A stretch of 64,000 nt of DNA from Leidyana gryllorum EB-2025a (lineage: Eukaryota > Protista > Apicomplexa). The stretch is from assembly GCA_048772705.1 (NCBI GenBank), contig JBLWGC010000159.1, forward strand, positions 1-64,000, given 5' to 3'. The notes under the pieces are model-generated. The model saw nothing but the letters and a program-made list of their open reading frames with translations, did not search any database and was not told where the DNA came from. The position numbers were made by a program, and so were the translations under genes. Shown here piece after piece: positions 1-64,000 of the stretch (its first letter is position 1; each line of letters opens with the position of its first letter).

Positions 1-297
1 GCAGGACTGACATCATTTATGACCTGCTGGAAGGTTTGATAAATGAATGACTGAATATGTAAAAGATGATGTACGCTTGCTTGATCGATGCGCCTACGCC
101 TTAAAAAGGTCTACAACGGTATCGCAGTCTCGAGACGGTGACTCCGAAAGCTCGCCGGCAAAGTGCGCCGGCACGCCAGTAACAGCCCTCGGCTCGCGAG
201 CTAACCACCAATTCAGTATTCCACGCGCGGAAAACCATCGTGTTGGCTGTCTCCAGTAACTCCTTCCCCAACTTCAAGTCGCAATTTGTGTTCAGAA

Positions 298-2670
298 ATG
301 TCGACGGGTGTACCGCAAGAACTCACCACTCCTGAGAGAGATGCAGAGAAGATTATGAAAGCCCTTGCTGTGTATTTGGCCCGCTCAAGAAATCCCGTTT
401 TGGCCACAGAACAGGGAGTGAGTGAGAAACCACTCGCCGCTGGGGGTCCTGAGGCTCACACACGGTGCCAAACTTCTGCCGACGTTGGGTCGTCGGGTTC
501 CTCCGAAGCTGACACAGATCCAACCCCAGTTCCCCTGCGGGTCAGAAGACGCCCGATCCCACAACCAAAGAAGAAATCGTTTGCTGTCAGCAAACAACCC
601 CCCACGAATGTCTCTGGCCCCCCAAAGGAGTCTCGTCAGAAGTGCAAGAAGGAGTCCAAGCCCTCAAAGGAGTCTGGTCAGACGTCCAAGAAAGGGTCGC
701 ATGAGAGCAAAAAGGGTTCGAAGGCTGTCAACGGGGCAGTTGACAGCTTTATTAACCCTCCGGCTACATCGAGGCCGCCTCGGGTGCCTGCGGGAGTGGA
801 TGTTTACGTTCGTCGGTCGTCCAGAGTGTTGATATCGAGTCAAAATGCCGTGAATGGTTGCAACCGCCCCTGTGACGAATCCGAAACGACATCTGAGCCA
901 CCAGCGATTCCTCCTTGGGGGGAAGACCCGGAGGACAATGCTTCGGACACATCGGAGGAGTACCCGATGGCGGAGATTACAGTGAGGGAGCGGCCGGCGG
1001 AGGTTGATGAAGATGCGGAACCCACTGAGGGACCCATCAGTGTCCGTTGGTGGCGTGACGCTGTGGGTATGACGTTTTTGGAGAACAAGTTGCACGATGC
1101 TATCTCTCCTGATATGAATGGGGACTATATGCCGCCATTGGATCCCGCATTTGACAATTTCGTGGACGCTGATCTGATGTGGGACAATTCGAGACTGGTG
1201 GCTCGCAGGGACCGTCCATGGTGCCGGAAGACAATTCCGGGTTGGCACCATGCGCGGCGACTTTTGCTGGAACGAGTCTACGATCTGAGGGAGAAAAACT
1301 ACGATCTTCGTCGGGTGGTGTTCACCATACCCTCGGTGGCGTCTGCAGAGTATCGGTTTGCGATGGAGAAGCTGACGCGATCAGTTGGGATTCCCAATTT
1401 CTATTATATCCCGCGAATCTACGCTGCTGCCATCTCTTGCCACTATGATGACCCCTGCACCGAACGGAAGTTCATGGTGTTCGACATCGAAGATGGAGCG
1501 TGCTCAGCCGCTCTGTTCGAGATCAAACCTGGCAGCCCACTGAAACTCATTGCCTCTACCAGTGTGGTGCAGGACCCCGCTTCCACACCAATTAATGACT
1601 ATCTCTTCCAAACTATGCACGACTGGTACAAAGAGAGACACGGTGAGCCATTGATCAGTCCCTGTCTCTATTCAAAGAAGCAGATCGACGAGAAGGTTCG
1701 CCGTTTCCGACGAGCAATCATAAAGCACGGGTCCATCAAATTCAACTTGCCGAGGATGGGAAGAAATCTTGGGTTTACTCGGAGCGATATTCAAGAGCAA
1801 TTGGATAAATGGTTCGTGGCTGCCTCAAAATATATGTATGACCTCTTGGACAAAGCCAAGTTAAGTGTCACTGACCTCAGTGCTGGCATCTTCATGGGCA
1901 ATGAGGGCGAACAATTCGCTCATTTCCTCAACGACTTCACCGGATCGCAGCTCTGCTTCAGGGCAGGGGATCAAATACATGCCGACGGTCGCGCGCTGGC
2001 ACATGCTGCCCTCTTAGCGTCTGCCAGCATCGGGAACGGGACGGGGGAATACCTCCATTTGGTCAACCCTCTCACCACTTCAATCGACCTGAAACTGCTC
2101 AATCGCGAAAGAGTCAATGTTCTTGCCTCTGGCGATCAGCTATGCCTTCCCCGCCAAGTCGCTGTCCACAGACCTTTGCGGATGCGAGCCATAGACATCA
2201 TTGATAATCACAATGATAGGGTTTCTTCACAGGTCGTAGGGTGTTTGTGGCTTCCCGACGATGCCGACCCAATGAGCGTCCGGCTCGACTTGACCACTGC
2301 CAACCAACTGGTCATCCGGGTAGTCAGAGCGGGTTCAGACTTCTTCCACACCTCAGCTTTCATCGACGGATTCTACACCAAACCTCAGGCTCTCCGCCCT
2401 CCGACCCTCGATGAGATCAAAGAGGTGTTGGCAAAGGGTCCCGATAATCTTTCGCGCACGGACCTGAATTATGGATTGCGCATCCGCACAGAGGCCTTCA
2501 AGCCACCAAAACCCGTCAACCAGGAGGAGGTGCCGATTCAAACAAAAGCTGTCAGCAAAAGGAGCAGAATAGGACGCAAAGTGATGCGTGGATTCACCAA
2601 GTCTGCCCACTTCTTCGGAGCTCTTGGCTGCACAAAGAGTCAAGGATCATCACAAAAGACCCTTAATTGA
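298..2670 (+). CDS. Highly divergent Hsp70-like protein with a long disordered N-terminus
   Basis: Segments are colinear with Hsp70 motifs: RVVFTIPSVASAEYR (AVITVPAYFNDSQR), AAAISCH (AAAIAYG), FMVFDIEDGA (VLIFDLGGGT), LLDKAKLSVTDL (ALRDAKLDKSQI), ALAHAALLA (AVAYGAAVQA), MSVRLDLTTANQLVI (IEVTFDIDANGILNV). First ATG at 298. Confidence 0.7.
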   Translation: MSTGVPQELTTPERDAEKIMKALAVYLARSRNPVLATEQGVSEKPLAAGGPEAHTRCQTSADVGSSGSSEADTDPTPVPLRVRRRPIPQPKKKSFAVSKQPPTNVSGPPKESRQKCKKESKPSKESGQTSKKGSHESKKGSKAVNGAVDSFINPPATSRPPRVPAGVDVYVRRSSRVLISSQNAVNGCNRPCDESETTSEPPAIPPWGEDPEDNASDTSEEYPMAEITVRERPAEVDEDAEPTEGPISVRWWRDAVGMTFLENKLHDAISPDMNGDYMPPLDPAFDNFVDADLMWDNSRLVARRDRPWCRKTIPGWHHARRLLLERVYDLREKNYDLRRVVFTIPSVASAEYRFAMEKLTRSVGIPNFYYIPRIYAAAISCHYDDPCTERKFMVFDIEDGACSAALFEIKPGSPLKLIASTSVVQDPASTPINDYLFQTMHDWYKERHGEPLISPCLYSKKQIDEKVRRFRRAIIKHGSIKFNLPRMGRNLGFTRSDIQEQLDKWFVAASKYMYDLLDKAKLSVTDLSAGIFMGNEGEQFAHFLNDFTGSQLCFRAGDQIHADGRALAHAALLASASIGNGTGEYLHLVNPLTTSIDLKLLNRERVNVLASGDQLCLPRQVAVHRPLRMRAIDIIDNHNDRVSSQVVGCLWLPDDADPMSVRLDLTTANQLVIRVVRAGSDFFHTSAFIDGFYTKPQALRPPTLDEIKEVLAKGPDNLSRTDLNYGLRIRTEAFKPPKPVNQEEVPIQTKAVSKRSRIGRKVMRGFTKSAHFFGALGCTKSQGSSQKTLN

Positions 2671-3088
2671 TTCACGCCAATACTGGCGTTGCTAACAACT
2701 AAGTTATCGAATTGTACATTAGCTCGATAGTCATCAAAGTAGTGCGTGTAATAGTGTGTTCGTCCCAATGTAAAACGAGCGTATCATTGACAATCATCGC
2801 TCAACAAGGGCGAGGCATATTATCCAATGTCAGTTGACTCAAATCACTTAGCAGTTCAAACATTCGAATCCATTCAAAAGCAATCAAATGCAATCACATA
2901 GTACACAGGCGACCATAGACGACGATAGACTACTTCTTCTTCGAGCCTTTATCGTCGGCTTTACGCCCGGGGAAATCGTCCTCGTCCCACCAAGGACAGC
3001 TGGCGGTATTGCAGGTGGGAATGTGATGTACAGTCATAGTCACTGAGCTTTGAAACCGGGCGGATGATCAATTTTTTGCGCTATCAAA

Positions 3089-4259
3089 ATGTCAGAGTAC
3101 TGGAAGAGCGCACCCAAGCACTTTTGCAAATTGTGTAATGTGTGGATCTCAGGTCATCCCAGGGTGAGTTATCGTCAAACAGTGCAAGTTGGAAACGAAT
3201 CCTGAACAGAATGTGGCGGCTCATGAGCAAAGCGCTGGACACGCTGCCAAGAAGGACAGAGTCTTGAAGCAGATGGAGCATAATCAGCGACAACAAAAAC
3301 AAGAACAGGAGCAGAAAGCAGCTGAACTGGCGGCTATTGAGGCAGCGGCCCATGCGTCAATGCGTAAAGATCTGCTCAACGATCCAACAGCGTCGTTGGA
3401 GTACTCCATGAACCGATTTAACCGCTATGGAGCTGGCCGGTATTCCATCCCTCCGCAAAGGTCAATTGTGGAGGAGGTCAATAGGCCTGTTGAAGAGGAA
3501 AAGATTGCAAAGTATATAGCTGAGAGAACCGGAAGAAAGGTCGAGATTCAAACTACAGTGGCAGCCGAAGATGACTTCCGCAAAACCATGCTGTACTATG
3601 AAGACGAAACCAAAGTACCATCCGCTCTCAAAGATGATCCCACATTCGACGACAAACAAAAGTGGGAGGAGATTCAGGATAAAACCACCGAGTTGCCCCT
3701 TTGGATCCACAAAGGCTTCAACATCGCCTTGTGGGACAAACCAACATTCTTAGGCGGCCGATCCCTCCAACCCCCCCCGAACAGCGGGGACCAAGCGTCC
3801 TCGGATGATGACGAAGACCCAGACGAGGAAGAAGAACAGAGAGCGCCTAAGCGCCCCCTGACGGTGGAGGAAGAGGTGGCCCAAATGGCTAAGAAAGTAC
3901 CCAAAGTCAGCTATGAGGCTCCGGTTCTGGGTGCCTGGCAAGCAGTGCCTGAGGAGGAGTCGGTGTTCTTTAGAGGTACCAAACAAGAGTCATCGGATGG
4001 AGAAAGCTCCTCTGATGACGACGACAACGACAAACCAAAGGGAGTGCTGGAGGGCTATGAATCTGATGAAGATTTACGAGATCATCCAGTTATGCAGATG
4101 TTGACGGCGAAGCCCCATACAACTGCCAAAAAAACCGAGGGGGGGACCATTAAAGGAAATAATGGTCAGGATCCGGGACCGTTGTCAAATACGCAGACAT
4201 CCTTCAATCGGTCAGGGCCAGTTAAACTAATCTTCAAGGCGCCCCCCCAGGGCCGATAA
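3089..4259 (+). CDS. U1/matrin-type zinc-finger splicing factor, WBP4/FBP21-like; intron 3164-3209
   Basis: Exon 1 (MSEYWKSAPKHFCKLCNVWISGHPR) spliced over GTGAGT...CAG to NVAAHEQSAGH gives C-x2-C...H-x5-H, matching the WBP4 N-terminus MADYWKSQPKKFCDYC. Confidence 0.8.
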
Positions 4260-4322
4260 AAATGATACTGTACAAGAGTCGTCAGCCATCAACATGATCC
4301 CACGTTATATATATACATCAAG

Positions 4323-6111
4323 TCAGTGACGGCCGTGTGCGCCTCCGGAGTCGGATGACAACTTTGACGAGTGTAGCAGATGGTGTACCTTTAAGTGCGA
4401 AGACTCAGCATTGCACCCATCGGGTTGTAACATAGTGATCCCCTGAACCATCTCGGGACATTGGGGGAATGCCGGGTGATCAAACGCTTGTAATTCCGTT
4501 TTAGCCTCAACTGGATGCCCTACATATGGAGGAAAGGCGTCGTCGCTTGTCACACGCAGTTAGAGGCAATTGAGGAGGTACACGACTTTGGTGTGGCTAA
4601 CTCACTTCGACTTTCGAACACTGGATTAGTGCCGTCGGAGGATTGGTCGCTCTCCAATCCCACTGACGTAATCAATCCAGTGACGTCCTCTTCCATCTTT
4701 GGCAAAGACTGTGGGCATGGATGTAGAGTGCCCTGTCCAGTGATTCTTGCCACATGCTCGGTGACTTCCCCTCGCAAATCTATCTCCATTAAGTGCTTCA
4801 ATTCTTCGCCTGCAGAGCCGATTTGAATGACCGCCGATAATCAAACGTTCGCTCACCGTCATAGCCTTTACCAAACAGATACGCCAGCTTACAAAAAGCG
4901 GCTTCCACGGTCATATCCTTTCCTTCAATTACGCCCATTTCATGTAGAACTTGCCCATTAGCGTAAGTGCGCAAACTACAGGTTCCCCGGGCACACTGTG
5001 TGACAGCCACTATTGTCACTCCACTCTTCAAGGCGAATCTGCAAAGTCGAAATTGACCATTACTCCTGTACTCCATTATAGAAGGACTCACCTAATAGCC
5101 TCCATAAATGATGCATGGCCAGTTGGTGCCGTGCCGGTGCCGAATAATTCGAGGACAATACCTAAAGGCCTCTCGCTCTGCATGGCCATGTGCCTAATAC
5201 ACGTCGGATTGAAGGCTGGGGTCATCGTGAGACACATCACTGAAGAGGCCTTGATGTCAGTGAAAACTCGTAATTCATCCGTCGCGGCTGGACGGGGGAG
5301 TAACATCTGTTGATTGATTGTGACATCGATACCGACGTTTCCTGCGAGGAAGAAAAGAGACAATGTGAGACGAGCGTCGGGTGACAACAATCTGACTCAC
5401 CAATCGGATGGCAATTGGGGCTGTCGAACGCATCTATTGTCGTGCACTGGAACTTTGATGTTCTGCAACCTCGTAGTATTCGGCTACCGAACACCACAAG
5501 TACCTCAGGCACGTTTGAAAAACCAGCTACCAGGGCGCTAACGGTCACATTCTTCCGCGCGTCGGTATGGATATGTGACATGGGTAACATTGCCCCAGTC
5601 AGAACTACAGGCTTGGCCAAGTCCTCTAACATGAACGACAAAGCACTGGCAGTGTATGCCAACGAATCGGTGCCGTGCAGAATCACGAAACCATCGTATT
5701 GATCGTAGTGCTGCGAGGAAAGAGTGAAATGTTTGACGCCTTTGAGCGCACTGTCACCGTCGGTAGACGGCAAATTGCAACACGCAGGTTGTCGTTCCCA
5801 CCTTTTCGATATGGCGCGCCATTCGGGCCCAATCATTTGGAGTCACATCACTAGAGTCGATTAATTTCTCCCACTCGTGTATATCGTAGTGAGGCAGCGC
5901 TTTGTCCTGCATTTCAGGCTGGCTGCGAAGGTACTCCTCCAGAGGGGCACAGGAGAGACCGCTAAATTCGATGCCTGAGCCAATATGTGGTTTCAGCGAT
6001 ATATTCCGAGTCTGAAGTCATACCTTCGACATCGCTGGGGCGCATACATATAGTGCCCCCGGTAATGATAATGAGAACATTGCGAACGTTGTTAGAGCTA
6101 GGCATATTCAT
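4323..6111 (-). CDS. Type I (cytosolic) L-asparaginase, multi-exon; 3' exon tentative
   Basis: IITGGTICM, GFVILHGTDSLAY, KPVVLTGA, RILRGCRTSK, AFDSPN, GIVLELFGTG, DMTVEAAFCKLAYL and LRGEV occur in order in short ORFs separated by small GT-AG introns. Confidence 0.9.
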
Positions 6112-6153
6112 GATCAAGAAAATGACTGTCCGGCTCTCGCTCAATTTTTTTGG

Positions 6154-8162
6154 CTACTGGGGGTCAAGCAATTCGCCTATGAGGTGCCACTTGCTGCAGT
6201 CGGTGAATCGGCAGACGCGATGAGTGCCGATCAGACTGTCATCACGCACCACCAGCACCTTGATGTACTGTTTCGTGTGTCCAACAACGTGATCAGACTT
6301 GTCTGACACTCCACTGAACCACACCTGATAAATAAAACGTCACCCCACACTGTCTCATTCCAACTCACCATGCCCGTTGTCCCGATCAAATGGTCAAAGG
6401 TCGTGTAACTGAAGAACGCTTTGGTCATTTCCTGACTTCGAGACTTGACAATGTGTGTTGGTACGCGTTTCATCTTGGCTGCCGGGGTTCCTGGCCTGGG
6501 GTAGAATTGTGATATGTTCAGACTGGGGAATTTGTAGTGCAACAAGAGCTCAATACTCTCGGCGTGGTCCTCTTCGCTCTCATTCGGGAACCCACAGATG
6601 AAATCGGTCGCCAAAAGCATGTCGGGCACCTCTTTCAGCAACCCTGAGGCACACTTGTGGAAGTCTTCCACCGTGTACTCGCGATTCTGCGTTGACAAAG
6701 AGACATATTTACACAGAAGAGAGAGAGTGGACATTGCTCAAACTCACCATTCCGTCCAGGACATTATTTGAACCACTTTGAACCGGGATGTGCAGGAATT
6801 CGAAAAAGTGGTCGCTCCGCAGAACTTTCGCCAGCCGCTCCAAATGGGCGAGCATGTAGGGAGGGTTTGTCATTCCCAGTCTGACCATAACGTGTCTGGA
6901 ATTGCCAGCCGCCTTATCGGCTGCCAAGACCTGCAGAATATTCTCCAACAGCTCGGCGATATTGGTCCCGATATCTAAGCCATAGGCACCAGTGTCCTCG
7001 CTCGTCAGCCAAATCTGCTGTACTCCCTCTGCAACCGACTGCTTCACTCTGTCCAATATCGCCTCCATCGCGTAACTACCCAAGACACCGCGAGCATAAC
7101 GCGTCTTGCAGTACGTGCAGGCACCCAAACAGCCAGTACTCAAAGCGATGACTGCAATCCAGATGTTAGCATGCGGAGACGCTTCAGACTTACTCTCAAC
7201 GAGTTCATTTCTGCGAACTTTCGGCAAGTTCAGCTTCGGCAAGTCGCGCCGCACCGACATGGATTTGTAAACGTTCCCCATCGCAGTCTCCAAGACAGCT
7301 TCGACAACCTCTGCAGAGAAGGCACGCACCATTTGTGACCCGCCAAGAGCACTTACTGTCGATCTGCTTCACACCCAACGAGGAGATGTTTTGGAGCTGA
7401 GGAATTGTATCATCGGCTTGAACAACACAGCCGGAGACCACCACGCCTTTCCCCGCCGCTTTGATCTTGACGGCCAGATTTACAGCGCCGTCTTGAGAGG
7501 GATTCTTGACAGTGCAAGAGTTCAATACAGAGACATCAGCGTCCTCCCACTTGTCCACCAAGATGAAACCAGCCTGCTTGAGCAGACCCACTAAAAAGAC
7601 GTTAATGAGTGCTCGCGAGCGGCATAAACTTACTCATCACTTCAGAGTCTGACATATTGTGAGAGCATCCGAATGTCTTCACCCAGACCGAAGTCTCCTC
7701 TGGGATACATCCTATCCCGCCCACATCGTCCATTGCCAAGATAGGAGCCACTCGGCATTCCAGAGGAGCTGTGTAGTCTATATGCGGCTTCATGTCCTCC
7801 AGTTCATTGCTCGCACATGCCACAATGTTCTCGTCTTGGACCTCTTGGTCGTCCTCGGTGGAGTCTTTCCAAGAGGCGCGGTCATGACAGCATCCTCCCG
7901 AGTCGTTTCCACAGGCGCATCCTTCTTTTTCTTGCTCCTTCTTTGCGCCCCCACAGCACTCGCCACCTTCGCCACAAAGACAGTCTTCAGATGCTTCGTG
8001 TGCGCGCGTGCTTTCGTCAGAAGAAACGTCAATATCTCCTTTTTGCGTCAAGCCGTGCTGCTTTGAGCCGTCATAATAGCGCGTATACAGCCAATAGGTG
8101 GCAGCCGCGACCGTGACGAGGACAGTAGCAGCCACAATGCGCGGGCGGCTCGACATGGACAT
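6154..8162 (-). CDS. CDKAL1: tRNA t6A methylthiotransferase (CDKAL1/eMtaB), multi-exon
   Basis: [23 protein letters not shown], radical-SAM [49 protein letters not shown] and a C-terminal TRAM-like [11 protein letters not shown]. Confidence 0.92.
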
Positions 8163-8285
8163 TTGAGCACACACAATTCAAGTGGAGACGTGTCCCAATG
8201 GTGGGTGGGTGCTGGCCAACTTTTTTCAGCAAGCAGCAACTCATTCTCAGCGTTTATTCGGATTTCCTCCACTCAACTACCCAAG

Positions 8286-10498
8286 ATGAGCGCGAAGCCC
8301 GAAACCTTTGCCTTCAATGCTGATATTCAGCAGTTGATGAGTTTGATCATCAACACCTTCTACTCGAACAAAGAGATCTTCTTGCGCGAGTTGATCAGTA
8401 ACTCTTCTGATGCGTTGGATAAGATCCGTTACCGCGCTCTGACTGATCCTGATTGTGTGAAGGATGAGCCCAACTACGTGATCAATCTTGTACCGAACAA
8501 GTCCGACAATACTTTGACTATTGCAGATACCGGCATTGGTATGACCAAGGATGAATTGATTACTAACTTGGGTACCATTGCTCGATCTGGAACTAAAGCA
8601 TTTATGGAGGCTCTTGAAGCCAGTGGTGATGTGAGCATGATTGGGCAATTCGGTGTGGGTTTCTACTCTGCATACTTGGTGGCTGACAAGGTCACAGTGA
8701 TTGCCAAGCACCCGGATGACGAGCAATACATTTGGGAGTCGGCTGCTGGTGGAAGTTTCACTGTGAGCCCGTGGACTGAAGAGTCCGGTTACCCGAAGTT
8801 GACCCGCGGTACCAACATTGTTCTGCACCTGAAAGAAGACCAACTTGAGTACTTGGAGGAAAAGAAGATCCGGGACCTCGTCAAGAAGCACTCTGAATTC
8901 ATCAACTTTGAGATCAAGTTGGCGTGCAACAAGACTCGTACAAAGGATGTGGACCTCGAGGGCGAGGAACTGGAGGCTGCTCAGAAGAAGTTTGACGAGG
9001 ATCACGCCAAGTGGGAGGAAGAGAAGAAGAAGAAGGAAGAGGAAGGCAAGTCTGCCGATATTGGTGACGAGCCCAAACTGGAGAAGACCAAGAAGGTCAC
9101 TGAGGACTACATGGAGTATGAGACTCTGAACAAGAACAAGCCCATCTGGATGAGGAAGCCCGAGGAGGTTACTGAGGAGGAGTACGGCAACTTCTACAAG
9201 AGTATCAGTAACGACTGGGAATCTCATCTGGCTGTGAAGCACTTTAGCGTTGAGGGACAGCTTGAGTTCAAGGCTGTGCTCTTTGTGCCTAAGCGCGCTC
9301 CGTTCGACCTGTTCGAGACCCGCAAGAAGCGCAACAACATCAAGTTGTACGTGCGTCGTGTGTTCATCACCGACGACTGCGAGGACCTCATTCCCGAATG
9401 GCTCGGTTTCATTAAGGGCGTTGTTGACTCCGAGGACCTTCCGTTGAACATCTCTCGTGAGACTCTGCAGCAGAACAAGATTCTGAAGGTCATCAAGAAG
9501 AACCTCGTGAAGAAATGTATCGAGATGTTCAACGAGATCGCCGAGAAGAAGGAGGACTACGTCAAGTTCTATGAGCAATTCTCCAAGAATCTGAAACTCG
9601 GCATTCACGAGGACTCCACCAACAGAAATAAGGTAAGATCCAATGGTCGGTCTCTGAACATTTTTCTCTCTGTCTGCAGATTGCCGACCTCTTGCGCTAC
9701 CAGACCAGCAAGTCTGGTGATGAATTGATCTCCCTCAAAGAGTACTGCGACAACATGAAGGAGGGACAGAAGGTGATCTATTACATCACCGGCGAGTCCG
9801 TGGCCGCTGTGTCGCACTCACCCTTCATCGAAGCTTTGAAGAAGAAGAACCTGGAGGTCGTCTACATGGTTGACCCCATTGACGAGTACTCTGTACAGCA
9901 GTTGAGAGAGTACGACGGCAAGAAACTTCAGTGCTGTACTAAGGAGGGACTCGAATTGGATGAGACTGAGGACGAGAAGAAGAAATTCGAGGAGATCAAG
10001 ACTTCGTATGAGCCGTTGTGCAAACTCATGAAGGAAGTTCTGCACGACAAGGTGGAGAAGGTCCAGGTGGGACAACGCGTCAGCGACTCTCCCTGCGTCT
10101 TGGTTACCTCTGAGTTTGGATGGTCCGCTAACATGGAGCGTATCATGAAGGCCCAGGCCCTCCGTGATAACAGCATGACGTCTTACATGGTTTCCAAGAA
10201 GACTATGGAGATCAACCCTAACCACCCCATCATGAACGAACTCAAGAAGAAGGCTGAGACTGACAAGTCCGATAAGACCGTCAAGGATCTCATCTGGCTG
10301 TTGTTCGACACAGCTCTGCTGACCTCTGGCTTCTCGCTGGACGAGCCGACCCAATTCTCGAGCCGTATCCACCGAATGATCAAACTCGGTCTGAGCATCG
10401 ATGACAACGAGGCTCCGATTGAGGAAGACGATCTGCCTCCTCTCGAAGACAACGGAGAAGCGGCTGCTGAAACCTCCAGGATGGAGGAAGTTGATTAA
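8286..10498 (+). CDS. HSP90: Cytosolic HSP90; one 47-nt intron 9633-9679
   Basis: [59 protein letters not shown] and C-terminal MEEVD; the GTAAGA...CAG intron joins the two ORFs in frame. Confidence 0.98.
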
Positions 10499-10526
10499 AT
10501 AAGTGTGTCATCATCAGTTTTGGTAT

Positions 10527-10814
10527 TTATTGACGCAGGAAAAACGAATCCCGAATGCGAGGGTCTAAGCCTTCGGAGCGATAGATAGAGTCAACATCCA
10601 GAGGATTGGGATCAATTGTACCATCTCGATAACGCCATCCGTGGATTGACCGCTGAGGAAAGAACCGGTAGGGGGTCCGTGAAGCAAAGTAATAGGCTTG
10701 CGAAGCCTCAAGGCACATGTGAATATACATCCCAATCATCACGCAGAGACATGGTATGTGGATCCAGCTGAACGATCCTAAAATAACACTCCCTTGCTGC
10801 TGCTTTCTACTCAT
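10527..10814 (-). CDS. Small single-pass membrane protein, unknown function
   Basis: ORF with one hydrophobic stretch (WIHIPCLCVMIGMYIHMCL) and a polar tail; fills the space 3' of HSP90. Confidence 0.45.
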   Translation of the reverse strand: MSRKQQQGSVILGSFSWIHIPCLCVMIGMYIHMCLEASQAYYFASRTPYRFFPQRSIHGWRYRDGTIDPNPLDVDSIYRSEGLDPRIRDSFFLRQ

Positions 10815-10897
10815 TTTGCTGCGACCGGTAGTCACAAATCAGGGACATTGTGTTTCATTGGAGTTGGTCACGAAAATCCCCCTCTTTCGTTTCGCAA

Positions 10898-11197
10898 TCA
10901 GCGGGACTTGCGCAACAACCTGGCTGAAGCCGAAGCCGAAGAGCCAGAATCAGTCGTGGTGGGGGCCACACTAGTGGCCGTCGTGGTCGCGTCGTCAGCC
11001 TTCGGCAGTGTGTCGTCCCCTTCTTTGTGCTTGTGATCTTGCAAGGAGGGAAACCCGCCATGATGTGGCTCGTCCCCCCTCCCTGATCCCGGCAGCAACC
11101 CGCTCACTATATCGAGAGCTTTATCAGCTAATCCCAACCAACTTGTCTGCGCTTGCGCCAAACCAACACATGCCAGTCCGAAAGTCAAGAACTTCAT
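10898..11197 (-). CDS. Small secreted Ser/Thr-rich protein
   Basis: Signal peptide MKFLTFGLACVGLAQA; Thr/Ser-rich C-terminal half. Confidence 0.6.
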   Translation of the reverse strand: MKFLTFGLACVGLAQAQTSWLGLADKALDIVSGLLPGSGRGDEPHHGGFPSLQDHKHKEGDDTLPKADDATTTATSVAPTTTDSGSSASASARLLRKSR

Positions 11198-11212
11198 AGG
11201 TCTTCTGATTTC

Positions 11213-14200
11213 TCAGTCAAACTGGGACCGCCGGAACTCTTCGTCAACTGCTATCGGTTGCTCGCCGCTCCCACTGGGAGTTCCGAGATCGTTTTCCCCG
11301 CCGAACGCACTCGATGCTGACGAAGATTCCGAGTCGGAAGACGCCCTGTCGTCCATAGCTGAGCCTTGGGCGTATCCTATACACCCGGTTTGAGGTGCAA
11401 ATAGGTCCGTATTCGGGATACGCGAGAACAACTCATGAGTGTGGGGCACGGGCGACCCGAGTGGCTCACTCTGGTCAGATTGCGTGTGTCAGGTACCAGA
11501 TTGGGACACGCGCACTCACCGTTATCTTCATGGTAAACTCTACTTCAGCCACAACCGTGCGGTTCCACCCAGAAGTTGCAGTAAGAATCTCCGCCAGCTG
11601 TAAGTAAAAAGTTGGGTAATCGAGCGGCTTTCGAAGGGTGCTTCATTAATCCAACCACGGAGTATAACAGTGATATACCAAGTCATCACGTATCACGTTT
11701 GACCGACCCCGATGGAAATAACTCACCCATTGATCAGTTTTGCTTCTTGCGATGAGAGCCTCAGCAATCTGGATAACTTGAGGCATGTAGCCAACTTTGT
11801 GACGTAACCTCTTCTGTCTCCGTACATTGACATCGCGCTCCTGTCGGATCTTCTTCGACCGTCTAATGACAGCAAAATGTGCTCAGCGCTCATTGAGGAA
11901 CCTACTTGCAGAGTTTCACAATCTGCGCCAGGAGACGCGAGTCATTAACGAGTCGCTTCAATAAATCCTTGGAGTTCGGTGAAATGACGTCAATGATGAA
12001 GACAATTATCTGTCTGCGGGCGGGAGGGGGGATGAGAGGATTGCCAATGAGCTTTAAAATCTCACTTGACTGAATTGTGCAATAAAGTATTCCACTTGTA
12101 GGCAAAGAATAACTCGACCAAAGCCGGCACCAAACGTGCCCCGACTTCCCGGGTTCTCTGAAGGAGGGTAGGTGGGGTGGCGACGTGAGCCAGAATTGGC
12201 CGCTTACGGGAGTGTCTAGTTGTAAGATTGAGTGAATCAGGGTGACAAAGGACAGACAAAGTCCACCAACACGAGGTTTGTTGCCTTGGGGCAGATCCAC
12301 TCGCTCCAATTTGACATGAACAACGTCCGATTTGGTAGTGGCTGACGATTTCTCCGGCGACAATGCCTCATTGGCGCTTGGTACGGTAGATCCGCTAGTG
12401 GACTCTGGGAGCGGCTCTGGCGGTGATGAACTCGAGGGGGCTGCCGGGCCCCATACCTCCTCTGCCATTCGTTCCCAAGTGGCGGAGGTGGTAGTGTCTA
12501 TACTCTTGGCTGGCACGAAATCAACGTGACTGACTTCGTCCGTAAACATTCTTCGAGGTGTGTCACTATCCATCGGCGAAGTGTCCCCGTTCTTGGGGCT
12601 TTGACTGCTGGAGGGTACAAGAGCTGTTTCACTGGCAGGTGGCTCTGAGGTGGGACTGTTAGAGGTATTCTTGTTGGTGTTGTCACTGCTGTTGTTCCGA
12701 CCTCTTCGTCCCTTGCGGTAGTGTCGGACAGCTCGGACCTGTGGAATTATATACGAGCAGATCAGATCTTGCAGCGCCCCCGATGTGATAAGATTGGTGA
12801 AATCACGCATTGCCATTAGCGTCTTATCAGCCAGCCGGAACCCTTCAGCCGAATCGTTGTGATAAGCTGACTCCGCCTGCTCCTCCTCCTCTTGCTGTGC
12901 GTTGGAGACGGATGACGGCCCGCCGGTACCACCCGAAGCACTCTCGGACCAACCAGTGTTGGTACCTTCATCTTGCCAAGAATGCGGTCGGAGTGCGCCA
13001 CCTGCTGTATCGCCACCACTTTCACCCGACCATTGAGGACTGAGTGAACCCGTCGGACTTGCTGGAGGGCTTTCCCATCCAGTTGCAACCGCGTCCACTG
13101 GCCCGGTATCAATAACACTCAATGGTACGGTCTCCCCGGCTGGGATCAATGGTGGCGAGGGAGGAGGGATGGGTATGTTTGGTTTAACTAATGGGGTGGA
13201 TCTTGGAGGCGAAGGACTTCCGCTAGCATTGTTATCTGCACCTGGAGTCCCTCGAAATCAAGACTGGTAACTCACAGTTATTCATAGCGTCATACTCGGC
13301 CATACTCAAGTGTTCCTCACATTTGGTCAGGATAAGGGACAAAAGATCGCTGCTGGCCCGCGCGATATCCGCGCACTGAAACACCACGCATCAAGTTGTG
13401 CTGTCCCGGAGACACCGCCACTTACGCTAGAATTGAGCCCTCGAAGCAAATACTCGTATGCTTGAGGCGAAAGTAGGCTGCCGAGCAACACATCAAAATC
13501 CTGGATGCCCGGTCCTGACATTATCACGTGGCAGATTACAGACACAATTGTCTCAGTACGCTACAAAAGTTGCGGACACCTTATCCCAATCGCCTATTCT
13601 TACCTCCACCACATCCAAGGGACTTCGATCCCAAGGTTGAGTCTGCCCAATCTGCTCTACTAAGTTCAACAACAATGATGGAGCCTGCGGCAGAGCGTGA
13701 TGAAGTGGCAGCGAGGATATATTACCGAGGGAAGGAAGGTGAGGACTGGAGCACTTGATTGTGTCAGTAGACATTTGACACATTCTGCAATGGCATCACT
13801 ACCCATATGACGCAATAGTTTGTAAGCTAGCGGGTCTTCTGCCGGATTCAGAGGCGTGATAAAAGCGGGCGTGGTCTCTGGTTCCGCGGCTGGGTCACGT
13901 GCTCGTTCGCCAATCAGGTGAAGTGAGTACAGAACGTGATCAGGCGCCTTCAACAACAACATTCCGAGCACATTGGTGAAACGAGTGGCAGCCCTCTCAT
14001 CCAGTGGGGGAGGCAAGTCCAGCAAAGATAAAAGTGTAACCGAAGCAAGCCGATCCTGCAACATCAACCGACCAATTCGAGGTGAGCCAGCACAGACAAT
14101 GTCTTGAGCCACCATGGGTAATTTGACCAAGCGTAAATGATTAATATAGTCGGCCTCAACACGCTCTCCCGGAACGGAAATCAGCTCAGCTAGTCGCACC

Positions 14201-14927
14201 AAGTTGGAGGGCTCCGACAGACATTCCACCAGCTCCGCTTCATCCGAACGCAGTTCCTGCCAATGCAAATTACACATAGACGAAAATCGACAAACTGGAT
14301 TGTATGTGACACGGGGGTCTCGGGAAGACAACGGGGCAGCAAAGTCGGAATTTAGGCGAGCACCAAAGCCGGGGGATAGACGGCGATATGGCAACCACAC
14401 AGACGCTCTACAGATTTCAGGCGACATTAGACAGCGTTGACCGCTGATGAGGTCGGAATTGACAGGAATGGTAAGAGCGATGTGCGTAATACGGGGCCGG
14501 GCGGCGGATTATTGAGAAGGAATACGTCAGATAAGCACCGACACACAACAAACGCGCACGACGAGTGCTTGTCTCCACTTACCGAACCTAACTCGTCAGC
14601 GTCGAGAATCAGCTCGAACAATGTGAAAGGCTTATTCAGATAGGGCTGATGCCACTTGGGCGTTTGATTGGTACCCTGCGGTTGTGAGGCTCGCATCTCT
14701 TTGAAGACTTGCAAAAGGGTCGACAAACGCTGGTCTTGGGGGGACAGAGAATGCTCTTGACCATCGCCTGACACGGCAGATGTTCGGTGTTCCCAGTCGA
14801 GCATCTGGCCCCAGAAGATTCCGTTTTGCTCCTCAAGACCGGGAGGGGGTTGGTCCAAGAACGATGACTCATTTGAATTGTCGTTGAATTCCGGCGCCTC
14901 ACTCATGGTCGGCGGCTCAGAAGTCAT
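11213..14927 (-). CDS. PP6 regulatory subunit / SIT4-associated (SAPS domain) protein, multi-exon
   Basis: FTLFELILDADEL, ELRSDEAELVECL, RAATRFTNVLGMLL, LLRHMGSDAIAECVKCLL, LVELFFAYKWNTLLHNSV and an acidic tail appear in SAPS-family order across consecutive minus-strand ORFs. Confidence 0.8.
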
Positions 14928-15036
14928 TGCAGGCGGATGTGCATCCGTGTTTTGTTTTTACACAGTATGTGTATTTGCTGAAGTCAGTTGCTATTATGTA
15001 TACGAAAAAATGCTAATTCGGCTGCCCAGTTGAGGC

Positions 15037-16479
15037 TCAATGGTGATGCTGCTCGCAGTCGGGGCACAGATATGTAACCGAGAAGATGCAGATGGCCGCT
15101 TCCACATCGCGTTTGGTGCAGGTGTCGTTGTTGTGGTCCAAGAAGTAGCCCAGAGGACAGTACTCCTTCGGCTCAACGACTGAGCGGCAGCGATCGGTAA
15201 TGGGGTCCAAAGTTCCCGAAGGGCAGGTGAGGACTGGACTGGTCTCAGTGGTGGTCTCACACTGGCAGTGAGTGCCGGGGACACGCGGCGGGCAAACCAA
15301 GTTACCGACGGCACAGAAAGTGGTCGGGGTAACAGGGATAGCGCGTTGACACAAGCCGTTGATAAGCGGCACAGGGCACTCAATGATGGGAGTAACGGGG
15401 ATTTGGGACACACAGGCACCGCCATGCTTCTCGCCGTGGTGGCAAACTTTTTCTGCCGGCATGTATTGGACTTTGATCACCTTCTGGGGAGGAGGAGGAG
15501 GCTTCACAACCTTCACCTTAGCGGGCTTGGGCTCTTTCTCCTTGATGATTTTGACCTTCGGGGCCGGAGTGTTCTTCTGAGGAACCATGACAGGGACCTG
15601 GACGTGGATCTTCTGCCACTTCAAAGCCTCGGTGTAAACAACCTTAGGCGGCTTAGTCGGCTTGGTGACGTAGGCCGGCAGCCAAGTAGCCTTGGGCATG
15701 CAGTCCTTGCCTCCCTGGCAGCCACCCTCGCCCTCAAGGCCCTCGTCGGTCTCGAAGACATGCTCCGGCAAGTCAGCCAACAGGTCAAAGTCGGAGTCCT
15801 CCAACTCAACTTCTTCTCTCGAGGCCAAGAATCCTTCACCTTCGACGGCCGACAAGCCGCGGCCTTTGTGCTTGAAAGTAACAACCTCGCGACGGCACTT
15901 CTTGTGCTCTTGAACAGTGTCATGAGGACAAATGTAAGCAGGCTCGGTATACTCGATCTTCACGCAGTGGCCGTTGATACGCTCAGAGTGATCCGGGCAT
16001 CTCTCAACGGGCTGCACCGGCTCATACCGGCTGCAGGTACCATCGGGGTTCTCCGTGGAACCAGTGGGACAGGTTGTCACCGGCTCGGTATAGTGGGACT
16101 CGACACAGACGCCGTTCTGGAGTCTGCCTCTGGGACATGTCGAGACAGGGTTGGAGACACGCACACAACGTGCGGGTCTTCCTGGCAGACCACCTTCAGG
16201 AGTGTACCCGATAGGGCACTCGAAGCGGGCCTTCACGGTGTCGACGAACACGCAGTCCTCTCCGATCAGTTCGTATCCAGGTTTAGGACAAGTGAACACA
16301 GGATCGGAAATGTTGTAGGCCCGAGCCACAGCGACTTCCTTGCCGGCCTTCGACTTCTCATACTTCTCATATTTCTCATGCTTAAAGCCAACCCCGTTGG
16401 GCGCAAACAATTCAGAGTACGACCCAGATGGGGGGCCTGCAAGAGCGAGAGCGGGAAGGATACAGGCCAAGTAACGCAT
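15037..16479 (-). CDS. Oocyst wall protein (COWP/TgOWP-like), secreted and cysteine-repeat
   Basis: Signal peptide MRYLACILPALALA; repeated CPxG(Y/T)...C modules with Cys every 10-12 residues; His-rich end; intronless. Confidence 0.85.
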   Translation of the reverse strand: MRYLACILPALALAGPPSGSYSELFAPNGVGFKHEKYEKYEKSKAGKEVAVARAYNISDPVFTCPKPGYELIGEDCVFVDTVKARFECPIGYTPEGGLPGRPARCVRVSNPVSTCPRGRLQNGVCVESHYTEPVTTCPTGSTENPDGTCSRYEPVQPVERCPDHSERINGHCVKIEYTEPAYICPHDTVQEHKKCRREVVTFKHKGRGLSAVEGEGFLASREEVELEDSDFDLLADLPEHVFETDEGLEGEGGCQGGKDCMPKATWLPAYVTKPTKPPKVVYTEALKWQKIHVQVPVMVPQKNTPAPKVKIIKEKEPKPAKVKVVKPPPPPQKVIKVQYMPAEKVCHHGEKHGGACVSQIPVTPIIECPVPLINGLCQRAIPVTPTTFCAVGNLVCPPRVPGTHCQCETTTETSPVLTCPSGTLDPITDRCRSVVEPKEYCPLGYFLDHNNDTCTKRDVEAAICIFSVTYLCPDCEQHHH

Positions 16480-17348
16480 TATTTGTGCGATCAGTGCCGT
16501 GCGAGAAAGACGTCGCTGGTTTGTCCTGCAGATACGTACATTTTCCCAGAAAACAGGAGTTGGGAATACAAACATGACTCAACTGACAGCAACACTTTCG
16601 TCACTAGTCCACTGACGGGCCAGACTGTACACTGGACCCCACGGACTCGGTTCTTTCAATACATGTATGTAGCTTTAGCAATAAGGGGACGGAGGGATCG
16701 GGGAGCTGGCTGCCAGCCACAGCGAGCTGGTAAACTTTAGTCAACATAGGAGGGTGAGGGGGAAGAGAAGTGGCGGGGAACAAAATAACCCCACCTCCTC
16801 ACAAAACAAGCTATTTGTTGGTGGCGAAGGCTGCGTTTAGTCGGCCCCGCACATTCGAGATGGTCTCAGGTATGTCACTGATCGTGACGCGTTTTGTGCA
16901 TTTCGCATGGTCCGCTGGCGCTGGAGGAGGCTCAGTAGGTCCTGGATCTTGATGAGGATGCCAGCAACCTAACAACCAGTGGACGAAGCACTGATGACAA
17001 TTCTCGCACAAGATGGGCTGGAACCATGGGGGAAAGTCCCTAAAACATCGTTCCACACGCCTCCGAACGCTCGCTCGAACTTGTCTGCACAAGTCGCAGA
17101 TAATGTCGTGCACGAGACAGATCAGGAATATGTTGATCTCGATCCATGCCCGGATGATTCTGAACGATAACACGATCGGGAAACAGCAGCACGCCAACAT
17201 CGCAGATATCCGGGACGCCTCAGGAAAAGCTCATGGGTGGTCCGACCCACCACTGCCATTGCCCGACTACGATACGTCGTCGATACCCGCCTGTCATCCT
17301 CAAAAAAAGTTAGCCCTTTCTGTTAACAACTGCACCTGCGTGACAGAA

Positions 17349-17765
17349 ATGAGTGGTCAAGCGTCTACTGCTGCTGAACTGGTCAATAGACTAATCAAAG
17401 ACCACACCGTTATGATTTTCTCCAAAAGGTAATACCCGCTCAACAGTCTGGAGATGATTACGATCGTAGCTACTGCCCGTATTGCATCAAGGCCATCAAT
17501 GCAATTTCTTCGCTAACAAAAGCCTATGTAAGCCTTTTCAGACCATTGCTGTGTCTATTGTGTGTTGCAGAATGTTCTGCAAATCGAGAATCGCAGTGAT
17601 TGCCAAGCTATCCAAGATGAACTTCGCAAGATCACGGGAGGGTCAACAGTTCCCCGAGTTTTCGTCGGCGGAAAATTCATCGGAGGAGGCGATGAAACGG
17701 CTGCCATGGCACGCTCAGGTAGCCTCAAGCAGTTGCTGCAAGAACATAAGGTTCCATTGCTTTGA
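17349..17765 (+). CDS. Dithiol glutaredoxin, 2 introns
   Basis: Spliced VMIFSKS-YCPYC, TVPRVFVGGKFIGGGD. Confidence 0.93.
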
Positions 17766-17864
17766 ATGAATCTATTGACTGTCGACAAACAACGACGTAA
17801 TGTTGAGATCGAAAATGTGTTTGTTATGTGTGTGTCTCCGCTCTGATGTGCGCAGAACACCCCT

Positions 17865-19769
17865 ATGGCCCGCAACATTCGAACCAACCTCTACTCACAA
17901 ACTGTGGAAGCGCCCTTTGTCTTCGGGGCAGACTCCCGCTCATTGCAGGATCGCGAGAAGGAGCCTTTTGTTGCTACACCAGATCTCCTCGCACCGAGTG
18001 CGAGCTATCGCATCTCCGACGATTCACAGCACCGGCACGTACAGCTGCTTATATACCTCGTCGGCTTCAGCGGTAGGACCAATTTTGGAGTTTCCCTTGT
18101 TTCACAGCCTTCGAAGAGGGACTGACTCACCTGGCAGCATTGGCGATATACTATCTGGTGAAAGATGATTTGGGCCTCGGTCCCAGTGGGACCTCTGCCC
18201 TGTTTATCATTCCTTCAATTCCTTGGTTCCTGAAACCAGGTTTAGGTACGAGGCCGATGGGTGCCTTCCAATACCACCTTCTTCAGCATTCCTGAGCGAT
18301 ACCTGCCCGTTGTTTGGATCCCGACGGAAAGCTTATCTTATCATCTTCTCACTGATAGAGGCAGCTGGCTACATTCTTCTAGCAGAATGGCCCAGCAGCA
18401 TGATTTCCGTCCCCTTAGCTCTCTTCACAATCGCGTTTGGGGCGGCTTTCTGCTCCGCAATTTCAGAAGCTTTGGTCGTTGAGGCCAGCAATCTGCCCCA
18501 ACTGTTACCGGAGGAGTCTGCTGATGCGGCTCGGATTTCTGTTTCGGAATTGATTGGAGCGAAAGCTGTTGGCTCTTTGGTGGTGGCCTATCTATCAGGA
18601 GCCTTGTTGGAAGTGAGTTGAATCACCAAATCTGAAGGTTCATCGCCTCTGTGCAGCTGTTCTCCAAGAGGTTAATATTCCGAGTGACCGCTGTGTTCCC
18701 AGCACTCATCACGTTAGGAGCGATATTCCTAAAGGAGCACGATGGACCGCCTGTTGTGTCCGTGCCTGAGCAGATCAACATCTTGAAGGCCTTCTTGCGC
18801 CAACGTGTAATTTGGGGTCCAGCACTCTTCATATTACTCTTCATGTGAGTGAAGCCACTGAGATGGTGGTTACTCATGAATTGCAGGGGGGGCCCGGACT
18901 ACGACGATGCGCTGTTCTACTTTTACACTAATATTCTGGGATTCTCACCCTCCTTCATGGGTAGTCTGCGCTTCACCTACGGAATGGCCGCGCTCCTTGG
19001 CATACTGATATACAATACTTTCCTCAAGAATTCCGGATATCGTCAAGTTCTGGTTTGGACAATTCTTGCGGCTCTTCCGATCTACTTATGTAAGTACGGT
19101 GCTGTGCTCCTTGCGTCATGAGATTCTCAGCACCCCTCTTACTTGTGACTGGAAGGAACAGAGAATTGGGTATCTCCGACGAGGTCTTTGTCCTTAGCGG
19201 TGGCTTCCTGTTGGAAGCGGTCGCCGAACTCCAACTCCTGCCCCTACTAGTATTTACGGCAGTTATCTGCCCCCCGGGGTTGGAGGGGAGTGTCTACAGC
19301 ATCATGATGTCGATCCGGAACCTTGGAAGTGCTCTCGGAAAGATGAGCAGTGCCATTGCCATCCGAGGTAAGAGCTCATCCCACAGCCTAATACGACCCT
19401 TGTTTCAGTACTAGGAATCACAGCCTTCGATTTCCATCGGGTGCCAATGTTGATCTGGATTTGCGGTGGCTTTACGTTGTTACCCCTGCTGACGGTGAAC
19501 TTGGTGAGACTGTGCATCAGAAGTCTAGTGTATAATCCCTTCAGATTCCGACGAAGAGCGAACTAGAGTACATCAAATTAGAGAACCGGAAGGCCAAGGA
19601 TGCCGGCGAACCGCCGCCTATGATTGCGCAGAGTTTATCTGCAGGTTCCAATGAGGACATGGTGCGCATAGGATGGAAAGGCCTGTTGCGCAAGTTGGGA
19701 GCCGATGCCACGGACAGTTCCCAGACCAGCCATCCTCACAGTCAAGAACAACTGGCTAGGACTGACTGA
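17865..19769 (+). CDS. BT1-family folate/biopterin transporter (MFS), multi-exon
   Basis: FLSDTCPLFGSRRKAYL, SEALVVE, IWGPALFILLF, DALFYFYTNILGF, GRNRELGISD, ICPPGLEGSVYSIMMS. Confidence 0.92.
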
Positions 19770-19798
19770 TTTCTTTTTTTTCGGTGTCACAAGGAGAC

Positions 19799-20119
19799 AT
19801 GGGGAAGCGTGTCCAGCGTTATTACGAGCGGTCAGACGCAGTTGAGATGACGAAGACCTGTGAGGCCGAACCTCTTCCTACATTGACGATGGACGTTCCC
19901 CCTGTTGACCAGCCACCGCCAGTTTCCGAGTCCAAAACCCCAGTCACTTTGCCTCCGATAAAACGGGTCGGGAAGAAGGTTTTCATGAAAGAAGTGGAGA
20001 CAGCGGACGGCCGCAAAGTTATGAGACGAAAGACCAAAACACGCAGTAGGCAGAAGAATATCAAGAAAGACACTCGTGGCATATTGCCTCCAGCCGCAAA
20101 GGCGAACCCAGTGCCTTAG
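19799..20119 (+). CDS. Small basic protein (TRSRQKNIKKDTR motif)
   Basis: Open ORF between two genes, with a Lys/Arg-rich C-terminus; family not recognised. Confidence 0.55.
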   Translation: MGKRVQRYYERSDAVEMTKTCEAEPLPTLTMDVPPVDQPPPVSESKTPVTLPPIKRVGKKVFMKEVETADGRKVMRRKTKTRSRQKNIKKDTRGILPPAAKANPVP

Positions 20120-20140
20120 GCAAGAGGGCATGCATCAAAA

Positions 20141-20428
20141 ATGGAAATTTTGAACAATTCCGAGGAGAAGATTGGGATGGCTGCCACGGGCAGTGCATTA
20201 TGTGGCTGCGGCGCAATAGAGGCCCTAATCGGCGGATGGATAGACCGGCTCCAGCTCGCCCGTCCCAATGAGCAGGACAAGAGGAGTGAGGATCTGGCTA
20301 AATTCGTGGCGAGAGCTCGGAGGGACGAGGAAGCCAAGTTGTGTGGTGTTGACGAGGAGGTATGGGAGCGAAGATATGTGCAATCGCTGAGGGAGAAGAC
20401 GAAGACATTGACTGGTCTGGAGCTATGA
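20141..20428 (+). CDS. Hypothetical protein
   Basis: ATG-initiated 95-aa ORF 21 nt after the previous stop; helical, charged composition. Confidence 0.4.
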   Translation: MEILNNSEEKIGMAATGSALCGCGAIEALIGGWIDRLQLARPNEQDKRSEDLAKFVARARRDEEAKLCGVDEEVWERRYVQSLREKTKTLTGLEL

Positions 20429-20586
20429 CATTATCCTGGAGTGGTATGGTTCGTGTGCCTACAGTTGCAAGACCAGTGAAAGCTGCCATTTATGTACGGT
20501 TGGCGCGGAGCCCGACTCGTCAAGTCGGTATCCGCTGCACACACGCATATGACTCTGTAGATAGAGAGGCCGTAGTTAGACGCCAG

Positions 20587-22378
20587 CTATGAATCTACAT
20601 TGGCCTGAGACAGCCATTGCATGAAGTGGCGAAATACATATCCATTATCCAAGTCATTCACTAATGTGTGAGTGACGTCAATTGGAGTGACATCGAAGTA
20701 TACATCCCCCTCTACCCCTTCCAAATTTAGCTGATGGCTGTGATCGTAATTAAAGATTATGCATCGAAGGCTGAGACCTGGCTGTTGGACAAGAGCCTTG
20801 TAGACCTCGAAAGTGCCCCACCATGGGCAGTGTTGTGAGTCTTTATAATTATGCATTAGCAGTAGCTTAGTCGTGCCTCTTGTATGCTGCATGTCACGCC
20901 ACATAACTTTGATGGCTTCGACAGTACTTGCTACCATCTGTGTGGATGTCCGTGTCTGTGTGTGTTAACTCAGCCTACCTTGGCGGTGAAAGGACCTCGA
21001 TACAAGTATGGGTCTTTTGCTCCGACACGATAGGACCAGGGAGGCAGGGATGGGTGTTCCCGAAGGGGGAGAATGGGGGCATTTGGAAGGGCGCGACTGA
21101 GGATCAATCGGTTTACTTCCGCCAAGATTTTGAACGGGAGGCGTTGAAGAGCAGGCGTTTCAACAAACATTCCTGCAATAATGGCCACAGAGTCAATGTT
21201 GAGGTTGTTGGTAGTGTTGCGCTGCAGCAAGCGCATGACAACATTTCCACTGAATGAGACTCCAACGAGGCACAGTGGTGTACCTGAGGAGAAAGAGCAG
21301 ATGCTGTAAGGGGAGCGGCGGGAGCTTACTGGGAAATCTTCCACGAACAACAGTTTGAATAAAGTAGTGTAGATCATCAACATAATGCTCATAGGTATCG
21401 ACTGTACATTTACGGCCGTTATTCCCTGCGGACAAGCCGTGGCCCCGCATATCGAGGGCAAAAACGCCGGCGCCAGATTCACAGAGCGCCTGGATCCAGC
21501 TTTCCGAGTAGAAAACATTATTAGCTCGATCATCGCTATGTAGGTCGGCTATCCTCCGTTGTTCGGTTTGTCTCAAAGAAGCGCGAAGTAATTTGAGTCG
21601 CCAGCTGGGATCCTCAACAAAATTGGAGGGAGCATTGATTCGGGAAATAGGTGTTACGGTTGAGGATGTTTCATCATAGAAGGCGTCAGCAAGAGGTGTG
21701 ACGGAATCTATAGGAGAATACAGTGCAGGCGGCGCCTCTTCAGATGTGGGCTTCTTGACGAGCCAGGTGAGTCTGGCATGGGAGCGAACTCCATGCAATA
21801 CAACGAGGATGGTGGAAGGTTGGATATTTGGATGGCCAGTGGGCGGCCAATAATAGCCTTGCAGACGCATATTGTCTCGAGAAAACTCAATGTGTTCAGG
21901 GTTGCCGTCAAAGGGTAAGTCAGCATCACTAGAGGTGTCGGGAAGTTGGGGCGAAGAACCACTCGTTCTCTTTACTCCATGCTGCGCACAGAATGGTAGT
22001 TGCGAGTGATTCGAGTTTGTCTGGAGAGGCTCGGACAATTGGGGGGTCGCTACCGGCTCTTCGAGCATATCGTTGTATCCTCCTGGTACAAGACGAAGTT
22101 GATGCTCGGCGCTCCGAATATTCGACAAAAGAGTTCGCAGAGGTGCTTAATTCGCTAACACTGTGTCGATCCCTTTCAGGTTTTCTTGTGTCTTGAGATG
22201 TCGGTTCGGGCAGGTATTGCGATATACTCTCCTCACTAGCGGACGCAGAGAATGAGAAAAGTTGCTCGTTGGGGCAGCACAGATCCTCCTCACTGATACA
22301 TCGATAGGTAATGACTCGTTCCTTTGTCGGGATGGTATTGGGTGTTCTTACAGCTGGTGTTGTGGTTCCACCTGCCAA
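20587..22378 (-). CDS. Alpha/beta hydrolase (lysophospholipase / PST-A-like), multi-exon; 5' end uncertain
   Basis: LVVLHGVRSH, VFALDMRGHGLS, YVDDLHYFI, nucleophile elbow LVGVSFSGN, LLLMHNYKD, HTLVND. Confidence 0.8.
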
Positions 22379-22460
22379 TATCTTTTGTGTGACATATCAA
22401 CAGGCCACCGTGTGGATCACTCACTCATCGTCATGCAGCCATGCAGCACTCTCTCTCTCT

Positions 22461-24753
22461 CTAAATATTAGAATACAGCTGCTCAATAACGTCTTTGTAC
22501 TTCTTCGCAATCAAGTGCCTTTTAAGCTTGTAGGTCGGGGTGAGGAGGTCATTCTCCACCGAGAACTGCTCGGCCTCGAGATAGAAGCCTTTGATTCGCT
22601 CAAAGCCCTTCAAGCCGAGTGCTGTTTCCCTTTCTACCAGCTGATCTTTAACTATCGACCGCAAAGATGGCGCTGCCATCAACTCCTCCGGCGGCATTGA
22701 CATCAATTCCGAGCGAAGCTTGTCATCCTGAACACTGTCAATCCATTTGGACACCTCCTCGTCATCCGTGCAGATAATCGCCACCAACGCCGTGCGCGAG
22801 CTGTCACCGTACACATACACCTGCGCAACCAACGGGGCTTGAGCGTACACACTTTCAATCCGTTCTGCTGCCACGTATTCGCCCTGAGCTAGCTTAAACA
22901 TGTTCTTCTTTCGGTCAATGATCTTTATGCGGCCGCCCTCAGACATCCGCACAATGATATCCCCCGTTCTGAACCAGCCATCTTCTGTAAAGGCCTCCTC
23001 TGTCGCCTCGGGTCGTAAGAAGTACCCAGGCATCACTTGCGGCCCCCTAAGTAACATCTCACCCATTGGGGGTTCAGCCGTCGCGTCGTAACCCATTTCG
23101 GGAACAGATTCAATTACCAACTCTGCAAAATCAATACCATTGATGAAAAGCCCTCAACTCAAAACACACTTACCACATGAGGGTAGAGGAGAGCCTACGT
23201 GTCCGTAGATGGGGTCACACACCTTCCGAATGAACGTAGCTCCCAAAGTCTCAGTCAACCCATAACCTTCCAAGAACGGACAACAGAACAACACAGACAT
23301 ACGTTCTTGGACTGACAGTTCCAGTGCAGCTCCGCCTGACAGCATGTATCGCAGTCGACCTCCCATCAAGGCTTTTATCTTGCTGAAGACCAGTGTATCC
23401 CAAACTCGATGTGTTACATCCCCAGTCTTCCGTAGACTGTCAATCTTAGTTTCAAGCGCAACATTAAACAGGTAGCTGAGGCACTTGAAATCTGGAAAAC
23501 AAACTCAGCGCTTACCGGGCTACCGCGGAGTTATCATTCACTCCTGCATTGATTTTATCATTAATCCTCATGAACAGTCGCGGAACGGAAGCAAAAATGG
23601 TGGGCTTAGCCACCTTGATGTCATCCAGCAGAGTCTTAGCTTCGCCAGAGTAGATGGCAACTTTGGCACCCTGTTAATGTCAAGTTTTACCCATTCCCTC
23701 CCGAGCTAACGCTCAAACTTACGTGTATGAACATCAACAACACAAGAGCTCTTTCCAAAACATGCGCCAACGGGAGATACGACATGTAAGTGTCCTGGTG
23801 GTCAATTACGAGCCGGGTCTCGGTAAATGGTCCGCGTAGAGCCCCGCACACTGTGGCCGCAAATGCTCCATGAGTCAGCAAAGCCCCCTTGGGAAATCCT
23901 GTAGTACCCGAGGTAAAACAGATCGTGCCCACATCTTCTCTTTTCGGGAGTCTTAGAGGCACAATTCCTTTTGTTTTGCCTTGATTTGTCAAGTCGAGCC
24001 AATAATGAAGCTGTAGCGCACACACAATCAATCGATTGCAGAGACAGCCGAACGTACCTCAATGTTGACCTTTTTTGCACGCTCTCGGTCTGCTTCGTCG
24101 GGCTCATCGAAACAAATGACAGATGTGACACAGTGATCGCCAGCGTCACGTTCCAAGAGTTTCATGATGGCACCAAAACTCTCGGCTGTTGCAGCGATGG
24201 ATGTCATTTTCGTTACTTTGATCATGTATGCCATTGCGTCCTCTCCCAGTGTGTCGTACAGCGGAACGAGCGTAAAGCTATAAGCATTAGCAGCTTGCTC
24301 GAGTGCGAACCACTCGAGTCTGTTTTTGCTGCATATACCCAGGCAACTCAGGGACTTCGCTTGTGGATAGCGCTCTTCGGTGAAAGACTGCTCGCGTACG
24401 AGATCGTTATAGATGATACCGGACCCGAGCATTTGCGATATTGCCTCTACCTCACCATAAGTCCACCACTCATAGTCTCCGAAAGTTACGGTGCCTTTTT
24501 CCTCTATCTTCTTACGGCGACCAAGACAGGGCCGAGTCCGTGCCAGACGGCACCCGCGTTGGAAGATATCATAGCCGTTGTCAATGCCACCCTCTACAAG
24601 CGAGCTGACAAGCTCACTAGGGTGCGTCGCGGATCGATAAACTGCACTACGATTGGGGTGTAGTGGGTCTGGGGCCTTCGAGTCGTCGGCATGAAGTGGT
24701 GCGGTATAGATAAGGTCCGAAACCTCCTCAGCGTTGGAGAAGGCGTTCCCCAT
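22461..24753 (-). CDS. Long-chain fatty acyl-CoA synthetase, multi-exon, possible N-myristoylation (MGNAFS)
   Basis: TICFTSGTTGFPKG, SYLPLAHVLER, EGYGLTE, GWFRTGD, IIDRKKNMFKLAQGEYVA, LLTPTYKLKR. Confidence 0.95.
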
Positions 24754-24823
24754 AAGCGAAAAAAATGGTAAACTACTTATCAGATCCGCATGAGGCTGGT
24801 AAGGTGCAGCAAAGGAGTGCGCG

Positions 24824-25474
24824 ATGTGCAAGTGGTCAATCTGGTTTCTTTGCCTCCCAGGACTATGTTTGGGTGCGAGTCTCAAGGAGCTGAGTAGTCG
24901 TTCTGTTGGGCGGACAAAGCTTTCGTCAACACCAGAGCAGAATCAACTGATTTTCTTGGGTTTGATCAGTCGGTTCGCTACAATGGCCGAGACACAGGAT
25001 TTACGTCCGGATAGTTGGCCGCGTGGGAAGCAGGAACTGGCGGAAGGGCGTCCTTGGGGAGGGGATATAATTGCTGCTGGTATAGCCTCACGGGAGATTC
25101 AACACACGTTGGCAGGGCTTGAAAAGGCACATCAGCAGTTAGTAGCGTGGAATCCCCTGAAATCGCCTGCATTGCGACGCATAGCTCTCGATTTGGGTTT
25201 GTTCACACGTTCGTTGCGGGATTTAGCATTGCCCTATGGTACTGGACTGTATAGAACACTTAGGTTGGGGCTATTGATACTGGGATGTCTAGAAACTGGG
25301 CCAGCCCTAGATCACGAAGACGAAATGCGGCTCGACAAACTGGGTCGACAGCTGCTACAAGCTCACGCTTTCACCCGTTTACAGAATCCTCAAAGCCCCG
25401 GGGCTCACAGCAGCACATTTGAAGTAGTTTCGCTACTGAGGAAACTTGACAAAGTCTACATCGTCGCAAAGTAG
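24824..25474 (+). CDS. Secreted helical protein, unknown function
   Basis: Signal-like MCKWSIWFLCLPGLCLGA; Leu-rich 216-aa ORF. Confidence 0.55.
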   Translation: MCKWSIWFLCLPGLCLGASLKELSSRSVGRTKLSSTPEQNQLIFLGLISRFATMAETQDLRPDSWPRGKQELAEGRPWGGDIIAAGIASREIQHTLAGLEKAHQQLVAWNPLKSPALRRIALDLGLFTRSLRDLALPYGTGLYRTLRLGLLILGCLETGPALDHEDEMRLDKLGRQLLQAHAFTRLQNPQSPGAHSSTFEVVSLLRKLDKVYIVAK

Positions 25475-25525
25475 CAACAGACGACTTTAGGGTGGGAAAA
25501 AATTTGTTTCGCCATTCTACCCACA

Positions 25526-26332
25526 ATGTCTACTGTGCTCCAACATCTCCCACACTTGGCTTCTGCTCTGCTTCCGCTGCAGTCCTCGGGATGTGGGGTC
25601 CCGTGCGGGCTTATGGAATTCACTCCTCAGCAGTCAGTACCAACACCCGCTCCTCAAGCTATCTGGACAACTGCCGCACCCGCAAGCGTGATTCCTGTGG
25701 CGACTCCCCACGTGATGGCCGCCCCAGTGACCAAAGTGGCTCCCAAGCTCGAGACCACTCAGTCGCTGGCCGATATTGAAACTTGGCTCAAATATCTTCC
25801 CACCCTTTTCGAGGTCAAGATTGGCTCCCAGAAGAAGAGCTTCAAAGTTAGCTATTCGGCCCCTCAGTCTGAAACAGCTGCTGAACAACAACAGCCCGAG
25901 AACGTCATTGCTGCCAGTGTGTCTGTGTCCGAGGCCGCCGGCGATCACCTTCTTGCCGAAGCCCCCTCTGACGTCAATGACAACAACCATGTGCTCCCCG
26001 CTCCTGCGCCCATCATGGCACAGCTCCCCTTGACCATTGTGCAGATCTCTCCAGTGACCGCTGTGGCCCCAGCCGTTGCCCCAGAAGTGGCAGTTGCTGA
26101 GGTCGTCGCGTCGTCTTCTCAGGACGTGGTCAAGTCCGAGCCCGCGGTCGAGCGCTCAACTACTGATCTCATAGACCTTGCGTATCAGCTGGAGGCCACC
26201 ACCACCGCATTCGAAACCGGTTCAAGCACCGTCGTTGGTCCCACTACCACCAGTCAGTTCACTGATTCCACTCGGTTTGTGACTGTCGGCAACACCACCT
26301 CGTTCACCACCACCACCACCCCCAGCGCTTGA
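25526..26332 (+). CDS. Mucin-like Ala/Pro/Thr/Val-rich protein
   Basis: 268-aa low-complexity ORF with a poly-Thr tail and C-rich third codon positions like the well-expressed genes here. Confidence 0.65.
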   Translation: MSTVLQHLPHLASALLPLQSSGCGVPCGLMEFTPQQSVPTPAPQAIWTTAAPASVIPVATPHVMAAPVTKVAPKLETTQSLADIETWLKYLPTLFEVKIGSQKKSFKVSYSAPQSETAAEQQQPENVIAASVSVSEAAGDHLLAEAPSDVNDNNHVLPAPAPIMAQLPLTIVQISPVTAVAPAVAPEVAVAEVVASSSQDVVKSEPAVERSTTDLIDLAYQLEATTTAFETGSSTVVGPTTTSQFTDSTRFVTVGNTTSFTTTTTPSA

Positions 26333-26349
26333 AGAATTCGAGGTGCAAT

Positions 26350-27139
26350 ATGATGGTGCTCATCCAGATATGCTCGATTAGCTTTTTTCTTGTGCAATAT
26401 GTGCATTGCTTTGGGAGGCAACAACCAAAACTGATCGAAATAGCTTCCAGTATCATCACGCAGCCCGGGGCTCAGCATCCTGACCCGGACTTACCTCTGG
26501 CAACCATCTTGGGTATCGTTCGTCAGGTAAATAACGCGAATATCATCCGTGTCCACACATCATTAGCTCGGCCCATTGACGCCAACAACGGAACTGGCGT
26601 GGCACTGGGCCAATCAGGCCTTGAAGAAAGGCAAAGATGATCCAATCACGGCCAAAAACGTGTACTCTGTCATAGCAGTCGCACACGATCTGGACCACCT
26701 ATTGTATGGGCTCACAGAACACGTCTATCAGCTGTTGGCGGAACCCACCGCCACAGTCGATCAATATGCTAACCACATTCGGCGATACACCACGATAGCC
26801 AAACGAATAACCGACGCGCACCGTCGAGACGGAGAAAGTTTCAAGCATATGATCGACCTTCTGGACCGCATAGTCGTCAACGATTGTCCCGAAGCACCTG
26901 AATGGATCGACCAGATCCTCACCTTTCTGGTTTTATCGAGAATTCGGCTTCCCAGACCCCTCAGACCGGTGTGGGAGGTGGCCAGAGGAAACTACTATCC
27001 AACGCATTCGTGGCGCATAGCACAGTACGCGAACCTCATCTGGTTACATCATGGAGGAGAAAGCAATATCTGCACAGCCCGGCCCCGTGTGCCTTTTTAC
27101 GAAGCCAATCTCCGACTAAGAGATTGGAGAGCTCCGTAG
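26350..27139 (+). CDS. Secreted helical protein, one ~40-nt intron
   Basis: Signal MMVLIQICSISFFLVQYVHC; a GTAAAT...TAG intron joins ORF 26329-26640 in frame to ORF 26576-27139. Confidence 0.6.
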
Positions 27140-27499
27140 GGGGAGAAATTTGCTTTTCCCCATCCAGTGGCATTGACGTTGCTGGGAGCTTATTACTATT
27201 TCAGACCCTCGATCGAGGCAGAGGTATGTCGAGTTGGAAGCGGAAGTGGAATTGGAAGCGAAAGCACTCACTCACTCACTCACTCAGCGATCGCAGCGAG
27301 TTTGACGACCGAACGCTTATTTATTGTTTTGGATACCGACAAGACACAGACACAACAGACGTCTCACGTATATAGATTCAAGATGAAAGGATTTTGGTCT
27401 CCTTTCTGTTGATGGATAAATAGGTTTGGCGATATTTGTTTGTCTGGCAACAGTCTGCAGGGGACGGACGATTCGTCTTCCTATGCTTCTCCTCCTCAA

Positions 27500-28894
27500 T
27501 CAGACAAATCTCAAGGCGTTCTTGACACTGAAGCGCCTCTCGCGAACAAAGGTGGAAGGGCGAGTGTAGCCTTCTCCGGTGAAGCCAGCGACAGAAAAGG
27601 AAGTGAATCCTTCACCTTCAAAGGCGAGGCCGTTGTACAGAGAGCCGTTGAAGACAAAGTTTGAAGCGAGGATAGTATGGGGAGCAATTGACATACGATC
27701 AATGTTCTTAGTCCAGAGGGCAGCACTGTGCCGATAGGCGTGTTCTGCGACTGCGGCGTACTTTAGGGCCTCTTCGAACGATTTGACTCGGGCAACAGGC
27801 AGAACGGGCATAAGTTGTTCACTGAGAACCAACGCGTCGTCCGGGGCGACTTGTGCAATAGCGAGTCTGATGTCATCACTGACTCCCTTTTTGCCGATTT
27901 TCTCCAAAAGTGCGTTGATATTGTGGCCGACGAGCGAATTATCGATAGTTCCTTCTTGGCCATTGGGCACTTCGGCCCCTTTGAAGACGACTTTTTTGAT
28001 CGCTTTGATTTCGTCGGGACTCAAGATGATACATTTGTTCTTCTCGAATGCCTTGATGAGATCATCGGCTACGCTTTCAACCACGAATACCTCCTTCTCG
28101 TCGGAACAGATCATATTGTTGTCAAAAGAGGCTCCAGCCACAATGCCCTTAGCGGCGGCAGCGATATCGGCAGTCTCGTCCACAATCACCGGAGGATTGC
28201 CCGGTCCCGCGCAGAATGAACGTTTGCCGCTCTGGAGGGCCCTTTTGACCACAGCAGGGCCGCCCGTAATCAGATTCGCAGCTGTTCGGCTGTCACTCAT
28301 CAGAGCTGCGGCTCCTTCAATGGTGGGTTTCGATATCCCCGTGACCAGATTCGCAGGTCCGCCGGCCTTGATAATGGCTTGGTTCATTGCGCAGATGGCA
28401 CGACAAGTGCAATTTGCGGCTGCTGGATGGGGCTGGAACACCACCCCATTACCGCCTGCCGTTATAGTGATACTGTTATTGATCACAGTGGCGGTTGGAT
28501 TGGTCGTAGGTGTGATGGATGCAATCACACCAAAGGGGGCGAGCTCTATGATGCAGGCCCCATGGACACCAGTGTGAATGGTCGGTTGAAGGCTCTCAGC
28601 CCCGGGACTCTTCTGAGACACCAGGAGATTTTTGGTGATTTTGTCCTCATATCGACCTCTCCCAGTGTCGGACCACGCGGCCCACGCCAGATCCTCGCTG
28701 AACTTTTCTCCCGCACAACGCAAAGCCTTTCCGATCTTCACATGCAAGTCAGCTGGCGCTTTTGCCCACTCTTTCTGAGCTTTGGTGCAGGCCTCCACTG
28801 CCCCGTTGTAATCCTCGAACAAACAACTGGCCGCCTCCCCCGTGGGGAGGATATTCTCCATCTTTGCCGGATATTTCACAGCCTGAGGCTCCAT
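27500..28894 (-). CDS. eutE: CoA-acylating aldehyde dehydrogenase, EutE/PduP family
   Basis: PFGVIASITPTTNPT, QPHPAA, ITGGPAVV, AGPGNPPVIVDETAD, catalytic Cys in SFDNNMICSDEKE, EQLMPVLP, EHAYRHSA, GEGFTSF...TGEGYT; intronless. Confidence 0.93.
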   Translation of the reverse strand: MEPQAVKYPAKMENILPTGEAASCLFEDYNGAVEACTKAQKEWAKAPADLHVKIGKALRCAGEKFSEDLAWAAWSDTGRGRYEDKITKNLLVSQKSPGAESLQPTIHTGVHGACIIELAPFGVIASITPTTNPTATVINNSITITAGGNGVVFQPHPAAANCTCRAICAMNQAIIKAGGPANLVTGISKPTIEGAAALMSDSRTAANLITGGPAVVKRALQSGKRSFCAGPGNPPVIVDETADIAAAAKGIVAGASFDNNMICSDEKEVFVVESVADDLIKAFEKNKCIILSPDEIKAIKKVVFKGAEVPNGQEGTIDNSLVGHNINALLEKIGKKGVSDDIRLAIAQVAPDDALVLSEQLMPVLPVARVKSFEEALKYAAVAEHAYRHSAALWTKNIDRMSIAPHTILASNFVFNGSLYNGLAFEGEGFTSFSVAGFTGEGYTRPSTFVRERRFSVKNALRFV

Positions 28895-28947
28895 GGTCGT
28901 ACGTGCAACTGCACCCGCACGAACAATTAGCAGCGGTTCACACTACA

Positions 28948-30294
28948 CTAACTCAACCGTAACTTCTTCTTTGCCATGGCGGCTTCTCGCAACAGTGCCA
29001 TCGTCTGAGCCTCAAAGTCCTCATCGTCGTCCGAGATGTCGACAGGAATGGGAGGAGCAGACGCCGTTGGCGACGCTGCTGCTGCCGCGGGTGAAGGAGG
29101 AGCCTTCGTTTGGTTGCCATTCCGCGTAGTCGACGACAGTGTGCCGCTGGTTGCCGCAGATTTACGCAGTCGGCTCAGTATTGTTTCTGGAATGGGTCTG
29201 GAGGGGGCGGTTATGACTGGGGCACTCCGGGGCAGTGCGGGGTGGTCGTCAGCCTCATCCATAGCGGCGCTATTGGGTGTCAAAGAGCCATCAGCGTCAT
29301 CGTCGATGAGATGCTGGAGTTTGATTTGACGTTGGCGTTCTTCTTCCTTTCGCATCAGAGTCTCTTGTCTCTCCTTCAATAGACGTTCGAGTTCGGCGTC
29401 GTCGAGGGGTTCCATTTCGACGACCTCCGCTTGGCGTTTACGGCGTGGTTTCTTGATGAGTCTGGCACTAAAGACTATGCCTGGCCGCAGATTGAGGCGA
29501 CGCACATTTGCGTCGTCGCCTTCGAGCAGCGCCAAATGCATAGCCGCTTTCATCGCTTTGTTGGCACTCAGGAACTGCACTTGAGCAGACCCCTCTCGGG
29601 TTCCAATCCGTGCCATAGTCCACGGCTTGAAGTTCGAGAGGAGATCTCTCAAAACAGTCTCACTTTGGTCTCCCATCCCTCTTTCGAAGGGGTCCCAATG
29701 GATACGTAGAATATAATATGAATCCTCATCGACTTCTTTCTCTGTCTCTCTCTCTTTGGCTTTGGCGGCGGCTGCTTTCTCTTTGGTCAGGAGGACCTCT
29801 TTGTTAATTTCGGCATTACGACGGAACTGTTCGCGGCGAGCTTCGGCAGCTTCATATGCAGTTGGGCCTTTCCCCGGGGCGGATCGGAAATGTTCGCGCA
29901 AATAGTCAACATTTTGTTGAGGCCCGTGTTGCTGGGCTTCTCGCTCCCGTCGTCTCAACTCAGCGGCCAATCGCTGTTTCTCTAACGTCTGTTGCCGCGC
30001 CTTTACTTTTCTGCGATCCCGACTCAGAATCTCCTCATCGTACGCCCGCTGATTCTCTTCAGTCGATATCCATTCGAAAACAATCTGTAGTCGATTGAAT
30101 TTCAATTCTGCCTCGGGATCATCGGGATTCTTGTCTGGATGGAGGGCCAATGCCTGACGCCTGTAGGCCGTACGTATTGCTTTCTGGTCGTGAGCGTTGA
30201 CAACTTGACCCGTATTCACATCCAAATGGGGATTCCGCAAACCCAATACGCCATATATGTCATTGATACCTTCCGGTAGCTTGTAGGAGGACAT
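28948..30294 (-). CDS. J-domain protein, DNAJC17/Cwc23-like
   Basis: DIYGVLG...IRTAYRRQALALHPDKNPDD...RAYD, then a coiled coil and a degenerate RRM-like segment (ILRIHW...AQVQFLS). Confidence 0.8.
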   Translation of the reverse strand: MSSYKLPEGINDIYGVLGLRNPHLDVNTGQVVNAHDQKAIRTAYRRQALALHPDKNPDDPEAELKFNRLQIVFEWISTEENQRAYDEEILSRDRRKVKARQQTLEKQRLAAELRRREREAQQHGPQQNVDYLREHFRSAPGKGPTAYEAAEARREQFRRNAEINKEVLLTKEKAAAAKAKERETEKEVDEDSYYILRIHWDPFERGMGDQSETVLRDLLSNFKPWTMARIGTREGSAQVQFLSANKAMKAAMHLALLEGDDANVRRLNLRPGIVFSARLIKKPRRKRQAEVVEMEPLDDAELERLLKERQETLMRKEEERQRQIKLQHLIDDDADGSLTPNSAAMDEADDHPALPRSAPVITAPSRPIPETILSRLRKSAATSGTLSSTTRNGNQTKAPPSPAAAAASPTASAPPIPVDISDDDEDFEAQTMALLREAAMAKKKLRLS

Positions 30295-30333
30295 GCCCTT
30301 CGAAAACCTTCGCTCTCAAATATATTTTTCTAG

Positions 30334-31872
30334 CTACCAGGGTTCGATATCTCGAGGCTCTCCATCGTGCTTAGGCGACTTGGCCCCGCCTGCAGCACGA
30401 CTATCACCTCTCTGTTGCCGCCCGGCCAGTGGATCGTATACTGCCAACTGAAAAGGGAGAATTATCAATATATTGAGCCTGCCACACACACACGTCACTC
30501 TCACCGCATCACGTGCTGCGTCAAAGGCATATGCTGTTGATGAGTCAACTGCGAATCGCAATCCGTCACTATCCAACCAGTCACTTTTAGTCGTCTTTAG
30601 CCTCTTTCTAAAGTCCATCAGCTTTGCGACACCCTCCGCTTCTCTCTGTCTTCGACTCTTACTCTGCTTCTTGGCCTTCATTACTTCTCGCTTTCTCTCG
30701 TGCTCAGTCAGCAAATCCGCGTCTTGAACAGCCATGATATCCAACTCTTTCCTACGCTCGCTCCCGCCGTCTCCGGCTCGCAATTCTAACTTCTCTTTGA
30801 TCACTTTCGTACCCATAATCGTGGCCTCCTCCTCGTCCTCGTCCTCTCCTCCGTCGTCCTCCTTCCTTTTCTCCTTCTCGCTCTCCGCGACTCCTTCCCG
30901 CCGCTCTTCCTCTCCGGAGACGACTTTGGGTCCACCTGCGGCACCGCTTCCACTTTGCGCCTTGTTGGCAATACGTGCTTTGATGGAATCAATCTTCTCT
31001 TTTGTTCCTGGAACCGCTTCGGGAGTTTGGACCTGCCGCTGCGACAGACCAGCGCTGGCTCCCAGTACGTCGTGCGCACTCATGAAGCCTTTCGCTCTGA
31101 CCCCGGATTCTGGGCGACTGTCGCTTCGCAATTCAGCTCTACCCTCGTCCTCGCTATCCTCTTCATCGCCAAACGAGAGCAGCGCCTTATGAGCGTTCTC
31201 TTTGATCAGGGGGCGCTCAGAAGCCGCAGCCTTAGCCTTTTGCCCCTTCTCACCCTCTCCCTCTCCCTTTGCCGCCTCCGGAGGACGAGAAAAGTAAATG
31301 TCTCGAACGACGATATCGCTGAAAGGATTCACCACGACTTCCGCTCCTGTGATCCGCGGCGGATCGAACGGACGGTCGTCCTCGTCCACCTCCAGCTCCC
31401 CAATGCGGGTGACATTCCAAAGTGTTGGCCCCGTGACCTTGCCAAACAGCGTGTGTCTCCCATTCAGGCCATCAGCTCGGTCCAATGTGATAAAGAACTG
31501 GTTGGAACCCATACCATTCTCGCGAGACGCCACTCCCAACAGTCCTCGGTAACGGTATTTCAGACGGGAATGTAATTCACGCTTGAATCCATCGGGACCA
31601 AATGTGGTGTCTTCGTCTAGCCGCACAAAGTGAAGGCGTAGGATGTGTAGATACTTACCACCGGAACGGGGATCACCTGTTTGTATCAGGAACCCTTTGA
31701 TGATACGGTTGAACACGGATCCCACATAGTAGTTCTCCAGGCACAACTGAACGAAATTGCGACAAGCTTTTGGGCATTCCTTCGCCCACAGGTCTACTTC
31801 TATCGGTCCGAGGGTGGTTTTCAGAATGACGCGCCCTGAGGTTACGGGCTCGAGAGCGTAGACTTCAGACAT
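30334..31872 (-). CDS. CWC27: Spliceosomal cyclophilin CWC27
   Basis: MSEVYALEPVTSGRVILKT, LWAKECPKACRNFVQLCLENYY, ELHSRLKYRYRGL, NPFSDIVVR, LLSFGDEE, SAHDVL, VYDP. Confidence 0.92.
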   Translation of the reverse strand: MSEVYALEPVTSGRVILKTTLGPIEVDLWAKECPKACRNFVQLCLENYYVGSVFNRIIKGFLIQTGDPRSGGKYLHILRLHFVRLDEDTTFGPDGFKRELHSRLKYRYRGLLGVASRENGMGSNQFFITLDRADGLNGRHTLFGKVTGPTLWNVTRIGELEVDEDDRPFDPPRITGAEVVVNPFSDIVVRDIYFSRPPEAAKGEGEGEKGQKAKAAASERPLIKENAHKALLSFGDEEDSEDEGRAELRSDSRPESGVRAKGFMSAHDVLGASAGLSQRQVQTPEAVPGTKEKIDSIKARIANKAQSGSGAAGGPKVVSGEEERREGVAESEKEKRKEDDGGEDEDEEEATIMGTKVIKEKLELRAGDGGSERRKELDIMAVQDADLLTEHERKREVMKAKKQSKSRRQREAEGVAKLMDFRKRLKTTKSDWLDSDGLRFAVDSSTAYAFDAARDAVRVTCVCGRLNILIILPFQLAVYDPLAGRQQRGDSRAAGGAKSPKHDGEPRDIEPW

Positions 31873-32157
31873 GGTTTTTTTGGGCGCTTGGTGCTCCCCT
31901 GACACCCAGTCTGTAGGACGGACTGGCAGAGGAATATCAAAGTAGCTCGCCAAGCCTCATCTGCGAGTCAATCAACATAAGGGTAATTACAGCACAGCAT
32001 CATTGGTGCGGAGTGCTACTGGTCGAACTGTAACTGCTTTTGGGCACTCATGCCAGATTTGTGCGTGACAATCGTGTGCGTTGATGTAGCTGAGTGAGAC
32101 GGGTAGAGAGGGTGCTCCCACTCCCGCAACTGACACTGCCGGGAATAGGAATTCATT

Positions 32158-32461
32158 CCTGTCTTCTTTTTGGCCTAAAAGATTGGTCCATCAAAACAGG
32201 TGAGTTTGATATGCACTCCCACATTTGCAGCCGGGATACACGGTGTCACTGGTTGCCAAACGCCTTTCAGATGCCGAAAGGATCTCCATATGAACACCGA
32301 TTGTAGCCGTATGTCGGGCTGACGGTTGGGTGCAGTGTATTGCGTGACAGGTACAGTATATGTACTCCATATCTGCGCAAGACACAGCGGCTTACTGGTG
32401 GTGGCCCGTTGAGCGGAACTCGACTTTGGAACTCGAAGCCACTGGAGGTGCAAAGTTTTGA
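32158..32461 (+). CDS. Possible micro-exon gene, 3' part only
   Basis: Removing three candidate 27-37-nt GT..AG introns leaves a stop-free frame ending YCVTAAYWWWPVERNSTLELEATGGAKF*. No start or homology identified. Confidence 0.3.
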
Positions 32462-32632
32462 TCACAACTAGTAGCGATTATGGCTATCGCAAGAGGTTGG
32501 AGGGGTTAGGAGTTGAGGGTCGCAATCAGCGGTCGGCGACCCATCGTGAAAAGAGCGGGGCTAACTACTACTAATCGAATAAGCGACAACCCACGAATTG
32601 CGGGTGATGAAGAAAAAAAGCGTGAACGCACG

Positions 32633-33247
32633 TCAACAGAGGCCTCCGTGGTATCTCTTGGCAGCTTCGTCGGTCTGCATACCGGGGATGTAACAATGCT
32701 TTGGTAAATGGAGTTGGAGGTGTCGAACCCATTTGGGTACCGGACAGTTGAACGTGAGCGGAGCATGTTTGCAGCGGAATGTGAACATATCGAAAGCGGG
32801 AAACATCCTGAATTCCAGTCGCCACTGCAGATGCGAAACTGTCATTGGATGGTTTGGGTCGCGCATGACTTTCTGGCGACGTTTGGCTAATGCCCGTTGA
32901 TTTTCAGCATCTTCTAAGGTTCGGAACCGGTGGTGTTCCAGATCTCTAATCGTGGCGGCGAATTCGGCGGCGAATGCTGCATCCACTCCGACAGATTCCA
33001 ATTGGGCCTCAAGGAGCCCCCCCCCTATGGAACATTGTCCGTTGAGATCTTGTACAAGCGCGTAATCTTTGAGTGCCTCTACGGCCTCCTCAACAGAGGC
33101 AGCGCCGCGATTGAATAACCATCGGCGGGCTGCCTGACTCCGAAGACCTGATATGAGTGTGGAGACCTTTTGATGGTCCGCTGGCGTTTCGTTGGTATAA
33201 CGGTCTATATATGCCAGTTCTGATTCACCTGGCCCTTGAACAATCAT
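32633..33247 (-). CDS. Gag capsid CTD-like protein 2 (retroelement-derived)
   Basis: VQGPGESELAYIDRY (major-homology-region pattern Q-x3-E-x4-Y-x2-R), KVSTLISGLRSQAARRWL, ASVEEAVEA. Confidence 0.7.
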   Translation of the reverse strand: MIVQGPGESELAYIDRYTNETPADHQKVSTLISGLRSQAARRWLFNRGAASVEEAVEALKDYALVQDLNGQCSIGGGLLEAQLESVGVDAAFAAEFAATIRDLEHHRFRTLEDAENQRALAKRRQKVMRDPNHPMTVSHLQWRLEFRMFPAFDMFTFRCKHAPLTFNCPVPKWVRHLQLHLPKHCYIPGMQTDEAAKRYHGGLC

Positions 33248-33276
33248 CTAGCTCATAAAAAAAGGGCAAAAAAAAA

Positions 33277-34167
33277 TCAACGCGAGTTGTAGTGCAACTC
33301 CTCTGGAACGAACGCTTCGTTCGGGAAGTCGCCAAAGAATCGCATTCCGTGATCTTCAAGTTTGAATTTTTCTTGAAGTCGCTCCATCCATTGTGGAACA
33401 TCGCCGTCCAATCGAATGATTGTATTGAGGGGAACAAAATAGCCAATAGGCTCTGTTACCACTTCGTGCAAACCTATCAACAGACGAATACTGTTGGGAC
33501 GCAATTTGTGGTTGATCACAGCTTGAACTCGTTCTACACGCGCGTGCAGCTTGTATTCAGCCTCTGCTTCGCTGGCAAAACTGTGAGCGGCCAAATCAGA
33601 CAACAACGCGCCAAACTGATTCAACTCGCTATCTCGTATACCACTCGAACCCAATTTGCTCAAAAGGTATTCTCGCTTTTGAGAGGATGACGTCGTGAAA
33701 CAAAACTCTTTATGGGCTTGCAACGCGTCCGAAACACTGGCAGGTTTCCGCGCGTACACAAAATGTCGACATTGTGTCCCTCGGATGCCGCGAATGTAGG
33801 CCCGAACCACTTCAGCGGCATCTAAGGTGGGGGGTGGATCGGGCCCGGTGTGGGCATTCGCCAAAGCTGCGACAAATCTCAGGGCATAAGCAAAAGGCCC
33901 TTCACCAGCTTCTTGGCGAGTATGAGATGACGTCACAGCCGGAGCTCGCAGGGCTGGAGCCATAGCCTGTTCCAACAGGATTTCAGCAGCCCGTGTGGGG
34001 TCGTTCATCATTGTGATGTTGCTGATGTCATGTCCGAAACGGCGCTTGGCAGTGTCCGCCAGCAAGTTTAGTGCACCCAAAGAGGGTTGACTAAAGTTGC
34101 GGGGGATACCCTGATGCCTGTGGCCCGGAATCGCCACTCGCTTCTTCTCTTGAGGTTCCATTTCCAT
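33277..34167 (-). CDS. Gag capsid-like protein 1 (retroelement-derived)
   Basis: ALNLLADTAKRRF (NTD-like), RQEAGEGPFAYALRF (MHR), VVRAYIRGIRGTQCRHFV...KPASVSDALQ. First in-frame ATG at 34167. Confidence 0.72.
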   Translation of the reverse strand: MEMEPQEKKRVAIPGHRHQGIPRNFSQPSLGALNLLADTAKRRFGHDISNITMMNDPTRAAEILLEQAMAPALRAPAVTSSHTRQEAGEGPFAYALRFVAALANAHTGPDPPPTLDAAEVVRAYIRGIRGTQCRHFVYARKPASVSDALQAHKEFCFTTSSSQKREYLLSKLGSSGIRDSELNQFGALLSDLAAHSFASEAEAEYKLHARVERVQAVINHKLRPNSIRLLIGLHEVVTEPIGYFVPLNTIIRLDGDVPQWMERLQEKFKLEDHGMRFFGDFPNEAFVPEELHYNSR

Positions 34168-34208
34168 TTTTTTCAACCTTTCAGCCCCCTTTTTTAACAC
34201 TCATGTCC

Positions 34209-37200
34209 TCAACGGGCTAAGAACCGAACTAAATCAACAATCGACCCCACTATTTTTATCAAAGCTGCTGTCTCCACACTCTCTGCGATCGGGACTGTCT
34301 CCAACCCTCTACCACCTTCTTGTGACAACGAATCGAGGAACTGCGTTTCACCAAGGTGTTATCGCACACACACACACATTGTGTCTCGGCGGCTTACCAT
34401 CGTTACGACTTGTCCCAAAGTCTTCTTTGACACTCCGGCAATATTCAAACTCGTCAGAACCGCCAGCCTGCGCCCACCAACGAATGTCACCATCCATAGT
34501 AGTCCCTTACCATTGTTGTGTTATGCTGCGAGCGACATGTTCCTGAATGACTTGTTCGTAGAACTCGTTATAGCTATTGATGTTATCGAGGTGAAGCACT
34601 GGGAAGTTGATTGTGGGGTCCAGAGCTATCAAACCCTCTTTGATTTGAGCAATGACTTGGGTCTTGTCAATCTCAAGCCGTCTTATTCTCATCACAATGT
34701 CCTCTTCCTCGTTGTCTATCAAGTTGTAGCTCGTAACGGGAGCTGCTTGTAGGACTTGACGAAGTCTGAACAACTTGGGGATGTCATGAGCTTCAATGCA
34801 CGCCTTCAATGGCTGCATTACAAGTTGCAGTCCGTAGATGTCGAGATACTTGAGTCCTAAGACTTTGGGAATCTTGAATTTCAGTCTCACGCTCACAGCC
34901 GCTGCCACTCGTAAGGCCTGAGATGGAGCAACGCTCCCACTGCCATCCTTGCCGGCTGACTTACTCCCGTCGGCACTTCCACCCGGCGGCGCCCCTGTCT
35001 CGATTATGATGGTGGTGGTCCGCTTGGGGACTACTGCTCCTCCCTCTTCACTTGTGAGGAGAGCATCTGCCAAAGTGACCATGGATGTGCCCAAATCAAA
35101 GTCGAAGGCCATCAGTCCCATTTTGTGATAGGCCGTGTCGACAGCTAAGTGTTTGATTCTGCATTCGAGTACTCCAACGTCCTCCTTTCGTAGATCGACG
35201 GTGGCTTTGACCCGATCAACTCTGGCTTTAATGACCAAGTTGACATGTGTGGGCACAGCAGAGGCAGTGTTCGACAATAGCTCTTGTTGTCGCAAATGGC
35301 GAAGTGTGGCGCTGTACACACTCGAGGCAGAGCTCTGAAGTTTCGGGACTTGGAAGTATTCGCTTAGACTACGATTAGAGGGGAAAGCCGAAGCCATGGC
35401 ACTGCCTTTGAGGAGTGGGGTGGAGGAGAGTAATCCGGGCGTCAGTCGGCTGTGTTTCATATTGGCGTCGACAGTAATCATCAAACATCCCTCCATCAAA
35501 ACTGGCTCTATCGAGCACTCCAATATTCTTCTCGACTTGTTACCGTCAGCAGTCTCCATCAGTCGACTTCGTAGTTTCCCAGCGCTACCGCCGAGAGACC
35601 CGAACAACGACGGACTTAATATATGTCCTCCGTCTATAACGCTTCGGCCTCTGTCACTGATCATATCATCTTCTTCAGTTGCCAGCAGCACCACGGCCTC
35701 GCGTTTCTCTGGGATACACAAGACTCGCATCAGGTCTATGTCACAGAGACTCTGGAGCATCGCAGGGGACTTGAGGTTCGGTCGAGACGGGAGCTCGTAT
35801 CTGTGGGACATCTCCGCATATTCGTAGTCGCAACCCAATCGAAGTCTCAATATGTATTTGAGGACATCGAGTCCTCCGCTCCATACAAAGCACTCCCCGG
35901 CTTCGATGGCTAAACAATACGATTCCGTGGCAGCGATTTTCTCCATCTCATTGGTGAGCCAACATGGACTCGGCATCCCGGAGGCGTCTTCGATGGCCGA
36001 TGATCCCTCGTATTTGCGACGCAATTTCAGATAATCATCGGTATCTCGGAGAACCCAATTGCAGACGAGTGTGACGCCAGCATTGTTTTTGAGAATAATT
36101 CTTCGCAAACAGGCCCGACTCAGAGCTCTAAGATCGCGAACCAAAGCAGCTGGAGCCACTCTCAGCCAATTCTCCACCACGAGACTCGATCTGTCATGCA
36201 GCGGCAACAGCTCGTGGGTGGCTCCTTCACGTCTCTGGAATCCAATGCCCACCCGCATCATGGAATCCAACCGTCTCTCGACGCGGACCTCGCGGAAATC
36301 TTTCATTACGCGGGCCAAACAGCTCTCGTGTTGGTCCATTAAGACTGTGCGAGGGGGGTGCGACACATCTGCAGACCTCAGACCCTCGGTATTTCCAGAG
36401 AATGGGTCTCTCAACAGCTCAACCAGACTTAGTACACACGGCAGCAGCCGAAGATCAAATGGTACGTATCGGGCAGCCGACGCAGTCAGAGACCGTTTCG
36501 CGTCCTCACTCTGTGACAACCCCAAATACAGAACAGAGTTCATCGGGAACAGCTGTATTGAAGAGTGCGGATGAACTATCAACCAGTGACATGTTGGGTC
36601 AGGGTGCTCCATGTCTTCCAGATAGGGCGACATCCGAGGCGGGATCCATACTTTGTCGTGATATAATTGAATGGGGACCGGGAGATCGTTCTCAACAATG
36701 AGACTCGGCTCGAAGACGACACACGGGCATTGGTACTTTGTCCTTTTACTATACACTGCCATAATTCGCAATCCAGTTCGGGCAGACTCGAAATCCAGAA
36801 CCAATACCCCGCCACCAGTCTTGCGTAAATCGTTCATTCGGAATCTCCTCTTGAGAATAAGAGGAGAGGATTGCTTATCTCCGCCTGCCGCGTTTGACCC
36901 TTCAGGCAATTGGAGAGTGACCTCTATCACGTTGAAATGGTAAGCAGTGAACCTCGATGGCTCGGGCGACTCGAGGCTGATCTCCTTTTCGAATTCGGGT
37001 AAATTGAACTCTCTCAAGGGGTCGACGCGTAGGGCAGGTGGCGGAGGGGGAGGCGGCAAATGCAGATTGCGCTGTTGAGAAAGACTCATCAGCCAAGCGG
37101 GACATTTGGCTTTGCCCGCCCGATCATCCATCTTTCTGCGGTATCGCCTTTCATCCATCCTCTTCTGCAAGCTCACATAACCTCCCTCACCTAAGCCGGC

Positions 37201-40200
37201 GCCTTCAGCCGGTGCTGACGGAGACCTCCACCCAGCCTCGACCTCGCTGCCTGCATGGCTTCCCATGATATGATCGCGATATTCACCCTCGTTCTCCATC
37301 CATTCAGGCTCGCTTTGCGACTCTGAGCTCAGTATGTCCTCGTGGCCCGACAGACAGCCGTCCGAGCCGTCACTCCGAGCTGAGGATATCATTGGCTCAA
37401 TGTGCTGTTCCTCCCCCTCGTCGTCCAATAGTGGCGGAAAGGTGATTGGCTCCTCTTCGACTGTGTATAATTTGATGTTCAGAGGCAGAATCGTCTTGTT
37501 GCGGAAGGCGCAGTATGCATCTACGAACCAGAACTCTTGTTGTTTGCATCGGCGTTCGGGCGACAAGCGATGAACATTGAAACTCGAGTGATGAGCTTCG
37601 ACTTTCTTCTGCTCCATCAGTGAGTGCCAATAGGCTCCACCGCCACTGGTATCGTGAGCAGCCCGTAATCTCACTGTATCACTGACTGTCAATGTCGTTC
37701 TCAGCGTCTGACCCGGACGGATAGGCCACGCCGACTCCTCTCCTGCCTGCGTGATCAGTACGCGCCACGGAAGTAAGTTTCGGATCTTTATTTTGGATTC
37801 GACGCGCAGTACCTTCGCTTGACATGCCTCACTAATGTTGACCAGCGGGTTCCTGATAGCACACACAAGCACTCGCTCTTGCTTGCTGCCAGTGACGTAG
37901 TGGAGTGAACGAGGCTCGTCACCAATCTCAATGTCATCGATTCGCTGTATCTGAGACACATGTCCAAATATCTCGATTGCCACTTCAGAGTCGGCTGGTA
38001 TAGGGCGCGTGTCCTCGGGAGTGAGCTCCATGAGCTCTCCCGTGGCTCCGAATCTGACCATCACTATCTCATCAGTCTTATTTTGTATCATCAGACGGTG
38101 ATGCAATTCGTAAACATCGGGTTCCCATCGACACCGCAACATGGTGAGATGACGACTTTTCGATGTGTCGAGGATCAGCGCTCGAGACGGAACTGGCACA
38201 CCATCAATCTCTGCTGTTTGATCGGGATCTTGCGATGCGTTGGTGGCTGCCGAAATGACAAAGTATTCGTCAAACTGTTTCTCGAGATACATCTTCTGGA
38301 GAAACGCTTCCGGACTCGGATTGTCCTGTTTTCGTCCCGGCAGAGGCACTCGCACCCACACCCACTCACACTCCTCATACGGGTGACGGAACAAATGCTC
38401 CCGAACGGCTCTGGCATCACGAAGTACCGTACGATCCTGGAGGTACACGAGTTCGAGATTCTTAATTCGCGACCACGGGGCTGTGGCCACATTGATAAAC
38501 TCTGGTGATGAGTCAGCAGGTGCATGAGATACAAACAGCTGTCTCCGTGGTCCGCCCGAGATAGGCTCGATGCGGGTAAGGGATGCGACAGCAGAACGGA
38601 GATTGTCCATAGAGTGGACAGTCAAGTCGACCCTCCCCACTGTCAGTCGCAGAGACAACTCGTTTTGCATCGGGGACGGCTCGTCGAGTGTGTTAAGGCC
38701 GGCAGAGTCTTGATTCGAATGAACCAGTCGCCGTCGGAACGTCATGACGGATTTGGTGGCGGCCACAATCTCCTCCAAGCCGCACGCTGAGCCGCACAGA
38801 GCACTGACTTTGTCCATTCTCCAGTCGAGATCCACAGAGTAGTTGCCGTCAGTAGAGATCTGAAGGTCTACATCACCGAACGTACTGGCCACCAATAAAA
38901 GTGTGTGAATCCCGAGATAATCGAGAAGGCTCAAAGCGATGTGAAACTTTGGCAACTTGAGTTGAAAGTTGCCGGTTGGCAGCCGCGGGGAGGGATGGAA
39001 GCCTGCAGAGCTTGGTGGTGGGGTCAATGCCGACCCAAAGTTATACATATCTTCCGCCACTCCACCACTCTCACGGTGAAACAAGTGTGCCAGTCGACTC
39101 AGGTAGCCCCAGCTGTCCAACAGATTGTTCAGCAGCATCTCAATGATCCGAAAATCGTCTTTGGTGAGCATCAATTTCACGTCATCGATATGATTGAGTG
39201 TTTGATCCCCCTCTGAGCTCAGCGAGAACGCAACCGGACTCTCTAGTATGGGTGCCAACACCCATCCGGTGCTGTGTCCGACGAGCTGATGCACTCTCCA
39301 CATAGTGTCGCCACGTTCCTTATTGAAAGTGAAGGTACTTTCAGCTGCGGTGGGTCCGCGCAAATGTCCGCCGCGAAACTCCCCCAAATACGCTCGAGCG
39401 TCGTTCACAGATATCGTCATGTCGCTCAGGGGGTCAGATCCTCCGATGATAGGGCCCAAAAGGTTCCCGGATCCTGGCACACCACTTCTGCGGCCGATGG
39501 CGTCCACTTGGTCGAAAGCCAAATAAACGCCCACCACAGTGCGATAATCTATCCTCGACTCTCCTCCCTCAGCGGCCTGATCCAGCATGCCGGCAGCCAT
39601 TATGCATAACTCAAAGTCTTTGACGGTGCATTGGACACTGCATATCGGAGTCCTTATGGAACTAACTTCTCTGTGCAGTTTCAAGGGCAGCGGATCTGCT
39701 CTCGTCATAATGATACCCAAAGCTTCTTGCAGCGGCGGCACCAGAATTTGCACTGTATTATACGTCATGGACAGATCTATCGCCTGTCCTGTGTTCTGGA
39801 CGGAGTCGGCTTTGAGCTTACAGGTCTCGCAGTATATCAGGCGAGCCGCGCTCGGCAGATCCGGCATCGCTCCGGGGCTTCGGTAAACAGAGGCCTCCAC
39901 GGAGAGATCGTCAACCTCGCAGCAAAAGTTTACTCCCCCTGCGCGCGTTTGCACAGCATTTGCCCTAATACTGCCGGCCGTCATCCCGAGATCCTGCAGG
40001 TTCCCGAGATCGTCCGGTACAGAGAGGAAGACAGTTTCACGTATCTCGATCTTCATCTCACTAATGCCTTCATCTGGCCCGATCTGCGGGATAGGAAGGG
40101 TCCAATTTCCCTCCATAATCTGATGATTACTACTTTCTCGGGCTTCTTGCCTCAACTTCTCGATCTCGGGGTAGTCCTTCCAAGCTCCCCATCTGGGGTT

Positions 40201-42779
40201 TGCATACCAAAGGCGAGTCATAAAATGGACAGAGGGCACTCTACAGGTTAAGGGCCCTTCAGCTGACATCCACACAGACCGAATGGCGACTTCCCATTTG
40301 GTCAGTTTCTCTCTCCCGCCGCGTCTTTCAGTCATCAGAGAGGTGAAGAACGTGACAGACGTAGCCAACTGCGACAAACTTATGGTTACATGCGGGTTAT
40401 TGTTTGCCAAACCGCCCGTGCGGCTGATGGAACTCGAGTGAACGCCGGGTGGTGACCGTAAGGATGCGGTTCTCATGATGGATCGGGGGTGACCATCGTG
40501 ATACGGAGCAGATCCAAAGACGAGATCGCTCAATTTAGCTTCCTCGATCTCGAGCTTGAGAGTTCCACCCACACTTAGCTCGATACTCCAATGGTCTCGA
40601 GCTATTTGTCGCAATTTGAAGAGCACCTCGTCGTTCGCATACACAAAGACGGCAGTGGTGGGAATGGTTTCTGTGGCGCACGCTTTGCAGCGACACTCTA
40701 GAATACTGATTCGCTCCATCAACTGAGCCAAACTGAGATTGGAAGCTGTGGAGCTCTCGAGACCCAAATGCAGCCCGACGTTCTTCAGCTGTATCTCTTC
40801 AGTCCTCAATTTACGTTCTCGTACACTGAGGGACGGATCATTCCATAAGATATGAACCATTTCAAACTCTGTCGACACTGACAGAGCCTTATTGATTCCA
40901 GTGTACACAAACTCCGGCAGGGTGAACGGAGAGGAGGAATAAGTCGTGCGATCATCACCCCAGGAGATCGCCTGGGTGCCCTCAGCACCCTCAGTCATCA
41001 GCAGTCTCCAGCGGTCACTGGACAACTGGAAGACCTGTAACAAGTTTTGTAGCTCAACGTCCACATACTGCACCGTCAGTCTCCCCTTGTTATCTTCCGC
41101 AGACGCTGAGAGCTCGAAATGGAGGTCCTTAATGCGCGAGACTCTAATCTCTTCCAGATTCACAAAGTCACAACGCGTCATATGAACTTGGAGATCCTTC
41201 ACTGGATCCATATGAACAGCGAGTTCCTTGAGACGAAGAAAGGTTCGCACTGCACCGGGTGGTGTTGGTCGTGGTGGAGGCCTTGCTGCTACCTCCTCCA
41301 AAATAGTGGAGAAGATTTTCAGCACGGGATCGAGAGCCGACTGAGCAGCTTTCACGCCGTGGGTCAGAACGGGGAAGCGGTAGTCGCCCGAATCTGCGTC
41401 CGACTCGTCAGAAGGAGGGAGTTTTATTGAGCGATCTCCGTCATCCGAGTGGGCGGAATGTGCACACTCGCTCTCGGGTAAGCTGAAGAAGCGCGCGTGT
41501 GTGCCACGTTGTTGTGGGCACACGTCCTCATCGGTGTTGAAAATCGATAGCTGTGGATACCACTGATACAATGAGACCAGAAGATCAATATCCAACACAC
41601 TCTCCACCCCAGTCATGTGCAATTGAACGGCGTGTCCAATGAGTCGAACTTGCAGTTCTTCCAAGGCAGTCTGAGGTATCCAGTTGGGCATTGCCTGTGT
41701 TTCAACTTGGGCCAGAGTCAAACTGGTTGCGTACGGGAAGTCCGCCGACTCGATTTCCATTCGTCCAGCCTTCAGGAAGCCGTGTCCATTGCAGTTTTTG
41801 AATGCAATATCAGCGGCTTTCAGTGCCACCCGGAGCGTTGATGACTTGGTGGGCACCTCTTGCGCCAGTATAGCGTCTGCCAAGAGTTTCAGAGCGATCC
41901 AGAGAGAGGGGTAGTGTTGGAGTTCTTTGAGACTCTGCTGATCTCCCAACTGGACTTGAACGGAGTCGAGGGTCGCTTGAGCATAGCCCGGTTCGAGTCG
42001 TAGAAAATCTCGTTGATGAGCTCCGTGATGTGCCCGGAGAGTCGCAGAAATGAAGCATTTGCCCTGGTATCTGACTTGGCAGTGGGCGGACGATTTAATG
42101 ACGCGGGTGATCAAAGTGGCCGTCTCTAAGCGGCCGCAAAGGTGACTGACGCGCAAACCAACCTCTGGACCGTTCTCATCGAGGTCACAACAAGAGATTT
42201 CAGCAGAGGCAACTCGCAGGATGACAAGGGCGACGAGCCACTTGAGGATGGCTGTGGCCAATTTGCCGACCCATTCGGTGGCCGAGCGCGGCGGAGTACC
42301 GATGACGACCCCAATATGGCGAATAGTGGCATCGGATATGTTGATGGCGACGTCGGTTGAGTCTACGTGAAGGACATACTTTGCATCGTCGGTATGCGAG
42401 AGACATATGTGGAAGCGGTTTACGGGGGAGCTAAGTATTGGCCTGCGACGACAGTCAACGAGTGAAGTTGGGGGAGCGATAAGTGAGTGACTCACGTTTG
42501 TTTATGCAATACTTGGACTCCTGAGCAGACGAGGCCGTCGTGGAGGGTGAGGCCCAATACTCTGAGCTCCAGCCGCGAGGGTAATTTGAGGACGAGGGAA
42601 TGAAGGCGAATACGGTGTTGGAGTAAGTTTAAGAACCATTTTACCGATGTCGGATATACTCGATGGAGGAGTAGGAGTGGGAGAGATATGGGTAGAGTGA
42701 GCACTAGTAGTAGGATTAGATGGGTTGTGTTCAAACACACATTGTACAAGGTTAGTGCCCGCTTGTCGGACTCATGCAT
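34209..42779 (-). CDS. VPS13-like bridge-like lipid transfer protein, multi-exon
   Basis: A >2600-aa exon with beta-groove-like segments, repeated VAB-type Asn motifs (IQNKTD, IRNLLP, FRNKTI, VENDLP, LKNNAG) and a VPS13-like C-terminus (LVMQPLKACIE, IRRLEIDKTQV). Two further small exons read WLAVLTSLNIAG...VRFLAR*. A hydrophobic first exon lies at 42492-42779. Confidence 0.75.
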
Positions 42780-42782
42780 TTT

Positions 42783-44759
42783 TTATTCGCTGCTAACTAC
42801 CTCTATCATGTGGTCAACTAGAGTTGCGTCAGTGAGGGTGGTCGAATCAGCTGCCCGGAGGTCTTCAAATCGTTTAGCTGCGGCCAGACGCAAGAGACGT
42901 CGCATAATTTTGCCAGAGCGAGTCTTGGGCAATTCTCGAATTACATAAAACTTGTCAACGGAAGCGATGGCTCCAATGGTTGCTCGGATGTCAGCGCGCA
43001 ACTTCTTGATGACTTCTTCCTGAGAAAGACCGCCTTCCTTCACGACAACAAAGGCAACCACTGCCTGACCCTTAATCTCGTGGTCAACAGCAGTAGCTGC
43101 GGCGTCAGCGACGAGGCCAGTCTTCATCATTGTGGTCTCGAACTCGCGAGCGCTGAACAAATGACCGCAGACGTTCATCGCGTCATCCACGCGTCCACAG
43201 ATTCGGATGAAACCTCCCTCAGCAACGTACTCGCCCGCGTCTCCGGTGAAGTAGTGGTTGTTGTAAGCGGAAAGCCACTTGTCCATGCTCTCACCGGCGT
43301 CGGGGCGGAACAGACCGGGCCAGGGACGACCGATGCAGAGAGCACCTTGCTTATTCAACTCCGTGGGAGGGATGGGCTCCTTGGTGTCGAAGTCAAGGAT
43401 CTTCACGTCAATACCGACCATCGGCAAACCAGCGGCACCGGGGTGGAACTGGTTAACACCGGGGAGAGTCACGATGATGTGACCACCGGTCTCAGTCTGC
43501 CAGTAGGTATCCACAATGGGGCAACGCTTGCGGCCGACGTGCTCGAAGAGCCAGTGCCAAACATCCTCGGTCAAAGGCTCGCCGACGGATCCGAGGATCT
43601 TGAGGGAGTCCATCTCGGGGATCTTGGTGGTATCACACTGGGCCTTGAGCACACGGATGGCAGTGGGGCTGACATAGAATTTGGTCATCTTGTGTCTGTT
43701 GATGACATTGAAGTAGCGATACTGGTCCGGGTAGGTAGGCAGGGACTCGAACAACAGGGTGTTGTTGCCGTGAAGTAGGGGTCCGTAGCAGACATAACTA
43801 TGTCCAGTAATCCAGCCAATGTCAGCGGCACAGCCGTAAACGTCGTCCTCGGTGAGGTCGAAAGTGTACTTGATGGTAGTGGCCACATAGGTCAAATAAG
43901 CTCCAACACGGTGGATGATTCCCTTGGGAGTGCCAGTAGAACCACTGGTGTGGAGGATGAACATGGGGTCTTCACCGCGCATGGGGACGGCTTCACACTC
44001 GTCGCCAGCAAAGGACATCTCAATATCGGCGTGCACAACGCGGCCAAGAGTGGGGAGCTTGGTGGGCAAGACAACGTCGCGGGTGAAGAGAATAGTGCAG
44101 AAATCCTCCACATCCAACTTGGAGACAGCCTCGATGACAGGAGACATCAAATCAATCTTCTTGCCACCTCTATAACCAATGTCACAGGTGATGAGGTGCT
44201 TGCAGTCAGTGGCACGGAGACGAGTTTCGAGGCTGTCGCCAGAGAAACCTCCAAAAACGACCACATGGACTGCACCAAGACGGGTGACAGCATACATGGC
44301 AACAATAGCTTGCCAAATAGTGGGCAAATAAATTCCAACACGGGTGCCCTTCTTCACACCCTGAGCCTTCAAGACATTGGCGAAGCGGCACACGGCTTGC
44401 TTCAACTCGGAGAAAGTAAGAGTACGAGTCTGCTCAAAGTCGTCGCCCTCTTCGATAATAGCGATTCTCTGAGGATGAGATGCTGCCCAACGATCGATAC
44501 AGGCGTCATTGACATTGATCTCGCCACCCTCGAACCATCTGAGCTGATCAATCTTGGAAAAATCTTTGGCCAGACTCTCATCGCAAGCAACCTCAGGGGC
44601 CTTGCGCCAGGGGACGAGGTCAGTGGAGCGCTGCATCCAATAATGGTTGGGTTGAGTCATAGAAAGGTGGTGGGCTTCATCATACTCCTCCTTAGATTGG
44701 ACGTGAACGGGCACGTAGGGAGTGGTAATGGGCTCGGAGACTTGGTTAGAAACTGTCAT
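42783..44759 (-). CDS. acs: AMP-forming acetyl-CoA synthetase
   Basis: HTSGSTGTPKG, ADIGWITGHSY, LGSVGEP, DTYWQTETGG, GRVDD, LPKTRSGKIMRR; intronless. Confidence 0.97.
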   Translation of the reverse strand: MTVSNQVSEPITTPYVPVHVQSKEEYDEAHHLSMTQPNHYWMQRSTDLVPWRKAPEVACDESLAKDFSKIDQLRWFEGGEINVNDACIDRWAASHPQRIAIIEEGDDFEQTRTLTFSELKQAVCRFANVLKAQGVKKGTRVGIYLPTIWQAIVAMYAVTRLGAVHVVVFGGFSGDSLETRLRATDCKHLITCDIGYRGGKKIDLMSPVIEAVSKLDVEDFCTILFTRDVVLPTKLPTLGRVVHADIEMSFAGDECEAVPMRGEDPMFILHTSGSTGTPKGIIHRVGAYLTYVATTIKYTFDLTEDDVYGCAADIGWITGHSYVCYGPLLHGNNTLLFESLPTYPDQYRYFNVINRHKMTKFYVSPTAIRVLKAQCDTTKIPEMDSLKILGSVGEPLTEDVWHWLFEHVGRKRCPIVDTYWQTETGGHIIVTLPGVNQFHPGAAGLPMVGIDVKILDFDTKEPIPPTELNKQGALCIGRPWPGLFRPDAGESMDKWLSAYNNHYFTGDAGEYVAEGGFIRICGRVDDAMNVCGHLFSAREFETTMMKTGLVADAAATAVDHEIKGQAVVAFVVVKEGGLSQEEVIKKLRADIRATIGAIASVDKFYVIRELPKTRSGKIMRRLLRLAAAKRFEDLRAADSTTLTDATLVDHMIEVVSSE

Positions 44760-45297
44760 TGCCGTTTTCTCGATTCGCCTGCGTGTTCCGTTCTATTGAT
44801 AATATGAGAAGGTGAGCTTCCCGAAAAACTTGATTGCTACTCCGCCAAAAAGGCAAATACCGTATCAAAAATAGATTCTTCTACTTGGATCGAATTCATC
44901 CAACCCTTACCATTTTGGCTCAAACTTTGCCTGCGGCCTGCCGCAGTAACCGGAGAAGATCTTACACGCAGCATAGTACGCAACCTTAGTGACCCTCAGA
45001 TGGGGAGGTCCGAACTGAGTTGTGGAAGCAGACTGATAGTACATTGAAATCGGGCAAAGCACGGAAATGAGACTGATATTGTCCAACTTTGGCAGAGGAG
45101 AGATCCTCAACATGTTGATTGATTATGTTCACAGGATAATAGAGACAATAGTACTGTTCAGTGGTCAGACACTCCACTGTCTTAGAAAGAGTGCGAGGGG
45201 ACTGAGGAGGATATTGGTGTTGGCTTGCAGCGTTGGTTTCGATTGATCTAAACGCGAACCAATGGATAAAGAACCGGGGAAAACACGAGATAGCATA

Positions 45298-46130
45298 TCA
45301 GTAGGCTGGGATTTGGCTGTAATAGATGGACTTGTCATACTTCTCAGCCATCGAACTACATTTCGAGAAATGTATCAGGCAATAAATTCCGCCCATAACG
45401 ACCATGAAGCCACCAGGAATGAACAACAAAGAGTTCACCAACCCAAATGATAACCCCAGTGAACCTGTCATCGCAAAGGGGTGTATACAATATGTACTGG
45501 GCCGCCAACATCAATCTCTTACCAAAGAAAATGTAGGCTATCCCTTTACCGCCAACAATGGAGGTGAACGGAAACCATTTGTACATAAACTGCTTGTTGA
45601 ATTTACTGTTTGAGTCTCCCGCAGACTTCATCTCGATGATGACGACGGCCAGCCCAAACAGTCTGGGAAAGGCGAACGTGTGTGGTGGAGGAGACACCGC
45701 GAGCGAGTTAGACTTACGCCATATATACTTGTGTCACATATCTAGCGGGCTGTGTGAGCGCGGACTTCAAGTTGAGCAGACCCAGACCAGCAGCTACCGT
45801 CATAGCAATGCCCCCGAGACCCGCGATAACCCTCAGCGGTTTGGGGCCTTCCAACTCATTCCGAATCTCGTTGATATTGATATTTGGGGCATTCTGGAAT
45901 ACGTCTTTTATTCCACCAGCCACAGCTCCGAGCGTCGGACGGTTGTGCCCTTTGGGAGGCTTTGCGGGAGCAGCACCGTAGGCCGGAGCCTCGTACCCAC
46001 CACCCGGGGCAGGTCGCCCGCCATAGGCCGGGGGATCGTATCCGCCGCCATGGCCGCCAAAGTCTGGAGCATCATAACCGTGGCCTCCCTTAGGAGGACC
46101 AAACTCACTAGGCGCTTCTCCCATGAACAT
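45298..46130 (-). CDS. COPI-associated / TVP15-like multi-pass membrane protein, 2 introns
   Basis: GPKPLRVI, YMA|LFGLAVVIIE, WFPFTSIVGGKGIAYIFFG|SL; Gly/Tyr/Pro-rich N-terminus. Confidence 0.75.
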
Positions 46131-46289
46131 CTTGCCCAAATCGGACTAAGTTTTCAGATTCTACCTGGGTTTGGTACACACTACAAATTTGTACAACTAT
46201 CTATACACATTCACTATGGTTCGTCGTTTGTGTAACAACAGCACGAAAGCCGCCGGCCCGAGCAATAGATCCTCCCGATTGAAATATGC

Positions 46290-46943
46290 TCACACCCCTC
46301 CTGCCACATAATCACCATCTCCAATGTCGGAGACGTCGGCTACAAGATGGTCCACATCCTGTCTCAGCCGTTGTTCAAAGTCCGAGTCGAGATCATCAAT
46401 ACTGGTGACACGACCTGATCGACGCTGACTCCGCCAATAAGCCGCATCGTCGATATTGAACACTCGCGTATTTGCCCTCAGCCCGACAAACTCTTTAAAG
46501 TCGCGACCACTGTCAGCGTCCGAGACACTGGTACTAATCTCCATCAAGTGTCCAGACGACAAGTCCGTGTCCAACGCGCGCCGTCCTGAGGGCATTCGCT
46601 CAGCTCTCGAAGGCGGAGTCCAATATGTCATTCTCCGAGTCTCAGAAGGCAGATCATCGTCATCGTTGCTCCAGATCTGGAAATGCTCAATGTTGTCGCC
46701 ACCTGAACCGCCCGACGCAGCCTGCCGTCCACCTGCAGAAGGATTTGTATTGTTCCAAGTCCAACAATTGAGTTGATGACTAAGTTTCCGCCGTCTTTTC
46801 TGTCCCCATCGCCGTCTCTCTAACGTACCGGGTGATCCGCTTTGACGTCGCGGCGCCGGTGACCCTTCTTGTTGCCTCCGCAGCGACTGAGACGCCATGA
46901 AACTCACAGGATCGTCATGGTCATCGCTGTACCAGTTCCACAT
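46290..46943 (-). CDS. Hypothetical disordered protein
   Basis: 217-codon ORF from ATG 46943, rich in Arg/Ser/Asp with scattered Trp. Confidence 0.5.
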   Translation of the reverse strand: MWNWYSDDHDDPVSFMASQSLRRQQEGSPAPRRQSGSPGTLERRRWGQKRRRKLSHQLNCWTWNNTNPSAGGRQAASGGSGGDNIEHFQIWSNDDDDLPSETRRMTYWTPPSRAERMPSGRRALDTDLSSGHLMEISTSVSDADSGRDFKEFVGLRANTRVFNIDDAAYWRSQRRSGRVTSIDDLDSDFEQRLRQDVDHLVADVSDIGDGDYVAGGV

Positions 46944-47933
46944 ACTGACTGGCCCCACGAACGAACCACAAGCCAACACCTCTACTGCAACCGAATCACA
47001 AAAGTACCGAAAGCATTTCCTCCCGCGGGTGCGCAACCCGAGCGGCCGCGCGCCCCATCAACTCGCCCTTTTCGCGAATGGAAGTGAGTGATCTTCCACC
47101 ACCCGTATCCCACAAGTCACCTCTCTTCAGATCCGCAGTCTTCGTGATGATCTCAGCTCCCAGTTTCGTATCCCCAGGTGGCTGGGGCGGAAATTTCGTC
47201 CCCGTCCGCCAATCCTACGAGCGTAGAGAAGGGTTTGGGTTCGAGGTTTCTAAGTGCTTCGGTCTGTCGGGCTCGAAAAATCCAAAATGTCTCCCTTCTG
47301 CCACAAACGTAGAACGCTGCCAATGCGCGTCTGGGTCAGGTGGGCCACCTGGGCCCCGCCACGGCGAAGGGACCATCGTAGAAGGCTTTGTCTGTCATAG
47401 AGGTAAAGGTAACTCCACATGTCGTGGCCGCCACGTCACGGTTCCGCCAATTGCTGAGAGCTGTGTCGCGAGACGCCCATGCTGCAGAATCACGCACGTC
47501 AGCCGTGACATCCTTAACCGCGCGTCGACGCGAGAAATAAACGTCCTATCAACCCTCGACTTCGAGTGAATACTGACAGCACTGTGATCATCACAGCCAA
47601 GTCGTGGGGACTTCTCGGTGACTACGGGGATGTTCGGCGGACAGCGTAGATCCTTGAGGCTGCCACGACCAGAAATTGATTGAGGTCCGCCTCCGAACCG
47701 TCTCTCTCTCGTCCGTTCGACGTAAACCGCCGAGTTCAGCACTTTCGTCGCTCATTCAGACAGCATCGAACCTTCACGAACCTCTACAAGACAAATTTGA
47801 ACGAACGAACAAATCTCGTCCCTACCGCTATCAGTAACGATCGCAGCAGCCGCAAGAACGCGACCCTCCCGAGGACCCAATCGAAGGGTCAAACGTTGAG
47901 CGACCGCACTTTGTGACTCAATCACTCATTTGT

Positions 47934-48095
47934 CGGCGTTGAGTCAAGCCTCATCCGCCCTCTCAGAAAGTGTCAGGTGGGAGAGCCACACTTCTGTGTA
48001 ACCCTCTCGGAAGACTTACTTCACCAGAGTGCAAAGGCAGCTCCTCTTCCAGCGGCCTTCTTGTTGATCAAGGCACTGCAACCCGCAGGTAAGTT
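47934..48095 (-). ncRNA. U1: U1 spliceosomal snRNA
   Basis: 5' AACUUACCUG; helix H CGGGU/ACCUG; SL1 CAGUGCCUU-GAUCAACAAG-AAGGCCGCUG; SL2 with UUGCAC loop; SL3 GAGAG..CUCUC; Sm-like ACUUUCUGA; terminal GGCG..CGCC hairpin; ~162 nt. Confidence 0.92.
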
Positions 48096-48527
48096 GATTT
48101 TTATTGAAAGATTCATAGTAGGTATCAGTCCTGTCTCGCATGAGATGTCTCCACACCCACCCGCATAGAAAATAGCAACTTTGAACTTGTTGAACTCTTT
48201 GTTCCGGAGGCTGATCCTACTAGTCCTATCGTTGGTTCTGTTTTGGATCCGTCTATGATGGAACGCATTTCAAGGTCGTTAGAGGAATTATTCATAGTTT
48301 CAGTCCAGTCACAAATAAACAAAAAGGAATGCAAGCACACGTGTGTGTCTCATCTGTGTCTCCCCCTATTAGTAGTTGGAATCATAAAATTCGTATAAAG
48401 GTCTAATCCTTGAAATAAGAGTCTATCCTTGCTATCTCATGTAGCAGGCCAGTATATAAACATAGTCAGCGCAGATCAGCCGCCTTCCGTCAGTGTAGCG
48501 TTGGCCCACTATGACCGATCAGAACTC

Positions 48528-48756
48528 GAAGAAAGAAGCCGATCGCACTGGTTCTCCCTCCAGTTGTCTGAGGTGTGCAGCTGACTCGCTCTGTTCCCAG
48601 CCTAGTGTGACCGCACGGACATCTCTCGAACGCACCAACCTTCCGACTGGTACCGCCAAGAGCCCCCAGCCAAGCCAGAAGGACCTGTCGATCTGTTTCA
48701 CTATTTTCATTCATTGCCTCCCAACCGGGTTACAGTGGGAAGTTATCCCACTAGGC
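48528..48756 (-). ncRNA. SRP: SRP (7SL) RNA core; ends approximate
   Basis: Alu domain GCCU-A-GUGGGA(UAACU)UCCCAC-UGUAA-CCC(GGUU)GGG-AGGC; helix 6 with GGAA tetraloop (48641-48644); helix 8 CUAGG-CUG-GGAA-CAG-AGCGA; helix 5 pairs CUGGGG/CCUCAG, UCCUUCUGG/CUGGAGGGA, GAUCG/CGAUC. Confidence 0.9.
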
Positions 48757-48900
48757 AACTATGGGGGCGTAACTGATCTGCGCTGAGACAACATGTGTGT
48801 GAGTGGGCCCACGGGTAGCCACGCACTTTGCCCATCCGTTCGACTCGGCGAGACGCCGTCTCCTCGGCGGGAAGCACTCCTTTTATTCTTAAACTCGTCG

Positions 48901-48997
48901 GAAGTGCTCAGAGCTTATCACCATCTCGCCTTTTACTAGATGGTGCAGTGAGTTGCTTCATTTCCAGTACTATAAATTTGTTGAGGACCTCTGGTCT
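48901..48997 (+). ncRNA. U5: U5 spliceosomal snRNA; ends approximate
   Basis: Invariant loop 1 GCCUUUUAC (48928-48936) closed by CACCAUCU/AGAUGGUG; basal stem GAAGUGCUCA/UGAGUUGCUUC; Sm site AAUUUGUUG; short GGACC..GGUCU hairpin. Confidence 0.92.
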
Positions 48998-49046
48998 GGC
49001 ACTGAAAATCGTAAAATGTCGTAAAGGAATGGTGGGAAGCCGTCTA

Positions 49047-49391
49047 CGTGGGGAGAGAGTTCAGAAAAAGCGTCGGCTCTCTCGGAGACGGGGATTAGTT
49101 CAGAGACCGCCAGCTTTGACCCGAGAGACACGGTGGATCAGTAGGGTTGGCTAAGTTTACATTGAATTTGGGGCAGCTCAGGTAGGAGGTTTTTGGATAG
49201 GAGATAGGTGTCGGACGGAGAGAGCGCTCTCGAAGCAATTCTCTTCGATCGGCGGCGGGGGAGAAATGTGGTTGCACGACAGTGGGTTCGCTCACAGGCG
49301 CCAGCGGTGGGGAGTTCAGAGCTCACCCAGCCGACTGAGCTTGTGTTGGGGGGAAGCGCGACGCGCACAGAGAGCTCTTTCACGCATTTTT
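49047..49391 (+). ncRNA. Candidate structured RNA, family unassigned
   Basis: G-rich with nested end-to-end stems, several hairpins including a UUCG loop, a T5 run right after, and no credible ORF. Confidence 0.5.
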
Positions 49392-49687
49392 AGAAAGATG
49401 GGTATCTAAGGGGTCAACTTGACGATACAGAGTAAATATGCGCTCTATTCACCAGTCAGTGCGGTTTGGACACACATACCGAATAATCTATTGTCAGCCT
49501 CCTCTGTGTATCGGTTAGTTTCGACCGCAAAAAGAAGGTTAGGTGGTTCTAATTACTTACGTAATTAATCCAGAATTCAGCGTGATTCGTTGAGCACCCA
49601 ATTCTCGCCACGACTGGTGGTCCAACAGCAGTGGACCGATACATTGCCGGTCGGACCGTCAGCCATGGGATGACGGGCACCCATCGT

Positions 49688-50782
49688 TCACGGTGTAGCG
49701 TTAGCGCTGTCTGTGACCTCATTACCCTTCATAACATGGCTACGCGTCTCTTCCACCCTCCTGGCACTTGACTTAGCGTTGTCTTCTCGTGGCACTTCAT
49801 CTCCCGCCACGTCTGTCCGGGTCGGTGCAGTGCTGATGTCCTCGGAGCCAGGGAGCCGGGCCAGTAGGGTCTTGAGCAACTGGATTTCTTCTTCGTGGCG
49901 TTTGTTCTCCTCTTCTCGGTGCTGTCTTTCGAGGCGAAGGGCGGCCTCCAAAGCTTCACATCTCTCGGACACATGTCTCATCTGGGCGGAGAGCGTATGC
50001 ATCGCTCTCATTCTCTCGATTCGTTCCGAGTTCAGCTGTCTCATCGTTACGCTCGAGGCCGGTCGCACCACTTCGCGGCGGACAGAGGCCTGTGGTTGAG
50101 CAGAACGCGGCTCAGGGGGCGTTCGAGTGGGCAGCACCCTTAGTTGACTTGGCTCAGCGGTTTGTGTAGTCGGTCCTGCTGCAACACGGTCACCAGACCT
50201 GAAGGGGAGGCTCGCCTCGGCTCGCCAAACTCACCTTACGGACATTACGGCAGCCCGCGTGTTGCGACTGTGATGCTCGCGAATGATCCCGCCGATGTCA
50301 CGGAACTGTCGGTAAACGAAGCGTTGGGGATCGGAAAGAGTTTCCCGCTGACAATGGCTCAAATCCCAGGATTGTGGGAAACGAAGGAGGGACCCTGAAT
50401 CTCGTCCATATATATAGAATATGACAGGGGGGGCCAGTGCGGTGGAGGGCATCAATTGCTCTGTCACTAATCTCCCCCACCAGGCCGAGGTGAATAAAGC
50501 CTCCGGGACACACAAAATAACGCCCATGTTGGCCATCGCCAGCAGTCTACGCTGCTCGGTGGTTCCATAGTTGGCTGGAAAGTCCAGGTTTGGGAATTTG
50601 ACGAACCAGTGATCGCCTTTTCGCCATGCTCCAGTGTGTAGAGTCGTTAGACACAAGAAGGATTTCAGGTCTCGCTCCTCGCTGGTGGTCTCAACACTGA
50701 TGAACGCATAGTGACACAGTGAACGATCGATATCGCAATCGTCGCTGACAAAAAACTCCAAGCTGACCGCGACCGGTCTCAT
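49688..50782 (-). CDS. Novel-family member A (shared N-terminal domain + coiled coil); intron 50199-50234
   Basis: A 36-nt GTGAGT..CAG intron joins ORFs 50231-50782 and 49688-50137; similar to members B and C. Confidence 0.7.
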
Positions 50783-51012
50783 CCGAGCTAGCTTTGAGTT
50801 AGAGGTGGGCGGGAGACTCCATAAAAAAGTAGTTCACCCTCCATATTTCGTGCTGATCTATCGGATGGCACATCTCCACCTCCCTTCTCACGTCTTCGGA
50901 GGGCACAACGTGGCCGCTGAGGGAGTGGGTGCACTTTCTTGTTTCTCAGGCCCAAAACTTTGTGGACTTCTGAATGCATCTTCGAAGTGCTCGTACGGCT
51001 GAGCTATCTCCC

Positions 51013-52801
51013 TCACCCGATGCTAGACAGGTGTTGACCGAATAAGTCTTCAAGTTTGCGCACTCTTTCACTCAGATTGTCACTTCGACTGCTCAAATGG
51101 GAACACTTCATCCGGATTTCGGTGAATCTTTCTCGATGGCTCAGTAGATCCTGGTATATACGTCCAAGATCATCAGTGTGTGCCGATAAGACAAGAGACG
51201 CCTCTGATGTCTCGTCTTCCAGTCGTACGATACTCTTCCTCAAATCCCCTGCGACGGAGTCAATCATTGCTTCGACCAATGTCGTCATTTCCTCCTTGAG
51301 CGTGCCAGTTGCTACTGACGACGACTGAGACTCCGACGCAATTTTGAGGGACCCACACGCGGTCTCATATGGCTCTTCTCCCACTTTCTTGGTGTCCTTC
51401 TCGGTTGTTTTCCGAATTAACTCGTCCAGCTGTCTCTGGCATTCAGCGATGTCACTCCTCAGTTCCGCGAGGCTACTCTCCCACGACTCATATCGTCCAA
51501 AGTTGTTCTCGTTTTCTTCTGCATGCTCACGAGTCGCGCGCAATTCGCGGCTGACGTTCTCAATCATCGTCATCAAACGTTCTCGTGCAACAGCGGCCTC
51601 CTCAATTCGGGAGTCGACCAGAGCTTGAATCTGAGTGCCTTGTTCATTGAAGTCTTGTCGCAAACATTCCAGATCGTGCTCCATCTTGGCTTTGTTCGCG
51701 GTATTCTCGGTACGGAGCGCTGGCAAATCGGTCGCGAGTAACTCCTTAATCGATTGAAGATCACAGCATAATGATACATATCGCCGATCCGATCTGTGCT
51801 TTCGACTTCCGGGGGGCTTTCCCTGTTGAAAGAGGTAATATGCGTAGCTTCGGCGCTTTTTTTCCAGTCCTGCTCCCGAAACTTTGACCCCGGCCATACT
51901 ACCACCTTCGCCACTTTCGTCGGACTCATCATCGTCTAAACACAGAGGTGAAGGATTGGCGGATTTGGCGACCGCAGCGACTCTGGACCACCTCCCAGGT
52001 GGGAATCGCAACTCGGTAGCTCTCTCACTGGGTATCCTAAGGTCTTCGGATACTGATGGCAACGTGTCGAGGCCGTCATGGGAGGGCTCAGTTGTCTCTT
52101 TCTCGGCTTCGTTGACCTGAAACGAGCAGCCGTGCATCTCACAGATCGCAGAGAGCCTCAGTTGCTCACCTCCAACGCAGGCAACCCGGGCTCCTGATCA
52201 ACTATTCTTGATAGAAAGTAATCCATTCCACCCTTGAAGTGATGCAATCGAACAAACTCAGAGCTCATTAATGCCTTCTGCACATCCAGATTACCCATAC
52301 TCAGAGTGTCATCAGCTACAAACGGTCGTTGTCCACACACATCTGTGCCAGAAAGCGCATCTCGGACTTACTGAATGCGGTTCCCCATACATAGAGCGTG
52401 CGAGGCCACCAGCTTTCTTTGGCGGTCCCTTCTATGAGCCACTGAGAATAGTATTCGCTCAGTACCGATTGAATGAAAGGGCTTTTGTGCCACTGAGCAC
52501 AGTAACACAATGCAAAACCCCACTTCAGCAGCTCTATAAGCATTTGTCCTTCAGAGCATAACCCGTACCGGCTTGAACCGACTTGGTCGTTAAAGGGGAA
52601 ATGTACAATCCACTGCCCTCTCACTTGATAGCATCCTGAGCTCTTTATATTGCACTGTAAGATCTTGGCGAGGGTGTCACAATCACCTTCCGGCTCCAGC
52701 TGAAGGAAGACCAAATTAGATCGCTCCCTGCTGATACTGGGTGGTGTTCTGACAAAGTCGGCCAGGCTGACATGATGTTTCATCATTGGCACGCTCTCCA
52801 T
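51013..52801 (-). CDS. Novel-family member B (shared N-terminal domain + long coiled coil); introns 52343-52371 and 52117-52169; possible extra 3' exon
   Basis: Two GT..AG introns join three ORFs in frame; the C-terminal region is heptad-rich. Confidence 0.72.
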
Positions 52802-53441
52802 CGCAAGATTTAGACTGGAGATCTACCAAACTGATTGTTGTGAGTGTTTTTCTAATGTATACCGCTGCGTCATATAATCTGGTACCAGTGTGAAATGTGT
52901 GGTGGTGGAGACACGGAGACATTGTTTGGTGGTGCGCAAATGACATTTGTTATTGAGTCTATCTCAGCTCTCACAGTCCAATGACAAGTGCTCGCTGCCG
53001 AAGCTGTCCGCGTGATAACAAGGAGGCGCAGATCAAAACTGTGGCGGAGTGCACCAATCCTGTGAACCAATCCCAAGATGTACATCGCAAGTCAATTGGA
53101 CATACAATGACCACTCAGAAGTGCTAAATCGACTGTGTGAAGAATGAAGAACCAATAAAATTATCTCAAAGCCCAATCAGGTTGACTGCACCAGACCATC
53201 TCTCTCTCTCATTCTTTGAATGTTAATTGGCAATTAGGTATTTCGAATCGTCACGGTTGATTTTGCGAATCAGTCTAAGATGTCATGAGTAAAGCTATTT
53301 CCTGACGCACATTGTCCTTCATGTTGTGACAGAAAGATGAAACCATCAATTTAGAGATCGATCTTGTCGAAACAGGAAGTGGTCAAAAAGGAGGGGGAGA
53401 GTCCAATTACAGTGCAGATAGGAAAGGAAAGCAGAGCAATT

Positions 53442-54500
53442 CTAAAGTGCGGCGGGATGACTGTTCTTCACATCTATAACGAAGCAGAATTTGACATCAC
53501 TCTTGAGAATCCGCTCGTAAGCCTCGTTGACATAGTCCCTTTTTATAACTTCGATAACAGGAAGCACAGAGTTCTCTGCGCAGAAGTCGAGCATTTCTTG
53601 AGTTTCTGGAATCCCACCGATACAGGAGCCCATGATTTGACGACGCTTCATCAGCAGAGAGAATGCCGGCAGCGTATCAGGCTCAGCGACAGGAGGAGCT
53701 CCTACCACAATGTAGGTGCCGTCTCGTTTGAGGAGGTTAAAGAACTTGTCCAGTGCCTTCTTGCTTGAGACTGTATCAATGACGATGTCAAGACTCTGTG
53801 ATTTGGCATTATACTCCTCATCAGTGACAAGAAAATCGGTGGCACCCAGCGACTTTGTCAACTCTCTCTTGCCGTCAGATCGAGACAGTACCGTAACTTC
53901 ATTCCCGAATGCCACTGCGAATTGCAAAGCCATGTGTCCAAGACCGCCCAGTCCAACCACCCCAACCTTCTTCCCTCCCTTCTTTGAGACCACAATGGTT
54001 CAGAGGGGAGTAGGTGGTGATTCCAGCACACAGAAGCGGCGCGGCACGATCCAGGGGCAACGAGTCTGGGATGCGCAGCACAAAGTCTTCAGGGACAATT
54101 ACGTACTTGCTGTACCCGCCTTGAGTGTACTCGCCGCTGGGAGTCTGCTGCCATATGTACCCTCCGTTTTGTTGCAGTATTGTTGAAGATTCTCCGTGCA
54201 CTCTTGACAGGAGCGACAACTGCCCACCAGGCACCCAACTCCAACTCGATCGCCTTTCTTGTGTTTGGTAACTTCATTCCCAACTTCGATCACGATACCA
54301 GTGAACTCATGACCGGGTACCAACGGGTACTCGCTGGTCATCCACTCATCACGGACGGTGTGGATATCAGAGTGACAGATACCGCAATACGCGACTTCTA
54401 TCAAGACATCATTTGGTTTAGGATCACGAATTTGGAACTTCCACGAAGCGAGCGGGGCCTTGGCAGCCGGAGCAGCGAATCCGATGTTGTCGAGCGGCAT
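53442..54500 (-). pseudogene. Zn-dependent NAD(P) alcohol dehydrogenase (YahK/AdhC/CAD-like) with two frameshifts; pseudogene or sequencing error
   Basis: [57 protein letters not shown]. The frame changes at ~54140 and ~53984, both in 3-nt homopolymers. Confidence 0.85.
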
Positions 54501-55324
54501 CAGTTATGAGTCAAAAGACGATTGGGCGACTGATCAAGGAATTGGCGGTAGTCACCAAGTCCATGTCCCAGGGACGGAGTCCCAAATCCCAGTCATGGGA
54601 CACGCCTCTGTGTGTCATTTCTGGTGAGGTGAGAAAGCATTAGACAACGAGATTAGCCGCCTTGAGTACACTCAAGCGGTCCAGGACGCCTATCTATACG
54701 CACCGATGAGTCGCTTCGTGCTTTTGGGATGAAGTTAACGCCATGTTATGGTGGTACCCAACTAAGTTCGGCGACGGCTAAAATAGTACTTGGCCCACTA
54801 CCTTCAAAAGCTCTCCCGTAGAGTTTCTCAATGTCGGGCTGTGACCGTATCAACCATTTCACCGTTTTTATCGGAGCGTCTTAGCTGCCAGATTTTGACC
54901 TCTCGAGACCACCTCTGGCTCGCGTTTACCACTGCTGTTGTCCATCTCTGTCTGAGTTTATGTGAAGGTGATGATTGACATGAGGGGTCAGAGCAGCATG
55001 GGGCAGCTGATGAAGAGAACAGGTTGTAGTCGATGGATTACGTGTAGAGAGCAACGACTCGTTCGCTCGCACTCTCATCCCACACTCTGAGACTGTGCAT
55101 CAGACGCTTCGGTGACTCGTTACACTTCGTGCAAGCGTCTGGAGGAGGATTGACCTCTCCTCTCTCTCTTCGTCTTCCTCTCAAATGGTGAAGCCCCTGC
55201 GACTATCCGATTCCCAGCCTCCCTTGTGTCGGGAGTGGTCAGGGAAAAGGATGGATGGTGGCTACACAGGTTTGCATTGATTGCTGAGCCATCTTTGAGA
55301 TTGTGGGCGCACATGTGAATTCTC

Positions 55325-56470
55325 TCACAGGTAGGTTCGCAGCTCGTCGAGGGAGACGTGAGTGGCGGTCGAGGGTTGATCTTGGATGGCTTTGACCTCA
55401 ACGTTGCTGTCGCTGCTGGAGAACCATTTTGCCATAGTGCGATAGAACCTGCGGCCTGCTCGTTTTACGCGCTGTCGAGAGGACTTATGCATATGGACAG
55501 GTTTTATGAGACGGATAACGACCTCCTCGAGTTGAGAAACTCTTAGAGATAGTAATCTGCCGTTGTCGATCACTTCCTGCAGCTGATGTGACAGTTTCTC
55601 AATGCTGTGTGTGTGCTCTTCAGTACTACTCCCCAGCTGACAGAGGCGGTCTGCGGTCGTCTTGGTGCTCTGGAGATCATGGGCACGCAATACGTGTATC
55701 CAGTTCCATAGGACGTCTATCGTACACTCGTCCATTTTGGAGCAGAACGCCGTGTCCAGCACCTGGTTGTCGGAATACACCAAAACCGCACTGACTGTGC
55801 CTTACCCGCTCCCGTGCCACCAGGTGGCGGTGACGCAGGATGTCATGCACAGTTAGGAAGTGTTGTGTGCGGAAATGATCCCAGTCGCAAACTCGGCGCC
55901 GATCTTGTTCATCTAAATACCATTGAGGGTCGTTCAGAATTCGCCGTTCTGAGCAGTCCGAGCACAATCGACCCCTTTACCACTGTCAAACTCACCGGGA
56001 TCCTCGCCCCATACAAACAGGTAACGAGGCCATTGATGTCTCACAGATATCTTCTGCTCGCAGGAATCGGATGCAGCGAGATAGTCGCTCAGCACGGATC
56101 CGATCCAGGGATGCGAGCAACAAGTGTGAGGCAGACAGATGATAAAGTCCCGATTAAGAAAACGTAAAAGTTGCAGTCTGCGATCCTCTTGAGGAGAGGT
56201 GTCCGGACTGTCCAATTCAATAAATGGGAATCTGATCAGCCATCTATCATTAATTTTATAACACCCCATCTGACTGATATCACAGCCAGTTGCCAAAGCT
56301 AATTCCGCATTATCAGCGGCAGTCAACTGTAAAAATACATAATTATACTGATCTTCTTTCGTTTCCCAATCAAGCTCCAAGAAGGCTTCGATGCTTGAGA
56401 ACTGCCTGACCCGGCGTCCTTCAAACATCTCACGGACGTTGAGTATGGGTATCTCAGTAGTACGAACCAT
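55325..56470 (-). CDS. Novel-family member C; introns 55949-55995 and 55763-55805; possible short extra 3' exon
   Basis: Introns join three ORFs in frame; shared domain followed by a short coiled coil. Confidence 0.72.
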
Positions 56471-56629
56471 TGTCTAGATCTTTTGTCTCGTATAAATTTC
56501 CGAGATAGAAACAGAATTGTTTGTTACCCGTGTGCGCGTGTGTATATCTATAGGTCGTTTCGGGAGACACCATACTCTGCGTTAGTAGTGATCAAGTCAG
56601 AACACAAAAAGACAAAGGCCACCTTGGAA

Positions 56630-57990
56630 CTAATCATAGTGCCAGTGGAATATCATGTTGAAGGGTGAAATGTCCGAGTCTGAACTGGATGATGTAGAGT
56701 AAACATGCAACATCTCCACCAGCATTTTGGAAGCTTCTTTCGACTTGGTTGCGAGACAAAATAGCTGGTCCAAGTCAACTTGAACTTTTGAGAAATGGAA
56801 GTCCTTCATGAAGTCGGCGAGGGCCAATATCAGCTGCATTGTTGTTGTATACATCTGCTCCGTTGCCAAATCCAGGGCAGCGGGATCGTAGGCCAGCTTG
56901 CGGCCACCGGTCACTCGTCGCTCGTCGGAGGCCTGTTTGGTGCTCCCATGATTATCGGTAGAATCGGGGTTGCCTGCAGCGCGCTCTGAGACGTCCGCTC
57001 CATCGATCACTTCCGCATCAGCAGAATTGTCGAGATCTTCATTATCGTCGGATACTTGAGAATCAGGATTCCGATGATCCTCGAAAGAAGATGTCGATGG
57101 GGGAACGTCATCAGAATTCTCCTTCTGTTTAGGATGTGCAGAACTATGGCGACGCCAATGCTTGATCGCCCTTGTACAAGCAGTGTGGGCTTCCTTATAG
57201 TGGGCTTCCACTGTTCCTCTAGCCTGAGCGAGATATTTCATCATTCGGTTGAAGGGGCTTAAGTCCCTTCGTTTTGGATACTTTGTCCCTGCTCGAACTG
57301 CTTCCTCGCTCGCCTTCAGCGCCAGGAACAGCTCTCGGTTGTTGTGATACACATCATGCAGATATGTCCAGACCTTTTGGTTGTGGTGGGGTTTTGTCAG
57401 CTTGGAGGGAGGTAAATATGCCGATTTGAAGTCCGGGGCAATAAGCTGAGGAGGGAGGTGACATCCCTCGAGTCTAACCATCTTGCAGCTGAGTGCATTG
57501 TTCACACAAGTCCGTGTTTGCGAGGAAAAACGTCTCACGACAGTAATAAGACCTGTCAATGGGGGTTCTGGGTCAATGAGATCTCTCGCTATAACGAATC
57601 AAGTGTCTATCTAACTATCTCCAACATAAGTCTGACACTCGTCAGACTGCAGATGGCCCCTGGAAGCAGAGCAGGCAGAACCTTGTAGAGCTCCCCGCCC
57701 ATTAGACCCTCTTCAACGCCGTGACGTGAAGTGCGGAAGACGAGCCTCTGGGCCGGCTGGCGAGTACAAACGAAGGCTTTGATGTAGGAATCGATGTGAG
57801 GGACCCGAATAACGGACAAGGGGTAACTTTTCTTGCAATCAAACGGGGAACTTGAAGTATCAAGCTCTTCTCGCGAAGATGTGTGACGGACACTCGTCGT
57901 AATGGAATAATGAACGTCAATACTTCCAACACTGTCGGAGCGATCTCCAATGCTCATCGTCCCCCGAGTGAGGTTTGCATAACAATGCAC
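56630..57990 (-). CDS. Hypothetical helical protein; exon structure uncertain
   Basis: 309-aa ORF preceded by a 127-aa ORF on the same strand, with candidate small introns between. Confidence 0.5.
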
Positions 57991-58202
57991 ACCTCGATCA
58001 ATACATCACGACTCGATTACCCATTCAATCGGCGTCTTAGGTACTGAAGGGACTGCCAGCACAGCGACAATAGCGCGTGATTTAGAGTCTGAACATCATC
58101 ATCACCACCATGTCATTTTCTCCCACCAGAGTTGACTTCCGCCTCAACTTGGTGGTACGCTACCGTTCTTCCACAGTACTCGCCACAGTGCTTGCGATAG
58201 AA

Positions 58203-61200
58203 TCACATATCGTCGAAAAGTCTGTCATCACCTTCATCCCTCCGCTCGAATGATGGAACGTCGTTTGGCGATCCATTGCGATTCCCCATTATAGCCTCAT
58301 CACCCAATCGCCTAAGTGCTGCTTGGAGCATCGCAATTTTCACTCTACTGGGATGCTCCATCACAGATTTCATACGCTCCCGGGCCTCCCGCAGTGCCCG
58401 TGCCACTTCATCAGTAAGTTCCGACTCCATTGCCTTCTGGATATTCGTTAAGAAAACTTCTTCATTGCGGACTATCAAGAGGCATCCGAGAGGCATCGAA
58501 GAAGCGTCTGTGGAACGCTCACTGAGGTTCCTCAAGGTATTGCACAGACTCTCGAATTCTTGTCGAAAACTCTCATAAGTCTTCTCAGTGTGAGCCCGGA
58601 GCTTCTGGTCGACCCGTCCGTCAGTTGACTCAGTGTGAGCTTGAAGGATGGTGCCCACACGCTCGTCAGTAGCCTCAGTGTGAGCCTGGAGCTTCTGGTC
58701 GACCCGTCCGTCAGTTGACTCAGTGTGAGCTTGAAGGATGGTGCCCACACGCTCGTCAGTAGCCTCAGTGTGAGCCTGGAGCTTCTGGTCGACCCGTCCG
58801 TCAGTTGACTCAGTGTGAGCCTGGAGCTTCTGATCGACCCGTCCGTCAGTTGACTCAGTGTGAGCTTGAAGGATGGTGCCTACACGCTCGTCAGTAGTCT
58901 CAGTGTGAGCCTGGAGCTTCTGGTCGACCCGTCCGTCAGTTGACTCAGTGTGAGCCTGGAGCTTCTGATCGACCCGTTCGTCAGTGGTCTCAGTGTGAGC
59001 TTGAAGGATGGTGCCCACACGCTCGTCAGTAGTCTCAGTGTGAGCCTGGAGCTTCTGGTCGACCCGTCCGTCAGTTGACTCAGTGTGAGCTTGAAGGATG
59101 GTGCCTACACGCTCGTCAGTAGTCTCAGTGTGAGCCTGGAGCTTCTGGTCGACCCGTCCGTCAGTTGACTCAGTGTGAGCCTGGAGCTTCTGATCGACCC
59201 GTTCGTCAGTGGTCTCAGTGTGAGCTTGAAGGATGGTGCCCACACGCTCGTCAGTTGACTCAGTGTGAGCCTGGAGCTTCTGATCGACCCGTCCGTCAGT
59301 TGACTCAGTGTGAGCTTGAAGGATGGTGCCCACACGCTCGTCAGTAGTCTCAGTGTGAGCCTGGAGCTTCTGGTCGACCCGTCCGTCAGTTGACTCAGTG
59401 TGAGCTTGAAGGATGGTGCCCACATGCTCGTCAGTAGCCTCAGTGTGAGCCTGGAGCTTCTGGTCGACCCGTCCGTCTGTTGACTCAGTGTGAGCCTGGA
59501 GCTTCTGGTCGACCCGTCCGTCTGTTGACTCAGTGTGAGCCTGGAGCTTCTGGTCGACCCGTCCGTCAGTTGACTCAGTGTGAGCCCGGAGCTTCTGATC
59601 GACCCGTCCGTCTGTTGACTCAGTGTGAGCTTGAAGGATGGTGCCCACACGCTCGTCAGTTGACTCAGTGTGAGCCTGGAGCTTCTGATCGACCCGTCCG
59701 TCAGTTGACTCAGTGTGAGCTTGAAGGATGGTGCCCACACGCTCGTCAGTAGTCTCAGTGTGAGCCTGGAGCTTCTGGTCGACCCGTCCGTCAGTTGACT
59801 CAGTGTGAGCTTGAAGGATGGTGCCCACACGCTCGTCAGTAGCCTCAGTGTGAGCCTGGAGCTTCTGGTCGACCCGTCCGTCAGTTGACTCAGTGTGAGC
59901 TTGAAGGATGGTGCCCACACGCTCGTCAGTAGTCTCAGTGTGAGCCTGGAGCTTCTGGTCGACCCGTCCGTCAGTTGACTCAGTGTGAGCTTGAAGGATG
60001 GTGCCCACACGCTCGTCAGTAGCCTCAGTGTGAGCCTGGAGCTTCTGGTCGACCCGTCCGTCAGTTGACTCAGTGTGAGCTTGAAGGATGGTGCCCACAC
60101 GCTCGTCAGTAGTCTCAGTGTGAGCCTGGAGCTTCTGGTCGACCCGTCCGTCAGTAGCCTCAGTGTGAGCCTGGAGCTTCTGGTCGACCCGTCCGTCAGT
60201 TGACTCAGTGTGAGCTTGAAGGATGGTGCCCACACGCTCGTCAGTAGTCTCAGTGTGAGCCTGGAGCTTCTGGTCGACCCGTCCGTCAGTTGACTCAGCG
60301 TGAGCCCGGAGCTTCTGGTCGACCCGTCCGTCAGTGTTCTCAGTGTGAGCTTGAAGGATGGTGCCCACACGCTCGTCAGTAGCCTCAGTGTGAGCCTGGA
60401 GCTTCTGGTCGACCCGTCCGTCTGTTGACTCAGTGTGAGCCTGGAGCTTCTGGTCGACCCGTCCGTCAGTTGACTCAGTGTGAGCTTGAAGGATGGTGCC
60501 TACACGCTCGTCAGTAGTCTCAGTGTGAGCCTGGAGCTTCTGGTCGACCCGTCCGTCAGTTGACTCAGTGTGAGCCTGGAGCTTCTGATCGACCCGTTCG
60601 TCAGTGGTCTCAGTGTGAGCTTGAAGGATGGTGCCCACACGCTCGTCAGTAGTCTCAGTGTGAGCCTGGAGCTTCTGGTCGACCCGTCCGTCAGTTGACT
60701 CAGTGTGAGCTTGAAGGATGGTGCCCACATGCTCGTCAGTAGCCTCAGTGTGAGCCTGGAGCTTCTGGTCGACCCGTCCGTCTGTTGACTCAGTGTGAGC
60801 CTGGAGCTTCTGGTCGACCCGTCCGTCAGTTGACTCAGTGTGAGCTTGAAGGATGGTGCCCACACGCTCGTCAGTAGTCTCAGTGTGAGCCTGGAGCTTC
60901 TGGTCGACCCGTCCGTCAGTTGACTCAGTGTGAGCTTGAAGGATGGTGCCCACACGCTCGTCAGTAGTCTCAGTGTGAGCCTGGAGCTTCTGGTCGACCC
61001 GTCCGTCAGTAGCCTCAGTGTGAGCCTGGAGCTTCTGGTCGACCCGTCCGTCAGTGTTCTCAGTGTGAGCTTGAAGGATGGTGCCCACACGCTCGTCAGT
61101 AGTCTCAGTGTGAGCCTGGAGCTTCTGGTCGACCCGTCCGTCAGTTGACTCAGCGTGAGCCCGGAGCTTCTGGTCGACCCGTCCGTCAGTGTTCTCAGTG

Positions 61201-63431
61201 TGAGCTTGAAGGATGGTGCCCACACGCTCGTCAGTAGTCTCAGAGTGAGCCTGGAGCTTCTGGTCGACCCGTCCGTCAGTGTTCTCAGTGTGAGCTTGAA
61301 GGATGGTGCCCACACGCTCGTCAGTCGTCTCAGTGTGAGCCTGGAGCTTCTGGTCGACCCGTCCGTCAGTTGACTCAGTGTGAGCCTGGAGCTTCTGGTC
61401 GACCCGTCCGTCAGTGTCCTCAGTGTGAGCTTGAAGGATGGTGCCCACACGCTCGTCAGTAGTCTCAGTGTGAGCCTGGAGCTTCTGGTCGACCCGTCCG
61501 TCAGTGGTCTCAGTGTGAGTTTGAAGGATGGTGCCCACACGCTCGTCAGTAGTCTCAGTGTGAGCCTGGAGCTTCTGGTCGACCCGTCCCTCAGTTGACT
61601 CAGTGTGAGCCTGGAGCTTCTGGTCGACCCGCCCGTCAGTGTTCTCAGTGTGAGCTTGAAGGATGGTGCCCACACGCTCGTCAGTAGTCTCAGTGTGAGC
61701 CTGGAGCTTCTGGTCCACCCGTCCGTCAGTTGACTCAGTGTGAGCCTGGAGCTTCTGGTCGACCCGTCCGTCAGTGTTCTCAGTGTGAGCTTGAAGGATG
61801 GTGCCCACACGCTCGTCAGTAGTCTCAGTGTGAGCCTGGAGCTTCTGGTCGACCCGTCCGTCAGTTGACTCAGTGTGAGCTTGAAGGATGGTGCCCACAC
61901 GCTCGTCAGTTGACTCAGTGTGAGCCTGGAGCTTCTGATCGACCCGTTGGAGCTTCTGGTCGACCCGTCCGTCAGTTGACTGAGTGTGAGCTTGAAGGAT
62001 GGTGCCCACACGCTCGTCAGTAGTCTCAGTGTGAGCCTGGAGCTTCTGATCGACCCGTTGGAGCTTCTGGTCGACCCGTCCGTCAGTTGACTCAGTGTGA
62101 GCTTGAAGGATGGTGCCCACACGCTCGTCAGTCGACTCAGTGTGAGCCTGGAGCTTCTGGTCGACCCGTCCGTCAGTTGACTGAGTGTGAGCCCGGAGCT
62201 TGTTGTCCAACATGTGCCCAGCCTTATTGTGAGCTTGGAGGAGGCTGCCTATACGTTCGTCTACGGCATTTATGTGAGCTTTAAGCTTGTCGATCCGCTC
62301 GTCAGCAGACGACCTGTGGATTGCAATGATCGCGTTCAGATGCTCATCATTGATGTCAGTGTGAACTTGTCGGTCACCACAGGCTTGTCTGCATGTTCGA
62401 GAGATTGTCTCGGGCTGAAGCGACAATTGATTGAGTGTACAGTGAATATTATCAACCACGGGCTCTGCGACAGCCTGAGCCTCGTCCTGGTCCTGGAACC
62501 CATTTTCAGGTTGCCTGTTTTCATTGAGTTGGTCAATGTGCGGGAGGATGTCCTTGTCCACCTCTCGTTTATCCCCTATCTGGGCGGAGAAGAGACCATT
62601 CTGGCTCACTGGCTCCGTCTTCACCAGTCCTTGCACCTCCCCGACGGAAGTCCTCGATCGTGCACCAGCGATCTCGGCTGTTCCCTTGCTCAGCCCTTCT
62701 AGCCTGTCAGTGTCGGCATTCACACTGCTGGGCTGTAGTCCAATCATCTCATCGGGCGTCGATTGCGCTTCGATCACGGACCGCTCTATTGAGGGGAGAG
62801 AGCCATTGTACATGGGAAATGAGGTTGACATCCCATTGGGTCGCATTAGTAATCCATCGTCGGCGGAGAGTTCACAGTGCACTTCCGACGAGGACGTTGG
62901 GTCGCTGTCGGACTGTGTAATCATGTTGTTTGTCAGACCACCGCTCGGATTCTCGTCTTGTGTGGTGAGATGAGAAGGCTGCTGGTCATTTTGACTCAGA
63001 CCATTTGGATATAGCCGTATCAGCTCTTCTGACGTGACAAAGTGCCATTTGAAGTACTTTGAGTCCTTGATGGAAAGTCCGTTTTTTGGAGTAGTCTCAG
63101 GGATGATTGGCCACGAATCACTCGCATCGGAGAGGGTGTTCCCGATACCCGCTGCCTCCAACTCGTGGTCTGTATCCACAATCAGTACAGTCCGGGGAAA
63201 GAAGGCTTCCTCCCGAGAAACAAAGTGTCGATCAAGGTATTCGCGTAGTACGTCACATCCTCGTGAGACAGCAGTCCTCAGACTCATCAATGGTACTCCA
63301 CCGTCCTCCAGAAACTGAAGCCGGGCTTCGTTATCTCCTTGAACTGTTCTTATCCGTCTAAGGGCTTGGTTTTGCATTATCGCCCCGTCCGTCACGCCGT
63401 GCAGCACGCCTATCTCATATGGACGGACCAT
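58203..63431 (-). CDS. 1742-aa repeat protein (divergent family N-terminal domain + pentadecad coiled-coil rod)
   Basis: Uninterrupted ATG-initiated ORF running through the whole 45-nt repeat array, with unique flanks. Confidence 0.85.
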   Translation of the reverse strand: MVRPYEIGVLHGVTDGAIMQNQALRRIRTVQGDNEARLQFLEDGGVPLMSLRTAVSRGCDVLREYLDRHFVSREEAFFPRTVLIVDTDHELEAAGIGNTLSDASDSWPIIPETTPKNGLSIKDSKYFKWHFVTSEELIRLYPNGLSQNDQQPSHLTTQDENPSGGLTNNMITQSDSDPTSSSEVHCELSADDGLLMRPNGMSTSFPMYNGSLPSIERSVIEAQSTPDEMIGLQPSSVNADTDRLEGLSKGTAEIAGARSRTSVGEVQGLVKTEPVSQNGLFSAQIGDKREVDKDILPHIDQLNENRQPENGFQDQDEAQAVAEPVVDNIHCTLNQLSLQPETISRTCRQACGDRQVHTDINDEHLNAIIAIHRSSADERIDKLKAHINAVDERIGSLLQAHNKAGHMLDNKLRAHTQSTDGRVDQKLQAHTESTDERVGTILQAHTESTDGRVDQKLQRVDQKLQAHTETTDERVGTILQAHTQSTDGRVDQKLQRVDQKLQAHTESTDERVGTILQAHTESTDGRVDQKLQAHTETTDERVGTILQAHTENTDGRVDQKLQAHTESTDGRVDQKLQAHTETTDERVGTILQAHTENTDGRVDQKLQAHTESTEGRVDQKLQAHTETTDERVGTILQTHTETTDGRVDQKLQAHTETTDERVGTILQAHTEDTDGRVDQKLQAHTESTDGRVDQKLQAHTETTDERVGTILQAHTENTDGRVDQKLQAHSETTDERVGTILQAHTENTDGRVDQKLRAHAESTDGRVDQKLQAHTETTDERVGTILQAHTENTDGRVDQKLQAHTEATDGRVDQKLQAHTETTDERVGTILQAHTESTDGRVDQKLQAHTETTDERVGTILQAHTESTDGRVDQKLQAHTESTDGRVDQKLQAHTEATDEHVGTILQAHTESTDGRVDQKLQAHTETTDERVGTILQAHTETTDERVDQKLQAHTESTDGRVDQKLQAHTETTDERVGTILQAHTESTDGRVDQKLQAHTESTDGRVDQKLQAHTEATDERVGTILQAHTENTDGRVDQKLRAHAESTDGRVDQKLQAHTETTDERVGTILQAHTESTDGRVDQKLQAHTEATDGRVDQKLQAHTETTDERVGTILQAHTESTDGRVDQKLQAHTEATDERVGTILQAHTESTDGRVDQKLQAHTETTDERVGTILQAHTESTDGRVDQKLQAHTEATDERVGTILQAHTESTDGRVDQKLQAHTETTDERVGTILQAHTESTDGRVDQKLQAHTESTDERVGTILQAHTESTDGRVDQKLRAHTESTDGRVDQKLQAHTESTDGRVDQKLQAHTESTDGRVDQKLQAHTEATDEHVGTILQAHTESTDGRVDQKLQAHTETTDERVGTILQAHTESTDGRVDQKLQAHTESTDERVGTILQAHTETTDERVDQKLQAHTESTDGRVDQKLQAHTETTDERVGTILQAHTESTDGRVDQKLQAHTETTDERVGTILQAHTETTDERVDQKLQAHTESTDGRVDQKLQAHTETTDERVGTILQAHTESTDGRVDQKLQAHTESTDGRVDQKLQAHTEATDERVGTILQAHTESTDGRVDQKLQAHTEATDERVGTILQAHTESTDGRVDQKLRAHTEKTYESFRQEFESLCNTLRNLSERSTDASSMPLGCLLIVRNEEVFLTNIQKAMESELTDEVARALREARERMKSVMEHPSRVKIAMLQAALRRLGDEAIMGNRNGSPNDVPSFERRDEGDDRLFDDM
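58585..62200. repeat. Coding tandem repeat, 45-nt unit, ~80 copies, two interleaved variants
   Basis: Units encode AHTESTDGRVDQKLQ and AHTETTDERVGTILQ; two 21-nt (RVDQKLQ) duplications lie near 61940-62070. Confidence 0.97.
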
Positions 63432-64000
63432 TGTGATGGGGGGTGTTCAAATGTATATCGCTTAGATGTCCGATACTTTTTGACTTTCCCTTCAGGGTGA
63501 CCCCCGGGGTCTCTAGGGTTGAGGGGATGTGGAGTGCCGCTTCGGCTCAACACACATTTATCCCTCGAGGAATACATTCTAACACGGGCGACAGATCTGG
63601 TGTACTTATGTACCCACAAACACTGACGGATCTGCAAGCGGAGCGGCAGACATGGGGATCACGAAAAAAGAGCGCGTCTTGGCTATAGAGGCCCAACGTC
63701 AGTGCATCTCCCCCACCACGTCTCGCTCCCAAGCTTTGTCCAGGGGCGGCCGACAACACATCTCGTCTCTCATCCTCCCAGAGAACTCCTCCCCCTCCGG
63801 ACGGACGGACGGACTGACTGGCATACACGCTGCAGAAAGAGATCCACAGTTCCGAGTCGCTCAGGTCCAACCCCAGCCAGATCCGCTCATATTCGCTCAA
63901 AGCACCGCCCAGTTGATCAACTCACGTGTCCAAGCTCTCTCACAGTGGGCCACACGGAAAGCGAGCCCACATTTCGAAGAAGTTGACACTCCAATTTCCA

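Follow-up and report, generated by a model that had tools for sequence, protein, structure and literature searches.

Tandem genes of a gregarine that probably derive from the C-terminal capsid region of a Ty3/gypsy Gag

Two adjacent, co-oriented open reading frames (ORFs) of Leidyana gryllorum EB-2025a, on the minus strand of contig JBLWGC010000159.1, very probably descend from the Gag protein of a Ty3/gypsy retroelement and have been kept as host genes. They lie within the 64,000-nucleotide stretch of DNA analysed here, called the window. The fuller account that we favour, with somewhat less assurance, is that they are tandem paralogues of a captured rear part of Gag, in which a dimerising capsid C-terminal domain (CA-CTD) is combined with a new domain. 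The pair and its modules, including the motif resembling the major homology region (MHR), are as follows:

33277..34167, minus strand: ORF1, paralogue 1 of the putatively Gag-CTD-derived family; ATG at 34167, stop at 33277, 296 aa from the ATG, coordinates including the stop codon
33916..34167, minus strand: N-terminal extension of ORF1, aa 1-84; basic (pI 10.2), with a coding codon signature and no homologue in the other five members
33874..33918, minus strand: MHR-like motif of ORF1, RQEAGEGPFAYALRF; all six members share Q85, E89 and R97
33688..33927, minus strand: CA-CTD-like module of ORF1, aa 81-160; helices predicted at 91-107, 117-126, 131-139 and 145-159, mostly with pLDDT 73-86
33280..33687, minus strand: C-terminal module of ORF1, aa 161-296; family-specific, no significant Pfam family, acidic in this copy (pI 5.9)
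33248..33276, minus strand: spacer between the ORF1 stop and the ORF2 ATG; 29 nt, T-rich, with a TAG immediately 5' of the ORF2 ATG and in the ORF2 frame
32633..33247, minus strand: ORF2, paralogue 2; ATG at 33247, stop at 32633, 204 aa, coordinates including the stop codon
33197..33241, minus strand: MHR-like motif of ORF2, VQGPGESELAYIDRY; Q4, E8 and R16
33017..33247, minus strand: CA-CTD-like module of ORF2, aa 1-77; begins at the MHR
32636..33016, minus strand: C-terminal module of ORF2, aa 78-204; basic (pI 9.1), with a Cys/His-rich tail in this copy only

An initial annotation of this DNA had described two co-oriented ORFs 29 nt apart, and their coordinates and strands are borne out. ORF2 is in a different frame from ORF1 and its ATG directly follows a TAG, so the two are neither fused nor separated by a frameshift. 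They are paralogous: BLASTP aligns 187 residues with 23% identity (E=4e-8), and the second domain that the annotation had noticed in both proteins falls within this alignment. Over the window, tblastn returns no match beyond the pair. When codon usage is compared across six frames, the reading frames of ORF1 and ORF2 each fit the host best; the intergenic DNA on either side has no frame preference in this test. Exact-sequence look-ups for ORF1, ORF2 and the nearby acetyl-CoA synthetase (ACS) gene find none on record.

Four relatives were found (P0121, P0122, P0124 and P0125), making a family of six with ORF1 and ORF2. An exhaustive HMMER search of 1.84 billion cluster representatives recovers P0121 (E=2e-7), P0122 (1e-6) and P0124 (5e-4); one further match, to a repeat protein, is judged spurious. 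P0125 is recovered by a profile word search. A word-based homologue search with ORF1 alone gives nothing, and scans of metagenome, viral and prokaryotic contig collections yield no family relatives. P0121 and P0122 are EukProt entries labelled Gregarina sp. whose contigs bear NODE-type, transcriptome-style names. P0125 lies on a contig from SRR5171258, which is listed as locust transcriptome data (PMC7643970), and P0124 is the single family copy on a 20,974-bp Logan contig, L001. Judged from these sequence records, the family has so far been seen in gregarines only. Its genes appear to be transcribed in the relatives, from what look like transcriptome assemblies. P0122 and P0125 are the sole close pair (69% identity), all other pairs being saturated. 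A six-sequence tree joins ORF2 with P0124 (support 92/88), a grouping on which we do not rely because the branches are very long.

The case for Gag ancestry begins with the MHR-like motif. Q-x3-E-x7-R, which we take to be the canonical MHR spacing, occurs in 6/6 members and is followed by three helices; its Q, E and R are invariant, as is no other polar residue in the opening part of the module. The motifs that the initial annotation quoted for both genes are present at the positions listed above, and the capsid-CTD stretches that it paired (AYIRGIR / TLISGLR and PASVSDAL / AASVEEAV) are found downstream of them.

Profile comparison extends the resemblance beyond this motif. Natural Ty3/gypsy loci were fetched through their reverse transcriptase (RT) motif and supplied 16 gag segments, of which 9 match PF19259 and 8 match PF03732; the comparison set comprised 61 Gag domains from natural Ty3/gypsy elements and is largely of fungal and plant type rather than alveolate. 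The family alignment, which holds six sequences only, aligns in register with the 16 segments by hhalign (P=7e-4). Against the 61 domains the score is 37.8 (P=8.9e-5, probability 60%), and against gag from the MHR onward only, P=3.7e-5 with a probability of 71%. The features in register with natural Gag are: the MHR; a hydrophobic-x-x-G-L helix; and a P-x-[ST]-L-E-E-A helix. Among 281 shuffles of columns or blocks the highest score is 20.5 as compared to 37.8 (means 11-12, SD 2), and the reversed family alignment scores 15.9. Decoy comparisons give P=0.16 for RT, P=0.51 for integrase and P=0.63 for gag upstream of the MHR. Subsets of the family reach the same gag columns, both the four members from outside the window (P=4e-4) and the two window ORFs (P=0.023). 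As single sequences, ORF1 gives no signal and ORF2 gives P=0.037; the window ORFs, the weakest link in the case, are therefore assigned to Gag by transitive homology, with the family profile as intermediary.

The relationship is also recovered by other routes. In the reverse direction, an HMM of natural gag places P0125, P0121 and P0122 on top of 456 targets (E=0.004-0.007). When the family HMM is run against 1580 ORFs from retroelement loci, gag ORFs occupy the top 4 ranks and six of the first ten (hypergeometric p=3e-6). A search of IMG/VR for gypsy elements yields mostly Caulimoviridae-like genomes and two LTR-element-like contigs, among which the family HMM finds nothing significant. Within the window, a weak gag-HMM match to the ORF at 55328-55801 (E=0.023) is dismissed as coiled-coil noise because the FxxGL motif is absent. 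Taken in aggregate, the profile-profile comparisons support homology of the N-terminal module with the MHR-to-C-terminus part of Ty3/gypsy Gag, in agreement with the Gag-derived module first proposed.

Conventional searches are silent. A Pfam scan finds no Gag family even at E<=10 for ORF1, ORF2, 5/6 members in full length or the six isolated N-terminal modules. Sequence and profile searches of the PDB with the ORFs, the members and the isolated modules find nothing, nor does a PHROGs search; the sole hit of the Pfam, PHROGs and PDB searches, to DUF5076 (E about 0.1), is treated as noise.

The module was also modelled and compared with known folds. The AF2 model built from the six-sequence alignment is weak overall (mean pLDDT 55.5, and below 50 in the C-terminal module); within it, residues 81-160 form the four helices listed above. 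A model of ORF1 from its single sequence is unusable (pLDDT 42). In a Foldseek search of the PDB the most probable matches are CA C-terminal domains, all below significance with E of at least 0.19: the Arc C-lobe (probability 0.85, TM 0.67); the HTLV-1 CA-CTD (0.84, TM 0.65, rmsd 3.4 Å over 80 columns); HIV-1 CA (0.72); and the Ty3 capsid (0.51). The BFVD library returns nothing. In the AlphaFold and Foldseek comparison suggested at the outset, the top-probability matches are capsid CTDs with E-values short of significance.

These results bear on whether the module derives from Gag at all. If it belonged to a gregarine-specific helical protein that had acquired MHR-like and FxxGL-like motifs by chance, the emptiness of Pfam and PDB sequence searches at any threshold would be accounted for, as would profile-profile probabilities that reach just 60-71% and Foldseek E-values that all exceed 0.1; small four-helix domains can match by chance. 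We consider such an origin improbable, as three independent tests (hhalign with decoys, the reverse HMM and rank enrichment) arrive at one Gag segment in one register, the invariant polar residues at the module start are exactly Q-x3-E-x7-R, and the high-probability Foldseek matches span four capsid families.

The surroundings of the pair bear on the second part of the claim, retention by the host:

34507..42495, minus strand: giant ORF of 2662 aa, upstream flank; its last 115 aa match the giant ORF that L001 carries in the equivalent position
30334..31953, minus strand: CWC27-type cyclophilin, downstream flank; ATG probably near 31872; shares 49% identity with the corresponding neighbour in L001
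42783..44759, minus strand: ACS, the synteny anchor; 51% identical to P0001, its best ACS match, from a 20,974-bp Logan contig

The initial annotation placed the pair between VPS13 and CWC27. The second name stands, backed by a Pfam cyclophilin match and by CWC27 itself as best PDB match (4r3e_A, E=3e-55). The VPS13 label is unsupported, since the 2662-aa ORF matches no Pfam VPS13 or related lipid-transfer family (its best match, to an unrelated enzyme family, is at chance level with E=0.23) and has no PDB sequence match. The synteny proposed as a check is present: L001 carries a 664-aa ACS gene at the corresponding position, and its order of ACS, giant ORF, P0124 and CWC27 is that of the window, with the ACS proteins about 51% and the CWC27 proteins 49% identical. 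ORF2 is the positional counterpart of the single-copy P0124, which adjoins CWC27 there. Because this syntenic relative has one copy, the ORF1/ORF2 pair is, on the evidence of gene order, a lineage-specific tandem duplication.

Hallmarks of an element were looked for around the genes. Direct or inverted repeats that could serve as LTRs are missing from the region within 26-42 kb, and neither ORF1 nor ORF2 has a Pfam match to protease, RT, integrase or zf-CCHC. An RT profile from natural elements matches no ORF of the window, nor of L001 or L002, and no Ty3/gypsy element was found in these three sequences. The absence of CCHC knuckle, protease, RT, integrase and LTR reported at first is thus confirmed by Pfam, repeat and RT-profile searches. 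Following the usage of PMC8321522, a domesticated gag is recognised by a syntenic orthologue in a distant lineage without hallmarks of a transposable element, and L001 provides one. The relatives in apparent transcriptomes, together with the syntenic copy, indicate an old host gene at a conserved locus, apparently transcribed in the relatives. As far as sequence can support it, ORF1 and ORF2 behave as domesticated host genes, and the earlier reading of them as host genes rather than an element agrees with the synteny, host codons, lack of pol and LTR, and apparently transcribed relatives.

A decaying or non-autonomous retroelement remnant would also be derived from Gag, and LTR elements have been reported in gregarines (PMC9141347). 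Such a remnant is scarcely credible here, given that: the position between the giant ORF and CWC27 is kept in a relative with an ACS identity of only about 51%; the frames are intact and host-like in codon usage; LTRs and RT are lacking; the relatives are apparently transcribed; and just four relatives occur in 1.84 billion cluster representatives.

The architecture of the family determines what such host genes might do. The domestication that we propose would have begun when a gregarine ancestor captured the rear part of a Ty3/gypsy Gag as a host gene, which would comprise: a CA-CTD from the MHR through three helices; a variable linker; and a new, mostly basic C-terminal domain. The linker between the two domains ranges from 3 to 60 aa across the family. 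The C-terminal domain (~115-130 aa, basic in 5/6 members) occupies the position of the nucleocapsid in Gag and has no zinc knuckle. An internal duplication relating the N-terminal module to the C-terminal one was considered and rejected (P=0.31).

In retroviral and Ty3 shells the CA N-terminal domain forms the hexameric and pentameric rings, and retroviral, Ty3 and Arc shells require these rings. In the gregarine family this domain is absent. Five of the six members begin at the MHR, among them ORF2, as originally described. The segment of ORF1 that had been called NTD-like shows no similarity to the part of Gag upstream of the MHR in profile comparison (P=0.59-0.63) and has no counterpart in the relatives. 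A self-assembling capsid is consequently unlikely from the sequences, and the host "capsid system" envisaged in the initial annotation is not supported. In that reading, each of the two proteins by itself, or both in combination, would form closed particles resembling capsids, in the manner of Arc, PEG10 and PNMA2. Descent from a Gag capsid is consistent with it, as are the additional 84 N-terminal residues of ORF1, which have a coding signature and two predicted helices in the AF2 model, and the presence of full-length HIV-1 CA and Ty3 capsid chains among the Foldseek matches. The full-length CA matches are poor, however (rmsd ~13 Å, TM 0.19-0.39), and with the start of 5/6 members at the MHR, an extension of ORF1 that has no homologue and does not resemble the part of Gag upstream of the MHR, and the general need of shells for CA-NTD rings, particle formation of this kind seems very improbable.

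Like CA-CTDs generally, the CTD module may serve as a homotypic dimerisation or oligomerisation surface, and homodimers or ORF1/ORF2 heterodimers could then make the C-terminal domain available to a nucleic acid or some other partner. By analogy, a cellular dimerising adaptor of this type is a realistic candidate function, which we put at slightly below an even chance. The SCAN domain, a Gmr30-type gypsy CA-CTD reused for dimerisation in vertebrate zinc-finger proteins, offers a parallel for such use of a capsid CTD, and closed shells would not be expected. The likeness lies in a retroelement capsid domain taken over by the host: 10.1101/2025.03.03.638093 describes SCAN as a co-opted capsid domain, and PMC8321522 enters it as co-option Crtg7. 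The gregarine proteins differ in keeping the MHR Q/E/R residues and in belonging to another eukaryotic supergroup; they have no Pfam match to SCAN (PF02023), and zinc fingers are absent from them.

Alternatively, the CTD-only proteins could bind the CA-CTD of Gag from a resident Ty3/gypsy element and block particle assembly, much like Ty1 p22/p18 and Drt2 in yeast, a lattice-poisoning restriction in which the tandem duplication would have diversified specificity. In its order of parts, an NTD-less CA-CTD ahead of a basic region, the family recalls Ty1 p22 (PMC4599808, PMC8458377), and Drt2, an endogenised yeast host gene, provides a precedent for a CA-CTD at a fixed host locus (PMC12530519). 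The retained MHR residues, the Gypsy-like LTR elements reported in gregarines (PMC9141347), the duplication in one lineage and the strong divergence of the gene (21-35% identity between family orthologues versus 49-51% for neighbouring genes) would all suit restriction. In yeast, however, restriction is highly selective for the cognate element subfamily, with three interface residues deciding the outcome (PMC12530519), whereas the gregarine family is too diverged from the sampled natural Gags for ordinary HMM detection. The gene is old and syntenic, its conserved C-terminal domain of 115-130 aa would be superfluous for lattice poisoning, and the window, L001 and L002 contain no Ty3/gypsy element. 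We regard restriction as a candidate function less likely than the dimerising adaptor, and the "restriction pair" of the initial annotation is too specific, since the syntenic relative has a single copy.

The yeast proteins p22/p18 and Drt2 resemble the gregarine ones as CTD-only Gag fragments encoded apart from a full element. They derive from Ty1/copia rather than Ty3/gypsy, are near-identical to their target Gag and are evolutionarily young, whereas the gregarine family is ancient, highly diverged and equipped with a conserved extra domain. Ty3/gypsy Gag itself (PF03732 Retrotrans_gag / PF19259 Ty3_capsid) shares the MHR spacing and the following helices in register; the gregarine family lacks its Pfam match, CA-NTD, zinc knuckle, pol and LTR, and adds the new C-terminal domain. 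Among domesticated genes, those for Arc, PEG10 and PNMA encode proteins that retain the two CA lobes and assemble into particles. Together with dArc, the RTL genes and RTL8 they are, like the gregarine genes, domesticated Ty3/gypsy Gag genes without LTRs, and the Arc C-lobe ranks high among the fold matches of the gregarine module (Foldseek, E of at least 0.19); unlike Arc, PEG10 and PNMA, the gregarine proteins are missing the N-lobe. RTL8, a short protein resembling Gag, counteracts PEG10 particles (PMC11684626).

An assembly in which ORF1 and ORF2 combine through their CA-CTDs, whether as an NTD-less shell or RNP cage or as a two-component control of Ty3/gypsy elements, appears rather improbable. 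Were it true, apicomplexans would possess cellular machinery of Gag origin that arose separately from Arc, PEG10 and PNMA of animals.

For animals, the co-option of Gag is amply documented. A systematic survey of ~740 eukaryote families recovered 14 deep Gag co-options, every one of them in an animal, plant or fungus and not one in a protist, and its authors call protists under-sampled (PMC8321522). Our literature search revealed no host gene of Gag origin described from Apicomplexa and no previous account of such retained Gag genes beyond animals, plants and fungi. Since Pfam models fail to detect the family, it will escape gene-finding and annotation pipelines. If confirmed, the gregarine genes would extend Gag domestication to alveolates, with a distinct architecture in which a CA-CTD that starts at the MHR, and has no NTD, is fused to a new domain. 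They would also offer a test case for the use of a capsid CTD alone, whether to dimerise an adaptor or to poison a lattice, in a parasite whose genome is very compact and poor in transposons.

The initial annotation read two adjacent minus-strand genes, ORF1 and ORF2, as a tandem Gag-capsid-derived pair. Both are co-oriented and spaced as it described, and with their upstream neighbours they lie as follows:

34167 (ATG) to 33277 (stop), minus strand: ORF1, 296 aa
33247 (ATG) to 32633 (stop), minus strand: ORF2, 204 aa
34507-42495, minus strand: giant ORF, 2662 aa, upstream neighbour, initially labelled VPS13
42783-44759, minus strand: acetyl-CoA synthetase (ACS), synteny anchor

An alternative GTG start at 34200 would extend ORF1 to 307 aa. 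The 29-nt spacer between the genes is T-rich. Since the frames differ and a TAG immediately precedes the ORF2 ATG, these are two separate genes, and a fusion or frameshift product is ruled out. With conserved window genes as the codon usage reference, the annotated frame is the best of six for both ORFs and likewise for the first 84 codons of ORF1; the flanking intergenic DNA favours no frame. BLASTP aligns the two proteins across 187 residues (E=4e-8, 23% identity), including both the module that begins at the major homology region (MHR) and the second domain proposed to be common to them. Judged by this alignment, ORF1 and ORF2 are paralogues; tblastn with both proteins finds no third copy in the window. 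Protease, RT, integrase and zinc knuckle are without a Pfam match in either ORF, an RT profile from natural elements matches nowhere in the window, and LTR-like direct or inverted repeats are absent from the segment between 26 and 42 kb in the window, all in agreement with the initial reading. That the pair is the remnant of a decaying element is exceedingly improbable.

An exhaustive HMMER search of 1.84 billion representatives, using a profile of two sequences (ORF1 and ORF2), recovered three true homologues of 210-240 aa each (P0121, P0122 and P0124); a fourth match, a bacterial repeat protein, was spurious. A profile word search added P0125. Scanning three other collections (JGI metagenome, IMG/VR and prokaryotic genomes) brought no further relatives. 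P0121 and P0122 are EukProt entries from Gregarina sp. Poly1 and Pseudo9, with contig names resembling transcriptome assemblies. By its source name, P0121 is ORF p4 on a 9857-nt transcriptome contig, so that a single assembled transcript holds several genes, which would fit read-through transcription or a very compact genome. The source of P0125 is a Logan contig of run SRR5171258, locust transcriptome data according to the listing in PMC7643970. This contig, from a run listed as RNA-seq, packs three ORFs into 2.2 kb; upstream of P0125, a Cyt-b5 gene takes the place of the giant ORF.

P0124 is encoded on L001, a Logan contig of 20,974 bp with the order ACS, small ORF, giant ORF, P0124, CWC27. 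This matches the window order of ACS, giant ORF, ORF1, ORF2 and a CWC27-type cyclophilin, the last being the downstream neighbour originally named; the synteny proposed as a check is thus present in a related genome. The best match to the window ACS is P0001 (51% identical), on a 20,974-bp Logan contig that is evidently L001. The CWC27 cyclophilin domains share 49% identity, and the giant ORFs (1995 aa in L001) are alignable over the final 115 residues only (E=4e-5). These comparisons indicate that the flanking genes are orthologous yet distant, and we conclude from them and from the relatives that the window most probably derives from a gregarine and that the gene is old and kept in position. 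As L001 has a single copy, the window pair represents a tandem duplication. The VPS13 label of the 2662-aa ORF found no support: it has no Pfam match to VPS13 or a related family and no PDB sequence match, and its sole Pfam match is to an unrelated enzyme family at chance level (E=0.23). This protein evolves very fast, its family not being recognisable from Pfam and PDB sequence searches.

Several further features of the locus were observed. The ORF2-CWC27 gap (31954-32632; about 680-760 nt) carries no frame-specific codon signature; its length is well above that of the ORF1-ORF2 spacer or of the 20 nt that separate P0124 from CWC27 in L001. The CWC27-type gene holds a 42-nt segment in frame (31617-31658, minus strand; 14 codons, no stop) that starts with GTAAGT, ends with CTAG and falls within an insertion relative to the L001 orthologue; it is a candidate for a tiny intron that the ORF finder took as coding sequence. 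In L001 the orthologue is split into overlapping plus-strand frames (10650-11258 and 11056-12090, within 10650-12090), which could reflect an intron, a frameshift or an assembly error; the second ends in PRDIEPW, identical to the end of the window protein. A U5 spliceosomal snRNA gene (48898-48997, plus strand; Rfam RF00020, score 45 bits, gathering threshold 40) and CWC27 together show that the genome retains a spliceosome despite mostly uninterrupted ORFs. Long ORFs occupy the plus strand from 286 to 10498; after a strand switch at about 10500-11900, essentially all long conserved ORFs are on the minus strand (11902-63431), with short spacers. A 1742-aa ORF at 58203-63431 (minus strand) contains internal repeats and has Pfam matches of low-complexity type only (Apolipoprotein, FAP), with long ORFs nested on the same strand at 59105-60370 and 60500-62122.

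In alignments of the six family proteins, the family starts with invariant Q, E and R residues spaced Q-x3-E-x7-R, the canonical MHR pattern; the MHR-like motif first noted in two genes extends to all members. After this motif come V-x2-[FYL]-[IL]-x-G-[LI]-R and then a helix of the pattern P-x-[ST]-[LV]-x-[ED]-A. Neither any family member nor the isolated N-terminal modules match Pfam Gag families at E<=10, and PDB profile searches with the family were empty. The resemblance to Gag was tested with natural Ty3/gypsy elements, collected from metagenome contigs via a degenerate RT motif; 16 ORF segments upstream of the CCHC knuckle formed an alignment (A6) verified as Gag by Pfam (Ty3_capsid in 9/16, Retrotrans_gag in 8/16). 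All these comparisons drew on natural sequences alone, as profiles and alignments, and frameshifted elements were read as separate ORF pieces, as with L018, whose gag is broken by frameshifts. L018 and L041 are the only two of 65 IMG/VR contigs matching the gypsy-type RT motif that resemble LTR retrotransposons; from sizes and long, unannotated polyprotein ORFs, most of the 65 are presumably Caulimoviridae-like.

With hhalign, family columns 5-75 align to the MHR-containing part of A6 (P=7e-4). The same region aligns to an iterated set of 61 natural Gag domains (score 37.8, P=8.9e-5, probability 60%) and to Gag from the MHR onward only (P=3.7e-5, probability 71%). The reversed family alignment scores 15.9, 141 column shuffles average 10.8 (SD 2.0, maximum 18.6) and 140 four-column block shuffles 12.2 (SD 1.9, maximum 20.5); decoys from the same elements give P=0.16 for RT, 0.51 for the integrase region and 0.63 for Gag upstream of the MHR. 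The four non-window members (P=4e-4) and the two window ORFs (P=0.023) align to identical Gag columns. Singly, P0121, P0122 and P0125 each reach about 1.5e-3 and ORF2 P=0.037; ORF1 alone gives no signal against the Gag profile. Among 456 targets (the four relatives and all window ORFs of 60 aa or more), a natural-Gag HMM ranks P0125, P0121 and P0122 as the top three, in the expected register (E=0.004-0.007). Conversely, the family N-terminal module HMM run against the complete set of 1580 ORFs from the retroelement loci places Gag ORFs at ranks 1-4 and in 6/10 of the top ten (hypergeometric p=3e-6, AUC 0.69), the best match being a plant-type Gag on L090 over 68 aligned positions. A chance resemblance to Gag is improbable.

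An AF2 model of ORF1 was built with the six-sequence alignment, the single-sequence model being useless. Most residues of 81-160 have pLDDT 73-86, with four predicted helices (91-107, 117-126, 131-139 and 145-159); the rest of the model is poor. Foldseek against PDB returned no match below E=0.19, and its high-probability matches were all retroelement capsids, from four families:

HTLV-1 CA-CTD (8puh_A): probability 0.84, TM-score 0.65, rmsd 3.4 Å over 80 columns
Human Arc C-lobe (6tn7): probability 0.85, TM-score 0.67
HIV-1 CA (6ec2_A): probability 0.72
Ty3 capsid (6r24_B): probability 0.51

Rival matches, to TetR and channel proteins, had probability <=0.15 and rmsd >12 Å; BFVD was uninformative. 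The predicted fold thus agrees with a Gag capsid reading in the identity of its matches, at sub-threshold significance.

All but one of the six proteins start at the MHR or at most ~15 residues before it. The exception, ORF1, has a basic, coding-like extension of 84 residues with two predicted helices; neither a homologue nor similarity to the part of Gag upstream of the MHR was found for it, so its description as an NTD-like segment is unsupported. A closed capsid shell is very unlikely because the NTD is missing, and the proposal of a capsid system is not supported. No family could be detected for the C-terminal module, which spans about 115-130 aa and has invariant L168, L172, G176, D191, P258 and P282 (ORF1 numbering); comparison of the two modules rejected it as a repeat of the first. 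It is basic in 5/6 members (pI 8.1-9.8), ORF1 being the acidic exception. It sits where nucleocapsid sits in Gag but, unlike nucleocapsid, has no zinc knuckle. In ORF2 this module has 4 Cys and 9 His; its Cys/His-rich tail (32636-32790, minus strand), not kept in the other five members, could be a copy-specific metal site or chance. From these comparisons, the family is very probably a domesticated Ty3/gypsy Gag fragment comprising a CA-CTD, a linker and a new domain.

CA-CTDs serve as modules for homotypic interaction. The likeliest mechanism, proposed tentatively, is that the CTD mediates a homo- or heterodimer, which would present the basic C-terminal domain to nucleic acid or another partner. 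Such a dimer would use a capsid CTD in the manner of the SCAN domain. The main rival, a less likely one, is that the proteins poison the lattice of a resident Ty3/gypsy Gag, as Ty1 p22/p18 and the endogenised Drt2 do (PMC4599808, PMC8458377, PMC12530519); Gypsy-like LTR elements are indeed reported in gregarines (PMC9141347). However, the yeast factors are highly specific for closely matching Gags, whereas the gregarine family is ancient, strongly diverged and retains a conserved extra domain.

Of the 14 events that a survey of deep Gag co-options lists, every one is in animals, plants or fungi (PMC8321522). Literature searches found no report of a Gag-derived host gene in Apicomplexa. Here, an apparently Gag-derived gene is shown to keep its position across distant gregarines, and its relatives, by the type of assembly in which they occur, appear to be transcribed.
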